Shown here: positions 1 through 64,000 of the stretch, piece by piece
Layout of the letters: each line of letters starts with the position of its first letter
Position numbering within the stretch: the stretch's first letter is position 1
Source of the DNA: Muribaculaceae bacterium
GTDB lineage: Bacteria > Bacteroidota > Bacteroidia > Bacteroidales > Muribaculaceae
NCBI GenBank assembly: GCA_009775265.1
Contig: VSPG01000004.1
Location: 42,901-106,900 of the forward strand
DNA length: 64,000 bases
Reading direction: 5' to 3'
The notes under the pieces: model-generated
The model's input: only the letters and a program-made list of their open reading frames with translations
What the model was told of the DNA's origin: nothing
Database searches by the model: none
Translations under genes and position numbers: made by a program

Positions 1-276
1 TTCGGTCTCGCCGTAGACATCACCCTCTGCGACAGCCTTGGCAATGAACTCTCAATGGGCACACCGGTGGACCATCTCGGCTATGAATCCAATATCACGG
101 CAGAACAGACACTGCTGAAACGCGGAATCATCACGGCACAAGAATTGACGCTCCGTCGCCTTCTACGCAGCGTCATGACCCGTGCCGGATTCAAAACAAT
201 TCGCAGCGAATGGTGGCACTTCGAACTTGTACGCCGAGCCGATGCCCGACAGCGTTATAAACTGATAGATTTCTGA
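1..276 (+). CDS. D-alanyl-D-alanine dipeptidase (VanX/DdpX-like, peptidase M15D), C-terminal fragment running off the 5' edge
   Basis: Frame 1 is open from base 1 (FGLAVDITLCDSLGNELSMGTP...). It ends ...IRSEWWHFEL..., the AVD and WWHF motifs typical of VanX-type dipeptidases. Stop at 274-276. Confidence 0.65.
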   Translation, partial: FGLAVDITLCDSLGNELSMGTPVDHLGYESNITAEQTLLKRGIITAQELTLRRLLRSVMTRAGFKTIRSEWWHFELVRRADARQRYKLIDF

Positions 277-358
277 ATGGCAAAAATCCAACATTTTCAG
301 CTTCGCACCATTGCAGGGATTTAATAAAGGTTAAATACACAAATTTTTGCCATTGAAA

Positions 359-390
359 TTTGTACAAATCGGAATCACTGCATAAATTTG
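359..390 (+). promoter_or_regulatory. Bacteroidota-type promoter: TTTG (-33, 359-362), N20, TAAATTTG (-7, 383-390)
   Basis: Exact match to the TAnnTTTG -7 consensus with a TTTG box 20 nt upstream. The -33 box lies inside the perfect 12-bp palindrome ATTTGTACAAAT (358-369). Confidence 0.5.
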
Positions 391-428
391 CAGCGTGTTT
401 TCATGGTATAGATTTAAGGTTAACTGGA

Positions 429-458
429 TTGGTAGTCGCGAGACTATCAATTTTTTTT
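429..458 (+). terminator. Intrinsic terminator: 9-bp stem, GCGA tetraloop, T8 tract
   Basis: TTGGTAGTC (429-437) pairs with GACTATCAA (442-450), with one G-U pair. Loop GCGA (438-441), followed by TTTTTTTT (451-458). Confidence 0.7.
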
Positions 459-499
459 GTAATTTAGAACTCGGATAGTTTGTCTAAAAATTACAATAA

Positions 500-1510
500 A
501 TGCAAGAATACACATCACCTTTGGTAAGTGTCATAATCCCCGCATATAACGCCGGGCGGTACATTGCCGAAAGCGTAGGCTCCGTGTTGAAACAGACTTA
601 TGCCGAAGTGGAAGTTGTATGCTTTAATGACGCGTCTTCCGACAACACGCTCGAGAAGCTTAAAGAACTTGCCGAGTCAGACAAGCGCATACGCATAATC
701 GACTCGAAAGTGAACATAAAACAAGGTGGCGGACGCAACCGCGCACTGCTTGCCGCACGCGGGGAATATGTGATGTTTCTTGACGCAGACGATTCTCTTG
801 CCCCCGACGCCGTAGAGACTTGCATCGGTTTTGCCTTGAGAAAAGGCGCCGACATGGTTATGTTCGACTACGAGCGCAATTCACCATCTACAGGACATAA
901 AGAACCCGTGTGCCAGCTCGGCAAAGACGCGGCGTATCTTGGCGGCGATGAACTGCGTCTACGCATAATCAGCCGCACTTCGCCGGTGTGGTCGGCGATG
1001 TACAAGCGTTCCAATTTATTGGACAACAAACTGTTTTTCCCGGAGAGAGTGTTCTATGAGGACAATGCCGTGGCCATGGCCATGCAGCTTTCCGCTCTCA
1101 ACCCCTGCAAAATAAACAGGAATCTGTATCTGTACAGGGTAGACAACATTTCAGTATCCCGATCGGCCGACAACTATCGTTTTTTCGACCGCCTCGAGTC
1201 TGCAAAAATATTAATGGAACACCTCAAGCGTCTCGGGATTTACGACAAATATGCCGACGAACTCGATTTCGTATTCCTGAACCAGTACTATATCCACAGC
1301 ATATTCGGATGCGTCTACCGCTTCAGTAAAGTGCCTATGCTGCGCCACCGCTACATATGCAAGACCGTAAGGCGATATGTCAGACACCCGGCAGAAAATC
1401 CGCAATACCGTGCATTGCCATTGAAAATGCGCCTCAAAATCGAATTACACGCACGTTTTCCGCGCACCATGAAAACCATTTCCAATATCAAGCACACACT
1501 GCTACGATAG
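500..1510 (+). CDS. Family 2 glycosyltransferase
   Basis: 336-aa ORF. The N-terminus VSVIIPAYNAGRYIAESVGSVLKQTY...FNDASSDNT and the LDADD motif are typical of the GT2 (GT-A fold, DxD) family. Confidence 0.85.
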   Translation: MQEYTSPLVSVIIPAYNAGRYIAESVGSVLKQTYAEVEVVCFNDASSDNTLEKLKELAESDKRIRIIDSKVNIKQGGGRNRALLAARGEYVMFLDADDSLAPDAVETCIGFALRKGADMVMFDYERNSPSTGHKEPVCQLGKDAAYLGGDELRLRIISRTSPVWSAMYKRSNLLDNKLFFPERVFYEDNAVAMAMQLSALNPCKINRNLYLYRVDNISVSRSADNYRFFDRLESAKILMEHLKRLGIYDKYADELDFVFLNQYYIHSIFGCVYRFSKVPMLRHRYICKTVRRYVRHPAENPQYRALPLKMRLKIELHARFPRTMKTISNIKHTLLR

Positions 1511-2710
1511 CAGAAGGCATGCGTCGCCGTAGCTCAGAAAGCGATAAGGCACCGACAGGGCATGGTCATACATACGGCGCCATTCATCGCCCATAAATGC
1601 AGAAACGAGCAGCAGCAACGTCGACTGCGGCTGATGAAAATTCGTAACCATGCCGCTTACCACCCGATAGCTGTACCCGGGGGCTATTATTATCCTTGTT
1701 GACGCCGTAAGCACGCTATCCCCTGCGCCGTCAAGATGCCGCAGTATGAAATTTAGCGCATCGGCTACCGGCAATCGGGGATGCGCGTCCGAATAAGCAT
1801 ACCATTGCGGCACTTCTCCGTTCCACAGACCCTGCGACATCAGGCATCCTATATGGTAAAGGCTTTCAAGCGTGCGCACAGAAGTCGTACCGACGGCTAT
1901 GACACGGCGCTTTGTATCGGCAAGTGCCTCTATCACTTCGCGCTCAACCGCAATGAATTCTCCGTGCATCTCGTGTGCGCCTACTTCTTCGCTTTTCACA
2001 GGCTGAAACGTACCGGCGCCCACATGCAGCGTCACCTCCAGGCGAGGAATGCCACGGGCGGCAATATCGTCGAGCACTCTGTCGGTAAAATGCAGTCCGG
2101 CAGTCGGGGCCGCCACCGAACCGTCAATGTGGCTGAACACCGTCTGATAATCCACACTATCGCTTGCCTCGGTCGCACGGTTTAGATATGGCGGAATCGG
2201 AATCTCGCCTATCGCACCTATTATGCGGGCAAAGGTAAGACGGGACTCATCCCAAGAAAAACGCACGGCCGAAGAATTGTCGTCCCGCGACACGCGTTCG
2301 GCGCATAAAGTAGCATTCAATCCGTCTATTTCCAGTTTCATACGCAACATTCCCTGCTTCCAGCGCTTGCTGTTGCCCACGAAGCATTTCCACACACAAG
2401 TGTCTGTAGAAGCAAACGCCTGCGCGTAATCTGCCGGAGCCACCGGCTCCAGACAAAATATTTCAATCAGCGCTCCGCTTTCTTTATTCATACGCAGGCG
2501 CGCGTTGATTACGCGGGTATTGTTATAAACCAAAAGACTGTCGTCGGGAAGCAGCGACGGGAGTTCGCCGAAAACACAATCGTCCAGTTGGCCGTCAGGG
2601 CGGCGCACAAGAAGCCGGCAGGCATCACGGCAGGCAAGCGGATGCTTGGCTATCAGTTCGTCGGGCAGCGGATAATTATAGTCGGAAATATGGATTTCTT
2701 TAGGATTCAT
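1502..2710 (-). CDS. queA: S-adenosylmethionine:tRNA ribosyltransferase-isomerase
   Basis: 402-aa ORF. The N-terminus ISDYNYPLPDELIAKHP...RLLV, the internal PIPPYL and GTTSVRTLES, and the C-terminus FHQPQSTLLLLVSAF...YRFLSYGDACLL are QueA hallmarks. Confidence 0.9.
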   Translation of the reverse strand: MNPKEIHISDYNYPLPDELIAKHPLACRDACRLLVRRPDGQLDDCVFGELPSLLPDDSLLVYNNTRVINARLRMNKESGALIEIFCLEPVAPADYAQAFASTDTCVWKCFVGNSKRWKQGMLRMKLEIDGLNATLCAERVSRDDNSSAVRFSWDESRLTFARIIGAIGEIPIPPYLNRATEASDSVDYQTVFSHIDGSVAAPTAGLHFTDRVLDDIAARGIPRLEVTLHVGAGTFQPVKSEEVGAHEMHGEFIAVEREVIEALADTKRRVIAVGTTSVRTLESLYHIGCLMSQGLWNGEVPQWYAYSDAHPRLPVADALNFILRHLDGAGDSVLTASTRIIIAPGYSYRVVSGMVTNFHQPQSTLLLLVSAFMGDEWRRMYDHALSVPYRFLSYGDACLLLS

Positions 2711-2714
2711 GATG

Positions 2715-2722
2715 CAAAATTA
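2715..2722 (-). promoter_or_regulatory. Candidate -7 box TAATTTTG (minus strand) directly upstream of queA
   Basis: Plus-strand CAAAATTA at 2715-2722 is TAATTTTG on the minus strand. It ends only 4 nt before the queA ATG (2710-2708). Confidence 0.3.
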
Positions 2723-2746
2723 CTCATTTTCCGGCTACGCGGCAAA

Positions 2747-4825
2747 TCATCGGCGACTCATCTCCCTCGCAGCCATGCGCATGGTCGTGGCCGTGTCGAC
2801 GTGGGTGAAAAGACTCGACACGGCATCAACAGCCTCCACGGGCGATTCTCCGGAAAATACGGCAAGACGCTTGCGTGCGCGCGAGAACGCTACATAAAAA
2901 ATGCGGGCTCTGTCCAGCCGCGAGCCTCTGAAGCTGTTTGCATTGTACACAATCACATTATCCATTTCAAGGCCTTTGGCTTTATGAACTGTCATTACAC
3001 TGAGGCGCTCGGACACCCCGCAGTTGAAGATGTCGGCTTCGTTAAAGCTGTATAATTCATGAAGATGTGCCGAAAGTTGATGACGCAGGCAAGGCTCAGT
3101 CACGCTGTCGCCGACAACAGAAACCAGCAGCCCGCGCACCGCATCCCATCGTGGAATACGTTCGATGAAACCGTTCACAAGCATCTCACGATAACAATAA
3201 TCAAGTTCCGACGACAAAGTATTGCCATGACCGGACAGGGTGTTTTCAAGCATCTGCTGCGTGTGATGGTACAACGCCCCATATCGTTCTTGAAGCCGTT
3301 TGCACAGATTCACACACCACTGCTCCGATGCAAGTGTCTTCTGAGACTCCAGTTTTGAATGAATGACAGGCGACAGGTAGGAAAGCAGAGCATCTTCACT
3401 ACCGAACACTTCCAACAGATGGCGCGCTCTGCCCTTTCGCCGGCCGGGCAAGAGCATGGCTGCAAGCTGCATAATCTGACTATTGGACAAAACATAATTT
3501 CCTGCCAATGCCTCTGCACCACACTGCACCAATGTCTTTCCATCGTAGCTTAAAAGGTCGGCAGGGGTCATCGAAACTTCCGCCAGCAGCCTTACATATT
3601 CCTCAGCGTCGGCCATACGTCGCACGCAGCCTGTCTGATAAAGCATCCTCACCCAATCGGCAGACCTCGATGGATTCAATGCCACAGCCATATGAGCCAT
3701 CAATGCCTTGAACGGAACCTGCCGGAAACAATCCCGCACCCCTACGGCAATATGGGGCAATCCTGCTTCCTCGAGCAGACGATGCACTTCGGCCAGTTCC
3801 GCATTCGTACGCACCAAAACAGCGGTGGTCTCCTCGGGATATTTCTCTGCGAATCTCCGTGCGAGCGCGACAGACGCATATTTCTGCGCATCCCCCGAAG
3901 CATGGAGCATAAGCAAAGAATCCGCATCTCTGACGCATTCTTTATCCGGCTCGGGCAAAAAATCAAGGTCCACATTAAGCTGGTTTACGGCCAGCCAATT
4001 GCATAGTTCTACAAGGCAAGGAGCAGATCGATAGTTGCGGCGCAACTGCATTATGCGCCCTGCGCATAGCCTTTTGACGGAAGAAAGCGCCGCCGCACCG
4101 GCCCCGATAAATTCGAATATTGCCTGCCGCTCATCACCGAGATACAGCAATGTGGCATCCGGCGCCGGAGCAAGCATACGCACTATCGCAAGCTGCAGAG
4201 GCGTCAAATCCTGCACTTCGTCTACCTGCACCCACGAATATCCGGCAACACTCCCCGCTCTGAGCGCATCATAAGCCCACAAAAGACAATCATCAAAGTC
4301 CATAAGGCCATTGGCCCTCTTATGACGCTCGTAAGCCTCGGCGCATTCGACATGGCGTTCAGTGGGCGAAAACCATAGTTTTCTGTACAATGTATCCGGA
4401 TATTCGTTTGCTTTCATGTACATGTACACGGCTGTAGCCTGCACCTCACTTAGCCATGTAGCAGACACCGATGGCATGATTCGGCCGATGCATTCGGCCG
4501 AATCATCCTCGTCTATAATTGCAGTGTCGCCGGAAATCAGTCCGTTTTCACGCAGAAAAAGGATACAGAACCGATGGATATTTCCGACGTAAAGCCCCTC
4601 GGGCACCTCGCCCAATCTTTCAGATATGCGTTCCCGCATGCCCCGCGCCGAGCGGTTTGTGAATGTGAGACACAGCATGCGTCTGAAATCCGTGCCATAC
4701 TTCTCACGTTCATATGCCACGCGTTCGGCAAGAATATATGTTTTTCCACAGCCCGGGCCGGCAAGCACCAGGGCCGGCGAGCCCCGATGCCCGACAACAG
4801 CCCTTTGCTGCGAATCAAATTTCAT
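2747..4825 (-). CDS. UvrD/Rep-family (SF1) ATP-dependent DNA helicase
   Basis: 692-aa ORF carrying Walker A AGPGCGKT, a DExQ-type motif VQVDEVQD, NYRS, TVHKAKGLEMDNV and YVAFSRARKRL. Confidence 0.85.
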   Translation of the reverse strand: MKFDSQQRAVVGHRGSPALVLAGPGCGKTYILAERVAYEREKYGTDFRRMLCLTFTNRSARGMRERISERLGEVPEGLYVGNIHRFCILFLRENGLISGDTAIIDEDDSAECIGRIMPSVSATWLSEVQATAVYMYMKANEYPDTLYRKLWFSPTERHVECAEAYERHKRANGLMDFDDCLLWAYDALRAGSVAGYSWVQVDEVQDLTPLQLAIVRMLAPAPDATLLYLGDERQAIFEFIGAGAAALSSVKRLCAGRIMQLRRNYRSAPCLVELCNWLAVNQLNVDLDFLPEPDKECVRDADSLLMLHASGDAQKYASVALARRFAEKYPEETTAVLVRTNAELAEVHRLLEEAGLPHIAVGVRDCFRQVPFKALMAHMAVALNPSRSADWVRMLYQTGCVRRMADAEEYVRLLAEVSMTPADLLSYDGKTLVQCGAEALAGNYVLSNSQIMQLAAMLLPGRRKGRARHLLEVFGSEDALLSYLSPVIHSKLESQKTLASEQWCVNLCKRLQERYGALYHHTQQMLENTLSGHGNTLSSELDYCYREMLVNGFIERIPRWDAVRGLLVSVVGDSVTEPCLRHQLSAHLHELYSFNEADIFNCGVSERLSVMTVHKAKGLEMDNVIVYNANSFRGSRLDRARIFYVAFSRARKRLAVFSGESPVEAVDAVSSLFTHVDTATTMRMAAREMSRR

Positions 4826-7134
4826 TTCTTACTGACTTCAGGACGAACCAACTTGCGATTTACATCACCCTTACGTGCCGAGCCGTAAAAACGCCATTCA
4901 ATATTGTCCCAGTCAATTTCGCCGGTGTGCTGAGCTACTTTGGCATGAGGCAAAGCCGCGCCGTCGCGCACCATTATCACACACTGCACAGGACCGTCGG
5001 CTTTTATCTTCCGCCATCCGGGGGCATACTCGCGCCCGGTCTGGTAATCATACCATGGTTTGTCTCCGGGCAAATACACGCTGCGTTCAAATCCCTCCTC
5101 AAAAAGCGGGGCAACAAGCATCTGGGAGCCGAACATATACTGGTCTTCTATCTCCCAAACTCCGGGGTCGTCAGGGAATTCCAGAAGCAGGGCACGGAAC
5201 ATCGGCCACCCGTTTGCCGCGCTCTCCGCACTCTCTGTGTACACATACGGCATCAACGCGTACTTCATCTCCGCACAACGGCGGAAATAGTCGGTAAACG
5301 ATTTGTTTTCATAAAGCCATGGTTCGGTAGGAGGTGCGCCATGTGCACGGGTGTGGGACGTTAGGAATCCCATAGGAAGCCAACGGCGATACAGACTTTC
5401 CGGAGTAGATGTGACAAAACCGCCCATATCATGGCTCCAGAACGGGAATCCCGAAAGGCCGAGCGAAAGGCCGGCGCGTATCGTGCCCTGCATGCCCGTG
5501 TTGGTCGTAGCAGCATCGCCGCCCCAATGGAGCGGATAGCGCTGACTGCCGGCCCAAGCCGAACGTGCCCATATGATATTTTCGCCGCTCACTTCGCGGG
5601 TGGCATCGGCTACGGCTTTGTTGTAGCGCAAAGGATAAAGGTTGTGCTCATACCATCCGCTGCGGCCGTTGGCATACACGGCTTCAATAGGCGCGGCTTC
5701 TCCGAAATCCACCTTTATGGCACCTACGCCCATGCCGATAAGACGTTTGATTTTATCCTGATACCACTCTACGGCGGCAGGGTTTGTGAAATCAAGCACT
5801 GCGTCCTCATAGGGCAGAGTACCGCGCCCGTTGCGCACGGCAAGACCTTTGTCGGCAAGTTCGCGGAAGTACTTATTTCTGGGCACGAAATATGGCAGCT
5901 GCCACAACGAAATGCGGAATCCGCGGTCTCGGAGGTCTGCCACCATCTTGGTTGCATCGGAAAAACGTTCCGGAGAGAATTCATAGTCGCATTGCCAGTC
6001 CACATCAAACCATCCTGTATCGAAATGAATCACATCCGCAGGAATCCTGTTGCGGCGCAGTTGCTCCGCAACATCACGGCCCTCCTGCTCGGTAAAGTAG
6101 CTGATTCGGCTCATCCATGTGCCGAAACTCCAGAGAGGCGGCATGTCCGGGCGCCCCGTGAGTGCCGTGTATTCGCTCAGTATATCCTTTGGCTCGCCAA
6201 GGAAAATGAAAAAGTCCATATCCTCGTCAGCCATGAAAATCTTGTTGGCTCCTATATAGCTGTGCCCCATGTCCATGGTGACGGGAGCAGAGGTGTGCAT
6301 GAACATGCCGTAGCCTTTGCTGCTGAACCAAAAAGGAATGGGCTTGTACATGTCACGCCCTTCAGGACCCTGAGGGTCTGTCACAAAAATATTCAGTTTC
6401 TGTCCAACTTTGTTCAGAGCGGTGGGGCTCTCTCCGCAGCCATATATCTTTTCGCCGGGAACAAGCGAGAACACGGGATTGATGCTGCGCGAATTATCGC
6501 TGCCGCGCTTTATGAAACTGAAAGGCGGCACTTTTATCTGTGTGCTGTCATTGTCGCTCCAGGCGCGTGTCTGCGTGAGCACACGGCCATCGGCATCTTT
6601 AAGCACCAGACGCCATGGCGAAGACCGAATCTCAAAAGAGCCATGAGGCGAAGTATACACTACATCGTTTCCTCTGCGCGAGATTTTCCACGAGTAGTGG
6701 TGCGATACAGGTTCCGCGACAAGCATCACCTCATCGCCTTGCGGAGGCAGTACATCCGACGTATGCATCCGCACACGCAACGTACGCTCGTTCACAGGCG
6801 TCACGCTTATGCCCAATTGCGGATTCTGCGGATAGGCTGTGTTCGGGAAGTCGAGCGACTGCAGAGGCTGATGCAGATAAGTATTGGCGTTAAAAGCCTG
6901 GCGTGGCATCAGCTGTTGGCGTTTCCATTCCACATGCCCCTCACCGGTGGCCGTATCAAAATCCACAAGGCTGTCGGCAAAGAAGTAGGTGTTGCTAAGG
7001 TCAAGAAAATCCTCGCTGATGTCCTTCGGCATCGACAACAGGTAGGCCGCCCCTCCCACCGAGCGTGTCTCCGCTACCGCCGTGGCCATGGACGACATAG
7101 CGAGTGTTGCAATTACGATTCTTTTAAGTTTCAT
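4822..7134 (-). CDS. GH31 glycoside hydrolase, YicI-like alpha-xylosidase clade, secreted
   Basis: 770-aa ORF with a signal peptide (MKLKRIVIATLAMSSMATAVA). It has the IKVDFGE nucleophile-region motif and HWGGD, as in YicI-type GH31 enzymes. The stop overlaps the helicase start (ATGA at 4822-4825). Confidence 0.8.
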   Translation of the reverse strand: MKLKRIVIATLAMSSMATAVAETRSVGGAAYLLSMPKDISEDFLDLSNTYFFADSLVDFDTATGEGHVEWKRQQLMPRQAFNANTYLHQPLQSLDFPNTAYPQNPQLGISVTPVNERTLRVRMHTSDVLPPQGDEVMLVAEPVSHHYSWKISRRGNDVVYTSPHGSFEIRSSPWRLVLKDADGRVLTQTRAWSDNDSTQIKVPPFSFIKRGSDNSRSINPVFSLVPGEKIYGCGESPTALNKVGQKLNIFVTDPQGPEGRDMYKPIPFWFSSKGYGMFMHTSAPVTMDMGHSYIGANKIFMADEDMDFFIFLGEPKDILSEYTALTGRPDMPPLWSFGTWMSRISYFTEQEGRDVAEQLRRNRIPADVIHFDTGWFDVDWQCDYEFSPERFSDATKMVADLRDRGFRISLWQLPYFVPRNKYFRELADKGLAVRNGRGTLPYEDAVLDFTNPAAVEWYQDKIKRLIGMGVGAIKVDFGEAAPIEAVYANGRSGWYEHNLYPLRYNKAVADATREVSGENIIWARSAWAGSQRYPLHWGGDAATTNTGMQGTIRAGLSLGLSGFPFWSHDMGGFVTSTPESLYRRWLPMGFLTSHTRAHGAPPTEPWLYENKSFTDYFRRCAEMKYALMPYVYTESAESAANGWPMFRALLLEFPDDPGVWEIEDQYMFGSQMLVAPLFEEGFERSVYLPGDKPWYDYQTGREYAPGWRKIKADGPVQCVIMVRDGAALPHAKVAQHTGEIDWDNIEWRFYGSARKGDVNRKLVRPEVSKK

Positions 7135-7169
7135 GGCGATTAGGTATTTATGGCGTGTTTAAAGTGTTT

Positions 7170-7664
7170 TTATTTGAGTATTATAGTATCGGATATTATT
7201 TTAACCACCAATGCGGTATCGGCTTCGGCCTGCTGCGGAGTCATGTCAAGGCGCATAAAATCGGTGACATAGACATCCGGAAGCACCATTTTCATGAGTT
7301 CGTCGGGCGAGGGAGGCGTTTTGAGCGCGGAATATTCCTTATATGTAAGACTGATAAATGCCGGATTCGGTCCGAGACCGCGACGGTCGAGCAGCCATCC
7401 GTCAGGCAGCTGTAGAGGTGCGCTTGCTGCGCTTACATCGCTTGGAGCCGGATAGCTAAGCACGGACGAACGTGTGGCATTCAGACTTATGGCCACGTTA
7501 TCATAGCACGGCACATTGGTTTTATACACTACGGCACGCGGCAATGCATGATAACCCGTCATGGAGGACGCGGATTGAGAAACCGCCGGAACGGCATCGG
7601 CAGGCCTGGTGCTGTTGCATGCGGCCACAGCGGCTACAAATGGTATGAATAACAGTTTACGCAT
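7170..7664 (-). CDS. Hypothetical lipoprotein
   Basis: 164-aa ORF with a lipoprotein signal (MRKLLFIPFVAAVAAC, lipobox Cys). I recognised no family motif. It is co-oriented between the C10 protease and GH31 genes. Confidence 0.55.
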   Translation of the reverse strand: MRKLLFIPFVAAVAACNSTRPADAVPAVSQSASSMTGYHALPRAVVYKTNVPCYDNVAISLNATRSSVLSYPAPSDVSAASAPLQLPDGWLLDRRGLGPNPAFISLTYKEYSALKTPPSPDELMKMVLPDVYVTDFMRLDMTPQQAEADTALVVKIISDTIILK

Positions 7665-7685
7665 AGCTATTGTTGTCTAAGCAGC

Positions 7686-7719
7686 AACGCCCCGCGCCAC
7701 TTTATGGCCTCGGGGCGTT
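7686..7719 (-). terminator. GC-rich hairpin downstream of the C10 protease gene (weak terminator or RNA-stability element)
   Basis: AACGCCCCG (7686-7694) pairs perfectly with CGGGGCGTT (7711-7719). There is no U-tract on either strand. Confidence 0.35.
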
Positions 7720-7745
7720 GCGAGATATGTGTATGACGCTTTCGC

Positions 7746-9890
7746 TTATTTCTTAATCAGACGAGCTACGCTACGGTTGCCGTTGTTGTCTACAACCTCT
7801 ACGAGGTAGAATCCGGCGGCGAGGTGAGCCACATCTACTGTTGCCTCGTTGGCTTTCACCATAAGCATGCCTGCGGAAGTGTAAACATTTACTGTGTTCA
7901 CATCCACACCTTCAACAGTGAAGTAGCTGTCGGCAGGATTCGGAGTAATGACTACGATGCTGTTGTCGGCAGTAACGTCGGATATACCACCCTGAGGCTT
8001 GTTGCCATAGAAGAATTTGACAAGAGAGCTTACGAGTTTGTTCGTATCGGCGTTTATAAATGCATAGTAGTATTCATTGTCGACCTCCAGACCTAAAGCA
8101 GCGGCAGTAACGCGCAAGTTTTCAATTTTCCATTCCTGCGATTCGCCGGGGTCAAGGCTTACGGTCATATTTGTAAACGTATTTACAATTTCGTATTCGC
8201 CATATACCTTCTTCAGGAATACGGGGGCTACGTGGCCGTAATAATATTCATCACTTTCGTTTACGAATTTAGCGCTTATGTCAATCTTATCACGGTTCTT
8301 GAACTGCTCGGGAATGCTCAGGTCAGTAACTTCAAAGCCTATAGCCACAGGGGTAAGTACGCCGAGGTTTACCGAAGTCTTCAGAGCATAGGCACGTGTC
8401 TGTCCATAAGGCATGCCCATGGGATAAGCGGTGTCGCCCACCTTGAACGCCGGTGTAAGGATGTAGGAGGAATTCTCCTTTATGCCGGACAGAAGCACAT
8501 TGTATGTCTTGGCGCCGTAGTTGGTGGCAAGGTCTTCCAGTACAGTCGAACTCCAGCGGTAGAAGCCTTCGCTGCCGTCGGTAGGTTGCACATGCAGACC
8601 GAATTTGGCAGTAACCGTCATATAGCTGCGGTTGTAGAAACCACCGCCATCATAAGTCACGGTAACCTCACGGCCGATATTAAACTCTCCGGGTTCAATG
8701 AGCAGGCCGGTACCCTGTGCAGTGAATGAAGGAACACCTACGCCACCGGCTTCAGGCTTGAAGTTGATGGTGATGTCCTGGCCGTAATTGAAACCGGCTC
8801 CGGAAGCCGCACCGCCGGCACCCTGTGTGTCGGGATCGAGCGCGTCAAGCAGGAAATAGCCGTCGCTTGTGCCGCCCCAGCCCCAGTTGATGTGGAAGTA
8901 GCCCTCTTTATCGTAGCCGTCGCACACGTAAGCATGGCCTTCATTGGAATATGTACGGCCGTCGTAAAGCACCGGGCCCACGGTCTTGAGCTGGTTGTAT
9001 ATGATTTCCTCCCATTCTCCGAGTGTGTAGCAATCGCGCTGGAGATATTCAACGGACTTGTCATAACCGAAATTGTTGACGATAGCGTCGCTCACCTTGA
9101 TAGTCTGAGCGCCGCTGCCACCACTTGCGGCAGTGCCATAGTTCATGTCGACTGCATAGCCTACCGCGCGCATCAGTTCGGCCACGGCCATCTGCTGTGC
9201 TTCCGTGCCCGGAGCAGCGGCAGTATAGCTGTCAAGCATGTCATCCCATTTCAGAGAAACGGTGGAAAGGTCAAGCTCGAGCTCGGTAGGAACACCGTCG
9301 ATGCTGCTCGTGTACTTAATCTTCCCTGTGGGATTTTCCTTAGGCCACTCAAAATATTTCATTACCTGCGATGCAGCCGTGGCCACACAGCCTGTATATG
9401 TGATTCCGCCACGCGAGCTCGTGGGGCAAAGTTTGTTATAGGGATTACCCTGATCCCATTTCGTTTCAAGCAACGGAGCTATCGGCTCGCGCTTGGGACG
9501 GGCGATACGCACAGGAGCACCCTCCGTGGCATTCTCGCGGGCATATGCTATCTGACGGGCGTATTCTCCTATCCAATATTTGAATGCAGGAGCCATATTG
9601 TCGGCATCAAAACTGCCGTTATCGGCATAGCCGAGCAGCGGGGTCACGGCATCATCGGCCGAAACCAGCAGGAAACCCTTGTTTTCTTTGGCGAAAACAT
9701 AGACGGCGGGGAGCTCGTCGGCCTCGGCAGTATAGGCCAATACGGGCTTCACAAGAGCCGGAGCTGCGTTTCGCGCCTGCGGCAAAGCGCGTCCGAGAGC
9801 TTCTTCAGGGCTCAGAACATCAGCCGATGCCGACACACCTGCAGCAGCTACCACAGCTGCCGCGATAAGGCGATGGGAAATCTTTTTCAT
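7746..9890 (-). CDS. C10-family cysteine peptidase (streptopain/PrtT-like) with N-terminal pro/inhibitor region and T9SS C-terminal sorting domain
   Basis: 714-aa ORF with a signal peptide. It has the WDQGNPYNKLCP and GCVATAASQVMKYFEWP Cys motif and the EGHAYVCDGYD His motif. The C-terminus (...FYLVEVVDNNGNRSVARLIKK) resembles a Por/T9SS CTD. Confidence 0.85.
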   Translation of the reverse strand: MKKISHRLIAAAVVAAAGVSASADVLSPEEALGRALPQARNAAPALVKPVLAYTAEADELPAVYVFAKENKGFLLVSADDAVTPLLGYADNGSFDADNMAPAFKYWIGEYARQIAYARENATEGAPVRIARPKREPIAPLLETKWDQGNPYNKLCPTSSRGGITYTGCVATAASQVMKYFEWPKENPTGKIKYTSSIDGVPTELELDLSTVSLKWDDMLDSYTAAAPGTEAQQMAVAELMRAVGYAVDMNYGTAASGGSGAQTIKVSDAIVNNFGYDKSVEYLQRDCYTLGEWEEIIYNQLKTVGPVLYDGRTYSNEGHAYVCDGYDKEGYFHINWGWGGTSDGYFLLDALDPDTQGAGGAASGAGFNYGQDITINFKPEAGGVGVPSFTAQGTGLLIEPGEFNIGREVTVTYDGGGFYNRSYMTVTAKFGLHVQPTDGSEGFYRWSSTVLEDLATNYGAKTYNVLLSGIKENSSYILTPAFKVGDTAYPMGMPYGQTRAYALKTSVNLGVLTPVAIGFEVTDLSIPEQFKNRDKIDISAKFVNESDEYYYGHVAPVFLKKVYGEYEIVNTFTNMTVSLDPGESQEWKIENLRVTAAALGLEVDNEYYYAFINADTNKLVSSLVKFFYGNKPQGGISDVTADNSIVVITPNPADSYFTVEGVDVNTVNVYTSAGMLMVKANEATVDVAHLAAGFYLVEVVDNNGNRSVARLIKK

Positions 9891-10004
9891 AAGCTGTACA
9901 TATTGAGTATTAATCTTTTAAGCGATACGAAACACTGCGAGATTTCGGCAAATTCATTTACCATCCCGCCTAAAATACGCCTTTTTTTCAAGGGGCGCAC
10001 GCCG

Positions 10005-10012
10005 CAAAATTA
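10005..10012 (-). promoter_or_regulatory. Candidate -7 box TAATTTTG (minus strand) for the C10 protease transcription unit
   Basis: Plus-strand CAAAATTA at 10005-10012, 115 nt upstream of the ATG at 9890. Confidence 0.35.
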
Positions 10013-10054
10013 GTGTTTTTGTATGAAATTATGAAATTTTTAGAGCAAAATTTG

Positions 10055-10062
10055 TAATTTTG
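10055..10062 (+). promoter_or_regulatory. Candidate -7 box TAATTTTG for the prolyl-oligopeptidase operon
   Basis: Exact TAnnTTTG match, 50 nt upstream of the ATG at 10112. Confidence 0.4.
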
Positions 10063-10111
10063 CATATAAATCCGCGACAAAAAGCGAATTTTAATTGTAA
10101 ATCCTCACGAC

Positions 10112-12250
10112 ATGACACGTGCACTTATCACTCTCTGCATCTCATCCATGACCATAAACGCCACAGCAAGCGGGCCAGAAGCTCCGTCGGCGTACCCTGT
10201 TGCGCCGGCCGACGGCACCGTCGACTCTTATTTCGGAACACAAGTCCCCGACCCTTTCCGACCTCTCGAAAACGACACTGCCGCAGCAACAACCGCATGG
10301 GTGGAAGCCGAGAACAGGCTTACACGCTCATACCTCGACGCCATACCGTTCCGCCTGGCGCTGCATCGCCGTCTCACAGTTCTCAACAATTACGAAAAGC
10401 GCGGACTTCCGTCGCGCGAGAATGACGGAAAATATTATTTTGCGCTCAACGACGGACTCCGCAACCAGGCCGCCATATACCGGTCCGACTCGCCTGACGG
10501 CGCAGGGGCAGAACTGTTTCTTGACCCCAACAGCCTCAGCGACGACGGCACGGTGGCTCTTACCGGCCTGTTCCAAAGCGCCGACGGACGATACACGGCT
10601 TACACCGTGTCGCGCAGCGGAAGCGACTGGACAGAGATATACGTCATGGACACCGCCACAGGCCGTCTGCTGCCCGACCATATAGAATGGGCTAAATTCA
10701 CCGGAGCGGCATGGCATGGCGACGGATTTTACTACAGCGCATATGCCCGGCCTGAAGCAGGCAAGGAGTTTTCCAACGCGAACGAATACCACAAAGTATA
10801 CTACCACCGCCTGGGCACTCCGCAGAGCGAGGACACCATCGCCTATGAAAATCCGGACGAACCGCTGCACTTCCACACAGCCGACGTAACCGAAGGCGAG
10901 CAATACCTCGTAGTGGCTGCTTCTGGCGCAGGCAACGGCAATGCCCTGTACGTAAAAGACCTTTCGCGTCCCGAAGCCGGATTCGTCACTATTGAGCCGT
11001 CGCAGGAACAAATAATAGACATTGCAGACGTACGCCACGACGGCACTCTGCTCGCATACACAGGCATAGATGCGCCCAACTACCGCCTTGTGGCCATAGA
11101 CCCGTCGCATCCCGGACGCGAACACTGGAAAGAAGTCGTGCCCGAGAAGAAAGACGCCGTGCTCAAAGACGTGCGCGTGTCGCAGTCCGACCTAATCCTT
11201 GTCTACGACAAAGACGCATCACACCACGCGTATATCATTTCCGACGGAACAGAGCCACATGAAATCAGCCTGCCAGGCTACGGCGCCATAGGCATATCGG
11301 CATCGAAAAAGAATCCGGAAATATTCTATAGCTTTACAAGCTTCACCACGCCCGGAGCCATATACAGCTACAACAAAGCCACAGGCGCATCAGCCTGCGT
11401 GCATGCTCCGGCCGTCAACGGAGTCAACCCCTCAGACTACGTGACCGAGCAAGTATTCTACACATCTGAAGACGGCACACGCGTGCCGATGTTCCTCACT
11501 TATAAAAAAGGGATCAGACGCGACGGTTCCAACCCCACGTATCTTTACGGCTACGGCGGCTTCAACGTAGCCTTGAATCCGAACTTCAACCCCAACCGCC
11601 TGCTATGGCTCGAGAATGGCGGGATATACGCACAAGCCAACCTGCGAGGAGGCTCCGAATACGGAGAGGCATGGCACGAAGCCGGCACAAAACAGAAAAA
11701 ACTCAACGTGTTCAACGACTTTATTGCTGCAGGAGAATGGCTTGTAGAGAACGGCTTCACCCGGCCCAGCCTGCTGACCATCGAAGGCGGCAGCAACGGC
11801 GGTCTCCTTGTCGGAGCATGCACAAACATGCGCCCCGACCTTTTCGCTGTGGCAATCCCGAGAGTAGGAGTGATGGATATGATGCGTTACCATCTGTTCA
11901 CCATAGGATGGAACTGGGCCCACGACTACGGCACATCTGCGGACTCGCCGGAAATGGCAGCTTACCTGCTCGGCTACTCGCCGCTCCACAACATACGCAG
12001 CGGAAGCACCCACTATCCGGCCATAATGGTGACCACCGCCGACCACGACGACCGCGTGGTTCCGGCCCACTCTTTCAAATACGCCGCCACCCTGCAGGCC
12101 TCCGATACCGGCAGCTGCCCGAAACTCATACGCATCGACTCCAAAGCGGGCCACGGCGCAGGCAAGCCGGTGTCGAAAGTAATCGACGAATGGGCCGACA
12201 TATACAGCTTCATATTCCACAACATTGGCATCGCACCCGCAGCTGAATGA
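10112..12250 (+). CDS. Prolyl oligopeptidase (S9A serine peptidase)
   Basis: 712-aa ORF with the N-terminal beta-propeller region DPFRPLEN...WVEAEN. It has the catalytic Ser motif GGSNGGLL and a C-terminal ADHDDRVVPAHSFK (Asp/His region). Confidence 0.9.
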   Translation: MTRALITLCISSMTINATASGPEAPSAYPVAPADGTVDSYFGTQVPDPFRPLENDTAAATTAWVEAENRLTRSYLDAIPFRLALHRRLTVLNNYEKRGLPSRENDGKYYFALNDGLRNQAAIYRSDSPDGAGAELFLDPNSLSDDGTVALTGLFQSADGRYTAYTVSRSGSDWTEIYVMDTATGRLLPDHIEWAKFTGAAWHGDGFYYSAYARPEAGKEFSNANEYHKVYYHRLGTPQSEDTIAYENPDEPLHFHTADVTEGEQYLVVAASGAGNGNALYVKDLSRPEAGFVTIEPSQEQIIDIADVRHDGTLLAYTGIDAPNYRLVAIDPSHPGREHWKEVVPEKKDAVLKDVRVSQSDLILVYDKDASHHAYIISDGTEPHEISLPGYGAIGISASKKNPEIFYSFTSFTTPGAIYSYNKATGASACVHAPAVNGVNPSDYVTEQVFYTSEDGTRVPMFLTYKKGIRRDGSNPTYLYGYGGFNVALNPNFNPNRLLWLENGGIYAQANLRGGSEYGEAWHEAGTKQKKLNVFNDFIAAGEWLVENGFTRPSLLTIEGGSNGGLLVGACTNMRPDLFAVAIPRVGVMDMMRYHLFTIGWNWAHDYGTSADSPEMAAYLLGYSPLHNIRSGSTHYPAIMVTTADHDDRVVPAHSFKYAATLQASDTGSCPKLIRIDSKAGHGAGKPVSKVIDEWADIYSFIFHNIGIAPAAE

Positions 12251-13170
12251 AACACCCTGCCATAATTGCCGCTGCACTCACAGCCATAGCGCTCCACAGC
12301 TGTTTCACAGGCATTGAAAGCACGCCGCGTATAACAGCCGGGGAAGTGCGGCGCCAATCTGCCGCAAAACCCACACCGGAAATGCTGTTTCTGGCCGACA
12401 TACTCCCCGAGCCGCCGGCAGAATGGAACACCGGCAAACGCTTTTACGTATCCGACAACCGCATAGCCAAATTGTTCTCATACACTGATGGACGCTCCGA
12501 CAGTCTCGCCGGAACCGACCTTATATATGCAGGACGTTCAGGAGCGCCGTCCCTCACAGGCGAAGGAGCTACGGAAATCGACCTCGTGACATGGCGTGGA
12601 GACACCCTGCAGTATCGCATTGACGCATCGCCGGAAAACATCGCAGCACGGCCGCGTCTCGAGATACCATTCACCATCGAGCGCGCACCGGTAGAACGTG
12701 CCGACAGCATGATGCGCGGACACATATATTATATAAGCACCCCTCTGTGGCGCACCGTCGACGGGCGCAGCCGCCCGGGACTGCGCCACGTGCCCGTAAG
12801 CATAGAGCGCGTCGAACCTGGCATCGACGGAATATATCCGGCCGCCGTAATATTCTCGCACGAAGGCGACACAGCCATGGTGATGATGAGCCTCGGCGGT
12901 ACAGCCGGCACGCCGCGCAGCTTCGCTTCGCTGTTCTCGTTCACTAACCCTCGCGACGCATTTCCGCACATATCCGACGAAGTGTGGCAACTCATAGTAC
13001 ACTCCCGCGTGCAGCACGCCATGACACGCGACGAATGCAGGCTCGCCCTCGGAACGCCGACACGAACAGAGCAGATACCCACCACGGCAGGGATGGTGGA
13101 GCGATGGAGCTACGGCGACGGAATATATCTTATTTTTGAAGACGGAGCCCTTACATCCTACAGACTATGA
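12247..13170 (+). CDS. Hypothetical lipoprotein
   Basis: 307-aa ORF with a lipoprotein signal (MKHPAIIAAALTAIALHSC). The start overlaps the upstream stop (ATGA at 12247-12250) and the stop overlaps the next start (ATGA at 13167-13170). The C-terminal stretch (VQHAMTRDECRLALGTP...WSYGDGIYLIFEDG) faintly resembles a BamE/SmpA-like fold. Confidence 0.6.
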   Translation: MKHPAIIAAALTAIALHSCFTGIESTPRITAGEVRRQSAAKPTPEMLFLADILPEPPAEWNTGKRFYVSDNRIAKLFSYTDGRSDSLAGTDLIYAGRSGAPSLTGEGATEIDLVTWRGDTLQYRIDASPENIAARPRLEIPFTIERAPVERADSMMRGHIYYISTPLWRTVDGRSRPGLRHVPVSIERVEPGIDGIYPAAVIFSHEGDTAMVMMSLGGTAGTPRSFASLFSFTNPRDAFPHISDEVWQLIVHSRVQHAMTRDECRLALGTPTRTEQIPTTAGMVERWSYGDGIYLIFEDGALTSYRL

Positions 13171-13925
13171 AACTCACATTTCTCGGCACAGGCACATCGA
13201 CAGGAGTCCCCCAGCTTCGTTGCGGCTGCCCCACATGCCGCTCCGACGACCCGCGCGACAAACGCCTGCGCGCCTCCGTACTTGTGGAAACCGGCGGCCG
13301 GCGCCTGCTCATAGACTGCGGACCTGATTTCCGCGAGCAGATGCTGCGGGAGGGCTCGCCTGACATAGACGCACTGCTGCTCACCCACATACACTACGAC
13401 CACGTCGGCGGAATCGACGATTTGCGTCCGTGGTGCCGCCACGGACACCACTTCGACATCCACTGCACGGCAGACGTAGAAAGCGATTTGCGCGCGCGGT
13501 TGCCGTATTGCTTCACAGAGCATCCCTACCCCGGAGTGCCGTCTTTCAGAATGCTGCGTATCCATCCCGAGAACGACTTTATCGCCGCAGGCATAAACGT
13601 GACACCACTTCCCGTGATGCACTACCGCCTCCCTATAATCGGCTTCCGCATCGGAGACACCGCCTATATCACCGATGCCAAAACCGTGCCCGAAAGCACG
13701 CTGCTGCGTCTGCGCGGCCTTGACACACTCGTAGTGAACGCCCTTCGCCCAGCCGAACACCTGTCGCACATGAACCTCGAACAGGCCGTGGCATTAGCAT
13801 CAAGAGTGGGAGCGCGGCGCACATTGTTCACCCATATAAGCCACGACATGCCGCCGCATGCTTCTGTGTCATTGCCTCATGGCATATCGCTCGCATACGA
13901 CGGCCTAACCGTAGAAACGACATGA
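13167..13925 (+). CDS. MBL-fold metallo-hydrolase (PhnP-like)
   Basis: 252-aa ORF. It starts MKLTFLGTGTSTGVPQLRCGCPTC and carries the HxHxDH motif (LTHIHYDHVGG). Confidence 0.8.
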   Translation: MKLTFLGTGTSTGVPQLRCGCPTCRSDDPRDKRLRASVLVETGGRRLLIDCGPDFREQMLREGSPDIDALLLTHIHYDHVGGIDDLRPWCRHGHHFDIHCTADVESDLRARLPYCFTEHPYPGVPSFRMLRIHPENDFIAAGINVTPLPVMHYRLPIIGFRIGDTAYITDAKTVPESTLLRLRGLDTLVVNALRPAEHLSHMNLEQAVALASRVGARRTLFTHISHDMPPHASVSLPHGISLAYDGLTVETT

Positions 13926-15691
13926 CGCCGGGTCAGCTATGGCAAAAATTTGCCACCCCTATTCGGCGCGAATGGCCGATGCTTGCGGCATGCACCCTAT
14001 TCCTTGCCCCTGTCTGCTTCATAGGCCTGCTAAAACAGGCGGCAGGTTTCGACGCAGCCATAGCGCTACGCGACGCCGCAGGCCTGCTGAGAGCCTTGTT
14101 TTGTGCTTATATCCTTACTGCAATAGCCTCAGCATCCGGAAGCGTCGCAATAAAATGGACAATATATACCATTACATTAGTGTACTGCATATTAGCTGCA
14201 ACCGCCTACTATATGTTCGGCATGGACATATCGCCACGTATGTTCACGCTCCTTGCCGAGACCGGCAAAGCCGAAACCGCAAGCTTCTTCAAAAGCTTCA
14301 TAGGTCTTGAAATGGCAGCCAGTGCTGCCGCTTGCATTTTCGGCATTATAACATTCGCCGTGGTCGAGCGTCATATCAGAAGACCTGCCGGAGCATTCGC
14401 CACATCAGCGGTTTCTGTGCTTGTCATAGCCGGAGGCATATTGTTTACAGAAAAAACCGCGACCGTCATGCGGGCTAACGATTCACGACAAATCGAAGCC
14501 TGCTTTCCTGGTTACCATTCCGACAATCCTACAAAAACCTTCTACTCGCTGCACGCTGTGTCACTGATGTCCGACGAAAACGCCCGATGGACAAAGCGCC
14601 TGCTCGCCGATGCGGCAGACCATGCCTTAGCCACGGACACTATTCCGGGCGACACACTCGACATAGTGCTCATCATAGGCGAATCCCACATCCGCAATCA
14701 TTCGCAACTCTATGGCTACCCGTTGTCCGTGACTCCGTTCCAGACGGCCGAAGCACGCGCGGGAAGGCTTGTGGCATTTGATTCCGTCACTGCTGTTTCG
14801 CGTTACACTTCCGGCGTAATGCGTTCGGCGCTTTCGCTGGCCTCCCACCTCGACGGAGAAGCTCCCGCAGACGGAGCCTTCCTCCCGCTGCTTTTCAAAA
14901 AAGCCGGATGGGAAGTATACTTCCTTGACAACCAGCATGCGGGCGACGACGTAATCAGCAGCTACACTCTAAACGGATTTCTTTACAACGACGCGGCCAT
15001 GAGACACGCGTATACCTATACATCCACATATAGCAACCCGCATGACGACCTGGACTTCGTACGACACGAGCAAGCCGCAACTGCCCAAGAAAGCCGTCAG
15101 CATGCAAAAAGGCTATGGATATACCACCTTTGGGGACAGCACCTCGACCCGGCCGACCGCTACCCCGGCACCGATTCGTGCCGTGTGTTCGGAAAAGGCC
15201 ACTACGGTTTTCGCAGAGAGCCATGGCTCTCTGCCGCAACGCGGCAGAAAATCGCCGACTATGACAATGCCACGCTTCACAACGACCGCACCATCAAAGC
15301 CATACTCACAGCCCACAAAAACCGCCCCACAATAGCCATCTACTTTTCCGACCATGGAGAAGAAGTGTATGATTTCCGCAACGCATACGGCCGTATAGGC
15401 GCACACGACAGCATGTCAGACCGCACCGCCATAAAAAAATATATCGACGCCCTCTATGGCGTACCGTTCGAGATATGGTGCTCCGACGCATACATCGCCC
15501 GTCATCCCGGCGCATTGGAATCCATAAAAAGACATATCATGAGACCTGCCACCACAGACCTCGTAGGCCACACCCTGCTGAATCTGTCAGGAATCAGTTC
15601 GCCGGCATACCGCCCGGACCTTGACATGTTAAACCCCGCCTACAGACCCCGGCACGGCATGACGCCATCCCGTCTCGGACAAGCAGAATAA
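13922..15691 (+). CDS. Membrane-anchored sulfatase-fold enzyme, phosphoethanolamine-transferase-like
   Basis: 589-aa ORF with about 5 N-terminal TM helices, then an alkaline-phosphatase/sulfatase-type domain (LDIVLIIGESHIRNH..., FSDHGEE). Confidence 0.7.
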   Translation: MTPGQLWQKFATPIRREWPMLAACTLFLAPVCFIGLLKQAAGFDAAIALRDAAGLLRALFCAYILTAIASASGSVAIKWTIYTITLVYCILAATAYYMFGMDISPRMFTLLAETGKAETASFFKSFIGLEMAASAAACIFGIITFAVVERHIRRPAGAFATSAVSVLVIAGGILFTEKTATVMRANDSRQIEACFPGYHSDNPTKTFYSLHAVSLMSDENARWTKRLLADAADHALATDTIPGDTLDIVLIIGESHIRNHSQLYGYPLSVTPFQTAEARAGRLVAFDSVTAVSRYTSGVMRSALSLASHLDGEAPADGAFLPLLFKKAGWEVYFLDNQHAGDDVISSYTLNGFLYNDAAMRHAYTYTSTYSNPHDDLDFVRHEQAATAQESRQHAKRLWIYHLWGQHLDPADRYPGTDSCRVFGKGHYGFRREPWLSAATRQKIADYDNATLHNDRTIKAILTAHKNRPTIAIYFSDHGEEVYDFRNAYGRIGAHDSMSDRTAIKKYIDALYGVPFEIWCSDAYIARHPGALESIKRHIMRPATTDLVGHTLLNLSGISSPAYRPDLDMLNPAYRPRHGMTPSRLGQAE

Positions 15692-15756
15692 ACGGAGCCC
15701 GATGCGGCCGACTTCAATTTGTTGCCGAAAAATTTCCGTAATTCACTTTTATTCGC

Positions 15757-15764
15757 TAACTTTG
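15757..15764 (+). promoter_or_regulatory. Candidate -7 box TAACTTTG for acpP-fabF
   Basis: Exact TAnnTTTG match, 46 nt upstream of the acpP ATG. Confidence 0.45.
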
Positions 15765-15810
15765 CGCCCTGAAACTGAAAAATTTCACTAATCATTTAAA
15801 TATTACAACT

Positions 15811-16044
15811 ATGTCTGAAATTGCAGATCGCGTAAAAGCAATCATCGTCGACAAGCTCGGCGTAGACGAAGGTCAGGTAACCGAAACCGCAGCATTCACC
15901 ACCGATCTTGGCGCTGATTCGCTCGACACCGTAGAACTCATCATGGAATTCGAGAAAGAGTTCGGCATCACCATCCCCGACGACCAGGCTGAAAAAATCG
16001 CTACCGTCGGCGACGCCGTTGCTTACATCGAAGCAAACAAATAA
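15811..16044 (+). CDS. acpP: Acyl carrier protein
   Basis: 77-aa ORF with the phosphopantetheine attachment motif [16 protein letters not shown]. Confidence 0.95.
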
Positions 16045-16061
16045 AAAACCCTCCCCTATTC

Positions 16062-16082
16062 CCGACGCCGAGCAGGCGTCGG
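16062..16082 (+). other. Hairpin between acpP and fabF (possible partial terminator or processing site)
   Basis: CCGACGCC (16062-16069) pairs with GGCGTCGG (16075-16082) around a 5-nt loop. No U-tract follows. Confidence 0.35.
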
Positions 16083-16110
16083 TGCGTGAGCTAAAAACAC
16101 ATTATTTCAA

Positions 16111-17376
16111 ATGGAATTAAAAAGAGTTGTCGTAACCGGTCTCGGCGCCATTTCCCCCATCGGCAACGACGTGGCCACAACGTGGCACAACGCCGTAGAG
16201 GGCAAAAGCGGCGCAGGCCCTATTACACACTTTGACGCCTCCAAGTTCAAAACGCAGTTTGCCTGCGAAGTAAAGGACTACGACCCCGCAGCCCACTTCG
16301 ATCGCAAAAAGCTGCGCCAGCTCGACCTGTACGCTCAGTATGCAATTGTTGCAGCTCGTCAGGCCGTAGCCGACGCCGGACTCGAGAGCGACGAAAGTCT
16401 CAATAAAAACCGCGTAGGCGTAATCGTTGCCGCCGGTATAGGCGGCCTCCACACTTTCGAGGAAGAAGCGGGCTATTATGCCCTCAACGAAGCCAACGGT
16501 CCCAAGTACAACCCGTTCTTCATTCCCAAGATGATTGCCGACATCGCCTCGGGCCACATTTCCATGGAATATGGCTACCATGGCCCCAACTTCGGCACAG
16601 TGTCGGCTTGCGCATCGTCCAACAACGCCATCATCGACGCTTTCAACCTCATACGCCTCGGCAAGGCCGACGTCATCCTCAGCGGTGGCGCGGAAGCAGC
16701 CATCTACCCTGCAGGCGTCGGCGGTTTCAACTCGATGCACGCTCTGTCAACCCGAAACGACAGCCCCGAAACGGCTTCGCGCCCATTCAGTGCCAGCCGC
16801 GACGGCTTCGTGATGGGAGAAGGTTCGGCTGTACTTGTGCTTGAGGAGCTCGAACATGCTTTGGCCCGTGGAGCGAAAATCTATGCCGAAGTGGCGGGCG
16901 GAGGCCTCTCTGCCGACGCATACCACCTGACGGCCACCCACCCCGAAGGCCTTGGCGCAATACTCGCCATGACCAACGCTCTCGAGGATGCCGGAATGCA
17001 GCCCGAAGATATTGACTACATCAATGTCCATGGCACATCCACCCCCGTAGGCGACATCTCCGAGGTGAAAGCCATCAAGGAAGTGTTCGGCGAACATGCC
17101 TACAAACTCAACATCTCGTCCACCAAGTCGATGACCGGACACCTTCTCGGTGCTACCGGCGCACTTGAGGCCATGTTCAGCGTGAAGGCCGTGCAGGAGG
17201 ATATTGTTCCTCCCACTATCAACCACATGCCCGACGACCTCGACGAAAACATCGACTACAACCTCAACTTCACATTTGACCGCGCACAGAACCGTCCGGT
17301 TCGCGCCGCCCTGTCCAACTCTTTCGGTTTCGGCGGCCACAATGCCACCGTCATTGTGAAAAAATTCGAGAAATAA
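16111..17376 (+). CDS. fabF: 3-oxoacyl-ACP synthase II
   Basis: 421-aa ORF with the active-site Cys motif VSACASSNNAI, the His motifs NVHGTSTPVGD and KSMTGHLLGATG, and a C-terminal NSFGFGGHN. Confidence 0.95.
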   Translation: MELKRVVVTGLGAISPIGNDVATTWHNAVEGKSGAGPITHFDASKFKTQFACEVKDYDPAAHFDRKKLRQLDLYAQYAIVAARQAVADAGLESDESLNKNRVGVIVAAGIGGLHTFEEEAGYYALNEANGPKYNPFFIPKMIADIASGHISMEYGYHGPNFGTVSACASSNNAIIDAFNLIRLGKADVILSGGAEAAIYPAGVGGFNSMHALSTRNDSPETASRPFSASRDGFVMGEGSAVLVLEELEHALARGAKIYAEVAGGGLSADAYHLTATHPEGLGAILAMTNALEDAGMQPEDIDYINVHGTSTPVGDISEVKAIKEVFGEHAYKLNISSTKSMTGHLLGATGALEAMFSVKAVQEDIVPPTINHMPDDLDENIDYNLNFTFDRAQNRPVRAALSNSFGFGGHNATVIVKKFEK

Positions 17377-17404
17377 GCCGTAGGCTAAACAAAAACCATT
17401 ACTT

Positions 17405-17441
17405 GCGGGTGCGACAAAACGACGTCGCGCCCGCTCTTTTT
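17405..17441 (+). terminator. Intrinsic terminator after fabF, shared with convergent pncB
   Basis: 11-bp stem: GCGGGTGCGAC (17405-17415) pairs with GTCGCGCCCGC (17424-17434), with one G-U pair. It is followed by TCTTTTT. Confidence 0.6.
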
Positions 17442-17444
17442 ATC

Positions 17445-18650
17445 TCACAGCGGCATATGCAACGCTTCCTTGAAGCGCCGCACCACTTCCGGCCGGCCGG
17501 TGTACTTGCCCGCGTCCTCACTCAGCTTGCAGGTATCGTTGTAGAACGTCCATGACTCGGTGATTTTTGCAGCAAACAGCTTTATAACTATGTTCAGAGG
17601 CTTTACTCCCGGAAAATCGTTTGTAAAATGCGTACCTATGCCATACGACGGCAGGCACTTGCCTGCAGCATAACGTTGCAGCGCTATCGCCGCATCTGTG
17701 TCCAGGGCATTGCTGAACACCACCTGCTTCGACGACGGGTCTATGCCTAACGAACGGTATTTCGCCACAATCTTGTCGAGTTCGGCATAATTATCCCCGC
17801 TGTCTACGCGCAACCCTTTGAACATGTTTGCGTAATCCTCCGAGAAGTTCAGGCTGAATATATCCCATCCATAAGTATCGTACAGAAATGTCCCCAACGC
17901 ACCGCGGAAAGTAGACGACCATGTGCGCATCGCAATATAGTTCGCCATCTGCGGGCCATAAATGCCTGCAAGCGCACATATAAGTTCGTGGGCCATGGTG
18001 CCGATAGGTTTAAGGTCGTATTTCATGGCCAGATAGACATTGCTTGTGCCCGTAAAACGTCCCGGTCCGGACGACACCGCACCATATTCCGCCATTGCGC
18101 GCACCGATGTGTCCTGAGCCTCGAACGAAGCCCGTCGCCTGGTGCCGAAATCACTGAAATAACATCCGGCATCTATGAGACGCTGCGCTTTTTCCTTGGA
18201 GCGCAGGTAGTGGCCGTTGTAATCAAGTTGTCCGGCCTGCCCTGTCATCTCGTAATAAAGTTCGGAAATAATGGCCAGTACTTTGACTTCGAGCAAAATC
18301 GTGCTGCTCCACGGACCCTCGAAAGCGACACTCAGACGGCCTTCATCATCCTGCCGCACCTCGACCTGCCACCTGTCGTAGCGGAAACCCTTCAGGAAAG
18401 TGTAGAACCATACAGGGATGTACGGGCATCTGCGTTTCATGTATTCTATTTCGTCTTCCGTCACAACCACGCCCTCAAGCAACGCGACCTGCCGTTGCAA
18501 CTCGGATCCGAATCCGGGCGGATAGCATGTGCCGGCGCGGTCGACAAAAGAGTATTTCACCTGCGCACGCGGATAATTGTCTATCACAGCGCAGCACATC
18601 GTGAATTTATACAAATCGTCGTCGGTAAAATGGGTTATTATCTGTCGCAT
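17445..18650 (-). CDS. pncB: Nicotinate phosphoribosyltransferase
   Basis: 401-aa ORF. The N-terminus FTDDDLYKFTM, the FSDFGTRRR motif and GTMAHE are characteristic of PncB. Confidence 0.9.
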   Translation of the reverse strand: MRQIITHFTDDDLYKFTMCCAVIDNYPRAQVKYSFVDRAGTCYPPGFGSELQRQVALLEGVVVTEDEIEYMKRRCPYIPVWFYTFLKGFRYDRWQVEVRQDDEGRLSVAFEGPWSSTILLEVKVLAIISELYYEMTGQAGQLDYNGHYLRSKEKAQRLIDAGCYFSDFGTRRRASFEAQDTSVRAMAEYGAVSSGPGRFTGTSNVYLAMKYDLKPIGTMAHELICALAGIYGPQMANYIAMRTWSSTFRGALGTFLYDTYGWDIFSLNFSEDYANMFKGLRVDSGDNYAELDKIVAKYRSLGIDPSSKQVVFSNALDTDAAIALQRYAAGKCLPSYGIGTHFTNDFPGVKPLNIVIKLFAAKITESWTFYNDTCKLSEDAGKYTGRPEVVRRFKEALHMPL

Positions 18651-18729
18651 ACATTTTTGATTTTGTTTCGCACCCTATTAAAAATACAAATTTGACAATT
18701 ACATTGTTTGCCGCTAAAAAGTTTTCACG

Positions 18730-18737
18730 TAATTTTG
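18730..18737 (+). promoter_or_regulatory. Candidate -7 box TAATTTTG for the DUF389 gene
   Basis: Exact TAnnTTTG match, 19 nt upstream of the ATG at 18757. Confidence 0.4.
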
Positions 18738-18756
18738 CAGTTGCAAAACAACCTTC

Positions 18757-20109
18757 ATGAACATCAAGAACTGGAATAGCATAATCGACTCGCTGTCAAA
18801 TTATTTCTCGCTCAACGGATACATACTGTCCCAGAACGAGACCGAACAGTCCATCCGCGAAGGAATCACTTTCCGCGGCCCGAACATACTGATTCTGATT
18901 TTCGCCATATTCATTGCTTCGCTGGGTCTGAACACCAATTCCACAGCCGTAATAATCGGCGCCATGCTTATTTCGCCGCTAATGGGACCGATTATCGGAA
19001 TCGGTCTTGCCGTAGGCACCGAAGATTTCGAACTGCTGAAACGCTCAGCGCGCAACCTTGCCGTAGCCGCCGGCTTTTCAGTAATCACGTCCACTATATA
19101 TTTCCTCATTTCGCCCGTGAGCGAAGGGCACTCCGAACTTCTCGCCCGCACTTCGCCCACCATCTACGACGTATTCATAGGATTTTTCGGCGGATTTGCC
19201 GGCATCATAGCCATTGCGGCCAAAAACAAAGGCAACGTGATTCCGGGCGTGGCTATCGCCACAGCCCTCATGCCTCCTCTGTGCACCGTAGGCTTCGGAC
19301 TCGCCACATGGCAGTGGAACTATTTTCTCGGCGCCCTCTATCTATTCCTCATCAACTCCATTTACATTGCGCTCGCCACATTCATAGGCATCAAGCTTAT
19401 GAAATTCTCGCGGCACGTCGTAGAGCCATCTCCACGCGCCCGGCGCGTACGCAAATTTGTCTACATAATCGCCGTTCTCACCCTGCTCCCGTCGGTTTAT
19501 CTGACATACCGCATGCTCGGGCAGGAGCGTTTCGAGATGAACGCTTCGCGTTTCGTGGCCGAGGAGTTCAGTTTCCCGTCAACACAGGTACTCAGCCATT
19601 CAGCAACGGACGTAAGCGGCCAGCGCACAATATCCGTCACACTTATAGGAAAAATCCTCCCGCAGGATTCCGTCACTCTCGCCCTTAGCTCGCGCCTGCG
19701 CTTTTATGGCCTGCAGGGCACCAGACTCAACATAGTGCAGGGCGATTCACCAGATTTGTCATCCATCACAGGACGCTCGTCCACGGAAATACTGGAATTC
19801 GCACAGCAATCGATAGCACAGAAACAGGAGACAATAGACTCTCTCGAAGCCGTGCTCGCTTATCGCCGCATGAACGACACCGTGGTGGCGCGACTCGCAC
19901 CGGAGCTACGTGTGATATTTCCTCAGGTCGCTGACATAGCCGTCACGCGCGCCGTATTCGGCAACACCGCCACCGACAGACTTGACACCGTAAACGTGGC
20001 ACTCGTAAAATACAGCAAACCGCTACCGGCAGCCAAAGCCACCGAACTTAGAAAATACCTGCAAGCGCGCCTCCAAAGCGATTCGCTGCTGCTGCAGACA
20101 ATGAAATAA
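18757..20109 (+). CDS. DUF389-family integral membrane protein with C-terminal extension
   Basis: 450-aa ORF with multiple TM helices. It has the DUF389-like motif GAMLISPLMGPIIGIGLAVG and a roughly 200-aa soluble C-terminal region. Confidence 0.7.
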   Translation: MNIKNWNSIIDSLSNYFSLNGYILSQNETEQSIREGITFRGPNILILIFAIFIASLGLNTNSTAVIIGAMLISPLMGPIIGIGLAVGTEDFELLKRSARNLAVAAGFSVITSTIYFLISPVSEGHSELLARTSPTIYDVFIGFFGGFAGIIAIAAKNKGNVIPGVAIATALMPPLCTVGFGLATWQWNYFLGALYLFLINSIYIALATFIGIKLMKFSRHVVEPSPRARRVRKFVYIIAVLTLLPSVYLTYRMLGQERFEMNASRFVAEEFSFPSTQVLSHSATDVSGQRTISVTLIGKILPQDSVTLALSSRLRFYGLQGTRLNIVQGDSPDLSSITGRSSTEILEFAQQSIAQKQETIDSLEAVLAYRRMNDTVVARLAPELRVIFPQVADIAVTRAVFGNTATDRLDTVNVALVKYSKPLPAAKATELRKYLQARLQSDSLLLQTMK

Positions 20110-20142
20110 TAAAAAGCCGGGATTTGCATCCCGGCTTTTTTA
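20110..20142. terminator. Bidirectional intrinsic terminator between the DUF389 gene and eda
   Basis: AGCCGGGA (20115-20122) pairs with TCCCGGCT (20129-20136). The stem is flanked by an A5 run upstream and a T-run downstream. Confidence 0.75.
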
Positions 20143-20157
20143 TTCATATTGCCCTTT

Positions 20158-20820
20158 TCAGCATCCGGCTATTATAGCCAATGCTTCATGGCACTTGTCT
20201 GTGATATAACTCCAGTCTGCTGCGGCTATTCGCTCCTTGGGAAACAGTTTGGAACCCATGCCCACGCAATAGACTCCGGCTGAGAACCAAGCTCGCAGAT
20301 TATCCTCTGTGGGTTCCACTCCGCCTGTCACCATCAGCTTGCTCCAAGGCATCGGAGCGAGTAGCCCTTTGACGAACTTCGGGCCGAGCACATCGCCGGG
20401 AAACACTTTGCAAAGGTCGCATCCTGCCTCCTGTGCGAATCCCACTTCCGAAACCGTTCCGCAGCCGGGCGTGTAGGCCACCAGCCGGCGGTTGCACACA
20501 CGCGCCACCTCGGGGTTGAACAGAGGACCCACCACAAAGCATGCCCCGAGCTGGAGGTAAAGAGCCGCCGTAGCAGGGTCCACTATAGAACCTACGCCCA
20601 AAGCCATTTCCGGGCACTCCGCAGCGGCATATTTCACGAGTTCGCCGAAAATCTCATGTGCGAAGTCGCCACGATTGGTAAACTCGAATGCACGCACGCC
20701 TCCTTCATAGCAGGCTTTCAACACATGCTTGGCCACTTCGGCATCTTTATGATAAAACACCGGTACCATACGCGTGCCGCCTATCTTGGCCATTACGGCC
20801 TGTTTGTCGAATCTTGCCAT
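20158..20820 (-). CDS. eda: 2-dehydro-3-deoxyphosphogluconate / 4-hydroxy-2-oxoglutarate aldolase
   Basis: The ORF track gives 20158-20883. I prefer the start at Met22 (MARFDKQ..., ATG at 20820-20818), which sits 4 nt after the kdgK stop instead of overlapping it by 59 nt. It has the Eda-like motifs FEFTNRG and CKVFPG (Schiff-base Lys). Confidence 0.85.
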
Positions 20821-20824
20821 ATTG

Positions 20825-21847
20825 TTATCGCTGTACGCGGCCGTTGGCATTGCCTCCGGCCAAGGATTGAACTTCCGCTGCACTGACGAGGTTGAAATCG
20901 CCGGGGATGGTATGCTTCAGAGCCGATGCGGCCACTGCGAATTCGAGTGCCTCTCCTTGCGACTTCATGGTAAGCAACCCGTGGATGAGTCCGCCGGAGA
21001 AAGAATCACCGCCGCCCACACGGTCTATAATCGGGAATATGTCATAACGTTTCGATTCATAGAACTCCTCGCCATTGTATATCATGGCCTTCCATCCGTT
21101 ATGAGTGGCAGAATAGCTCTCGCGGAGCGTCGAAACCACGTATTTGAAGCCGAATTCGCGTGCCATGGCACGGAATATGCCTTTGTAGCCTTCCGCATTG
21201 GTTTCTCCGCCTTCCACATCGGCTTCCGGCTTAAACCCGAGACAAAGTTCCGCGTCCTCCTCATTGCCGATACACACATCCACATATTGCATGAGCGGGC
21301 GCATTATGCTTTGCGCCTTCTCGCTCGTCCACAGTTTTTTACGGAAATTCAGATCGACACTCACCGTCACACCGTGGCGTTTGGCTGCTTCGCAAGCCAA
21401 ACGCGCAAGTTCGGCGGCTTTATCGCTGATGGCAGGCGTGATACCGCTCCAGTGGAACCAGTCCGCACCTTCCATTATAGCATCAAAATCGAAATCCTCG
21501 GGGTCGGCCTCCGCTATCGCCGAACCTGCACGGTCATAAATCACCTTGGACGGACGCATGGAGGCCCCTGTCTCACAATAATAGATGCCCACACGCTTGC
21601 CCCCGCGCGCCACGTGACGTATGTCCACTCCATAGCGGCGCAAGGCGTTCACGGCCGCTTGTCCTATCTCATGCTCGGGAAGCTTGCTTACAAAATATGC
21701 GTCGTGGCCGTAGTTGGCGCAACTCACTGCGACATTGGCCTCGCCGCCACCCCATATCACATCGAAATCATCCACCTGCACAAAACGCCGGTTTCCGGCA
21801 GGCGAAAGGCGCAGCATTATCTCGCCCAAAGTCACAATCTTGCTCAT
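20825..21847 (-). CDS. kdgK: 2-dehydro-3-deoxygluconokinase (PfkB family)
   Basis: 340-aa ORF. It has the N-terminus [20 protein letters not shown], and the PfkB signature [17 protein letters not shown]. Confidence 0.9.
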
Positions 21848-21890
21848 ACTGATATTTTATAGTTGTTTCAATGATATTCTTTTTGCGAGA

Positions 21891-21898
21891 CAAATTTA
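21891..21898 (-). promoter_or_regulatory. Candidate -7 box TAAATTTG (minus strand) for kdgK-eda
   Basis: Plus-strand CAAATTTA at 21891-21898, 44 nt upstream of the kdgK ATG (21847). Confidence 0.45.
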
Positions 21899-22004
21899 CA
21901 CAATAAAGGATTAACCATGTGAAATTTCGCAACCTTTTTCAGGCACATGTTACGGCAAACAAAAAAAAGGAAACATTTTGCGCCCGTTTGTGAAGTATAG
22001 TTGC

Positions 22005-22012
22005 TAACTTTG
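22005..22012 (+). promoter_or_regulatory. Candidate -7 box TAACTTTG for the galM-SSS-araDAB operon
   Basis: Exact TAnnTTTG match, 81 nt upstream of the galM ATG. No further TAnnTTTG box occurs in the short gaps down to araB. Confidence 0.45.
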
Positions 22013-22092
22013 TATGTCTTTTAAGATATTGTCCAAGATGCCCGTTTCGCGGAAACCTTATCAAAGAATATATAATAAATTCGTCTTTTATC

Positions 22093-23250
22093 ATGAAATA
22101 TCTATTCCTGATGCCGCTTGCGATTGCTGCGGCGCTCACATCTTGCAACGGAAACTCCGGAACAGGACTGACAAAATCCGGCCTTGACCCGGAGAAATTC
22201 AAAGCAGAATACGGCGGCAAGCCGACAGCGCTCTACACCCTCGCAAACAAAAACGGCATGGAAGCATGCATCACCAACTATGGCGGCCGCATAGTGTCGC
22301 TGATGGTGCCAGACCGCGACGGCGGATTCCGCGACGTAGTTCTCGGATTCGACAGCATTCAGGCTTACTTTCCGGAAAACAACCAGACCGACTTCAGCGC
22401 GGCCATCGGACGCTACGCCAACCGCATAGCCCAAGGACGTCTCGTCATAGACGGCGACACAGTGCAGCTTCCACGCAACAATTTCGGACATTGCCTGCAC
22501 GGAGGACCCACCGGATGGCAATACCAGGTGTACGAGGCGGAACAGCCGAACGACAGCACTGTCGTGCTTACAATGCACTCGCCCGACGGCGACAACAATT
22601 TCCCCGGAAACGTCACTGCTACCGTCACCTATACCCTCACCTCGGATAATAAGCTTGACATAGCCTACGCCGCCACCACCGATGCTCCCACCGTCATAAA
22701 CATGACCAACCACGCTTATTTCAACCTCAACGGCGACCCATCCCAACCCATCGCAGACCATACGCTCTACGTCAATGCCTCGACATACACCCCCGTCGAC
22801 TCCACATTCATGACCACAGGCGAAATTCTGCCCGTGGAAGGAACGCCTATGGATCTCACTACTGCGACAGCACTCGGCAAGCAACTTGACAAAACCGACT
22901 TCGAACAAATACGAAACGGCAACGGCTACGACCACAACTGGGTTCTCGACACCGCCGGCGACGAAAAAGCCATAGCAGCGCAACTCATCTCCCCCGCATC
23001 CGGCATAGTTCTGGACATATACACCGACGAGCCTGGCATACAGGTCTATTCCGGTAATTTCCTCGACGGCACCGTCACCGGCAAGAAAGGAAAGGTTTAC
23101 AATAAGCGTGCCGGCATCTGTCTCGAGACACAACACTATCCCGACAGCCCCAACAAGCCGGAATGGCCGTCCACCATCCTGCGCCCCGGCGAGACATACA
23201 AAAGCCACACCGTGTTTGCATTCTCAACCTACGAGCAACAGCAACCTTAA
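22093..23250 (+). CDS. galM: Aldose 1-epimerase (mutarotase), lipoprotein signal
   Basis: 385-aa ORF. It has a lipobox (LTSCNG), GRYANRI, the TNHAYFNL motif and a C-terminal CLETQHYPDSPN. Confidence 0.9.
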   Translation: MKYLFLMPLAIAAALTSCNGNSGTGLTKSGLDPEKFKAEYGGKPTALYTLANKNGMEACITNYGGRIVSLMVPDRDGGFRDVVLGFDSIQAYFPENNQTDFSAAIGRYANRIAQGRLVIDGDTVQLPRNNFGHCLHGGPTGWQYQVYEAEQPNDSTVVLTMHSPDGDNNFPGNVTATVTYTLTSDNKLDIAYAATTDAPTVINMTNHAYFNLNGDPSQPIADHTLYVNASTYTPVDSTFMTTGEILPVEGTPMDLTTATALGKQLDKTDFEQIRNGNGYDHNWVLDTAGDEKAIAAQLISPASGIVLDIYTDEPGIQVYSGNFLDGTVTGKKGKVYNKRAGICLETQHYPDSPNKPEWPSTILRPGETYKSHTVFAFSTYEQQQP

Positions 23251-23301
23251 TACAGACAAAATACAATTAACATAACACACCCTTAAATATTTCAGAAAAC
23301 T

Positions 23302-24981
23302 ATGGCATTACTTGACTGGATTGTCATCGCCCTGTTTTTCGTTGCCCTGATAGGAATTATCGTATGGGTAATGCGCCAAAAACAAAACAACGCGGCCGAC
23401 TATTTTCTCGGCGGCAAGGACGCCACGTGGATAGCCATCGGCGCCTCGATTTTCGCATCCAACATCGGTTCGGAGCACCTCATCGGCCTTGCCGGCTCCG
23501 GCGCATCGAGCGGCATGGCCATGGCACATTGGGAAATACAAGGCTGGATGATTCTTATCCTCGGATGGGCATTCGTCCCGTTCTATTCGCGCTCCATGGT
23601 ATACACCATGCCCGAATTTCTTGAGAAACGATTCAACCCTCAGTCGCGCACCATTCTTGCCACCATATCGCTCATCAGCTATGTGCTCACCAAAGTGGCC
23701 GTGACGGTGTACGCCGGCGGCCTTGTGTTCCAGCAGGTGTTTGGCATCGACGAGCTTTGGGGCATCGATTTCTTCTGGATTGCGGCAGTGGGTCTCGTGC
23801 TCATCACAGCACTCTACACAGTGCTCGGCGGCATGAAATCCGTCCTCTACACCTCCGTGCTCCAAACCCCCATACTGCTGCTCGGCTCGCTCATTATCCT
23901 TGTGCTCGGCCTCCGCGAACTCGGCGGTTGGGACGAAATGATGCGTATATGCTCGGCTGTCAAAGTGAACGAATACGGCGACACCATGACAAACCTCATC
24001 CGCAACAACGCCGACCCGCAGTACCCGTGGCTCGGTGCGCTCGTAGGCTCTGCCGTAATCGGTTTCTGGTATTGGTGTACCGACCAGTTCATCGTCCAGC
24101 GCGTTCTTTCCGGCAAGGACGAGCGTGAGGCACGTCGCGGCACCATCTTCGGAGCCTACCTGAAGCTGCTGCCTGTGTTCCTGTTCCTCATCCCCGGCAT
24201 GATAGCCTTCGCCCTGCATCAGAACCTCGGCGACTTCCTGCCCATGCTCCCCAACGGCTCCGTCAACTCCGACGCCGCCTTCCCCACACTCGTCGCAAAA
24301 CTCCTCCCCGCAGGTGTGAAAGGTCTTATCGTGTGCGGCATCCTCGCCGCTCTCATGAGCTCGTTGGCTTCGCTTTTCAACTCATCGGCAGCCCTTTTCA
24401 CCATCGACTTCTACCAGCGCTTCAAACCTGACACCGAGCCTAAAAAACTCGTGCGCATCGGCCAGGTGGCCACTGTGGCAATTGTAATCCTCGGCATACT
24501 CTGGATACCTGTGATGCGCTCCGTCGGCGACGTACTGTACCTTTATCTGCAAGACGTACAGTCGGTGCTCGCACCCGGCATCGCCGCCGCATTCCTCGTG
24601 GGCATACTCTGGAAGCGCGCCACAGCACAGGGTGGCATGTGGGCACTTATCTCCGGTCTTGTAATCGGCCTCACACGCCTTGCCGCCAAAGTATATTACA
24701 GCAACGCCGGCGAAACCGGCGACAGCCTGTTCCGCAGCGTCTTCTACGATTGCAACTGGCTCTTCTTCTGCGGCTGGATGCTTGTGTTCTGCCTTGTGGT
24801 GGCCATAATCGTATCGCTCTGCACCACAGCTCCCTCCCCCGAAAAAATACGAGGACTGGTGTTCGGCACATCCACACCCGAACAGCGTGCCGCAACAAGA
24901 GCAAGCTGGAACAAGTGGGATGTCATACACTCCATTATCATCCTCAGCATCACTGTAGCGTTCTACTATTATTTTTGGTAA
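23302..24981 (+). CDS. Sodium:solute symporter (SSF/SGLT family), probable pentose/hexose transporter
   Basis: 559-aa polytopic ORF. It has the SSF N-terminus ADYFLGGKD...ASNIGSEHLIGLAG and sits in the arabinose operon. Confidence 0.85.
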   Translation: MALLDWIVIALFFVALIGIIVWVMRQKQNNAADYFLGGKDATWIAIGASIFASNIGSEHLIGLAGSGASSGMAMAHWEIQGWMILILGWAFVPFYSRSMVYTMPEFLEKRFNPQSRTILATISLISYVLTKVAVTVYAGGLVFQQVFGIDELWGIDFFWIAAVGLVLITALYTVLGGMKSVLYTSVLQTPILLLGSLIILVLGLRELGGWDEMMRICSAVKVNEYGDTMTNLIRNNADPQYPWLGALVGSAVIGFWYWCTDQFIVQRVLSGKDEREARRGTIFGAYLKLLPVFLFLIPGMIAFALHQNLGDFLPMLPNGSVNSDAAFPTLVAKLLPAGVKGLIVCGILAALMSSLASLFNSSAALFTIDFYQRFKPDTEPKKLVRIGQVATVAIVILGILWIPVMRSVGDVLYLYLQDVQSVLAPGIAAAFLVGILWKRATAQGGMWALISGLVIGLTRLAAKVYYSNAGETGDSLFRSVFYDCNWLFFCGWMLVFCLVVAIIVSLCTTAPSPEKIRGLVFGTSTPEQRAATRASWNKWDVIHSIIILSITVAFYYYFW

Positions 24982-24984
24982 ACA

Positions 24985-25677
24985 ATGTTGAAAGAACTAA
25001 AAGAAAAAGTATTCAAGGCCAATCTCGACCTTGTGCGCCATGGCCTCGTGATTTTCACATGGGGCAACGTCTCAGGCATCGACCGCGAACGCGGCCTGGT
25101 GGTAATCAAACCCAGCGGCGTGGACTACGACGCTATGAAGGCTTCGGACATGGTGGTGGTGGACCTCTCCACAGGCGAAGTGGTGGAGGGCGACCTGCGT
25201 CCCTCCAGCGACACTCCTACCCACCTTGCTATTTACCGCGCTTTCGCCGAGGCCGGAGGCGTGGTACACACCCATTCCACATACGCCACTGCATGGGCTC
25301 AGGCCGGACTCGACCTGCCCAACATCGGCACAACGCACGCAGACTATTTCCATGAGGCCATCCCCTGCACTCCCGACATGACGCAGGACGAGGTAAACGG
25401 CGATTACGAACTCGAGACCGGCCACGTGATAGTGCGCCGCTTCGAAGGCATGAACCCGATGCACACCCCGGGCGTATTAGTCAAGAACCACGGCCCGTTC
25501 ACATGGGGCAAATCGCCGGCCGACGCCGTACACAACGCCGTCGTGCTCGAACAGGTGGCAAAAATGGCCTACATAGCCAAGACTCTAAACCCCTCGCTCA
25601 CCATGAACCCGCTGCTTGTGGAGAAGCACTATATGCGCAAGCACGGGCCGAACGCTTACTACGGACAAAAGAAATAA
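24985..25677 (+). CDS. araD: L-ribulose-5-phosphate 4-epimerase
   Basis: 230-aa class II aldolase-fold ORF with GNVSGIDRE..., VIKPSGV and the metal-binding [12 protein letters not shown]. Confidence 0.9.
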
Positions 25678-25699
25678 CCCCCTCTAAACACATAAGATT

Positions 25700-27235
25700 A
25701 TGTATAGCAATTACGAAATATGGTGGATTACCGGCGCGCAGCTCCTCTACGGAGGCGACGCCGTAGTGGCAGTCGACGCCCATTCCAAAGAAATGGTAGA
25801 CGGCCTCAACGCTTCAGGCAACCTTCCCGTGAAAGTGGTGTACAAAGGCACCGCCAACTCCTCGGCTGAAGTGGAAGCCCTGATGAAAGCCGCAAACAAC
25901 GACGCGCGCTGCGCCGGCATCATCACATGGATGCACACATTCTCGCCTGCCAAAATGTGGATCCATGGCCTCAAATTGCTCAACAAGCCCATGCTCCATC
26001 TGCACACACAGTACAATGCAGAAATTCCTTGGGACACCATGGACATGGACTTCATGAACCTGAACCAAAGCGCCCACGGCGACCGCGAATTCGGCCATAT
26101 CTGCGCCCGCATGCGCGTACGCCGCAAAGTAGTCACCGGCTACTGGAAAAACGCCGCCACCCAGGAACGCATTGCCGTGTGGCAGCGCGTGTGTGTGGCG
26201 TGGGCCGACTCTCAGGACATGCGCATAATACGCTTCGGCGACCAGATGAACAACGTGGCCGTAACCGACGGCGACAAGGTGGAAGCCGAAATCCGTCTCG
26301 GCTACCATGTGGACTACATGCCCTTCAGCGAGGTGATGCCTTACTTCGACGCAATAAAAGATGAGGACGTCGACGGACTCGTTGACGAATACTTCCGTCT
26401 GTACGCTCACGACATAGGCATCGAAGACCGCGACTCGCAGGAATACCGCAAAGTATGGAACTCCGCAAAAGCCGAGCTTACCCTGCGCGCCGTGCTCAAA
26501 GCCACCGGAGCAAAAGCTTTCACAACCAACTTCGACGACCTGGGCGACGTGAACGTCGACGCGACCGGACGCGGATTCGACCAGATTCCCGGCCTCGCCT
26601 CACAGCGCCTGATGGCTGAAGGCTACGGCTTCGGAGCCGAAGGCGACTGGAAATCGGCCGCTCTCTACCGTACTCTATGGGTTATGACTCAAGGCATGGC
26701 CGGCGGATGCTCGTTCCTGGAAGACTACACCCTTAATTTCGACGACAAGCAGAGCTCCATCCTTCAGGCACACATGCTTGAAGTGTGCCCGCTCATCGCA
26801 GAGGAACGTCCCCGCCTCGAAGTCCACCATCTGGGCATCGGAGTGCGAAAGACTCCGACAGCACGACTCGTCTTCACTTCCAAACCCGGAACAGGCGTCA
26901 CAGCCACCGTAGTCGACATGGGCAACCGCTTCCGCCTTATCGTCAACGACGTGGAATGCATCAAGAGCAAGCCTCTGCCCAAACTTCCTGTGGCTTCGGC
27001 TCTTTGGGTACCCATGCCCGATTTCGAGACCGGCGCGACAGCATGGATTCTCGCAGGCGGCACACACCATTCCTGCTTCAGCTACGACATCACCCCGGAA
27101 TATTGGGAGGATTACGCCGAAATAGCAGGAGTCGAGATGCTGCACATAGACAAAAACACCACCATCGAGGGCTTCAAAAACCAGATTCGCATGGGCGAGG
27201 TGTACTATATGCTTAACCGCTCGCTCTACCTGTAA
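25700..27235 (+). CDS. araA: L-arabinose isomerase
   Basis: 511-aa ORF with the AraA motifs [20 protein letters not shown] and [11 protein letters not shown]. Confidence 0.92.
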
Positions 27236-28830
27236 TGACAGCCGAAGCAAAGAACACCATCGAGCAAGGACGCGCCGTATTGGGCATAGAGTTTGGCTCC
27301 ACACGCATAAAAGCCGTCCTTACCGACGAGCGCAACCGTCCGATAGCACAAGGATGCCACGAATGGGAGAACCAGCTCGCCGACGGCCTGTGGACCTACA
27401 GCACCGAAGCCATATGGTACGGGCTACAGGACTGCTACGCCAACCTCCGCGCCAACGTGCGAAAGCTCTACGACACCGAGATTGAACAGCTTGCAGCCAT
27501 CGGTATAAGCGCAATGATGCACGGCTACATGGCCTTCGATTCCGATGCCCGCATCCTTGTCCCGTTCCGCACATGGCGCAACACCAACACCGGGGCCGCT
27601 GCCGCAGAACTCTCCGAACTGTTCTGCTACAATATCCCGTTGCGGTGGAGCATCTCACATCTGTATCAGGCGATACTGAACGACGAGCCGCACGTGAAGG
27701 ACATCGACTTCCTCACCACGCTTGCCGGCTACATACACTGGCAACTCACCGGACGCCGCGTGCTCGGCGTAGGCGATGCCTCGGGCATGCTGCCCGTCGA
27801 CCCCGCCACGAAAGACTACGATGCGTCTATGATAGAGAAATTCGACAGACTCGTAGAGCCGAAAGGCTACCCGTGGGTTCTGCGTTCCATTCTGCCTGAA
27901 GCCATAGTGGCAGGCAAGGATGCAGGACGGCTCACCGAGGAAGGCGCCCGCCGCATCGACGTGTCCGGCCATCTCAAGGCCGGCGCCCCGCTGTGTCCGC
28001 CGGAAGGCGACGCCGGCACAGGCATGGTGGCCACCAATGCCGTGCTGCCCCGCACAGGAAATGTCTCGGCCGGCACATCGTCTTTCTCCATGATAGTGCT
28101 TGAAAAGAACCTGTCCAGACCCTATGATGTGATAGACATGGTGACGACGCCCGACGGCAATCTCGTGGCCATGGTGCACTGCAACAACTGCACTTCCGAC
28201 CTCAATGCATGGGTTGGCCTGTTCAAGGAGTACCAGCAACTGCTCGGCATACCCGTAGACATGAACGAAGTGTATGGCAAACTCTACGAGAATGCCCTTA
28301 AAGGTGCGCCCGACTGCGGCGGACTGCTTGCCTACAACTATTTCTCAGGCGAGCCCATTACCAGCCTTACCGAAGGACGACCCATGTTCGTGCGCTCGGC
28401 TTCGGACAAGTTCACCCTTGCCAACTTCATGCGTGCCAACCTATATGCATCCGTAGCTGTCCTGAAAATCGGCAACGACATCCTCTTCAACGAAGAACAC
28501 GTTGAAGTGGACCGCATCACAGCCCACGGAGGCCTGTTCAAGACAGCAGGCGTAGGGCAGAGCATTCTTGCCGCCGCGCTCAATTCGCCAATATCCGTAA
28601 TGGAAACTGCCGGCGAAGGCGGAGCATGGGGCATAGCTTTATTGGCATCGTACATGGTGAACAACACCAAAGGACAGTCGCTCCCGGCATTCCTGAACGA
28701 TGCCGTGTTTGTCGGGCAGAGCGCAACGGAAATGGCACCCGACCCCGACGCCGTGGCAGGTTTCAACGCCTACATCAAGCGCTACTGCAACGGTCTCGCC
28801 GTCGAACGAGCCGCCGTAGACACACTCTGA
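27235..28830 (+). CDS. araB: FGGY-family carbohydrate kinase, probable L-ribulokinase
   Basis: 531-aa ORF with the FGGY N-terminus [14 protein letters not shown]. It is immediately downstream of araA (TAATG overlap at 27233-27237). Confidence 0.8.
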
Positions 28831-28854
28831 CACTTCTTGGAAATATCATTTCAC

Positions 28855-28888
28855 GAGGCCGCACCACCATGTGCGGTCTCGTTTTTTA
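28855..28888 (+). terminator. Intrinsic terminator of the arabinose operon
   Basis: GAGGCCGCAC (28855-28864) pairs with GTGCGGTCTC (28871-28880), with one G-U pair. It is followed by GTTTTTT. Confidence 0.7.
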
Positions 28889-28976
28889 TCTATCGCAGCC
28901 ATTCAAAAATACCATTGCACACCGCCGTGGAATCTTCGTGATATTTGTTCCTTTGCACAAATAAAAACCGATACAT

Positions 28977-29177
28977 ATGATTACACCTATGACAATATGG
29001 CTCTGTGTTGCGGGAAGCGTACTGGGCCTCATAGCACTACGGCTTGTCAACATCGCTGCAAAAAACGGATTTTTCAGGCATCCGGTCTTTGATACAGGTA
29101 CAGAACGCGAAGAAATATGGATTCCGGGCGACCCCCTGCCCCACGAAACCTGCGACGATTATGACGACGATTTCTGA
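28977..29177 (+). CDS. Possible small membrane protein (66 aa) with acidic C-terminal tail
   Basis: ORF MITPMTIWLCVAGSVLGLIALRLV...ETCDDYDDDF. It has one predicted TM helix, GC3-rich codons like its neighbours and an A-rich upstream context. It overlaps the preferred thrE-like start by 17 nt. I recognised no homology. Confidence 0.3.
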   Translation: MITPMTIWLCVAGSVLGLIALRLVNIAAKNGFFRHPVFDTGTEREEIWIPGDPLPHETCDDYDDDF

Positions 29178-29934
29178 CACTGCCGAAACCGGGCGCTTTC
29201 TTTGCGACTACGCGGCATGTCTGCTGCGTAGCGGAGCCACCTGCATACGCCTTGAAAAAAACGTGCAGCGGATGGCCGAACGCTGGCATCTGAATGCCGC
29301 GCTTACCATCATGCCGCGCAACATACACCTATCTGTCTGCACCCGCGACGGCGGAGAAAGCACCATGTACATGTCGCCTGCCGGACCGTCCGCAATAAGC
29401 TACGACATAGTCGCACGTCTCAGCCGTCTCAGCTGGGACGTCGCCGACGGCACTGTAGACGTAGGTCGCGCGCGCAGCATACTCGCCGAAACGGAGCGTA
29501 CGCCAGCCGCAGGTAAATGGTGGGTACTCCTTGCTGTGTCATTCGCCAATGCATCGTTCTGCCGCCTTTTCGGAGGCGATTGCGCAGCCATGGCCATAGT
29601 CTTTTTCGCAACCATGGCAGGATACTACGTGAAACAGACCATGCTTGCCGCGCATGCCGACGTACGCATTGTTTTCGCCGTCTGCGCATTCATTTCATCA
29701 GTTCTTGGCGCAACCGGCAGTCTGTTCTCCATTGGCTCTACTCCTGAAATAGCCATAGCCACGAGCGTGCTCTATCTTGTGCCGGGCATTCCCTTCCTTA
29801 ACGCATTCAGCGACATGCTCGACCGACACTACATCTGTTTCTTCAGCCGTATGACCGATGCCGTCATCCTCACCTGCTGCCTGTCTCTCGGCCTTTGCGC
29901 CGGAATGTCACTGATGCGGGCAGGCATGTTTTAG
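29161..29934 (+). CDS. Threonine/serine exporter family protein (ThrE, DUF1212 part)
   Basis: The ORF track starts at 29044. I prefer Met40 (MTTISDTAETGRFLCDYAACLLRSGATCIRLEKNVQRM...), which matches the usual family N-terminus. The C-terminal half is polytopic. Confidence 0.75.
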   Translation: MTTISDTAETGRFLCDYAACLLRSGATCIRLEKNVQRMAERWHLNAALTIMPRNIHLSVCTRDGGESTMYMSPAGPSAISYDIVARLSRLSWDVADGTVDVGRARSILAETERTPAAGKWWVLLAVSFANASFCRLFGGDCAAMAIVFFATMAGYYVKQTMLAAHADVRIVFAVCAFISSVLGATGSLFSIGSTPEIAIATSVLYLVPGIPFLNAFSDMLDRHYICFFSRMTDAVILTCCLSLGLCAGMSLMRAGMF

Positions 29935-29962
29935 AACTTGGTTCTTAGTAAAAAACCACGTA

Positions 29963-30457
29963 ATGATAGCCGATATTTTACAAGATGCATTCTTTGCCGC
30001 GATAGCCGCCATCGGTTTCGCGTCTATAAGCAACCCGCCGCGCAACACCTATCTGTATTGTGCCATAATTGCAGCCATAGGCCACTCTCTGCGATTTGTC
30101 CTCATGCAGAGTATGCTTGGCCTGCATATAGTGGCAGCCACGGGCATCGCTGCTTTTGCCGTCGGGCTGGCGGCAGTGCTTGTGTCGCCACGGGCTCGCA
30201 TCCCCGCCGAAACATTCTTGTTTCCGTCGCTGCTGCCGATGATTCCCGGAATATACGCTTACAAGGCGTTCGGCGGCCTTGCCATGTGCCTTCTGCATAA
30301 AAACGAAACGGACTTCATGCATTATTTCTACCTTTTTGCCGACAACGGCCTCACTTGCGTGTTTATAATATTGGCAATGGTCGTAGGAGCCACAATGCCT
30401 ATATTCATGTTCAAACATATCTCGTTCCGTGCCACAAGAAACACGGATGATTTGTAA
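29963..30457 (+). CDS. Threonine/serine exporter family protein (ThrE_2, DUF3815 part)
   Basis: 164-aa ORF with 4-5 TM helices. It is the usual partner directly downstream of a DUF1212 gene. Confidence 0.75.
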   Translation: MIADILQDAFFAAIAAIGFASISNPPRNTYLYCAIIAAIGHSLRFVLMQSMLGLHIVAATGIAAFAVGLAAVLVSPRARIPAETFLFPSLLPMIPGIYAYKAFGGLAMCLLHKNETDFMHYFYLFADNGLTCVFIILAMVVGATMPIFMFKHISFRATRNTDDL

Positions 30458-30462
30458 CTTTG
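30455..30462 (+). promoter_or_regulatory. Candidate -7 box TAACTTTG for the LysR gene
   Basis: Exact TAnnTTTG match, 11 nt before the preferred ATG at 30474. It overlaps the thrE_2 stop codon. Confidence 0.4.
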
Positions 30463-30473
30463 CACCAGCAATT

Positions 30474-31376
30474 ATGGAACTACGCCAATTAAAATACTTC
30501 GTAAAGGTGGCCGAGACTCTGAACTTCTCGGAAGCCGCCAAGGAACTTTTCATCACACAAAGCACACTGTCGCAACAGATAAAACAGCTTGAAGCCGAGA
30601 TAAACGCACAACTCCTCCAGCGCAACAGCCACGGGGTGGCACTCACCGAGGCCGGAGCCGAACTCCTCCCCTACGCCAGACGCACAATATGCGATGCCGA
30701 AATGTGCCGTCAGCGCATGTTCGACCTTCAGGATCTGCTCACTGGCACACTGAACATCGGCGTCACATACTCTTTCGCGCCGATTCTCACCGAAAGCATA
30801 TTCACATTCATGAAGCAATACCCCGGAGTGAAACTCAATGTGTTTTACAAACCCATGGCCGAACTCATGGATATGCTGCGCCGCCGCCAAGTAGATTTCG
30901 TGCTCGCTTTCAAACCCTCGGAAACCATGGAAGGCATAGAATCGCACGTGCTTTTTCAGAACTATCTTGCAGCGATAGCGAATCCCTCGCATCCTATAGC
31001 CGGACTGCCCAAGGTCAGAATCGAGGACGTGGCACGCTACAGCCTCGCTCTGCCGTCGAAAGGGCTACAGGCGCGAAATGCCCTCGACACACTGCTGGAG
31101 CGTAATCCGTGCGAGCTGAAAATACGCATTGAGCTCAACGATCCCCATATCCTGCTCGACCTGATACGCCGCAGCACACTCGTCACCGTGCTTGCCGAAG
31201 CCTCCATACACAACCAGAACGGAGTCAAAGCCATTCCGCTCGACGTGCCCGGAGGCGAAATGTCAGGCTGTGTGCACATCCTCAAAGACAGCTACCGCAA
31301 ACGCTCCATGCAGGTGTTCATAACACTTCTGAGCGAGTCAATGGCCGTTCGAGAACGCGCCAACGCATGGATTTGA
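30474..31376 (+). CDS. LysR-family transcriptional regulator
   Basis: Preferred start MELRQLKYFVKVAETLNFSEAAKELFITQSTLSQQIKQLE (a LysR wHTH). The ORF track start at 30429 would lie inside thrE_2 and upstream of the promoter box. Confidence 0.85.
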   Translation: MELRQLKYFVKVAETLNFSEAAKELFITQSTLSQQIKQLEAEINAQLLQRNSHGVALTEAGAELLPYARRTICDAEMCRQRMFDLQDLLTGTLNIGVTYSFAPILTESIFTFMKQYPGVKLNVFYKPMAELMDMLRRRQVDFVLAFKPSETMEGIESHVLFQNYLAAIANPSHPIAGLPKVRIEDVARYSLALPSKGLQARNALDTLLERNPCELKIRIELNDPHILLDLIRRSTLVTVLAEASIHNQNGVKAIPLDVPGGEMSGCVHILKDSYRKRSMQVFITLLSESMAVRERANAWI

Positions 31377-31395
31377 CGGATAAACGTGTTTTTCG

Positions 31396-31403
31396 TAACT
31401 TTG
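31396..31403 (+). promoter_or_regulatory. Candidate -7 box TAACTTTG for the NhaC-family gene
   Basis: Exact TAnnTTTG match (context CGTAACTTTGCG), 20 nt before the ATG at 31424. Confidence 0.4.
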
Positions 31404-31423
31404 CGGAAAATTCCGTAAATTAC

Positions 31424-32719
31424 ATGACTGAAAACGCATCCCCGACCGGCATCGGGACATGCCGCGGGCTTATGGCTCTTTCGCCTATTTTTGTGTTCGC
31501 CGCATTATACCTCGGCACATCTGTCGCAGCCAGAGATTTCTATGCTATGCCGCTGTCGCTTGCCTTCGTGGCGGCCTCGGCATGGGCTGTCGTCATCGGT
31601 CGCGGACATGGCAGTTTCGCCGCACGCATCGAGCAGTTCTCGCGAGCGGCCGGGTCAACAAATATCCTGAGCATGATATGGATATTTATCCTTGCAGGCG
31701 CATTCGCATCGCTGGCCTCCGGCATAGGAGCGATAGAAGCCACCGTCAACCTGGCGTTGCGCTATCTTCCTTTGGGATTCATGGTGCCCGGCCTGTTCCT
31801 TGCCGCATGCTTCATATCGCTGTCCATAGGCACATCTGTGGGCACTGTGGTTGCACTTACGCCCTTGGCTGTGGAAATCGCATCGGAAAGCGGAAATGAA
31901 GTGGGAATGCTCGTCGCAGCACTGCTTGGAGGCGCTTTTTTCGGCGACAACCTGTCGTTTATTTCCGACACTACCATCGCAGCCACCCGCTCGCAGAACG
32001 TGCCGATGAACGCCAAATTCCGCGCCAACCTCGCCATAGTATTGCCGGCCGCCATAGCCACCCTTGCCATATATGTGTTCGTAGGGGCGCACACTTCCGA
32101 CTACACCCCTTCCACAGAATGCAACTATTGGCTCGTAATTCCATATATAGCCGTACTCGTAATGGCTGTAGCCGGCGTGAACGTCAACATCGTGCTTGTC
32201 ACGGGTATATTGGCCTCTATTACGATAGGCCTGTCATACAGCATCGCGCCGGGAGCCATGGCTCGCGCCATGGGTAATGGAATCGACGGCATGGGAGGCC
32301 TCATCGTGGTGACGCTGCTTGCGGCCGGAATGCTCGGGCTTATAAAAGATTACGGAGGCATCGACTGGATGCTCGGAGCCATGACACGGCATGTTTCAGG
32401 CAGCCGGGGAGCTAAAGCCACGATGCTGCTGCTCGTAGGAGCGGTGAACGCATGCACTGCCAACAACACCGTGGCCATAATCACAGTAGGCTCCATAAGC
32501 CGTGGCATCGCGGAACGATTCGGTATTGCACGCGTACGCGCCGCAAGCATTCTCGACACCGGCTCCTGCATCGTTCAGTGCCTTATTCCTTATGGGGCGC
32601 AGACTCTGCTTGCCACCGGCATGGCCGGAATCAGTCCCGCCGAGCCGTGGCCGTGGCTCTACTACCCATGGGCGCTGCTCATATGTGTGGTCGCCGCAAT
32701 TGTACTCCGCCGCAATTAA
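31424..32719 (+). CDS. Na+/H+ antiporter NhaC-family transporter
   Basis: Polytopic ORF. The preferred start is Met20 of the track ORF (MTENASPTG...), downstream of the promoter box. Glycine-rich TM segments are typical of the NhaC family. Confidence 0.75.
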   Translation: MTENASPTGIGTCRGLMALSPIFVFAALYLGTSVAARDFYAMPLSLAFVAASAWAVVIGRGHGSFAARIEQFSRAAGSTNILSMIWIFILAGAFASLASGIGAIEATVNLALRYLPLGFMVPGLFLAACFISLSIGTSVGTVVALTPLAVEIASESGNEVGMLVAALLGGAFFGDNLSFISDTTIAATRSQNVPMNAKFRANLAIVLPAAIATLAIYVFVGAHTSDYTPSTECNYWLVIPYIAVLVMAVAGVNVNIVLVTGILASITIGLSYSIAPGAMARAMGNGIDGMGGLIVVTLLAAGMLGLIKDYGGIDWMLGAMTRHVSGSRGAKATMLLLVGAVNACTANNTVAIITVGSISRGIAERFGIARVRAASILDTGSCIVQCLIPYGAQTLLATGMAGISPAEPWPWLYYPWALLICVVAAIVLRRN

Positions 32720-32742
32720 GAAATTGTTTAATAATAAAAAGA

Positions 32743-32772
32743 GCCCGCCGGCTCAGATGAGAGTTGGCGGGC
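32743..32772 (-). terminator. Intrinsic terminator for the minus-strand hexuronate operon
   Basis: GCCCGCC (32743-32749) pairs with GGCGGGC (32766-32772). On the minus strand it is followed by TCTTTTTATTAT. Confidence 0.55.
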
Positions 32773-32868
32773 GGAGAAGGTTATCGACTATTCTCAAGCC
32801 TTGACTTTTTAATAACGTCAGCAAAATGCCTTCTCTTGCTATTAAAAACATCAGGCCGCAGAAATGGT

Positions 32869-34329
32869 TCACCGATTAAGTTCTATCTTTTTGTAGCGTG
32901 GCACAAGCATTTTCATGATGAACCATGCTGCTATGTAGCTCAATGCACAGATGCAGAACACTATCATATAGCCTGCAGGCTTGCCTGTGAAACCTGCAAA
33001 TGAGAAATCTGCTCCGCGCGCGGCGGCATAATCGAAAAGTATGCCGCTGCCCTGATTGATTATATAGCATCCGATGCCACCGGCCATTGTACCGATACCT
33101 ACGATGGATGCCACGGTGCTTTTAGGAAACATATCGCCTATCGTCGAGTAGAGGTTGGCACTCCAGGCCTGATGGCCGGCACCCGCAAGTCCTATTATAA
33201 CCGCCGGCCACCATGCGGAATACATTCCCAACGGCTGCGCAAACAGCGCAAGCACCGGAAGAAATGCAAACAGCAGCATTGCACGCATACGGCCCGCATA
33301 AGGATTCATGCCGAGACGTTCAACAAAAATCTTAGGCAGATAGCCGCCGCCTATCGACACTATTGTGACAATAAGATACAATGTAAAAATCAGCGCCTGC
33401 CCCATTGGGGTGTAGGAAGCATAGCCATACTGGTCGGAGAAATAGGCAGGAGTCCAGAACAGAAAAAACCACCACACACCGTCGGTCAGGGCTTTGCCTG
33501 TGATAAAAGCCCATGTCTGACGGAAAGAGAAACAGCGCCAGAATGGTATTGTGTCGTGCTCCTCCGCTTCTACCTCCAGACTGCTCTCCCCGGCTTCGTC
33601 CTGACGTATGTAGGCAAGCTCGGCGGCATTCACATGCCTCGAATCCTCAGGGGCAGAATAGCACCTGAGCCAAAATCCCATCCATACAAAGCCCAGCGCG
33701 CCTATTATCACAAAAGCCATCTCCCAGCCCAACAGCCGTGCAAGCAGTGGGATGCAGAGCGGAGCCGCCAACGCTCCCACCGAAGCACCGCTATTGAAAA
33801 GCGCAGTGGCAAACGCACGGTCTTTTTTCGGAAAATACAACGCAGTCACTTTGATGGCCGCAGGAAAGTTGCCGGCCTCTCCCAATGCGAGAAGCGCACG
33901 GCAGCCGAGAAAAAGCCACACGCTCACAGAAGCCAAGGCCAAAGCCAAGGCGCTTCCGCTCTCTATGGCCGCAAGGGCTTCAAGCGACTCCACACCTTCC
34001 ACTTTCATCGTCACCCAACCGCAACCGGCATGCATACAGGCCGCAAGCGACCATATGAATATGGCCCACAGATAGCCGCGCCGGGCTCCCATCCAATCTA
34101 TGAACTTGCCGGCAAAAAGACTCACAGCGGCATAGAACAGAGAGAAGAACCCCGTTATAGTGCCGTAGTCGGAATCGGTCCAATGAAATTCGGGAGCGAT
34201 GAAGTCTTTCCACGTGAGCGAGAGCACCTGCCGGTCGAGGTAGTTTATTGTAGTTGCAAAAAACAGCAACGTACATATCACCCAGCGCCAATTACTGCTT
34301 CTGAGCGACGATGAAGTGGTGGTATTCAT
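32869..34329 (-). CDS. MFS transporter, hexuronate (ExuT)-like
   Basis: 486-aa ORF with 12 TM helices and the N-terminal motif ATTINYLDRQVLSL, typical of the ACS/ExuT subfamily. It is adjacent to uxaC. Confidence 0.8.
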   Translation of the reverse strand: MNTTTSSSLRSSNWRWVICTLLFFATTINYLDRQVLSLTWKDFIAPEFHWTDSDYGTITGFFSLFYAAVSLFAGKFIDWMGARRGYLWAIFIWSLAACMHAGCGWVTMKVEGVESLEALAAIESGSALALALASVSVWLFLGCRALLALGEAGNFPAAIKVTALYFPKKDRAFATALFNSGASVGALAAPLCIPLLARLLGWEMAFVIIGALGFVWMGFWLRCYSAPEDSRHVNAAELAYIRQDEAGESSLEVEAEEHDTIPFWRCFSFRQTWAFITGKALTDGVWWFFLFWTPAYFSDQYGYASYTPMGQALIFTLYLIVTIVSIGGGYLPKIFVERLGMNPYAGRMRAMLLFAFLPVLALFAQPLGMYSAWWPAVIIGLAGAGHQAWSANLYSTIGDMFPKSTVASIVGIGTMAGGIGCYIINQGSGILFDYAAARGADFSFAGFTGKPAGYMIVFCICALSYIAAWFIMKMLVPRYKKIELNR

Positions 34330-34345
34330 GGTATGATGGCGGTTT

Positions 34346-35758
34346 TCAGAATTTGAAATAGTTTTTGGCGTTATTATAGCAGATGTCCTCTACCATCTGA
34401 CGCAGGCGGCGTTCTTCATAACCCGAGAACGGAATCAGACCAGCCTCCACATCGGCTCCGACGAGGTCGCAAAGAGTGCGTCGGAAATAGTCGTGGCGCG
34501 GATATGAAAGGAACGAGCGCGAATCGGTGAGCATACCGACAAAGCGGCTCAGCAAACCGAGCAGCGATAAAGAGTTCATCTGACGCCTCATGCCGTCTAT
34601 CTGGTCATTGAACCACCATCCCGAGCCGAACTGCATTTTACCGGCGGTGATACCGTCCTGGAAGTTTCCGATCATTGTGGCCATGACCTCATTGGCGCAC
34701 GGGTTGAGATTATAGAGAATCGTACGCGCAAGCTTGCCGGCACTGTCAAGTCTGTCAAGAAAACGTGCACATGCGCTTGCCGTGGCAAATTCACCTATGG
34801 AATCGAAGCCCGTGTCAGGGCCTATGGACTGCATCATGCGGCTGTTATTGTTGCGTATGGTGCCGTAGTGAAACTGCTGCGTCCAGTCCGAGGCTGCGTC
34901 CATTTCGCCGAATACAAGCAGCATCTTGCTCTTGAATCTGCGCACATCGTCCTCGGAAAGCGTCTCGCCAGCCATCACTCGGGCGAAAATGCCCACAATA
35001 TCCGCCTCGTCAAAATCCTCGGCATAAAATTCTTCTATTCCATGGTCGCTGAGGCGGCATCCGTTGCTCTCAAAGAAATCGTGGCGGCGCTGCAGTGCCT
35101 CGCATAGACCGGCAAATGTGTCGATTCTGACTCCGGCGGCATCACCGAGTGTACGGACATATGCCGCGAATTGGCCGGGGTTTTCCACCGCCATCGCTTT
35201 GTCCGGACGCCATGTAGGCAGCACCTTTATCTCGAACCCGCTTTCGCGTATGGCGCGGTGATGCTCGAGAGTGTCGGCAGGGTCGTCGGTGGTGCACACT
35301 GTCTCCACACCATAATGGCGCATGAGTCCGCGTGGAGTCATGCTTTCCTTGTCACGCAACTGGGCGTTGCACTCGTCAAATATCCGGCGCGCACTTTCGG
35401 GGTTGAGGGTTTCGTCTATTCCGAAAGCCGTGCGAAGCTCCATATGAGTCCAGTGATAAAGCGGGTTACGGAAAGCGTAAGGCACCGTTTCGGCCCACTT
35501 CTCAAATTTTTCCCAGTCGGAGGCATCACCGGTGATGAAACGCTCGTTCACACCATTGGCACGCATGGCGCGCCACTTGTAATGGTCACCGCCAAGCCAC
35601 AGGGCTGTGATAGATGCAAAACGCCTGTCGGCAGCAATGAGAGCCGGGTCAAGATGGCAATGATAGTCTATTATAGGCTTCGACGCAGCATGCTCGCGAT
35701 ACAACATACGCGAAACAGGCGATTGCAGCAGGAAATCGCTGCCCAAGAAATCACTCAT
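34346..35758 (-). CDS. uxaC: Glucuronate isomerase
   Basis: Preferred start is Met19 of the track ORF (MSDFLGSDFLLQS...), 13 nt after the uxuB stop. It has the motifs IIDYHCHL and GDHYKWRAMRANG. Confidence 0.9.
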   Translation of the reverse strand: MSDFLGSDFLLQSPVSRMLYREHAASKPIIDYHCHLDPALIAADRRFASITALWLGGDHYKWRAMRANGVNERFITGDASDWEKFEKWAETVPYAFRNPLYHWTHMELRTAFGIDETLNPESARRIFDECNAQLRDKESMTPRGLMRHYGVETVCTTDDPADTLEHHRAIRESGFEIKVLPTWRPDKAMAVENPGQFAAYVRTLGDAAGVRIDTFAGLCEALQRRHDFFESNGCRLSDHGIEEFYAEDFDEADIVGIFARVMAGETLSEDDVRRFKSKMLLVFGEMDAASDWTQQFHYGTIRNNNSRMMQSIGPDTGFDSIGEFATASACARFLDRLDSAGKLARTILYNLNPCANEVMATMIGNFQDGITAGKMQFGSGWWFNDQIDGMRRQMNSLSLLGLLSRFVGMLTDSRSFLSYPRHDYFRRTLCDLVGADVEAGLIPFSGYEERRLRQMVEDICYNNAKNYFKF

Positions 35759-35771
35759 ACCACAAACTTTA

Positions 35772-36590
35772 TCACATTGCAAACGCGTTGAATCCGCCAT
35801 CCACCACGGCAACCGTGCCGGTGACGAACTTTGATGCCTTACTCATAAGATAATGTATCGTACCGCACAACTCATCGGCTTCGCCCATGCGACCGAAAGG
35901 AGTCTGACGGATGACATCCCGGCCACGTTCGGTATACGTGCCGTCGGGGTTTGTCAGCAAAGAACGGTTCTGCTCCGTGATGAAAAATCCGGGAGCAATT
36001 GCGTTGACACGGATTCCCTCGCCGAACTTTTTGGCACATTCCGTGGCCATATATGCCGTAAAGTTGGAAATGCCTGCCTTCGCGGCCGCATAGCCGCAGA
36101 CGCGTGTCATGGGACGGAAAGCCGCCATCGAGGAGAAATTGATGATGGCGCCGCTACCCTGCCGGGCCATAGGATGCAGGAACACCTGCGTGGGGATTAC
36201 CGTACCGGTAAGGTTTAGCGACAGCACTTTTTGGAACTGCTCGGGGTCAAGGTCGAAAAAGGTCTGTTCCGGAGCTATTGTGGCACCCTTCATATTGCCT
36301 CCGGCAGCATTGAGCAGAGTGTCGACGCGCCCGTACCGCTTCAATATTTCGTCGCAGTTCTGTTCCACAAGAGCTCGATTCATCACATCGGTCTGCATGA
36401 ATTCTATGCTGCCCTCAGGTTTCTCAGCCATGACTTCCTCCACTATTGCACGGCCCACATCTTCCTTTCGGCCGAGTATTATCACTTTAGCGCCTTCGTG
36501 CGCCAGATATTTGGCTATGGCACGCCCGAGCACACCGGTGCCGCCGGTTATCACGGTGACGTTGCCCTTTATGTCAAATAAGTTATTCAT
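35772..36590 (-). CDS. uxuB: SDR-family oxidoreductase, probable D-mannonate/fructuronate oxidoreductase
   Basis: 272-aa ORF with the Rossmann motif TGGTGVLG and the catalytic YAAAKAG (YxxxK). It sits between uxuA and uxaC, and its start overlaps the uxuA stop (ATGA at 36587-36590). Confidence 0.7.
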   Translation of the reverse strand: MNNLFDIKGNVTVITGGTGVLGRAIAKYLAHEGAKVIILGRKEDVGRAIVEEVMAEKPEGSIEFMQTDVMNRALVEQNCDEILKRYGRVDTLLNAAGGNMKGATIAPEQTFFDLDPEQFQKVLSLNLTGTVIPTQVFLHPMARQGSGAIINFSSMAAFRPMTRVCGYAAAKAGISNFTAYMATECAKKFGEGIRVNAIAPGFFITEQNRSLLTNPDGTYTERGRDVIRQTPFGRMGEADELCGTIHYLMSKASKFVTGTVAVVDGGFNAFAM

Positions 36591-37750
36591 TGTTTTTCGG
36601 TATTAACAGTTGCCATTATGCCTGCCACCATTCCAAGAGCGAGCATACGTCCGTGGAACGAATATCCGGCATTATATCCCATCTCTCCATCGCCGAGCAT
36701 CAGCGGAGCATGATCCACTCTCATTGGTACCGACGGATTCTCCCGCTCGAAAATACGGGTCACTTCTATCAGGCGCGGGTCGAGATGCGAAGCTTCCTTG
36801 AAATCGCCGCCGGGCATCACGTTGCAAATGCGCAGATGCGCGAAATGGGTGCGCGAAGCATATTTTTTGGCCAGTTCCACCACATCGTTGTGCGCTCCGG
36901 CCGACAGGCTTCCGGCACAGAATGTAAGTCCGTTGTGAGAATTATCTACAGCCGACAGGAACCACTCTATGTCCTCATCGCATGTGACGATACGCGGCAG
37001 ACCGAGAATTTGAAGCGGAGGATCGTCAGGATGCACGCACATGTTCACGCCCCACTGCTCGCACACGGGCATTATGGCCTCAAGAAAATATTTCATGTTG
37101 GCCCGAAGGTCGTCGCGTGTAACACCCTCATAAAGTGCGAGAAGCTCGCGGAATTTTTCGACAGGTTTCAGTTCGTCCTCGGAAATATTGCCGTTTACGA
37201 ATCCCTGTGTTTTCACTATTATATTATCGACAAGACGCTTGCGTCCGTCTTCATCCATTCCTTCTGCAAGTTTTTCCATACGCTCAAGCGTAGCCTCGTC
37301 ATAGTCACGCTCAGCATCCTTACGGCATAGTATCCGGCAGTCAAAATAGGCAAATTCGGCTTTGTTGAAATAAAGGTTGCTTGTTCCGTCGGGATTGGGA
37401 TATTCCAAATCCGTACGGGCCCAGTCAAGAACAGGCATGAAATTGTAGCACACGGTCCTGACGCCCGCGCGGCCGAGATTTGCAAGGCTCTCCTTGTAGT
37501 TTTCAATAAGACTGTCGCGCTCCGCACCGGCATATTTGATAGCCTCACATACGGGAAGGCTTTCCACCACCGACCACCGCAAGCCGTAACTCTCGATGAA
37601 ATTTTTCATTTTCATGATTTCATCGTAGGTCCATACCTCTCCGTTCGGAATATGGTGCAGAGCCGTGACTATACCCTCCACGCCTATCTGACGCAGCATG
37701 TCGAGTGTGATTTTGTCTTTAGGACCGAACCACCGCCAAGTCTTTTCCAT
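36587..37750 (-). CDS. uxuA: Mannonate dehydratase
   Basis: 387-aa ORF with the N-terminus MEKTWRWFGPKD and overall UxuA-like TIM-barrel motifs. Confidence 0.9.
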   Translation of the reverse strand: MEKTWRWFGPKDKITLDMLRQIGVEGIVTALHHIPNGEVWTYDEIMKMKNFIESYGLRWSVVESLPVCEAIKYAGAERDSLIENYKESLANLGRAGVRTVCYNFMPVLDWARTDLEYPNPDGTSNLYFNKAEFAYFDCRILCRKDAERDYDEATLERMEKLAEGMDEDGRKRLVDNIIVKTQGFVNGNISEDELKPVEKFRELLALYEGVTRDDLRANMKYFLEAIMPVCEQWGVNMCVHPDDPPLQILGLPRIVTCDEDIEWFLSAVDNSHNGLTFCAGSLSAGAHNDVVELAKKYASRTHFAHLRICNVMPGGDFKEASHLDPRLIEVTRIFERENPSVPMRVDHAPLMLGDGEMGYNAGYSFHGRMLALGMVAGIMATVNTEKQ

Positions 37751-37775
37751 TGCAGTTTTTTTTAAGAAAATAAAA

Positions 37776-37818
37776 GCGGGCTTAAGGACTTTACAATCCT
37801 TGAAGTCCTTAAGCCCGC
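37776..37818 (-). terminator. Strong intrinsic terminator after xylA: perfect 16-bp stem plus U-tract
   Basis: GCGGGCTTAAGGACTT (37776-37791) pairs perfectly with AAGTCCTTAAGCCCGC (37803-37818) around an 11-nt loop. On the minus strand it is followed by TTTTATTTTCTT. Confidence 0.8.
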
Positions 37819-37833
37819 CGATGGGTTAATCGC

Positions 37834-39147
37834 TTATGCGTACATGTTCACGATGGCCTCGTAAAGCTCCTGCTTGCCGGATGTCACGGCAGGCTCGCCT
37901 ACGGTGCGGGCGTGCGACACGAGGTCCGTAAGGCTCAGGCGGCCTTCTTCGAAATCCTTACCCAGACCGGAGTCGAAGCTCGAGTAGCGGGCGGAAAGCA
38001 TCGACTTGTAAGGCGATTTCTCAAGTACGTCGGCTGCGCTCAGCAATGCGCGGGCCATGGCGTCCATGCCGGCGATGTGGGCGATGAAGATGTCCTCCGC
38101 GTCGGTGCTGTTGCGGCGTGTCTTGGCGTCGAAGTTCGTGCCGCCGGTCGTGAAGCCGCCACCGCGGATGATCTGCATCATGGCCTGGGTAAGCTCGTAG
38201 TTGTCGATCGGGAACTGGTCCGTGTCCCAGCCGTTCTGGTAGTCGCCGCGGTTGGCGTCGATGCTGCCGAGCATGCCGTTGTCTACGGCCACGGCGAGCT
38301 CGTGCTCGAATGTGTGGCCCGCGAGAGTGGCGTGGTTAACCTCGATGTTGACCTTGAAGTCGTTCTCAAGGCCGTGGGCCTTCAGGAAGCCGATAACCGT
38401 CTCCGTGTCCACGTCGTACTGGTGCTTGCTCGGCTCCATCGGCTTGGGCTCGATCAGGAACGTGCCCTTGAAGCCCTGCGAGCGGGCGTAGTCGCGCGCC
38501 ATCGTCAGGAAGCGGGCAAGGTGCTCCTTCTCGCGCTTCTGGTCGGTGTTCAACAGGCTCATGTAGCCTTCGCGGCCGCCCCAGAACACGTAGTTCTCGC
38601 CCCCAAGGGCGATGGTGGCGTCTATCGCAGTCTTAACCTGTACGGCTGCGCGCGACAGAACGTCGAAGTCGGGGTTCGTGGCTGCGCCGTTCATGTAGCG
38701 GGCGTTGCTGAACACGTTGGCCGTGCCCCAAAGGTTTTTGATGCCGGTGGCGGCCATCTTCTCCTTAAGGTACGACACGATGGCGTGCATGCGGGCCTCG
38801 TACTCCTCGATGGTCGAACCTTCGTCTACAAGGTCCACGTCGTGGAAGCAGAAATACTCGATGCCGAGCTTCTCCATGATTTCGAAACCGGCGTCGGCCT
38901 TGGCCTTCGCACGTTCCACGGCGTCGGACGATGCGTTCCACGGGAACGTCTTCGTGCCGCCGCCGAACTGGTCGGCGCCTTCGGCGCAAAGGGTGTGCCA
39001 CCACGCCATCGCGAAGCGGAGCCAGTCCTTCATCTTCTTGCCCAGTACCACGCGTTCCGCGTCGTAGTAGCGGTAGGCCATCGGGTTGTAGCTCGACGGA
39101 CCTTCATACTTGATCTTGCCTATCTCAGGAAAATATTCTTTTGACAT
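37834..39147 (-). CDS. xylA: Xylose isomerase
   Basis: 437-aa ORF with [18 protein letters not shown] and [12 protein letters not shown]. Confidence 0.95.
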
Positions 39148-39177
39148 TGGTATAATGATTTGATTGGTTATTGGTTT

Positions 39178-40653
39178 CTATTTCAAACGGTTTTTCCAAA
39201 GCGCGTACGCCTCCAGCACTGCCGGACGGGTGGCCGGGTCGGGAGCGATGCAGCCAAGCATCTCCAGGGATGCAAACGCTTCTTCGCGGTTTTTATACAC
39301 ACCGGCTCCGATGCCTGCGCCTTTGGCAGCTCCGACACTGCCGTCGGTGTCGTAAAGTTCGATAGTGGCTCCGCTCACGTCGGCAAGTGTCTGGCGGAAT
39401 ACAGGGCTCAGGAACATGTTGGCCTTTCCGGCGTGGATGCGGTCAACGGCAAGTCCGAGAGTCTGCATGATTTCTATGCCGTACATGAACGAGAACACGA
39501 TGCCTTCCTGGGCCGCACGGATGATATGACGGCGGTCGTGAGTGTTGAAGTTGACACCATGTATCGAACAGCCTGTTTCACGGTTTTCGAGCAGACGTTC
39601 CGCGCCATTGCCGAATGGCATGATGCTCACGCCCATCGAGCCTGCCGGCACTTCCGCCGCAAGATTGTTCATATCGTCGTAGCTGATACCCTGGGGAGCG
39701 ATGTTGCGTTTCACCCACGAGTTGAGAATGCCGGTGCCGTTGATACACGTAAGCACACCGATGCGGGGAGCCTCAGCGGTATGGTTGACATGGGCGAAGT
39801 TGTTGACACGCGAAAGCGAATCATAGTCAACGGTTCCGTTCACACCGTACACTACACCGGACGTGCCGGCTGTTGACGCCACTTCTCCGGGCTCGAACAC
39901 ATTGAGCGAAAGAGCATTGTTGGGCTGGTCGCCGGCGCGGTAGGTCACCGGAGTGCCCTGCGCAAGCCCCAGTTCGGCGGCGGCTTCAGCGCTCAGGCGA
40001 CCCTGATTGCTGAAAGTGGCACGCACTTCCGGCAATATGTCGGCAGGAAAGCCGAACCAGTCCATGAGGAACGACGCGGGGCCGTCGGTCTTGAAGTCCC
40101 ACAGCATCATTTCCGAAAGACCGCTGGGCGTAGTGACGATTTCGCCCGTCATACGCATGGCGATGTAATCGGCAGGCAGCATAATCTTATATATGCGGTC
40201 AAACACTTCGGGCTCGTTTTCCTTTACCCATGCCAGTTTGGCCGCCGTGAAATTGCCGGGAGAATTTAGCAGATGGCCAAGGCACTGTTCATGGCCGAGA
40301 GCATCGAATGCGGCGCGGCCGTACGGCACGGCACGGCTGTCGCACCATATGATGGAGTCGCGCAACGGCTTCAGATTTTTGTCGATGCATACAAGACCAT
40401 GCATCTGATAGGAAAAACCGATTGCGGCGATGTCCTTCGGATCAATATGGGCTTTTGCCACAACAGAAGCTGTAGCCTCCTTGAGATACTGCCACCAGCT
40501 GTCCGGATCCTGCTCCGCCCATCCCGGATGCAGCGCCTTTATGGCTGCTTCCTGTTTAGGGAAGAAATCTGATGCAAGAGCACGGCCGGTAGTAGCATCG
40601 ACGAGCGATGCCTTCACCGACGAAGTGCCTATGTCATAACCTAATAAATACAT
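39178..40653 (-). CDS. xylB: Xylulokinase (FGGY family)
   Basis: 491-aa ORF with the N-terminus YLLGYDIGTSSVKASL and FGGY C-terminal motifs. It is adjacent to xylA. Confidence 0.88.
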   Translation of the reverse strand: MYLLGYDIGTSSVKASLVDATTGRALASDFFPKQEAAIKALHPGWAEQDPDSWWQYLKEATASVVAKAHIDPKDIAAIGFSYQMHGLVCIDKNLKPLRDSIIWCDSRAVPYGRAAFDALGHEQCLGHLLNSPGNFTAAKLAWVKENEPEVFDRIYKIMLPADYIAMRMTGEIVTTPSGLSEMMLWDFKTDGPASFLMDWFGFPADILPEVRATFSNQGRLSAEAAAELGLAQGTPVTYRAGDQPNNALSLNVFEPGEVASTAGTSGVVYGVNGTVDYDSLSRVNNFAHVNHTAEAPRIGVLTCINGTGILNSWVKRNIAPQGISYDDMNNLAAEVPAGSMGVSIMPFGNGAERLLENRETGCSIHGVNFNTHDRRHIIRAAQEGIVFSFMYGIEIMQTLGLAVDRIHAGKANMFLSPVFRQTLADVSGATIELYDTDGSVGAAKGAGIGAGVYKNREEAFASLEMLGCIAPDPATRPAVLEAYALWKNRLK

Positions 40654-40683
40654 TGCAATATATTGTTTGATTGATTTATAACC

Positions 40684-42654
40684 TTATCTATAGCAGTCAA
40701 GCAGACTATCGGAGGGGCATGTGTAATTATCTATCGGCAACTTCACCCGCATATAGTCGGAAAGACTGTGTTCCGGCACTTCCACGCCTTCCGGCAGCGG
40801 CATGCGCGAGAATGTCGAGAAATATAACAGGCATGCATCACGCCACCAGCGGGCATCCTTGGCCTGGACCTTCAGTTTGGCTGCCACCGGCTCGTAAAAA
40901 CCGTCTTTAAGCCACGGACGTGCAGCATCCCACACAGGGATAAACCCGTCTACTGCACGCACTCCGCGCTGGTAGGCGAAGCAAAGTTCGTCCCACAGGG
41001 TGCGCCCCGACGACATGCGATGTGTCCACGGAGCATGATGGAACCAAAGCAGAAACTTCTCGGGACATGTCGCAATATCATCAAAAACGCATCTGAGACT
41101 ATCCGGATATTGCTCCACGGCGTTGCTTCCGTGCGAGGTACGATCGAAGCCGATGCCTGCTCGGTCGGCGCGATGATAGTAGCGCGGCATCCAGTCCGGA
41201 CGCGAGCCGGGCACATCACACCATGGTTCCGGGCCATAATGGTGTCCGAAAGCAAAGATATGGTGAAGCCCCAACGGCATCATATAATCCACAACCGCTT
41301 CGTGCGAGGAAAGCATCATGCGCCGAATGCCCTCCTTAACAGAATCGGGCACAGCAGCGGCATCGCCATAAAGATGCAACACTGTCCATTCGTCGGCTAT
41401 GCGTTCGGGCGTAAGACGCGGATTCCACGCCATGCGGCCGAAGGCATACAGATTGGCGTCGGCCATCGGATGTCCGGTCATACACGCATTATCACCTACA
41501 TTCGACACACCGGCGATGCCGCTAAGACTGCCCGGCTCCACATATTGGAAAAACTCGTTCCACATCGGAGCAAGGAATGCCAGATGGTTGGAATGGCCGA
41601 GATATTCCTGTGTTATCTGCAATTCGGCCATCTGCGGCGTATGCGGCATGGCCCCGAACAGGGGGCTGTATGGTTCACGCGGCTGAAAATCCACCGGCCC
41701 GTTCTTTATCTGCAATATCACATTCGGCGCAAAATCGCCGTCAAGCGGTTCGAATTCCTGATAGGCCTGTTTCGCACGGTCGGCATCCGATGCGGAGTAT
41801 ACGAACGCACGCCACATCACTATACCGCCATGCGGGGCAAGTGCTCCTGCAAGCATGTTGGCTCCGTCGGCATGGCTGCGGCCATAGTCGCACGGCCCCG
41901 GCTGGCCTTCCGAATTTGCCTTCACGAGGAATCCTCCGAAATCAGGCACGGAATCATACACTTCATCCACTTTGGCATCCCACCACCGACGCACGTCTCT
42001 GTCGAGAGGATCGGCCGTAGGCAGACTGTCAAGAGCCGCAGGCGAAGCGAAGTTTACAGAAAGATAGGTACGCAGGCCATACGGGCGCAACACATCGGCC
42101 AATGCCCTAACTTTAGAAAGATATTCGGCCGACAGCACGCGAGGAGACGCGTTCACATTGTTAAGCACGATTCCGTTAATGCCGACTGCGGCACAACGCA
42201 TGGCATAGTCGTAAATGTCCGGCGACACGCTGTCGGGCAAAGCATCCCAGCGCCAAATACTGCGACCGGCATATCCACGCTCCACTGTTCCGTCAAGATT
42301 GTCCCAATGGTTGAGCAGGCGCAACGAATAAGCCGGAACCTCCACCGCATCGAAATCCGCAGAATCGGCACCCGACGCATGCATACGCACAAGGTGGCAT
42401 GCCCCGTACAGCAGGCCCGCTGCCGACGGGGAGGTGACACGCACCTCCCCGTCGCCGCCACGCACCACACGGAACGCATCGGGGGTTGCGAGCTCGGAAT
42501 CCGACGTGTCAATATCCAAAGCCACACGGCCGGGATAATTCTCCGCAAGATACCGCGCTGCCACATCCTGCGGAGAGCCGGGACGCGAAGCGACTCCGGG
42601 ATTTCCGCACGACGCCAACAAAATCGCGAAGACTATGTAGACTGCGACTTTCAT
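40684..42654 (-). CDS. aguA: GH67 alpha-glucuronidase, lipoprotein signal
   Basis: 656-aa ORF with a lipobox (LLASCGN) and GH67-like segments (GINGIVLNNVNA, ITQEYLGHSNHL). Confidence 0.85.
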   Translation of the reverse strand: MKVAVYIVFAILLASCGNPGVASRPGSPQDVAARYLAENYPGRVALDIDTSDSELATPDAFRVVRGGDGEVRVTSPSAAGLLYGACHLVRMHASGADSADFDAVEVPAYSLRLLNHWDNLDGTVERGYAGRSIWRWDALPDSVSPDIYDYAMRCAAVGINGIVLNNVNASPRVLSAEYLSKVRALADVLRPYGLRTYLSVNFASPAALDSLPTADPLDRDVRRWWDAKVDEVYDSVPDFGGFLVKANSEGQPGPCDYGRSHADGANMLAGALAPHGGIVMWRAFVYSASDADRAKQAYQEFEPLDGDFAPNVILQIKNGPVDFQPREPYSPLFGAMPHTPQMAELQITQEYLGHSNHLAFLAPMWNEFFQYVEPGSLSGIAGVSNVGDNACMTGHPMADANLYAFGRMAWNPRLTPERIADEWTVLHLYGDAAAVPDSVKEGIRRMMLSSHEAVVDYMMPLGLHHIFAFGHHYGPEPWCDVPGSRPDWMPRYYHRADRAGIGFDRTSHGSNAVEQYPDSLRCVFDDIATCPEKFLLWFHHAPWTHRMSSGRTLWDELCFAYQRGVRAVDGFIPVWDAARPWLKDGFYEPVAAKLKVQAKDARWWRDACLLYFSTFSRMPLPEGVEVPEHSLSDYMRVKLPIDNYTCPSDSLLDCYR

Positions 42655-42659
42655 TTATC

Positions 42660-43625
42660 TTATTCGTCAATACCTTCGATTGTATTGATGCGGCCGTCGG
42701 CATCATATGTCAGCTCGCACACTTTCAGGCTACGCAACCACGATTTACCGCCGGAAGGCACGCTGTCGTGGTGGAAAAGATACCATTTGCCTTCATATTC
42801 CACGATACAATGATGCGTAGTCCAACCCACTACAGGCGTGAGAATTACACCCTGATACACGAATGGGCCGTAGGGATTGTCGCCTATGGCATAGCAAAGC
42901 AGGTGGCTGTCGCCGGTGGAATACGAGAAATAATATTTGCCATTGTATTTGTGCACCCACGAAGCTTCGAAGAAGCGGTGCGGGTCGTCGGCACGCAGAG
43001 GATTGCCTTCTGCATCCACCACCTGCACAGGACGCGGTTCTTCGGCAAACTGCAGCATATCCTTGCTAAGGCGCACACAGCGGCTCGGGAGCGAAGGCTG
43101 CGCGCCTTCCGGCAGTTCTGCCGACTCAAGAGCCTTGTTGTCGCGATAGCGCTGGAGCTGGCCGCCCCAAAGACCTCCGAAATAAAGATAGTACTCACCA
43201 TCTTCGGGCAGCACGCATATGTCCATGGAGTAGCTGCCGCGTATCGGATCGGGCTGCGGAACGAAAGGACCTTCGGGACGGTCGGCTACCGCCACGCCGA
43301 TACGGAAAATGTCGTTTTTATCTTTCAACGGGAAATACAGATAGTACTTGCCGTCTTTCTCGGCGCAGTCGCAGTCCCAAAGCTGACGGCCGGCCCAAGG
43401 TATGTCGGCGATGTCGAGCGCTTTGCCATGATCGGTCACTTCGCCGGTCATAGGGTCGCCGTCGATAGACAGCACGTGCATGTCTTTCATCACGTACTGG
43501 TCTCCGTTGTCGTTTTCTACGTTCTCGCATTCCCAGTCATGGGAAGGATATATATATATGCGTCCGTTAAAAATGTGTGCCGAAGGATCTGCCATATAAT
43601 CGGCGGGGAAAAGATAGCGTTTCAT
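42660..43625 (-). CDS. GH43 beta-xylosidase/alpha-L-arabinofuranosidase, no signal peptide (cytoplasmic)
   Basis: 321-aa ORF starting [30 protein letters not shown] (catalytic Asp in ADPS), then five-bladed propeller motifs. The start overlaps the GH10 stop (ATGA at 43622-43625). Confidence 0.88.
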
Positions 43626-44770
43626 TTATGCTTATGGTAATTGACAAGGTTCTTCAAGAAAGGTTTCATCTCATAATTGCGGTCGAACAGCAAAGGATAG
43701 TCGTGGCGGCCACGCACCGGGAAGCCGTTTTTCCAGGAATTTCCATCAGTAACACCCCATGCCGTAACACGGTTGATGACGTCGGAATGGCGCAGGAAAA
43801 GGCTAAAGAATGCGTCCATACGGCTATTCCAATGGGCGGAGACGTCTTCAGGAAGCGCATCCGGATAGGGATTGAGGGCTTTTTGGTATGCTGCGACATC
43901 GCCAACGTTGGACGAGCGGGAGAACGTGGGGAGCGCGCTCATGTCCCATTCGGTTATCATCACCTTACAGCCGGTGGCGGCAAAAGCGTTCAGAGCATCT
44001 TCGAATTCGCGGAAATCGGGATAGTCCATACCCATGTGGGCCTGCATGCCGACAGCGTCGATGCGCAGACCACGGCGTTTTAGATCCTGCACCATGCGCA
44101 CCACGCCGTCACGTCGTCCGGGCACATTCATACCGTAGTCATTGTAGTACAACTCTGCTTCGGGATCTGCCTCGTGGGCATACTGAAATGCAAGAGGAAT
44201 GAATTCCTCGCCAAGGATTTTGTAAAATCCGCTGTTGCGGTATTTTCCGCTTTCCACAATGGCTTCATTCACTACATCCCAGCCCTTAACACGGCCTTTG
44301 TAACGTCCTACGACTGCGTGGATATGGTCGCGCATGCGCGCTTTGAGAGTGTCGGCGCTCACATATTTGCCCTCATCGTCATAAAGAAACCACGGGGCAA
44401 GCTGGCTGTGCCATATCAGGCAGTGGCCGATCACCGTCATGCCGTTGCGTTCGGCAAACTCCACGAAAGCGTCGGCGTCGTCCCAATGGTAGCGGTTCTT
44501 CTCCGGATGTATTTCCGAACACTTCATCACGTTTTCCGCAACCACCGTGTTGAAGTGGTGTTTTACTATTGCGGCGCCTTCTTTATCGATTTCTTTTGCC
44601 TGGGCATCGTTAATGGCTACTGCCACACGGAACTTGTCGCCGAATACGTCTTTGAGGGCGGGTTCGGATGTCGCGGGGACTGCTGCTGACGCACCAAGCG
44701 ATGCTGCTGCAATCACGAGCAGGCTGAAAGTATGTTTCATATCGTTTTTCAATTGGGTTAGATTTATCAA
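43622..44770 (-). CDS. GH10 endo-1,4-beta-xylanase
   Basis: 382-aa ORF with the acid/base motif WDVVNEA and the nucleophile motif ITEWDM. A signal peptide follows the alternative Met11 ([19 protein letters not shown]), so the true start may be 44740. Confidence 0.88.
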
Positions 44771-46183
44771 TTATTTATTAATGTGCCGACTTTCTATCTC
44801 TGCGTTTATTGCATCGATGCGGGCATCGTCCAGTTCGTAGCGCGAGATTATGAACATCGACAGCATGATAAGGAGTGCCGGAATCACAGCCACAAGCCAA
44901 AGTATGCCCTGCTGTGCGAATATAGACTGCGCCTGGGCGCCTTTGTCGAATCCGACGAATGCGAGCACAAGTCCGGGCACCACGCCGCCCATAGCCATAC
45001 CGGCTTTATAGAAGATGCCGGTGAGTGCGTTTACAATTCCGGATATGCGTTTGCCATGGGTGTACTCGCCGAAACTGATGACTTCGGGTACAAGAGCCCA
45101 CATATAGCCCGTAGAAACAATAATGCCGGTCGACTTCACGAATTGAGCCACGTAGACAAGCCACATCTGTTCTTTCAGGCTGTCCACCATGGAGATGACA
45201 TAAAGCATGGCAAGACCCACAATGGCCACCAAAAGGAATATGTAGAACATGCCTTTTTTGCCTACCTGGCGTTTAATCCACGGAATCAGGGGCATGAATA
45301 TGAATGCAGGGATGGAACCTAATCCCATGAAAATCGACAATTCGCCGGCACTTCCGCCGAGATTGTAATTTATATAATATGCTCCCGCGCTATTGCTTAT
45401 GGCCATCATGGCAAAAGCCGTGATGAAAAAGAAAGCAAGAATGCGCAGGGGACGGTTGCGCACAAATTCGAGCCACAGGTCGCTCACTTTCACGTTTTCA
45501 GTCTCGCTCTCGTCCATCACCACACGCTCACGGCACTGCGAGAAGCAGAAAAGCAGCAATGCCATGCCGACAACGCCATAGATAGCCATCGTCATGAACC
45601 ATGCGTAATCATGCGTCGAGAGGTCCTGGGTCTCGGACGGATCGAAAAACTTCACAAGCATAGGTATGCCCATACCAACGGCAAGACCGCCGAGGTTGGC
45701 CATGAACATGCGCGTGGATGTGAGCACGGTGATTTCATGTGTGTCGCGCGTAAGCGACGCGTTGAGCGCACCATAGGGCACATTCACAAGAGTATAGCAC
45801 ATGGACAGCCCCACATATGTAATATAAGCATAAGTAAGCGAACCCGAGAAGCCGTTCCAGAAACAGAGAATGGCGAAACCGGTCAGGGGGATGCCTCCGA
45901 GCACAAGGTAAGCACGGTATTTGCCGAGGCGCGGATTATGCTTGTCTACGAACGCACCTACGATAGGATCCCATATCACATCGACAATGCGCACTATAAG
46001 GAACATCACTGCCGCCACGGCTGGGTCGAGGCCGAACACATTGGTGTAGAAAAACAGCAAATACATGCTGATTGTCTGATAAATCAGATTCTGGGCGAGA
46101 TCGCCCGAGCCAAAGCCGATGCGTTGCAGCCACGACAGCTTGTAAAAGCCGTTTGCTTCAGCGTTTTTCATTGTTTTATCCAT
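44771..46183 (-). CDS. GPH-family (glycoside-pentoside-hexuronide) cation symporter, probable xylo-oligosaccharide importer
   Basis: 470-aa ORF with 12 TM helices and the N-terminus LQRIGFGSGDLAQNLIYQT, typical of MelB/XynT-like GPH transporters. Confidence 0.85.
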   Translation of the reverse strand: MDKTMKNAEANGFYKLSWLQRIGFGSGDLAQNLIYQTISMYLLFFYTNVFGLDPAVAAVMFLIVRIVDVIWDPIVGAFVDKHNPRLGKYRAYLVLGGIPLTGFAILCFWNGFSGSLTYAYITYVGLSMCYTLVNVPYGALNASLTRDTHEITVLTSTRMFMANLGGLAVGMGIPMLVKFFDPSETQDLSTHDYAWFMTMAIYGVVGMALLLFCFSQCRERVVMDESETENVKVSDLWLEFVRNRPLRILAFFFITAFAMMAISNSAGAYYINYNLGGSAGELSIFMGLGSIPAFIFMPLIPWIKRQVGKKGMFYIFLLVAIVGLAMLYVISMVDSLKEQMWLVYVAQFVKSTGIIVSTGYMWALVPEVISFGEYTHGKRISGIVNALTGIFYKAGMAMGGVVPGLVLAFVGFDKGAQAQSIFAQQGILWLVAVIPALLIMLSMFIISRYELDDARIDAINAEIESRHINK

Positions 46184-46195
46184 TGATTTATAGGT

Positions 46196-47833
46196 TTATT
46201 TCTTCAGAAGGGATGGCAACACGGCCTCTGCGGCACGACGCCCGAGTGTCTTTTTGTCGAGTGGATGAATATCGTTCCATTCGCCAAGGTCGCTGTTGCG
46301 CACCAACGAGGCATTCGGCACCTGCTCCGCCACCTTAGCCTGCTCGGCACGCATTTCCGCCCAAGCCCTGCGGCCGGACGAATCGGACTGGTGCAGGAAA
46401 TCGGCAAGCTCGATTATATAGAAAGGCATGTCCGGACGTCCGAACCCTTTACGCCAGTCGGCTATCATGGCAGTAAGCTGGCGGGCATATTCCCTGCGGC
46501 TTCCGACATTGGACTCGCCTTGATACCACAATGCACCGGCTACAGGCACTCGGAACAGCGGAGCTATCATGGAGTTGTAAAGCACCACGGGGGTGTAGTG
46601 ATAGAACTGCATGCCGGGGCCGGAGGGCATACGCGCACCCACTCGGTGCCGCCACGTGCCTTCAAGCGACATCTCGCTGCCGTCGGCAAAGATCATTTTA
46701 TATGGCTTCTCAAGCACGAACTGCGGACGTCCACCTGAACTGATGCCGCGCACAGTGACCACATTGTCGCCTTCGCGCAACACACCTTCGGGCACTTTAT
46801 ATATACGCGGGGGATATTGGTAGCCCACAGTGCCTACAAATGTGCCGTTGACGAATGCAGAGTCGGCACCTTCAAAACACCCGAGACGCAGCGTAGCGGC
46901 ACCGGCCGCCTGCGAGGCGTTCAGAGTAATGTGGCGGCGTAGCCAGTGCGAGCCGTTGACATTCCGGCCGCTCTTCAAGTCCTGCCCCCATGCGCTTTCA
47001 AGCAAGTCAACCTCTGTCCAGTCGCTGTCGTCGAGAGCCGGGTCGTTCCACTGAACGGATGCCTGACGTCCGGGGTCGGTGGCATATAGCACGGCATTCC
47101 AGCGGGCGAAATTCTCTCCCTCAAGTTTTTTTATGCGGGAACGGTAGCCATCGTCTTCGTATATTTTTTTCTTGGCCAGTAAAACAGGCCATTCCGTCAT
47201 GCTTTCCTCGCTCATCCACGCCTCGACTGGGGTACCTCCCCAACTCGCATTGACGATGCCCACAGGCACACCCGTGGCGGCGTTCACTTCTTTAGCGAAA
47301 AAATAGGCAAGAGCCGAGAAATTCATCACATTATCCTGAGTGCACGGACGCCATGACGAAGGCGCCGTATCATCCTGCGGGCCATGGAATGCCGTAGTCT
47401 GAGGAACCACATACTGACGTATCGACGGATTTTCGTAGGCCGCTATCTCATCGGCGAACATATCGGTGACACGCCGCACCGGCAATTCCATATTCGACTG
47501 CCCGGAGCAGAGGAATACATCGCCGCTGAGCACGTCGGAAAGAGTGATGTCATTGACGTTTATCACATACGGGCCTCCGGCCTTGAGAGCCGGAAGTTCC
47601 AGTTCCCAACGTCCGAGACTGTCGGCCACCGCCTTGACCTCCTTGGACTTTTTCATATTCACTTTTGCCGTGATGCTTTCGCCCGGCTCGGCCGTGCCCC
47701 ACAGGCGCACAGGCTCTCCGCGCTGCACCACCATGCCGTCGGTGAGTATCGCAGGCAGTTTCACGCGCGCCTCCATTCCCTGAAAAGCGAGAATTGCTGT
47801 AGCGGCCAGAATATAACGGAAACTATTTTTCAT
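46196..47833 (-). CDS. SASA/SGNH-type carbohydrate O-acetylesterase (sialate-O-acetylesterase-like), probable acetyl-xylan esterase
   Basis: 545-aa ORF with a signal peptide, the catalytic-Ser motif LCSGQSNME and a WYQGESN motif. Confidence 0.8.
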   Translation of the reverse strand: MKNSFRYILAATAILAFQGMEARVKLPAILTDGMVVQRGEPVRLWGTAEPGESITAKVNMKKSKEVKAVADSLGRWELELPALKAGGPYVINVNDITLSDVLSGDVFLCSGQSNMELPVRRVTDMFADEIAAYENPSIRQYVVPQTTAFHGPQDDTAPSSWRPCTQDNVMNFSALAYFFAKEVNAATGVPVGIVNASWGGTPVEAWMSEESMTEWPVLLAKKKIYEDDGYRSRIKKLEGENFARWNAVLYATDPGRQASVQWNDPALDDSDWTEVDLLESAWGQDLKSGRNVNGSHWLRRHITLNASQAAGAATLRLGCFEGADSAFVNGTFVGTVGYQYPPRIYKVPEGVLREGDNVVTVRGISSGGRPQFVLEKPYKMIFADGSEMSLEGTWRHRVGARMPSGPGMQFYHYTPVVLYNSMIAPLFRVPVAGALWYQGESNVGSRREYARQLTAMIADWRKGFGRPDMPFYIIELADFLHQSDSSGRRAWAEMRAEQAKVAEQVPNASLVRNSDLGEWNDIHPLDKKTLGRRAAEAVLPSLLKK

Positions 47834-47840
47834 GGTATGT

Positions 47841-49532
47841 CTATCTGTAATTGTAAGTCTTTATATGAAGAATCTTATGGTCGTCCACTCCTATACGTGC
47901 ATGGCGCCCCTGATGCGTCTCATCCCCGTTGAATGTGCGCACGCGGCTGAACGTGCCATCGGGGTTCACAGCCACTTCCTCCACTTTGGCAAGTCCCGTC
48001 CGTAGAGTCGACGCGGCTTCTCCACCATTTACACGGTCGGCGCCGGCATTCAAAAAGCCGTCTTCACCCAGGCGCGCCGAAGATGACCTTTCACTCTCAT
48101 GCTCGAACTTGGCCACTATGCCCGTTCCGGCAAGGATGTACTCTCCTTCGCCAAGTTTCATGAGTATGCCTCCCGTTTCAGGCCACGTACTGCCGTCTTT
48201 TGCCCTCGGGTCCCAAGGCAATGTGAAGTAGTGCGAAAGTGTGATGCGCGTGTGCCCGTCCGTAATCACATGCTCGGGATTTTCAGAACTGAGCATCACA
48301 GCATCCATGGCATCGCTGCCGTTATAGCGTGCGATGAGCGGAGTGAGTTCACGCAAAACCGAATAAGCGGCTACCACCGGGCTGTCGGGCGAATCGCTGC
48401 CGCCCTCGATGGAAAACGGGCTTATGCCTATGGCGTCATGATGGCCGAGAACATAATAAGCCTGCGCGGCATTGGCATCGCTGCGGCGTACCTCCGGCAC
48501 GAACAGCACATTGTCCGGCAATGCGTATTGCGCCACCCAGTCGGCAAAGCCGCTGTCGTAAATGTCAGGCGAAAGGAAATCGATGGTTGGAGCCGCCGCA
48601 TGCCATATGTCCTTAAGATGGGCGAGCGGACCGGCCGAAGGATACTCGCCGGGGCGGCGTCCGCGGCTGTTCATGGCGGCGTTCACATACAGCGGCATTT
48701 CCGTCATTTCACGGGCTGCCAAAGCAAGCGCCTCGACATAGAGTGCATAGTTCCATGCCATGAAATACTCATCGGTGTAGCGGTCGTCGCCGAACACCTC
48801 CGTCCATGAACCGGAACGGCGGCCGCCCGCCTCTGTCCATTTTTTCAACAGCGAAGGGTGCAGACTTTTTTTGTTTTTGACAAGATAAGCCATAAGTTCT
48901 TCCGGCACACCGCGCCGGAAAGCAGCCTCGGCAAGCGGCGAATGGTCGCGCGCATCCTCAAGCATTCCTATCTCGTTTTCAATCTGCACCATTATCACCG
49001 TATTGTCGCTGTCGCGCTCCACCACATGCTTCAGCCAGCGGCTGAATGCACGGCGGTCGGCATCAAGAACTTCTTCGGAGAAAGCCGACGCTATTTCAAG
49101 AGGCTTGCCCGATGCTGTGCGGGCACGTGGAAAACGGCGGGTATCCGTCTTGAACCACTCGGGTGCATAGCAGCTCATTGAGTTTTTCCATACGCCGAAC
49201 CACAGAAACACCACTTTCAGCCCGTTGCGACGCGCCTCATCCATGACCTTGTCGGTAAGCGCGAAATCGAATTCACCTTCCTGCGGCTCTGTGAGCTCCC
49301 AATACGCCGGCACAAGCACCGTGTTGAGATTCATTCGGGCAAGTTTCGGGAAAATGCGTTCTATATCCGCATCGCATGTGGCCGAAGAATTGCCCAGTTC
49401 GCCGCCGAGCACGACAAACGGCTTGCCGTCCACCATAAGGCGGCCCGCAGCACCGTTGCGTTCAAGACGCACGCCTGCCACAGCCGCAAAAGCGATGGCA
49501 ATGGTTGCGAAAGCGACAATGATTCGGTTCAT
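47841..49532 (-). CDS. GH35/GH42-like TIM-barrel glycosidase with C-terminal beta-sandwich (DUF5597-type); substrate unknown
   Basis: 563-aa ORF with a signal peptide, an N-terminus GGELGNSSA...PAYWELTEPQEGEFDF and an IENE motif (VQIENEIG), as in clan GH-A beta-galactosidase-like proteins. Confidence 0.65.
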   Translation of the reverse strand: MNRIIVAFATIAIAFAAVAGVRLERNGAAGRLMVDGKPFVVLGGELGNSSATCDADIERIFPKLARMNLNTVLVPAYWELTEPQEGEFDFALTDKVMDEARRNGLKVVFLWFGVWKNSMSCYAPEWFKTDTRRFPRARTASGKPLEIASAFSEEVLDADRRAFSRWLKHVVERDSDNTVIMVQIENEIGMLEDARDHSPLAEAAFRRGVPEELMAYLVKNKKSLHPSLLKKWTEAGGRRSGSWTEVFGDDRYTDEYFMAWNYALYVEALALAAREMTEMPLYVNAAMNSRGRRPGEYPSAGPLAHLKDIWHAAAPTIDFLSPDIYDSGFADWVAQYALPDNVLFVPEVRRSDANAAQAYYVLGHHDAIGISPFSIEGGSDSPDSPVVAAYSVLRELTPLIARYNGSDAMDAVMLSSENPEHVITDGHTRITLSHYFTLPWDPRAKDGSTWPETGGILMKLGEGEYILAGTGIVAKFEHESERSSSARLGEDGFLNAGADRVNGGEAASTLRTGLAKVEEVAVNPDGTFSRVRTFNGDETHQGRHARIGVDDHKILHIKTYNYR

Positions 49533-49557
49533 GATTAAAGCATATGTGTTTTCAATG

Positions 49558-49624
49558 CAAATTTAGTTCATATATTCATATGGCAGACAAACGAACGTAA
49601 CATATTTTGATTACAATGTAACAT
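49558..49624 (-). promoter_or_regulatory. Activator-type promoter of the GH35-like...xylA operon: two direct repeats, -33 box and -7 box
   Basis: Minus strand 49624->49558 reads ATGTTACA-N13-ATGTTACG-N4-TTTG-N22-TAAATTTG, with the ATG 25 nt downstream. The distal repeat lies inside the last codons of the GH115 gene. Confidence 0.5.
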
Positions 49625-52175
49625 CCGTCTTGCCATACGGAGTCTCGTCCATGAAAAGGTATGATGGTTCGTAGCCGCCGAAATCAACTATGATTTTTTC
49701 AAACACGATGCCGGGAACCATAGGACGCAGCGTCAGAGCATGTAGTGTGCCGGCGCCAAGAGGCATCCGCACTACTTTCTCGACAACACGACGCGCCACG
49801 GTGGGATAAAACACCGTATAAATGTTGGCCGGTTCCTCATTCAGATCGGAATTAAAATTCACCTCCACCGGAGCGCTGCCGTCAAGCTCCACTTCATAGC
49901 AGTGGCCGCCGGCGTTAAGGAAATCAAGCGTAGATTTCACTACCACCCGTACGTCTACAGAATCGACGCCTACTGCATCGGGCGCGGAAATGCTGTATGT
50001 AAGACTCCCTCCGTCGACAGGCACATCATACGGCATGAGTGCCACGCCCGACAGCGTGCGGCCCATGTCCGGCACCACTGCCCATTCCGCCGACGCCGCC
50101 GGCACAGCCTTGTTGAAATGCTCGGCCTCAATCACTGCCACGCCTTTGCGGACATGCGACACATATCCGCCCGATGTGCGGGAGCGGTCGGCCACACGGC
50201 GCAGCTCGGGACAGCGGTCGGCAGGGAAGTCATCGTTCCAATTCCTGTACCCTATATGCTTCTGTGTCATCATTCCACGCCACTTTCCGCCGGCCAGCTT
50301 ATTATTATATGTATCCGACAGTTCCGAATCGCGACGGAAACAGCGTTCCGCACGATCGGCCCATTCGTCGGCCACGGGGTCGCCGGCTGCGTGCAGCTTA
50401 TGGTTCATCGCCTGCGCATAGTACATCTCGTAGAGGTTCGACATCGCCTGCACAGGGTATAGTATCAGTTCGAAATAAGCGTCGCGATGGCTCTCTGGCA
50501 GAGCAAGATACTGGCGCAGAGCCTCAGCCTCGAGACGGGCATATTCGTCAGCCACACGGCGCCATTCGCCGTTGTCCACATTGTAGGTACGGGCATCAAG
50601 CATTTCTGGCGTGACCCGTCCGTTGTATTTGCTGTACAGATTCAATATGCGTGCCGCCTCGTCTGCATGCTCATCGCCAAAGATTTCTCGGCAGAATTCC
50701 AAGGTATGTTCCATGAAATTACCGGCTTCATACTGCTTGGGGTTCCATGCCATGTCAAGAAAGAGTGTAATAGGATATTCCATTGGCTTAAGATCGCCTA
50801 CGTTCAACACCCAAAGGCGGTCCACACCATAGTCGTAAGTGAGGCGCAGCTGCTCCCACATGCCCTGTATAGGTGTCACGTTCAGCCATTTGCTGTTGCG
50901 CGGAGCGCCAACATAGTCCACATGGTAATACATACCCCACCCTCCCGGATGGCGGCGTTCGTTCTCATCCGGCAAGCGGCGCACATTGCCCCAGTTGTCG
51001 TCGCACACAAGCATTATCACATCGTCAGGCACACGCAGACCTTTGTCGTAATAGTCAAGGACTTCTTTGTACAGTGCCCACACCTGCGGGGTTTTATCTG
51101 CCTTGCGGCCTGTTTCTTTGGCTATTATTCTGCGTTGGTTTTTTATCACTTTTTCAAGCAGAGCCACGTCGGCTTCCTCGCTCATGGCTTCGTCGCCGTC
51201 GCCACGCATGCCTATGGTTATGATGTCCTCCGTATCTTTCGCACGCCTTATGCCTTCACGGAAAAATTCGTCTATAACCTTGCTGTTGGTGGCATAATTC
51301 CATTTGCCATACTTTCGTCGGTTGCGCGCCCATTCCTGATGGTTGCGCGCCATGGGCTCGTGGTGCGAAGTGCCCATGATCACGCCCATGGCATCGGCAG
51401 TTGCGCTGTTCTCGGGGTCGTCGGCGTAAAACGACCACGACCACATGGCGGGCCACATAAAGTTGCCACGCAAACGCAGGATGAGTTCGAACACTCGGGC
51501 ATAGAACTCGTGGTTGCCATAGTCTGTGCCATACGTGTTCTTTACCCATCCGGTAAGACACGGAGCCTCGTCGTTGAGGAATATGCCGCGATATTCCACA
51601 GCAGGCTCGCCCGCAGTATAGCGCCCGCGCTCTATCGACACGTCCGCATGCCGCGCCACCGGGGCGTCGGCCCAGTCATACCACGGCGACACCCCTATCT
51701 GCTCCGATAGCTCATAGATGCCGTATACAGTGCCGCGCCGGTCGCTGCCGGCCACCACAAGAGCCTCGTCCACTCCCGGAGCCGGATTGCGCACCGTCGT
51801 GATTATGTATTGCTCATTTTTACCGTCAAGTTCCGACAAATCGACAATTCCACCCTTTACAAGGGGGCGGAGAGTCGGACCGTCAAACGCGCCTGCAATT
51901 ATGATACGCGAAGCCTCGCCCGGAACCGCTCCAAGCAGCCGTGCATCCGTGCCTCCGACACGACCGAAATCGGCCGCGAGCGAGGATGCAGCGATACGCA
52001 CCGCCGAATTTTCTCCGTCGTTCACAACTATCGACGTCGGATTTCCTTGCTCTATAAGCGTAAATCGCTCCGGCGAAAGCGAGTGATGGGTGATGCCTTT
52101 ATGATCTATCGCATCAGCCGATAATACGGACAGGGCAGCAATCGCCCAACAGAAAAACCGGAGTTGTTTTTTCAT
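49611..52175 (-). CDS. GH115 xylan alpha-1,2-glucuronidase
   Basis: 854-aa ORF with a signal peptide, the GH115-typical motif MGTSHHEPM and its surrounding region. Confidence 0.85.
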   Translation of the reverse strand: MKKQLRFFCWAIAALSVLSADAIDHKGITHHSLSPERFTLIEQGNPTSIVVNDGENSAVRIAASSLAADFGRVGGTDARLLGAVPGEASRIIIAGAFDGPTLRPLVKGGIVDLSELDGKNEQYIITTVRNPAPGVDEALVVAGSDRRGTVYGIYELSEQIGVSPWYDWADAPVARHADVSIERGRYTAGEPAVEYRGIFLNDEAPCLTGWVKNTYGTDYGNHEFYARVFELILRLRGNFMWPAMWSWSFYADDPENSATADAMGVIMGTSHHEPMARNHQEWARNRRKYGKWNYATNSKVIDEFFREGIRRAKDTEDIITIGMRGDGDEAMSEEADVALLEKVIKNQRRIIAKETGRKADKTPQVWALYKEVLDYYDKGLRVPDDVIMLVCDDNWGNVRRLPDENERRHPGGWGMYYHVDYVGAPRNSKWLNVTPIQGMWEQLRLTYDYGVDRLWVLNVGDLKPMEYPITLFLDMAWNPKQYEAGNFMEHTLEFCREIFGDEHADEAARILNLYSKYNGRVTPEMLDARTYNVDNGEWRRVADEYARLEAEALRQYLALPESHRDAYFELILYPVQAMSNLYEMYYAQAMNHKLHAAGDPVADEWADRAERCFRRDSELSDTYNNKLAGGKWRGMMTQKHIGYRNWNDDFPADRCPELRRVADRSRTSGGYVSHVRKGVAVIEAEHFNKAVPAASAEWAVVPDMGRTLSGVALMPYDVPVDGGSLTYSISAPDAVGVDSVDVRVVVKSTLDFLNAGGHCYEVELDGSAPVEVNFNSDLNEEPANIYTVFYPTVARRVVEKVVRMPLGAGTLHALTLRPMVPGIVFEKIIVDFGGYEPSYLFMDETPYGKTDVTL

Positions 52176-52213
52176 GGATTATAATCGTGTTGCGTGGATT
52201 TATTTTATAATTG

Positions 52214-52280
52214 CAAAGATATAAAATAGCATTTTATTGTACCGAATCGGACGTTACGCATCCTGTCGGCTACGTAACAT
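52214..52280 (-). promoter_or_regulatory. Activator-type promoter of the GH115 gene: two direct repeats, -33-like box and -7 box
   Basis: Minus strand 52280->52214 reads ATGTTACG-N13-GCGTAACG-N5-TTCG-N21-TATCTTTG, with the ATG 38 nt downstream. Confidence 0.5.
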
Positions 52281-52346
52281 TGTTAAATAACATATATAAA
52301 ATCGATAATTATTATGTCATATTTTGTTAGAAACATTTAATAAACG

Positions 52347-52354
52347 TAACTTTG
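52347..52354 (+). promoter_or_regulatory. Candidate -7 box TAACTTTG for the HTCS gene
   Basis: Exact TAnnTTTG match, 21 nt before the ATG at 52376. It lies inside the N-terminal extension of the track ORF (52352), which argues for the 52376 start. Confidence 0.45.
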
Positions 52355-52375
52355 CGTTACATTTGTCACATCGCC

Positions 52376-55300
52376 ATGAAAAACTTACGGAAATTGCGTC
52401 TCTTATTGTTCCTGGCTATTGCCACCTGCACCGCCGCGACCGCGTCCGGACAGGCCATTCGCATGTTCAATGCCGACGACAACCTCTCCAGCAGCCTTAT
52501 CAACCAGCTCTACCAGGACCGCAACGGAATCATGTGGATAGCCACCGAAGACGGCCTCAACCGCTACGACGGCAATAAATTCACCTCCTACCGCCACATC
52601 CCCAACGACAGCACATCGTTGTGCAACAATTTCGTAAAATCGCTTTTCGAGGATAGTGACGGGCAGTTGTATGTATGCACACGCCGTGGCTTGCAGATCT
52701 ATGACCCGGCAACAGACCGCTTCTTGCCACGCCTGCGGCGCGACTCGGGCAAAGGGTTCAACTTCTCCATCAACCATGTGATAAAACGCAGCGACAACGA
52801 GTACTGGACAATCGGCGACTCGCTCGTGCGCTTCGCCCCGGGCAAGAGAACCGTGTCCGACGCCACTACGGCCGACGAGCTCTCAGCTACGCTACGCAAT
52901 GCCCATTGTGCCATTGTAGACACCGAAAAACACGTATGGGTCTCAAACGGCTCAGAACTCTACCGTGTGGCTCCCGACAACAGCATGCGCCATTATTTCG
53001 GCAAGAAAGACGACCCGGTGGTCTCATCCATGGCAATAGGACGCGACGGGCTGCTCTACATCGGCACCACCAGCAAGGGGCTTATGCGATTCAACCGCGA
53101 CCGTGACAGTTTTGAAAGCCTTACGCCGGGAATTTCAAAAGAGATCAAAGCGCTTTTCTCCGACAGCAACGGCGACATCATACAAGCCATAGACGGAGAC
53201 GGCATAACCTTCTACACTCCCGCCACAGGCACCAACCGCAAATTCCGCTTCAGCCACAACAAACTGGGTCCTGACAGGCAAAAGGCCCACACCGTACTGC
53301 GCGACGCCGACGGCAACATATGGACAGGGATATACCAGTCCGGAATTGTCCTGATGCCCGGACAATCAAATTCTTTCGGCTATATAGGCTATAAATCCGA
53401 ACGCTACGATGTCATAGGCAAAAACTGCGTGTCAGCCATATGCCGGAGCCATGACGGAAACCTGTGGGTGGGTTCCGACAACGACGGCATCTACAGCCTT
53501 AACGACGACATGAGCCTGCAGCGCCACTACTACTCCGACGAAATAGCTTCGCCCATGTGCATTTTCGAAGACAGCCGTGGCGAAATATGGGTAGGCACCT
53601 ACCTGCACGGCGTCGGCACCCTCGACCGCAGCACAGGAAACATGCGGCGGCTCGACATATCCGACAACAGCAGGCATCCCGGCAACGTGTGCTTCGCCAT
53701 CACCGAAGACCGAGACCACAACGTATGGCTCGGCATGCTCAACTCCGGACTCGTGAAATACGACATTAAAACCGGCCGCGTAATCAAAGACTTCTCGTGG
53801 CGCGACAAAATAGACCTGTGGATAGCTTCGCTATATTACTCTCCCAAAACCAATTCTCTATATATCGGAAGCTACTCCGGCTTGCAGGTAGTGGACAACG
53901 TATCGCTGGCCGAGCCGGGGATAAACACATTTTTCACCGACGACGTGGTGTATTCCATCGACGAAGGGCCGGACGGATGCATATGGCTCGCAACCACAAA
54001 CGGGATAATCCGCTTCAACCCCACCGACGGCAGCAGCCGGCGCTACACAATGGCCGACGGCCTCCACAGCACCACCGCCTACGCGATACGCCACGACGGA
54101 CACCATATATGGATAAGCCTGAATTCCGGGCTAACAAGATTCGACCCCGCAACGGAAACGTTCTCAAACTTCCTCGTAAGCGACGGCCTGCAGGGCAACG
54201 AATTCTACAAAAACTCGGCTTTCAAAGCTCCGGACGGGCGATTGTATTTCGGCGGCATAGGAGGCATAACCCACTTCAATCCTCGCGACATTGCATCTCC
54301 GGGGCGGAAATGGGCACCGCGCGTGGCGGGGTTCTACCTCCACGGCGCGCCGGCATCGGTAGGCACGCCGGTCTATGAGGCTTCCGAATTCAGGCTCGAG
54401 CCGGACGAAGACTCCTTCTCCATAGAGTTCGGCACACGCCAGCTCGGCCGCCCTGAATCAGTGCTTTTCGCCTACGCCATTGACGACAAGGCATGGGAAA
54501 CACTGCCCGCCGGCACGAACATAGTAAATTTCCACCGACTCGAGCCCGGCAAACACACCCTCCGCTTCAAAACCGTCGACAACCTGACCGAATCCGAAGT
54601 GAAGACACTAAGCATAGCAGTAGCCCACCCGTGGTACGCCACGGCATGGGCAAAAGCGCTTTATGCCGCAGCCGCACTCCTCCTTGCCGTGTGGGCGGCA
54701 TACAGCTACGCCGCACGCCTGCGACACCGCACGGAACTGCTCAACCTCACCCATGCCGAACAAATCAACGAAGCACGCCTGCAGTCGTTCGTCAACATGT
54801 CGCACGAGATACGCACACCCATGTCGCTCGTGATAAGCCCCCTGCAAAAACTTCTCGCCACCGACACCGACCCTTCTCGCCGCCACGAATACGGACTCAT
54901 ACTGCGCAACGCCAAACGCATCCTGCGACACATCGACGAACTCATGGACCTGCGGAAAATCGAGAAACGACAGATGCGCCTGTCGCTCCGGCGCACGCAG
55001 CTCGTGCCTTTCATCGACGACATTTGCGAGACATTCGCCCAGGTAATGGCAGGAAAGAACATCGCGTTCAGTTTCAACTACGATTCGTCGGACACATCCG
55101 CGTGCATCGACGCCGCCAATTTTGACAAAATCATGATGAACCTGCTCTCCAACGCCGTAAAATACACCCCCGAAGGCGGCCGCATCAGCATCGACCTCGA
55201 ACGCACGCCCGACGACATGGTGCGCATCGCTGTCACCGACACCGGCATAGGAGTGCCCGACAAAGACAAGCAGCGCATATTCGACCGCTTCTACCAGGCC

Positions 55301-56365
55301 CACGGCAACACTGCCGGCGGCACAGGCGTGGGACTTCACCTCACCCAGCAGCTCGTGGCACTGCACCACGGCACAATCGTAGCCACCGACAACCCCGACG
55401 GAAACGAAGGCACACGCTTCATCGTCACCATACCCGCCGGACAGGAAGACATCGGGGAAAGCGACGCCGCATCTACGGCCATCCCCGGAGCCCGGCCCAC
55501 ACGCCACGGCCTCCCCTTCAACGACCCCAAGAGCCTGCTCGTGCCCGACATAGACGAATCGCCGGCGGAGACCGCCCACCAGCAGGCCGAACGCGTACTC
55601 ATAGTAGAAGACGACGAGGAAATACGCAGCTATCTCAGACACGAACTGTCGGCAAAATACCGCGTGAGCTGCTGTACAGGCGGGCGGGAAGCTCTCGATA
55701 CCATATTCCGGCAGGCGCCGGACCTGATAGTGAGCGACATAATGATGCCCGAAATGGATGGCATATGCCTCACACGCACCATCAAGCAGAACATCAACCT
55801 CAACCACATCCCCGTGATACTCGTCACCGCCATGTCGCGCGACGAAGACAACATCGCAGCCATCGAGGCCGGCGCCGACGACTTCGTGACAAAACCCTTC
55901 AACATAGAGATTCTCAAATCGAAAATATCAGGCCTGCTCACACGCTACCGGCTGCTCAAAAACCGCTACAGCGGCAGCCAGGAACACGACGACAAGATAG
56001 ACAAGATAAGCGTGGAGTCCAATGACGAAAAACTCATGAAACGAATAATGGCCGTGATAAACCGCGAAATGGCCAACCCCGACCTCACAGTCGAACTGCT
56101 CGCATCGGAAGTGGGTCTCAGCCGCGTCCATCTGCACCGACGCCTCAAAGCACTCACCAACCAGTCGCCGCGCGACTTCATACGCAACACCCGCCTGCGC
56201 CAGGCCGCCACTCTGCTCAGCGAGAAACGCCTGAGCGTGGCGGAAGTATCGGACCTCACAGGGTTCAGCAATGCAGGCAGCTTCACGACCGCGTTCAAGC
56301 GCCTTTTCGGCACCACTCCGAGCGAATACGCCGAAAATAAAGCAGAAGCATCGATAAACAACTAA
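52376..56365 (+). CDS. Hybrid two-component system sensor kinase/response regulator with AraC-type HTH (XynR-like HTCS)
   Basis: About 1329 aa from MKNLRKLRLLLFLAIA (signal/TM). Domains in order: periplasmic beta-propeller repeats, a TM helix, the HisKA H-box SHEIRTPM, the HATPase motifs DTGIGVP and GTGVGLHL, a receiver domain (LIVEDDEE...DLIVSDIMMPEMDG) and an AraC HTH (GFSNAGSFTTAFKRLFGTTPSEY). Confidence 0.92.
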   Translation: MKNLRKLRLLLFLAIATCTAATASGQAIRMFNADDNLSSSLINQLYQDRNGIMWIATEDGLNRYDGNKFTSYRHIPNDSTSLCNNFVKSLFEDSDGQLYVCTRRGLQIYDPATDRFLPRLRRDSGKGFNFSINHVIKRSDNEYWTIGDSLVRFAPGKRTVSDATTADELSATLRNAHCAIVDTEKHVWVSNGSELYRVAPDNSMRHYFGKKDDPVVSSMAIGRDGLLYIGTTSKGLMRFNRDRDSFESLTPGISKEIKALFSDSNGDIIQAIDGDGITFYTPATGTNRKFRFSHNKLGPDRQKAHTVLRDADGNIWTGIYQSGIVLMPGQSNSFGYIGYKSERYDVIGKNCVSAICRSHDGNLWVGSDNDGIYSLNDDMSLQRHYYSDEIASPMCIFEDSRGEIWVGTYLHGVGTLDRSTGNMRRLDISDNSRHPGNVCFAITEDRDHNVWLGMLNSGLVKYDIKTGRVIKDFSWRDKIDLWIASLYYSPKTNSLYIGSYSGLQVVDNVSLAEPGINTFFTDDVVYSIDEGPDGCIWLATTNGIIRFNPTDGSSRRYTMADGLHSTTAYAIRHDGHHIWISLNSGLTRFDPATETFSNFLVSDGLQGNEFYKNSAFKAPDGRLYFGGIGGITHFNPRDIASPGRKWAPRVAGFYLHGAPASVGTPVYEASEFRLEPDEDSFSIEFGTRQLGRPESVLFAYAIDDKAWETLPAGTNIVNFHRLEPGKHTLRFKTVDNLTESEVKTLSIAVAHPWYATAWAKALYAAAALLLAVWAAYSYAARLRHRTELLNLTHAEQINEARLQSFVNMSHEIRTPMSLVISPLQKLLATDTDPSRRHEYGLILRNAKRILRHIDELMDLRKIEKRQMRLSLRRTQLVPFIDDICETFAQVMAGKNIAFSFNYDSSDTSACIDAANFDKIMMNLLSNAVKYTPEGGRISIDLERTPDDMVRIAVTDTGIGVPDKDKQRIFDRFYQAHGNTAGGTGVGLHLTQQLVALHHGTIVATDNPDGNEGTRFIVTIPAGQEDIGESDAASTAIPGARPTRHGLPFNDPKSLLVPDIDESPAETAHQQAERVLIVEDDEEIRSYLRHELSAKYRVSCCTGGREALDTIFRQAPDLIVSDIMMPEMDGICLTRTIKQNINLNHIPVILVTAMSRDEDNIAAIEAGADDFVTKPFNIEILKSKISGLLTRYRLLKNRYSGSQEHDDKIDKISVESNDEKLMKRIMAVINREMANPDLTVELLASEVGLSRVHLHRRLKALTNQSPRDFIRNTRLRQAATLLSEKRLSVAEVSDLTGFSNAGSFTTAFKRLFGTTPSEYAENKAEASINN

Positions 56366-56440
56366 TAATCAGACTACATGTAACGCCGGACTGTATTAAT
56401 GAAACAAATAAATGTCCGATTTAACACTTAACGGACAACA

Positions 56441-56507
56441 ATGTTACACATTCTCAAACATCAGTAACGTACAATTTGTTAAAATTCGTTCCGTCTGCCT
56501 AATTTTG
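56441..56507 (+). promoter_or_regulatory. Activator-type promoter of the GH43-susC-susD operon: two direct repeats, -33 box and -7 box
   Basis: Plus strand reads ATGTTACA (56441-56448), N13, CAGTAACG (56462-56469), N5, TTTG (56475-56478), N21, TAATTTTG (56500-56507). The ATG is 41 nt downstream. Confidence 0.55.
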
Positions 56508-56548
56508 CGTAAAATTAACTGCAAAAACCGTAATCTATCACGACAACC

Positions 56549-58261
56549 ATGAAAAAGACTATGGCAATAGCCGCAGCAGCCCTCGCCCTGAGCGCATGCA
56601 CAGCCAACCGGACAACACCAGAGGCGCAGCCCGGCACAGCCGTATTCGGCAGCTTCCTTTACGAAGGAAGCGATAGTGTATACACTATCAGTCCGCTTGC
56701 GGACAACGCCGCATTCCACAACCCGATTCTCCCCGGATGGTATTCCGACCCCTCTGTCTGCACCAACGGCAAGGGCGATTACTTCCTCGTCACATCCACA
56801 TTCTGCTACTTTCCCGGAGTTCCGCTGTTCCATAGCCGCGACATGGTGAACTGGAGGCAAATCGGCCATGTGCTCAACCGCGAGTCCCAACTCGACAATT
56901 TCCCCGGACAGCACATAAGCGGCGGCATCTTCGCGCCCGCCATAAGCTACAATCCGGCCAACGGAATGTACTACATGATCACGACTAACGTCGGCGCCGG
57001 AAACTTCTTCGTGAAAACTTCCGACCCCTTCTCGGGTCAGTGGAGCGACCCCGTCTACCTGCCCGAAGTGCAGGGCATAGACCCCGCATTCTTCTTCGAC
57101 ACCGACGGCAAGGCCTATATCGTGAACAACGACGACGCCCCCGACGGCAAACCCGAGTACGACGGGCACCGCACAGTGCGCGTGGTGGAATTCGACATCG
57201 AATCCGAAAAATGCGTTGGCGAGCGCAAAATAGTCGTCAACAAAGGCTGGCGCCCGCAGGACAAACCCATATGGTGCGAAGGACCGCACATTTATAATGT
57301 GGACGGGCAGTACTACCTCATGACAGCCGAAGGAGGCACAGCCGAGGGCCACAGCGAAGTCATCTACCGCGGCACCTCGCCCTTCGGCCCCTTCACGCCC
57401 TACAAAAACAACCCCATCCTGACACAGCGCAACCTCGACCGCAATCGCCCCAACCCCGTCACCTGCGCCGGCCACGCCGACCTCGTACAGACAGCCGAAG
57501 GCGACTGGTGGGCCGTGTTCCTCGCATGCCGCCCCAACAAAGCCGGATTCGAGAACCTCGGCCGCGAAACATTCATGCTCCCCGTGGAGTGGACAGAAGA
57601 CGGATGGCCGATAATCCTCGCCGACAAGCAGCCCGTGCCCATGGCCGGCACACGCGCCGGCGTAGTGCGCGACGAAGCGCGCACCACATTCGGCAACTTC
57701 AGCATAACAGAAGAATTCGACAGCACATCCCTCGCCCCCGAATGGATGACCCTGCGCTCCCCGGCCACCGAGCTTTACTCACTTTCCGACAATCCCGGCA
57801 GCCTTACGCTGAAATGCGCCGACACCGACGTGCGAGAGAAATCCACCCCCGCATTCATCGCACGCCGCATCCAGCACCACAGTTTCAAGTGCAGCGCGCC
57901 CATGACGTTCGTGCCCGACAGTGCCTCGCAGTGCGCCGGGCTGCTCCTGTTCAAGGACGAAGCACACCACTATCTGTTCGCACGCGGCATCGACTCCGAA
58001 GGCAACCACGTCGTGTTCGTCGACAAGACAAGCCCCGAAGGCACGGAAACAATCGCCTCCGTACCCGTAGAAGCATCCGAAAACACCGTCACACTCACCA
58101 TAAGCAGCGCCGACGGCCTGAGCTATGATTTCAGCATGACAGGCACCGACGGCAGAAGCACCGTAGTGGCCGAAGGCGTAGACGCGCGCCACACATCCAC
58201 CGCTGCCGCCGGCGGATTCACCGGCACCACAGTAGGCCCCTACGCCACAAACCGCAGATAA
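56549..58261 (+). CDS. GH43 beta-xylosidase/arabinofuranosidase with C-terminal beta-sandwich domain, lipoprotein signal
   Basis: 570-aa ORF with a lipobox (LALSACT). It has the catalytic motifs WYSDPSV, GGIFAPAI and CEGPHIY and a C-terminal concanavalin-like domain, as in XynB-type GH43 enzymes. Confidence 0.88.
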   Translation: MKKTMAIAAAALALSACTANRTTPEAQPGTAVFGSFLYEGSDSVYTISPLADNAAFHNPILPGWYSDPSVCTNGKGDYFLVTSTFCYFPGVPLFHSRDMVNWRQIGHVLNRESQLDNFPGQHISGGIFAPAISYNPANGMYYMITTNVGAGNFFVKTSDPFSGQWSDPVYLPEVQGIDPAFFFDTDGKAYIVNNDDAPDGKPEYDGHRTVRVVEFDIESEKCVGERKIVVNKGWRPQDKPIWCEGPHIYNVDGQYYLMTAEGGTAEGHSEVIYRGTSPFGPFTPYKNNPILTQRNLDRNRPNPVTCAGHADLVQTAEGDWWAVFLACRPNKAGFENLGRETFMLPVEWTEDGWPIILADKQPVPMAGTRAGVVRDEARTTFGNFSITEEFDSTSLAPEWMTLRSPATELYSLSDNPGSLTLKCADTDVREKSTPAFIARRIQHHSFKCSAPMTFVPDSASQCAGLLLFKDEAHHYLFARGIDSEGNHVVFVDKTSPEGTETIASVPVEASENTVTLTISSADGLSYDFSMTGTDGRSTVVAEGVDARHTSTAAAGGFTGTTVGPYATNRR

Positions 58262-58405
58262 CAAACACTCATATAATTAATAATTCACTTAAACCAAAAC
58301 CGACAATAAGAAACAGAAAAACCAGGAAAAACCATTTACCTGCCTTGAAAAGGCAAAATTGAAAACACATTAAAAATAACCTGAACCAAAACCAATCACC
58401 AACAA

Positions 58406-61400
58406 ATGGAAAATGTAAAGAAATTGTTTCGTTGCATTTCAGTTCTGACACTGATGATGGTCTGCGGAGCCTTCACGGCTTACGCCGCCACAGTGTCCGG
58501 TACTGTGGTCGACGATACGGGCGAGCCCCTTATCGGCGTCAGCGTAACGCTCAAGGGCAACAATGCAGGCGTGACAACGGACATCGACGGTAATTATACC
58601 ATACAGGTGCCCGATGCAAAGACCGCCACGCTCACATTCAGCTACGTGGGCATGGAATCACAGGAAATCAAAATCAACGGACGTAGCAAAGTCGACGTTA
58701 CCCTCAAGCCCAACAGCAATGCTCTTGAGGAAGTCGTGGTTGTAGGCTACGGCCATCAGAAAAAAGCATCCGTAGTGGGCGCCATCACCCAGACATCCGG
58801 TGCCGTGCTCGAACGCGCTGCCGGTATCCATGACATCGGCAACGCCCTTACCGGTAACATGCCCGGCGTCGTGACGACCCAGAGCAGCGGTATGCCCGGC
58901 GACGAAGAACCCCAGATCACCATCCGCGGCGCTTCCTCCTGGAACAACAGCTCGCCCCTGGTGCTCGTCGATGGTATCGAACGCCCCATGAGCTCCGTCG
59001 ACATCAGCTCCGTCGAGTCCATCTCCGCACTCAAGGACGCATCGGCCACCGCAGTCTATGGTGTGAAAGGCGCCAACGGCGTAATTCTCATCACCACCAA
59101 ACGCGGTCAGGAAGGCAAGGCCAAAATCGACGTAGGCTTCACCTCCACAATGAAAACCATATCCAAGCTTCCTGACAAGTACGACTCCTACGACGCAATG
59201 CTCCTGCACAACCGCGTCATCGAGCACGAACTCGCCCTCAGCCCCACCTCCTGGAGCTACATCGTGCCCATGGACCGCGTGAACAAGTACCGCTACCGCA
59301 CATCCATAGAGGACATCGAGCGTTACCCCAACGTGGACTGGCGCAACGAGCTGTTCAAGGACGCAGCAATGAGCTATAACGCTTATGTCAACATCGCCGG
59401 CGGCACCAAGTTCGTGCGCTACTACACCGCAGTCGACTTCGTGAGCGAAGGCGACCTTTTCCGTAGCTTCGACGCAGGTCGCGGATTCCGCAGCGGCTTC
59501 GACTACAACCGCCTCAACGTGCGCAGCAACCTCGACTTCTCCATCACAAAGACTACTACTTTCAAGGTGAACGTGGCAGGCTCCAACGGCTCGCGCAAAA
59601 CCCCCTACAACGGATCCGGTTTCTACAGCGTGGACTGGTCGGCAGCACAGATCTGGGGCTCGGTCTACAGCACAGCTCCCGACATCTTCATGCCCCGATA
59701 CAGCGACGGCTCGCTCGGATTCTACCCGCTCAACGCCGCCCAGACCACCAACTCCGTGGCCAATATCATGACAGCCGGCACCATGCGCATGACAAATACG
59801 CGCATCAACACCGACTTCGTACTTGAGCAGGACCTCTCGATGATTACCAAAGGCCTCAACTTCCGCGGCATGATTTCCTGGGACAACCTCTTCGTGGAAG
59901 GCAAGCGCGGCATCGAGGACACTTCAGCCTACGTGTTCAAATACATCGACCCCGCAACCGGCGAAGTCACCAATCGTAACGACTACGACCAGACTACCGG
60001 CTTCGACTACCGCACACAGTCCAACCTCGCGCTGCGTGCAGGCGAAGTGGCCAACTGGAAGACACAGCGCCACGTCAACTACCAGCTCCAGCTCAACTGG
60101 GCTCGCGAGTTCGGCAAGCACTCCGTAAGCGCCACAGGCGTATGGAGCCGCCAGGAAGACGCCTACGGCAGCGAAATCCCCCGCTACCGTGAAGACTGGG
60201 TGTTCCGTACCACCTACGACTTCGACGGACGCTACCTCGTGGAATACAACGGCGCCTACAACGGCTCCGAGAAATTCGGCAAAGGCTACCGCTTCGGTTT
60301 CTTCAACTCGGGCGCTATCGGATGGCGCATCAGCGGCGAACCGTTCTTCAAGCCCCTGCTGCCCTACATCAACAACCTCAAGCTCCGCGCCTCCTACGGC
60401 GAAATCGGCGACGACTCCGGCGACCGCTGGCTGTACACCGACACCTGGGGCTTCGGCGGCAACGCAATCGTCGACGGCTCCGCCAAACCCGGCAACACCA
60501 GCCCTTACTCCTTCTACTACCAGAGCACCATCGGCAACCCCGACGCACACTGGGAAAAGGTGACGAAGTTCAACTTCGGTATCGACTACGGATTCCTCAA
60601 CGACATGTTCGCCGGCGCCGTGGAAATATTCAAGGACAAACGTAAAGACATCCTCATCCGCGGCACCGACCGTTCCATCCCCAGCTACTTCGGCGGCAAC
60701 CCGCCCACAGCCAACCTCGGCCGTGCCGAAGCATCCGGCTTCGAAGTGGAACTCCGCTTCAATTATCCCATCAACCGCGACATGCGCACATGGGCCAACT
60801 TCAGCATGACCCACGCATCCAACAAAATCATCGACCGTGACGACCCCCGCCTGCGTCCCGACTACCAGAAACAGGCAGGCTACGCCATCGGCCAGTACCA
60901 TTCGCACATCGATGCCGGATTCCTCAACAACTACGACATGATCTACGGCGCCCCCGCCTTCGAAACCAACGACGACCAGCGCCTCCCCGGCGACTACTAC
61001 ATCGTCGACTTCAACGGCGACGGCGTAGTCAACGCCGACGACTCCGCGCCCTACGGCTACACCGAAACTCCTCAGAACACCTACAACGCCACCCTCGGCT
61101 TCGAATGGAAAGGCCTCAGCGTGTTCGCACAGTTCTACGGCGTAACAGGCGTATCGCGTACAGTAGACCTCCGCAGCTTCGAAAACCAGATGAACAACGC
61201 CTACGACCTGCACCGCGACTGGTGGAGCGCCGACGGCAGCGGCGACATGCTCGTGCCCCGCTGGCTCAGCACACCCTACTCTGCGCAGTACGGCACACAG
61301 TGGATCTACGACGCATCCTACATCCGTCTCAAGAACGTCGAAGTGGCCTACACCTGGAACTCCGGCTGGATCAAGAAACTCGGCCTGAGCAACCTCAAGG

Positions 61401-61531
61401 TATACCTCAACGGCAACAACCTGTGGCTCTGGACCCGCATGCCCGACGACCGCGAAAGCAACTACGGCTACGCCGCATCGGCTTACCCGACCACCCGCCG
61501 CTTCAACCTCGGCGTGAAGTTCTCACTCTAA
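58406..61531 (+). CDS. SusC/RagA-family TonB-dependent outer-membrane transporter
   Basis: 1041-aa ORF. It has a signal peptide, a carboxypeptidase-regulatory-like domain (VSGTVVDDTGEPLIGVSVTLKG), the plug motifs VVVGYGHQKK and LKDASATAVYGVKGANGVILITTKRG, and a C-terminal beta-barrel ending in F-S-L. Confidence 0.95.
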   Translation: MENVKKLFRCISVLTLMMVCGAFTAYAATVSGTVVDDTGEPLIGVSVTLKGNNAGVTTDIDGNYTIQVPDAKTATLTFSYVGMESQEIKINGRSKVDVTLKPNSNALEEVVVVGYGHQKKASVVGAITQTSGAVLERAAGIHDIGNALTGNMPGVVTTQSSGMPGDEEPQITIRGASSWNNSSPLVLVDGIERPMSSVDISSVESISALKDASATAVYGVKGANGVILITTKRGQEGKAKIDVGFTSTMKTISKLPDKYDSYDAMLLHNRVIEHELALSPTSWSYIVPMDRVNKYRYRTSIEDIERYPNVDWRNELFKDAAMSYNAYVNIAGGTKFVRYYTAVDFVSEGDLFRSFDAGRGFRSGFDYNRLNVRSNLDFSITKTTTFKVNVAGSNGSRKTPYNGSGFYSVDWSAAQIWGSVYSTAPDIFMPRYSDGSLGFYPLNAAQTTNSVANIMTAGTMRMTNTRINTDFVLEQDLSMITKGLNFRGMISWDNLFVEGKRGIEDTSAYVFKYIDPATGEVTNRNDYDQTTGFDYRTQSNLALRAGEVANWKTQRHVNYQLQLNWAREFGKHSVSATGVWSRQEDAYGSEIPRYREDWVFRTTYDFDGRYLVEYNGAYNGSEKFGKGYRFGFFNSGAIGWRISGEPFFKPLLPYINNLKLRASYGEIGDDSGDRWLYTDTWGFGGNAIVDGSAKPGNTSPYSFYYQSTIGNPDAHWEKVTKFNFGIDYGFLNDMFAGAVEIFKDKRKDILIRGTDRSIPSYFGGNPPTANLGRAEASGFEVELRFNYPINRDMRTWANFSMTHASNKIIDRDDPRLRPDYQKQAGYAIGQYHSHIDAGFLNNYDMIYGAPAFETNDDQRLPGDYYIVDFNGDGVVNADDSAPYGYTETPQNTYNATLGFEWKGLSVFAQFYGVTGVSRTVDLRSFENQMNNAYDLHRDWWSADGSGDMLVPRWLSTPYSAQYGTQWIYDASYIRLKNVEVAYTWNSGWIKKLGLSNLKVYLNGNNLWLWTRMPDDRESNYGYAASAYPTTRRFNLGVKFSL

Positions 61532-61535
61532 TCAC

Positions 61536-63506
61536 ATGAAAGCAATGAAATTCAAAATATCCGCAATCCTCACATGCGCTGCCATGGCTCTCGCCTCCGG
61601 CACGCTGCTGACCTCCTGCGAAGACTATCTCGACAAGAACCCCGACTCGACAGTCGATCCCGAGGCAGCATTCAAGGATTTCACCAACTTCCAGGGCTAC
61701 ATAGAAGAAATCTACAACTGCGTGCCCAACAAAAACGTTCACTACTGGACAGCAACCTGGAACCTCGGCGACGACGAATGGACCGTGCCGAACGCCAACT
61801 GGCACATGCTGCACCAGGTGGACCTCGGCGACTTCTGGAAATGGCAGGACGGAAGCCTCGGACAGAACGGCTTCTGGTTCGACAAATCCAGCGTTGACCC
61901 ACGCAACACCAACACCGACGCCCACGCCCTCTACGGCCACGCATGGTACTGCATACGCAAATGCAACCTCGGTCTCGAGAATATGGACAAACTCACCGGC
62001 AACGACGAAGAACGCCGGTTCATCAAAGGCCAGCTTCACTTCTGGCGCGCATGGTGGCACTTCGAGATGATGCAGTTCCTCGGCGGACTACCCTACATCG
62101 ACCGCACCATCCCCGCCGGCGAAAGCCCCACAGAGCCGCGCCTCAGCTTCCAGGAAGCTGCAGAGAAATGCGCAGCCGACTTCCGCATCGCAGCCGATCT
62201 GCTGCCCATCAACTGGGACGAAACGGAAACCGGCCGCAAGACTCTCGGACACAATGATTTCCGCCTCAACAAAATCATGGCTCTCGGCTATCTCGGCAAG
62301 AGCCTGCTGTGGGCAGGTTCACCCCTTATGGAAAACGGCCCGCAGACAGGCGCCTCGCAGACAGGCATGACTTACAAATACAACGCCGATTTCTGCACAC
62401 GCGCCGGAAAAGCATTCGGCGAGCTGCTCACACTCGTAGAAAGCGGACAGACACAGTACGCTCTCGCACAGTTTGAATACAAGAACATCTACGACCACGA
62501 GAAAGACCCCTCCGCCACCACCTGCTACAGCGACATCTGGTGGAGCTTCCGCAACCAGGGTAAAGTGCCAGGCAGCACCGAATCAATCTTCCGCGCCGGC
62601 AACCTGACATGGGGCAACGGCGGCCCGAACTCATTCATCCGCTACAACTACTCGCGCACATTCTGCCCCAACACCATCAGCGGCGGATGCGACCTCATAG
62701 TCCACCATCCCACGGCCAACTACGTGGAAAACTACGGCATGGCCAACGGACTGCCACTTGACGACCCCGACGCAAACTGGGACAAGACACACCCGTTCAA
62801 GGACCGTGACCCGCGCTTCTACCACGACATCATATTCGACGGATTCAAATTCATCAACGGCGCGGCTCCCGACGAAAAGAAGTACTGCCAGCTCTACACC
62901 GGCGGCCTCTACCGCGACGTCACTTCGGCCAGCTCCACCGGCTACCTGATGCACAAGCTCGTCCCGCACACCTGCAACGAGACCGACAACACCGACACAT
63001 ACGGAGACAACCCCAACGCCGACATACCATACATGCGTCTGGCCGACATCTACCTGATGTACGCAGAAGCCGTAGCGGCAGCCGGCGGCCCTGGAAGCAA
63101 ATCGGACAACTTCACGCGCACAGCCTGGCAGGCAGTAGACGTAATCCGCAACCGCTGCGGCGCCGGACTCGTGCACGACAAGTTCAAAGGCAACCGCGAA
63201 AGATTCCTCGACGAAGTGCGCCGCGAACGCGCCGTCGAACTCGCCTTCGAAGGCTTGCGCTTCAACGACCTGCAGCGCTGGCTGCTGCTCACCGAGCCCA
63301 AGTACACCCTGAAGACCTCGCATGAGTTCACCCGCGTGGAAGATATCGATTTCTTCAAGAACAACGACCCTGCCGAAGCACGCGTGGCCGACTTCCGCAG
63401 CGAGCCGCTCTTCCAGCGCGCCTTCACGACCAAGCACTACTGGTTCCCGCTCAAGAAAGCCGACACACAGATGTACGAAGGCTTCGAACAGAACCCCGGA
63501 TGGTAA
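61536..63506 (+). CDS. SusD/RagB-family nutrient-binding outer-membrane lipoprotein
   Basis: 656-aa ORF with a lipobox (LLTSCEDYLDKNPDS). It has TPR-like SusD motifs and the C-terminal RRERAVELAFEGLRFNDLQRW. Confidence 0.92.
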   Translation: MKAMKFKISAILTCAAMALASGTLLTSCEDYLDKNPDSTVDPEAAFKDFTNFQGYIEEIYNCVPNKNVHYWTATWNLGDDEWTVPNANWHMLHQVDLGDFWKWQDGSLGQNGFWFDKSSVDPRNTNTDAHALYGHAWYCIRKCNLGLENMDKLTGNDEERRFIKGQLHFWRAWWHFEMMQFLGGLPYIDRTIPAGESPTEPRLSFQEAAEKCAADFRIAADLLPINWDETETGRKTLGHNDFRLNKIMALGYLGKSLLWAGSPLMENGPQTGASQTGMTYKYNADFCTRAGKAFGELLTLVESGQTQYALAQFEYKNIYDHEKDPSATTCYSDIWWSFRNQGKVPGSTESIFRAGNLTWGNGGPNSFIRYNYSRTFCPNTISGGCDLIVHHPTANYVENYGMANGLPLDDPDANWDKTHPFKDRDPRFYHDIIFDGFKFINGAAPDEKKYCQLYTGGLYRDVTSASSTGYLMHKLVPHTCNETDNTDTYGDNPNADIPYMRLADIYLMYAEAVAAAGGPGSKSDNFTRTAWQAVDVIRNRCGAGLVHDKFKGNRERFLDEVRRERAVELAFEGLRFNDLQRWLLLTEPKYTLKTSHEFTRVEDIDFFKNNDPAEARVADFRSEPLFQRAFTTKHYWFPLKKADTQMYEGFEQNPGW

Positions 63507-63566
63507 GCGACACCTCCGCACATATCTAAATATCAACACAGCTTTAAGAATATCACATTTCAATAT

Positions 63567-64000
63567 ATGATACCGACACAGAAAAGAGCCTTATTCCTGC
63601 TGCTCGGCGCCGCATCCATCCTGCCCGCAACGGCACAGGACATCGCGACCGCACCCGACAGCATCGGCAAAGGCATACACACGGAAGCAACATTCCGTGA
63701 AGCTGCCCCCAGCCGTATTGTCGGCGGTGTTTCCGTAGTGAACGTAGCTGAAAACCAGAAAAAGGACCACACTTTCGGAGTCTTCGACAACATGCAGGGC
63801 TTCGTAAGCGGCTGGAACGGCAACTCTCTATGGTGCATGGACTCCGACAACGACGGAGGATACCTCGTTATTGTCAACGGCGTGCCCCGCAGCCACAACG
63901 ACGTGCTTCCGAGCGAAGTCGAGGAAATCACATTCCTCAAGAGCGCCGCAGCCACGGTGCTCTACGGCAGCCGCGCAGCCAAGGGTGCCATCCTCATCAC
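63567..64000 (+). CDS. Second SusC-like TonB-dependent transporter, N-terminal fragment running off the 3' edge
   Basis: ATG at 63567 opens a frame to the window end. It reads MIPTQKRALFLLLGAASILPATAQD..., then the plug motifs VIVNGVPR, ITFLKSAAATVLYGSRAAKGAILIT. It is absent from the ORF track because there is no stop, and it has no carboxypeptidase-regulatory domain. Confidence 0.85.
   Translation, partial: MIPTQKRALFLLLGAASILPATAQDIATAPDSIGKGIHTEATFREAAPSRIVGGVSVVNVAENQKKDHTFGVFDNMQGFVSGWNGNSLWCMDSDNDGGYLVIVNGVPRSHNDVLPSEVEEITFLKSAAATVLYGSRAAKGAILI

Follow-up and report, generated by a model that had tools for sequence, protein, structure and literature searches.

The window, i.e., the whole 64-kb stretch of DNA that was analysed, originates from the mouse-gut bacterium Paramuribaculum intestinale and contains a xylan-digesting gene cluster, where three promoters carry pairs of GTTAC-type repeats in a 21-bp register. 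The HTCS gene of the cluster (52376..56365, plus strand), assigned from Pfam matches, sequence and orthologues, encodes the proposed trans-acting factor. Pfam analysis of its product revealed a Reg_prop beta-propeller sensor, HisKA, HATPase_c and Response_reg receiver domains, and the AraC-type domains HTH_18 and HTH_AraC. The initial annotation had named an HTCS with an AraC-type HTH as the only regulator of this polysaccharide-utilisation locus (PUL). The HTCS start is TTG 52352 in the ORF list; the ATG at 52376 comes after the gene's own -7 box TAACTTTG (52347-52354).

On the minus strand, the Pfam-assigned GH115 alpha-glucuronidase gene (49611..52175) is the predicted target of operator 2, and the operon predicted to be under operator 1 (37834..49532) comprises a GH35/42-like gene with DUF5597, a SASA esterase, an MFS_2 transporter, GH10, GH43, GH67, xylB and xylA, with intergenic gaps of 0-30 bp. 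Past xylA, an intrinsic terminator (37767..37818, minus strand) is formed by a 16-bp stem followed by UUUUAUUUU; its folding energy is -31.1 kcal/mol (z = -6.0), and 0/200 shuffles folded equally well. It was found by folding, the loop limit of the terminator scan being too short for it. On the plus strand, the operon predicted to be under operator 3 (56549..63506) encodes a GH43 beta-xylosidase, a SusC-like and a SusD-like protein and extends past these genes; in the 144-bp gap between GH43 and susC, neither a -7 box nor an operator was found. Three transcription units had originally been proposed, of which the one from the GH35-like gene to xylA is borne out by the strong terminator past xylA, whereas GH115 does not appear to stand alone. 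The 78-bp gap 3' of GH115 contains the next promoter and no terminator, and read-through of GH115 transcripts into the GH35-like operon is therefore likely. A sigma-70 promoter scan was set aside, since its model is irrelevant to Bacteroidota promoters.

Repeats, N13 spacers and -7 boxes of the three sites were found exactly as they had been described. Operator 1, at the promoter of the GH35-like operon (49596..49624, minus strand), reads ATGTTACA-N13-ATGTTACG, with the half-sites at 49624-49617 and 49603-49596, respectively, and is followed by the -7 box TAAATTTG (49558..49565, minus strand). Its distal half-site overlaps the 3' codons of GH115 (GAT GTT ACA = D V T; stop 49613-49611). Operator 2, at the GH115 promoter (52252..52280, minus strand), reads ATGTTACG-N13-GCGTAACG (half-sites 52280-52273 and 52259-52252), and its -7 box is TATCTTTG (52214..52221, minus strand). 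Operator 3, at the GH43-susC-susD promoter (56441..56469, plus strand), reads ATGTTACA-N13-CAGTAACG (half-sites 56441-56448 and 56462-56469), with the -7 box TAATTTTG at 56500..56507 on the plus strand. At all three promoters, the -7 box lies 30 nt past the proximal 8-mer.

The longer pattern ATGTTAC-N16-GTWACG matched the 64-kb window three times, with 0.00 matches expected, and the core pair GTWAC-N16-GTWAC likewise gave three matches against 0.13 expected, every one of them at a promoter; no more than one core-pair match was obtained in each of 100 shuffles. Occurrence of the three sites by chance is excluded. The word GTWACG alone showed no enrichment in the window, with 29 copies against 52 expected, so the signal lies in pairing and position rather than in the word itself. 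Across unrelated Bacteroidota HTCS loci totalling 1.49 Mb, where a similar density would have spoken against the proposal, the core pair was found 11 times, corresponding to 0.47 per 64 kb.

A position weight matrix (PWM) scan was run on the window using a matrix trained on 13 orthologous sites only, with the window's own sites left out. Among the 128,000 window positions scored, the three sites ranked first, with 30.2 for operator 1, the window maximum, 25.4 for operator 3 and 22.4 for operator 2; the next match scored 13.1, and the mean was -38.5 (sd 10.7). Following both PWM scan and sequence inspection, the other promoters of the window, including the geometry of the HTCS gene's own promoter, were found to be without the motif, which is, thus, not a general promoter element. 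The GTAAC/GTTAC copies at 52345-52360 were considered as extra half-sites and were not counted as operators, since their spacing (71 and 81 bp) breaks the register and the -7 box of the HTCS gene overlaps with them. A weak site was noted at 21947, before the L-arabinose operon of the galM-araDAB type. Rfam searches at the gathering threshold gave no match in the three site regions, the only match in the window being FopS at 395-460.

The fourth-ranking PWM match is a distal auxiliary element (56378..56406, plus strand, but of ambiguous orientation, its score of 13.1 being obtained on the minus-strand reading) with the sequence ATGTAACG-N13-ATGAAACA. Positioned 13 bp past the HTCS stop codon and 63 bp (3 x 21) ahead of operator 3, it had escaped the first reading of the sequence. 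Among the orthologous loci, it is kept in the identical 63-bp register in L082 and L083, and in L081 the aligned sequence retains the TGTTACGC half-site only.

Conservation upstream of orthologous genes, which had been set as a check, was assessed on 16 equivalent promoters from six xylan loci of Muribaculaceae that are syntenic with the window locus and encode HTCSs of 54-70% identity. The distal TGTTAC was present in 16/16 promoters, and the proximal GTWAC followed exactly 21 bp on in all of them, with its G, T, A and C each found in 16/16. A TAAnTTTG-like -7 box was located at +57/+58, i.e., 30-31 nt past the proximal repeat, again in every promoter, so that a -7 box of the Bacteroidota primary-sigma type (TAnnTTTG) stands upstream of the genes in 16/16 cases. 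The spacers were not conserved among the orthologous promoters, and those of the three window copies were dissimilar as well; islands of conservation were confined to the repeats and their geometry. Operator 1 is conserved in L081-L083, L085 and L086, operator 2 in L081-L083, and operator 3 in L081-L083 as well as at the susC promoter of L085 and L086. The latter two loci have neither GH115 nor GH43, and their predicted operators directly precede the GH35-like gene and susC; the operator sites, as judged from sequence, follow their genes when the locus layout changes. In loci L081-L087, every core-pair match falls in a promoter region. At lower HTCS identity (46%), L087 contains three half-sites in the 21-bp register before its GH10 operon. 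L089 has a perfect ATGTTACA-N13-ATGTTACA adjoining its HTCS gene. In L088, L090 and L091 (41-44% identity), no repeat pair was found in the 21-24 kb of each locus, their xylan susC promoters lying outside that DNA; one susC promoter region of L090 was without a repeat pair.

The repeats had initially been described as abutting a -33 box. While TTTG or TTCG (+31 to +35) is indeed present at the three window sites, it is absent from that position in the orthologous promoters, where no conserved -33 TTTG was found at the canonical distance. The expression 'abutting the -33 box' is, therefore, only approximately meaningful. About 30 nt separate the end of the proximal 8-mer from the -7 box, and the A-rich patch found at +12 to +14 has a weak echo at +33 to +35, a hint that the 21-bp unit may reach into the -33 region, as would be expected for the class II layout of AraC/XylS-type activators.

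In a metagenome-wide scan, for which the repeat pair combined with the -7 box served as the pattern, at least 120 loci were retrieved, of which 99 distinct loci were analysed. The matches were mostly at polysaccharide-utilisation promoters, many of them xylan-related, and the genes downstream encoded SusC-type receptors, GH10, GH43, GH115, GH3, GH31 and esterases, with xylan-type genes in 22/99 distinct loci. An HTCS gene had its 3' end within 500 bp of the motif in 11/99, and among the loci listed, six carried a paralogous HTCS gene ending 29-37 bp before the motif. As an internal control of the scan, the free positions of the pattern were inspected and found to be strongly non-random (+5 A, 70/102; +20 T, 73/102; +26 A, 76/102).

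Covariation with the DNA-binding domain (DBD) was analysed on 80 loci of HTCS paralogues with at most 35% identity, which also served as background and were obtained by a contig search with back-translated peptides (SHEIRTPM and the MMP motif) that are generic to histidine kinases and receivers. DBD identity was higher in motif-bearing loci (Mann-Whitney p = 0.010). The helix-3 signature SR.[QH]LHR[KR], defined post hoc after inspection of the data, was present in 11/15 motif-adjacent versus 6/39 motif-less paralogues (Fisher p = 1e-4); when the unbiased subset was taken by itself, the difference (3/6 versus 6/39) was not significant (p = 0.08). The core residues S, R, H, L, H and R of the signature were invariant in 29/29 xylan-HTCS orthologues, down to 39% identity. 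The identical core motif adjoins HTCS paralogues with DBDs 32-46% identical to that of the window HTCS and also occurs before non-xylan PUL genes; hence, the core alone cannot explain HTCS specificity.

Taken together, the footprint over 16 promoters, the association of the motif with PUL promoters and HTCS genes in metagenomes, the helix-3 covariation and the layout of published HTCS motifs back the original proposal, and the three sites are most likely operators of the AraC-type HTCS of the locus, positioned to activate three promoters. We infer that the window HTCS binds the three sites physically and that it would activate rather than repress; the transcription start sites of the three promoters are predicted ones, and a xylan oligosaccharide is the presumed signal. 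According to the proposed mechanism, xylan oligosaccharides would be bound by the periplasmic beta-propeller sensor, leading to autophosphorylation of the HTCS and phosphotransfer to the receiver domain of the same polypeptide, which would set the AraC-type DBDs free. The two DBDs of a membrane-anchored homodimer would occupy the two GTTAC-type half-sites, in direct orientation and 21 bp apart, and both on one DNA face, as 21 bp equal two helical turns. With a start of transcription 5-7 nt past the -7 box, the 30-31 nt offset would place the centres of the cores near -47 and -68, and from there the dimer could recruit RNA polymerase to promoters that have no conserved -33 element. GH115, the operon from the GH35-like gene to xylA and the GH43-susC-susD operon would, in this way, be switched on together.

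The repeats might instead be bound by another widely conserved regulator encoded elsewhere, for example a Cur/BT4338-type global carbohydrate regulator or a PUL co-factor, given that the TGTTACA-type architecture precedes many non-xylan PUL genes in diverse metagenomes and is found beside HTCSs with quite divergent DBDs. We regard this as unlikely, since motif and HTCS gene are physically linked in the 11 metagenome loci described above, often with 29-37 bp between the stop codon and the motif, and since the motif covaries with the HTCS helix-3 signature. The Cur/BT4338 site is the palindrome TATGTTnTAnAACATA (Townsend et al. 2020, PMC6989115), which likewise precedes carbohydrate-utilisation genes and has the letters ATGTT(AC) in common with the half-site, ATGTT being shared with the consensus; the fusA2 site, for which binding was shown experimentally, includes TATGTTACAT (PMC6989115). 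In contrast to the 21-bp-spaced direct repeats of the window, which have no palindromic partner, the Cur motif is 16 bp long and requires AACATA at a defined spacing, which is absent from all three sites. A Crp-like Cur/BT4338 site was, therefore, rejected for each of them; moreover, Cur sites have neither the AC that invariably follows GTT here nor direct repeats in a 21-bp register.

Positive regulation is the role generally ascribed to xylan HTCSs, among them XynR of Prevotella bryantii. That the sites are HTCS operators at which the HTCS represses or fine-tunes, as constitutively active BT4124 reportedly does, appears less probable still. Activation is not to be assumed, because BT4124, the only footprinted HTCS, repressed when constitutively activated: BT4124R-AD bound tandem half-sites and reduced the expression of its PUL genes (PMC13292587). 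The window sites, however, are placed ahead of the core promoter, with about 30 nt between the proximal 8-mer and the -7 box, and cover neither this box nor the start site; an unconserved -33 region is typical of activator-dependent promoters. Moreover, the window HTCS is the only regulator of its PUL, whereas BT4124 is a second HTCS next to the primary activator BT4111 (PMC13292587). Finally, promoter cassettes duplicated by common descent, or a generic element read by RNA polymerase itself without a dedicated regulator, are highly improbable, for although the genes gained relative to L085 and L086 (GH115 and GH43) each bring their own operator-promoter module and the -7 box is rigidly spaced, invariant cores across loci with 54-70% HTCS identity next to dissimilar spacers argue for selection on the cores and not for recent duplication.

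Operator function under the HTCS of the locus would provide a concrete candidate operator and regulon, with three promoters with predicted starts and a distal auxiliary element, for the core xylan locus of the Muribaculaceae, a dominant mouse-gut family that is genetically little studied. The rigid geometry (21 bp between repeats, 30-31 nt to the -7 box), together with the helix-3 signature, offers a simple rule for locating HTCS-activated promoters in Bacteroidota genomes and metagenomes, and could inform the design of xylan-inducible expression cassettes. Only tentatively do we propose that a TGTTACA-N14-TGTTACA pair 30-31 nt before the -7 box is a phylum-wide 'standard socket' for many paralogous HTCSs with SRxQ/HLHRK/R. 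If this were true, several PULs per genome could be wired to near-identical operators, and what decides specificity, or deliberate glycan cross-talk and prioritisation, could be the weaker positions within the 21-bp unit, additional half-sites in phase or membrane tethering; the site at 21947 could then represent cross-wiring of the L-arabinose operon to arabinoxylan catabolism.

The tandem-repeat design with 21-bp spacing is already known for the HTCS class, having been published for Bacteroides in 2013 and footprinted in 2026. For B. thetaiotaomicron, Ravcheev et al. 2013 (BMC Genomics 14:873; RegPrecise) predicted HTCS motifs by phylogenetic footprinting, which are direct repeats with a mean site distance of 21 bp and were read as the binding of a dimer on one DNA face (PMC3878776). 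As in the window, these consist of two conserved boxes in direct repeat around an unconserved spacer and precede susC and enzyme operons of the HTCS-encoding PUL; the sites described here share with them invariant cores with unconserved spacers, the 21-bp distance, the position at PUL promoters, conservation in orthologues and a cognate HTCS. The alignment of the BT1763 (fructan) promoter, reading ATGCAACA-N13-TTGAAACA about 31 nt before a -7-like box (PMC3878776), agrees with the window sites in register and lies at a comparable distance from the -7 box. In contrast to the window sites, that study covers 16 HTCSs of B. thetaiotaomicron, a species without a xylan PUL, and its supplementary alignments contain no GTTAC direct-repeat motif (PMC3878776). 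The window sites are attributed to a xylan HTCS of the Muribaculaceae, and have a (T)GTTAC(A/G) core; the present analysis documents explicitly that, at these sites and their orthologues, the -7 box follows at a rigid distance of 30-31 nt.

For BT4124, tandem half-sites were revealed by DNase footprint and EMSA (J Biol Chem 2026, PMC13292587; mBio 2024, PMC11253607), corresponding to the arrangement predicted here, with the AraC-type DBD of an HTCS on two tandem half-sites in PUL promoters. The BT4124 promoter also contains a second, previously unpredicted site, of which the element at 56378-56406 may be the counterpart. BT4124 differs in its A-rich half-site, which ends in ATAC/TTAC, in having acted as a repressor, and in the receiver latch motif, which is S/CHIP in BT4124 and NHIP in the window HTCS. 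In the AraC/XylS family (AraC I1-I2, XylS, RhaS, MelR), two directly repeated sites, each about 17-21 bp long and read by a two-HTH domain, serve activation from upstream of the core promoter and reach toward the core. The window regulator differs in being a membrane-bound hybrid kinase-regulator that would act on promoters of the Bacteroidota -33/-7 type, and overlap of its sites with the -33 region is suggested only by the weak A-rich echo. XynR of Prevotella bryantii, reportedly described by Miyazaki et al. in 2003 as a multidomain regulator of the HTCS type exerting positive control of xylanase genes, is alike by description as an HTCS-type regulator within a xylan cluster. The published HTCS architecture is extended to a new substrate class and a new family, with the picture of HTCS action unchanged.

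The region was confirmed via Pfam to be a classical xylan utilisation locus, with genes for GH115, a GH35/42-like protein with DUF5597, a SASA esterase, an MFS_2 transporter, GH10, GH43, GH67, xylB and xylA, followed by uxuA, uxuB, uxaC and an MFS transporter, on the minus strand. The hybrid two-component system regulator (HTCS; 52376-56365, +) consists of a Reg_prop sensor, HisKA, HATPase, receiver and AraC-type HTH, and a plus-strand block of GH43, SusC and SusD lies downstream of it. The xylA product has the same sequence as WP_304424238.1 from Paramuribaculum intestinale, and the closest named HTCS homologues come from Muribaculaceae. Re-reading of the sequence at the three repeat pairs described in the initial annotation, 49596-49624 (−; site 1), 52252-52280 (−; site 2) and 56441-56469 (+; site 3), gave exact agreement at all three. 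They share the layout ATGTTAC(A/G), 13 unconserved bases, nnGT(T/A)ACG, 30 bases and a Bacteroidota −7 box (TAAATTTG, TATCTTTG or TAATTTTG), each on the strand of the gene directly downstream, namely the GH35/42-like gene (47841-49532, −), GH115 (49611-52175, −) and GH43 (56549-58261, +). At site 1, the distal half-site runs into the final GH115 codons (GAT GTT ACA, Asp-Val-Thr), an overlap kept in the orthologous xylan loci L081-L083.

ATGTTAC-N16-GTWACG was found three times in the window versus 0.00 expected, and the bare core pair GTWAC-N16-GTWAC three times versus 0.13 expected, all three being these sites. Unrelated Bacteroidota HTCS loci (1.49 Mb) contained the core pair 11 times, corresponding to 0.47 per 64 kb. 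Taken singly, GTWACG was not enriched, so that the signal resides in pairing and placement.

Orthologous loci at graded divergence were obtained via exact-protein look-up. HTCS identity was 70%, 66% and 63% in L081, L082 and L083, all fully syntenic; 55% and 54% in L085 and L086, which are devoid of GH115 and of the GH43 gene and where the GH35-like operon and susC flank the HTCS directly; and 46% in L087, whose gene layout is different. The repeat pair was present at every equivalent promoter of the loci compared, and where gene order differs (L085-L087), the sites accompany the genes linked to the HTCS. In-register alignment of 16 promoters from six loci, including 13 non-window sites, revealed distal TGTTAC in 16/16, with a preceding A in 14/16, and proximal G, T, A and C each in 16/16; the central W was T in 14/16, both A cases belonging to the window. 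The −7 box starts 30 nt, sometimes 31 nt, past the proximal 8-mer, and no conserved positions were found in the 13-nt spacer and the 30-nt linker of these promoters. When a weight matrix (PWM) trained on the 13 non-window sites only was scanned over the 128,000 positions of the window (mean score −38.5, sd 10.7), the three window sites took the top ranks with scores of 30.2, 25.4 and 22.4, the next score being 13.1; phylogenetic footprinting, proposed as a check in the initial annotation, thus bears out the sites. Comparing L085 and L086 with the window and L081-L083, GH115 and GH43 are extra in the window lineage, each with its own operator-plus-promoter module; each of these genes seems to have joined (or left) the regulon as a package with its full control cassette.

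A metagenome scan with the pattern ATGTTAC-N16-GTWAC-N31/32-TAANTTTG returned at least 120 loci. Among the 102 distinct matches listed, positions left free by the pattern were strongly non-random (+5 A in 70/102, +20 T in 73/102, +26 A in 76/102), and positions +12 to +14 were rich in A, without G at +13, a pattern echoed at +33 to +35, which implies that the matches genuinely belong to a single motif family, (A)TGTTACA. Among the matches listed, the gene immediately downstream mostly encodes a SusC-type receptor, a glycoside hydrolase or an esterase, with xylan-type genes (GH10, GH115, GH67, GH43, GH35-like, xylA) at 22 of the 99 distinct loci. An HTCS 3' end was located within 500 bp of the motif at 11/99 of these listed loci (mean locus length 7.3 kb), where chance adjacency is estimated at ~1% because HTCS genes number a few dozen per ~6 Mb in gut Bacteroides (36 in B. 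thetaiotaomicron; PMC3878776). Six of the loci listed have the motif 29-37 bp past the end of a paralogous HTCS of only 25-33% identity, and this order of HTCS, operator and gene is that of the window. Thirteen of the 52 GTWAC cores seen further upstream lie at multiples of 21 bp, mostly at −21, in-phase extra half-sites being confined to a minority of promoters. On the metagenome contig L169, two full operator-plus-(−7 box) matches 220 bp apart (5141-5427, +), ahead of one SusC-type gene, are predicted tandem HTCS-type promoters.

The HTCS is, as initially stated, the sole regulator in the Pfam-annotated locus. Identity of its DNA-binding domain (DBD) to homologues was higher in loci with the pair (Mann-Whitney p = 0.010; 47 unbiased paralogue loci). 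A recognition-helix-3 signature, SR.[QH]LHR[KR], picked after data inspection, was present in 11/15 motif-adjacent versus 6/39 motif-less paralogues (Fisher p = 1e-4) and, in the unbiased subset alone, in 3/6 versus 6/39 (p = 0.08), and is thus supportive, not decisive; helix 3 of the window HTCS reads SRVHLHRR. All 29 xylan-HTCS orthologues aligned, with identities as low as 39%, share the signature core (S, R, H, L, H, R) without variation, so that xylan HTCSs of the Bacteroides and Prevotella types are predicted to recognise the same DNA core. A perfect ATGTTACA-N13-ATGTTACA was found beside the HTCS of L089, a locus from a very abundant cluster (40% identity). Supported by motif-HTCS gene association, conservation and DBD covariation, the proposal that the three window sites are HTCS operators appears quite probable. 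The REC-DBD latch motif S/CHIP occurs in ~74% of Bacteroides HTCSs (PMC13292587); the receiver of the window HTCS has NHIP at the latch position (residues ~1143-1146, LNHIPVIL), likewise the xylan-HTCS orthologue consensus, and the inhibitory REC-DBD interface of this clade may differ from the S/CHIP type.

The −33 box (TTTG/TTCG) of the initial annotation did not hold, the aligned orthologous promoters being without a conserved −33 element, as expected of activator-dependent promoters. Repression by the HTCS, as seen for the Bacteroides regulator BT4124 (PMC13292587), is a less probable alternative and fits poorly, since the sites lie wholly upstream of the −33-less core promoter and this polysaccharide-utilisation locus (PUL) has one regulator only. 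In the preferred activator model, a xylan oligosaccharide would activate the HTCS homodimer, whose two AraC-type DBDs would occupy the tandem half-sites on one helix face. In Bacteroides promoters, transcription typically starts 5-7 nt past the −7 box; with such a start, −68 and −47 would be the approximate centres of the cores. Each 21-bp unit seems to have two parts, a GTTAC box and an A-rich box ~10 bp away, which would match the pair of HTH motifs that an AraC-type domain carries. Binding by the global regulator Cur (BT4338), whose consensus TATGTTnTAnAACATA has ATGTT in common with the half-site (PMC6989115), does not fit, as the Cur site is a palindrome whose partner arm was found at 0/3 window sites, and neither the invariant AC nor the 21-bp direct register agrees with it. 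A generic promoter element or duplicated cassettes are contradicted by the completely diverged spacers and by the lack of the motif at other window promoters.

The proposed GH35-like-to-xylA transcription unit is supported by a strong terminator after xylA (−31 kcal/mol, z = −6). GH115, initially regarded as a unit of its own, is probably not stand-alone: in the 78-bp gap to the GH35-like gene, which holds a promoter, no terminator was seen by terminator scan and sequence inspection, making read-through into the GH35-like operon likely. Within 37751-37833 (−), the xylA terminator ends ~25 nt short of the uxuA start codon with no −7 box between, so that uxuA, uxuB, uxaC and MFS (glucuronate catabolism) may be expressed via partial terminator read-through or from a promoter embedded upstream of the terminator.

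From sequence, PWM and conservation, a distal auxiliary pair, ATGTAACG-N13-ATGAAACA, was recognised at 56378-56406 (+), preceding site 3 by 63 bp, or three 21-bp steps, and 13 bp past the HTCS stop codon. L082 and L083 retain the pair at the same register, with only a TGTTACGC half-site aligned there in L081, and its orientation is ambiguous because the minus-strand reading is better. The −7 box of the HTCS gene itself (TAACTTTG, 52347-52354) sits inside an inverted GTAAC-N5-GTTAC pair (CGTAACTTTGCGTTACAT; 52345-52362, +). The copies of this pair lie just before the HTCS start, overlap the box and do not keep the 21-bp register relative to operator 2; the pair may serve as a low-affinity contact for autoregulation or arise coincidentally from the sequence of the −7 box. 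In the more distant L087 (46% identity), the HTCS gene itself is preceded by a TACTTTTG box and, exactly 30 nt ahead of that box, by an inverted GTAAC-N16-GTTAC (TGTGTAACATA...TATGTTACACA; 9826-9900, +), which hints that the HTCS of this lineage regulates its own gene. A weak fourth candidate of nearly the same geometry, ATGTTACG-N13-AGGAAACA-N29-TAACTTTG (21947-22012, +; PWM score 11.4, window rank 5), has the proximal core GAAAC and an offset of 29 versus 30-31 nt. It is intergenic, ahead of an L-arabinose catabolism operon (galM, SSF transporter, araD, araA, araB), and may couple arabinose use to the sensing of arabinoxylan or be due to chance. Unrelated to the operators, 395-460 (+) matches the Bacteroidetes FopS sRNA family in Rfam (RF04319; 61.2 bits, gathering score 56).

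Neither the supplementary alignments of PMC3878776 nor hemicellulase-regulation reviews and a full-text literature search (RegPrecise being outside its scope) yielded a description of a xylan-HTCS operator or GTTAC direct repeat. The site design itself is already published: direct repeats with a non-conserved spacer and 21 bp between sites were reported in 2013 for 16 B. thetaiotaomicron HTCSs, the sites being located ahead of PUL operons and interpreted as bound by a dimer from one side of the DNA (PMC3878776). Slightly beyond the literature consulted are the rigid −7 box offset, the breadth of TGTTACA over Bacteroidota PUL promoters and the helix-3 link. The outcome is a sound and useful prediction of a regulon in an understudied gut family, holding no surprise for the specialist. 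For BT4124, tandem half-sites were footprinted in 2026, and a second, unpredicted pair was also obtained in the same promoter (PMC13292587), which resembles the auxiliary pair ahead of site 3.
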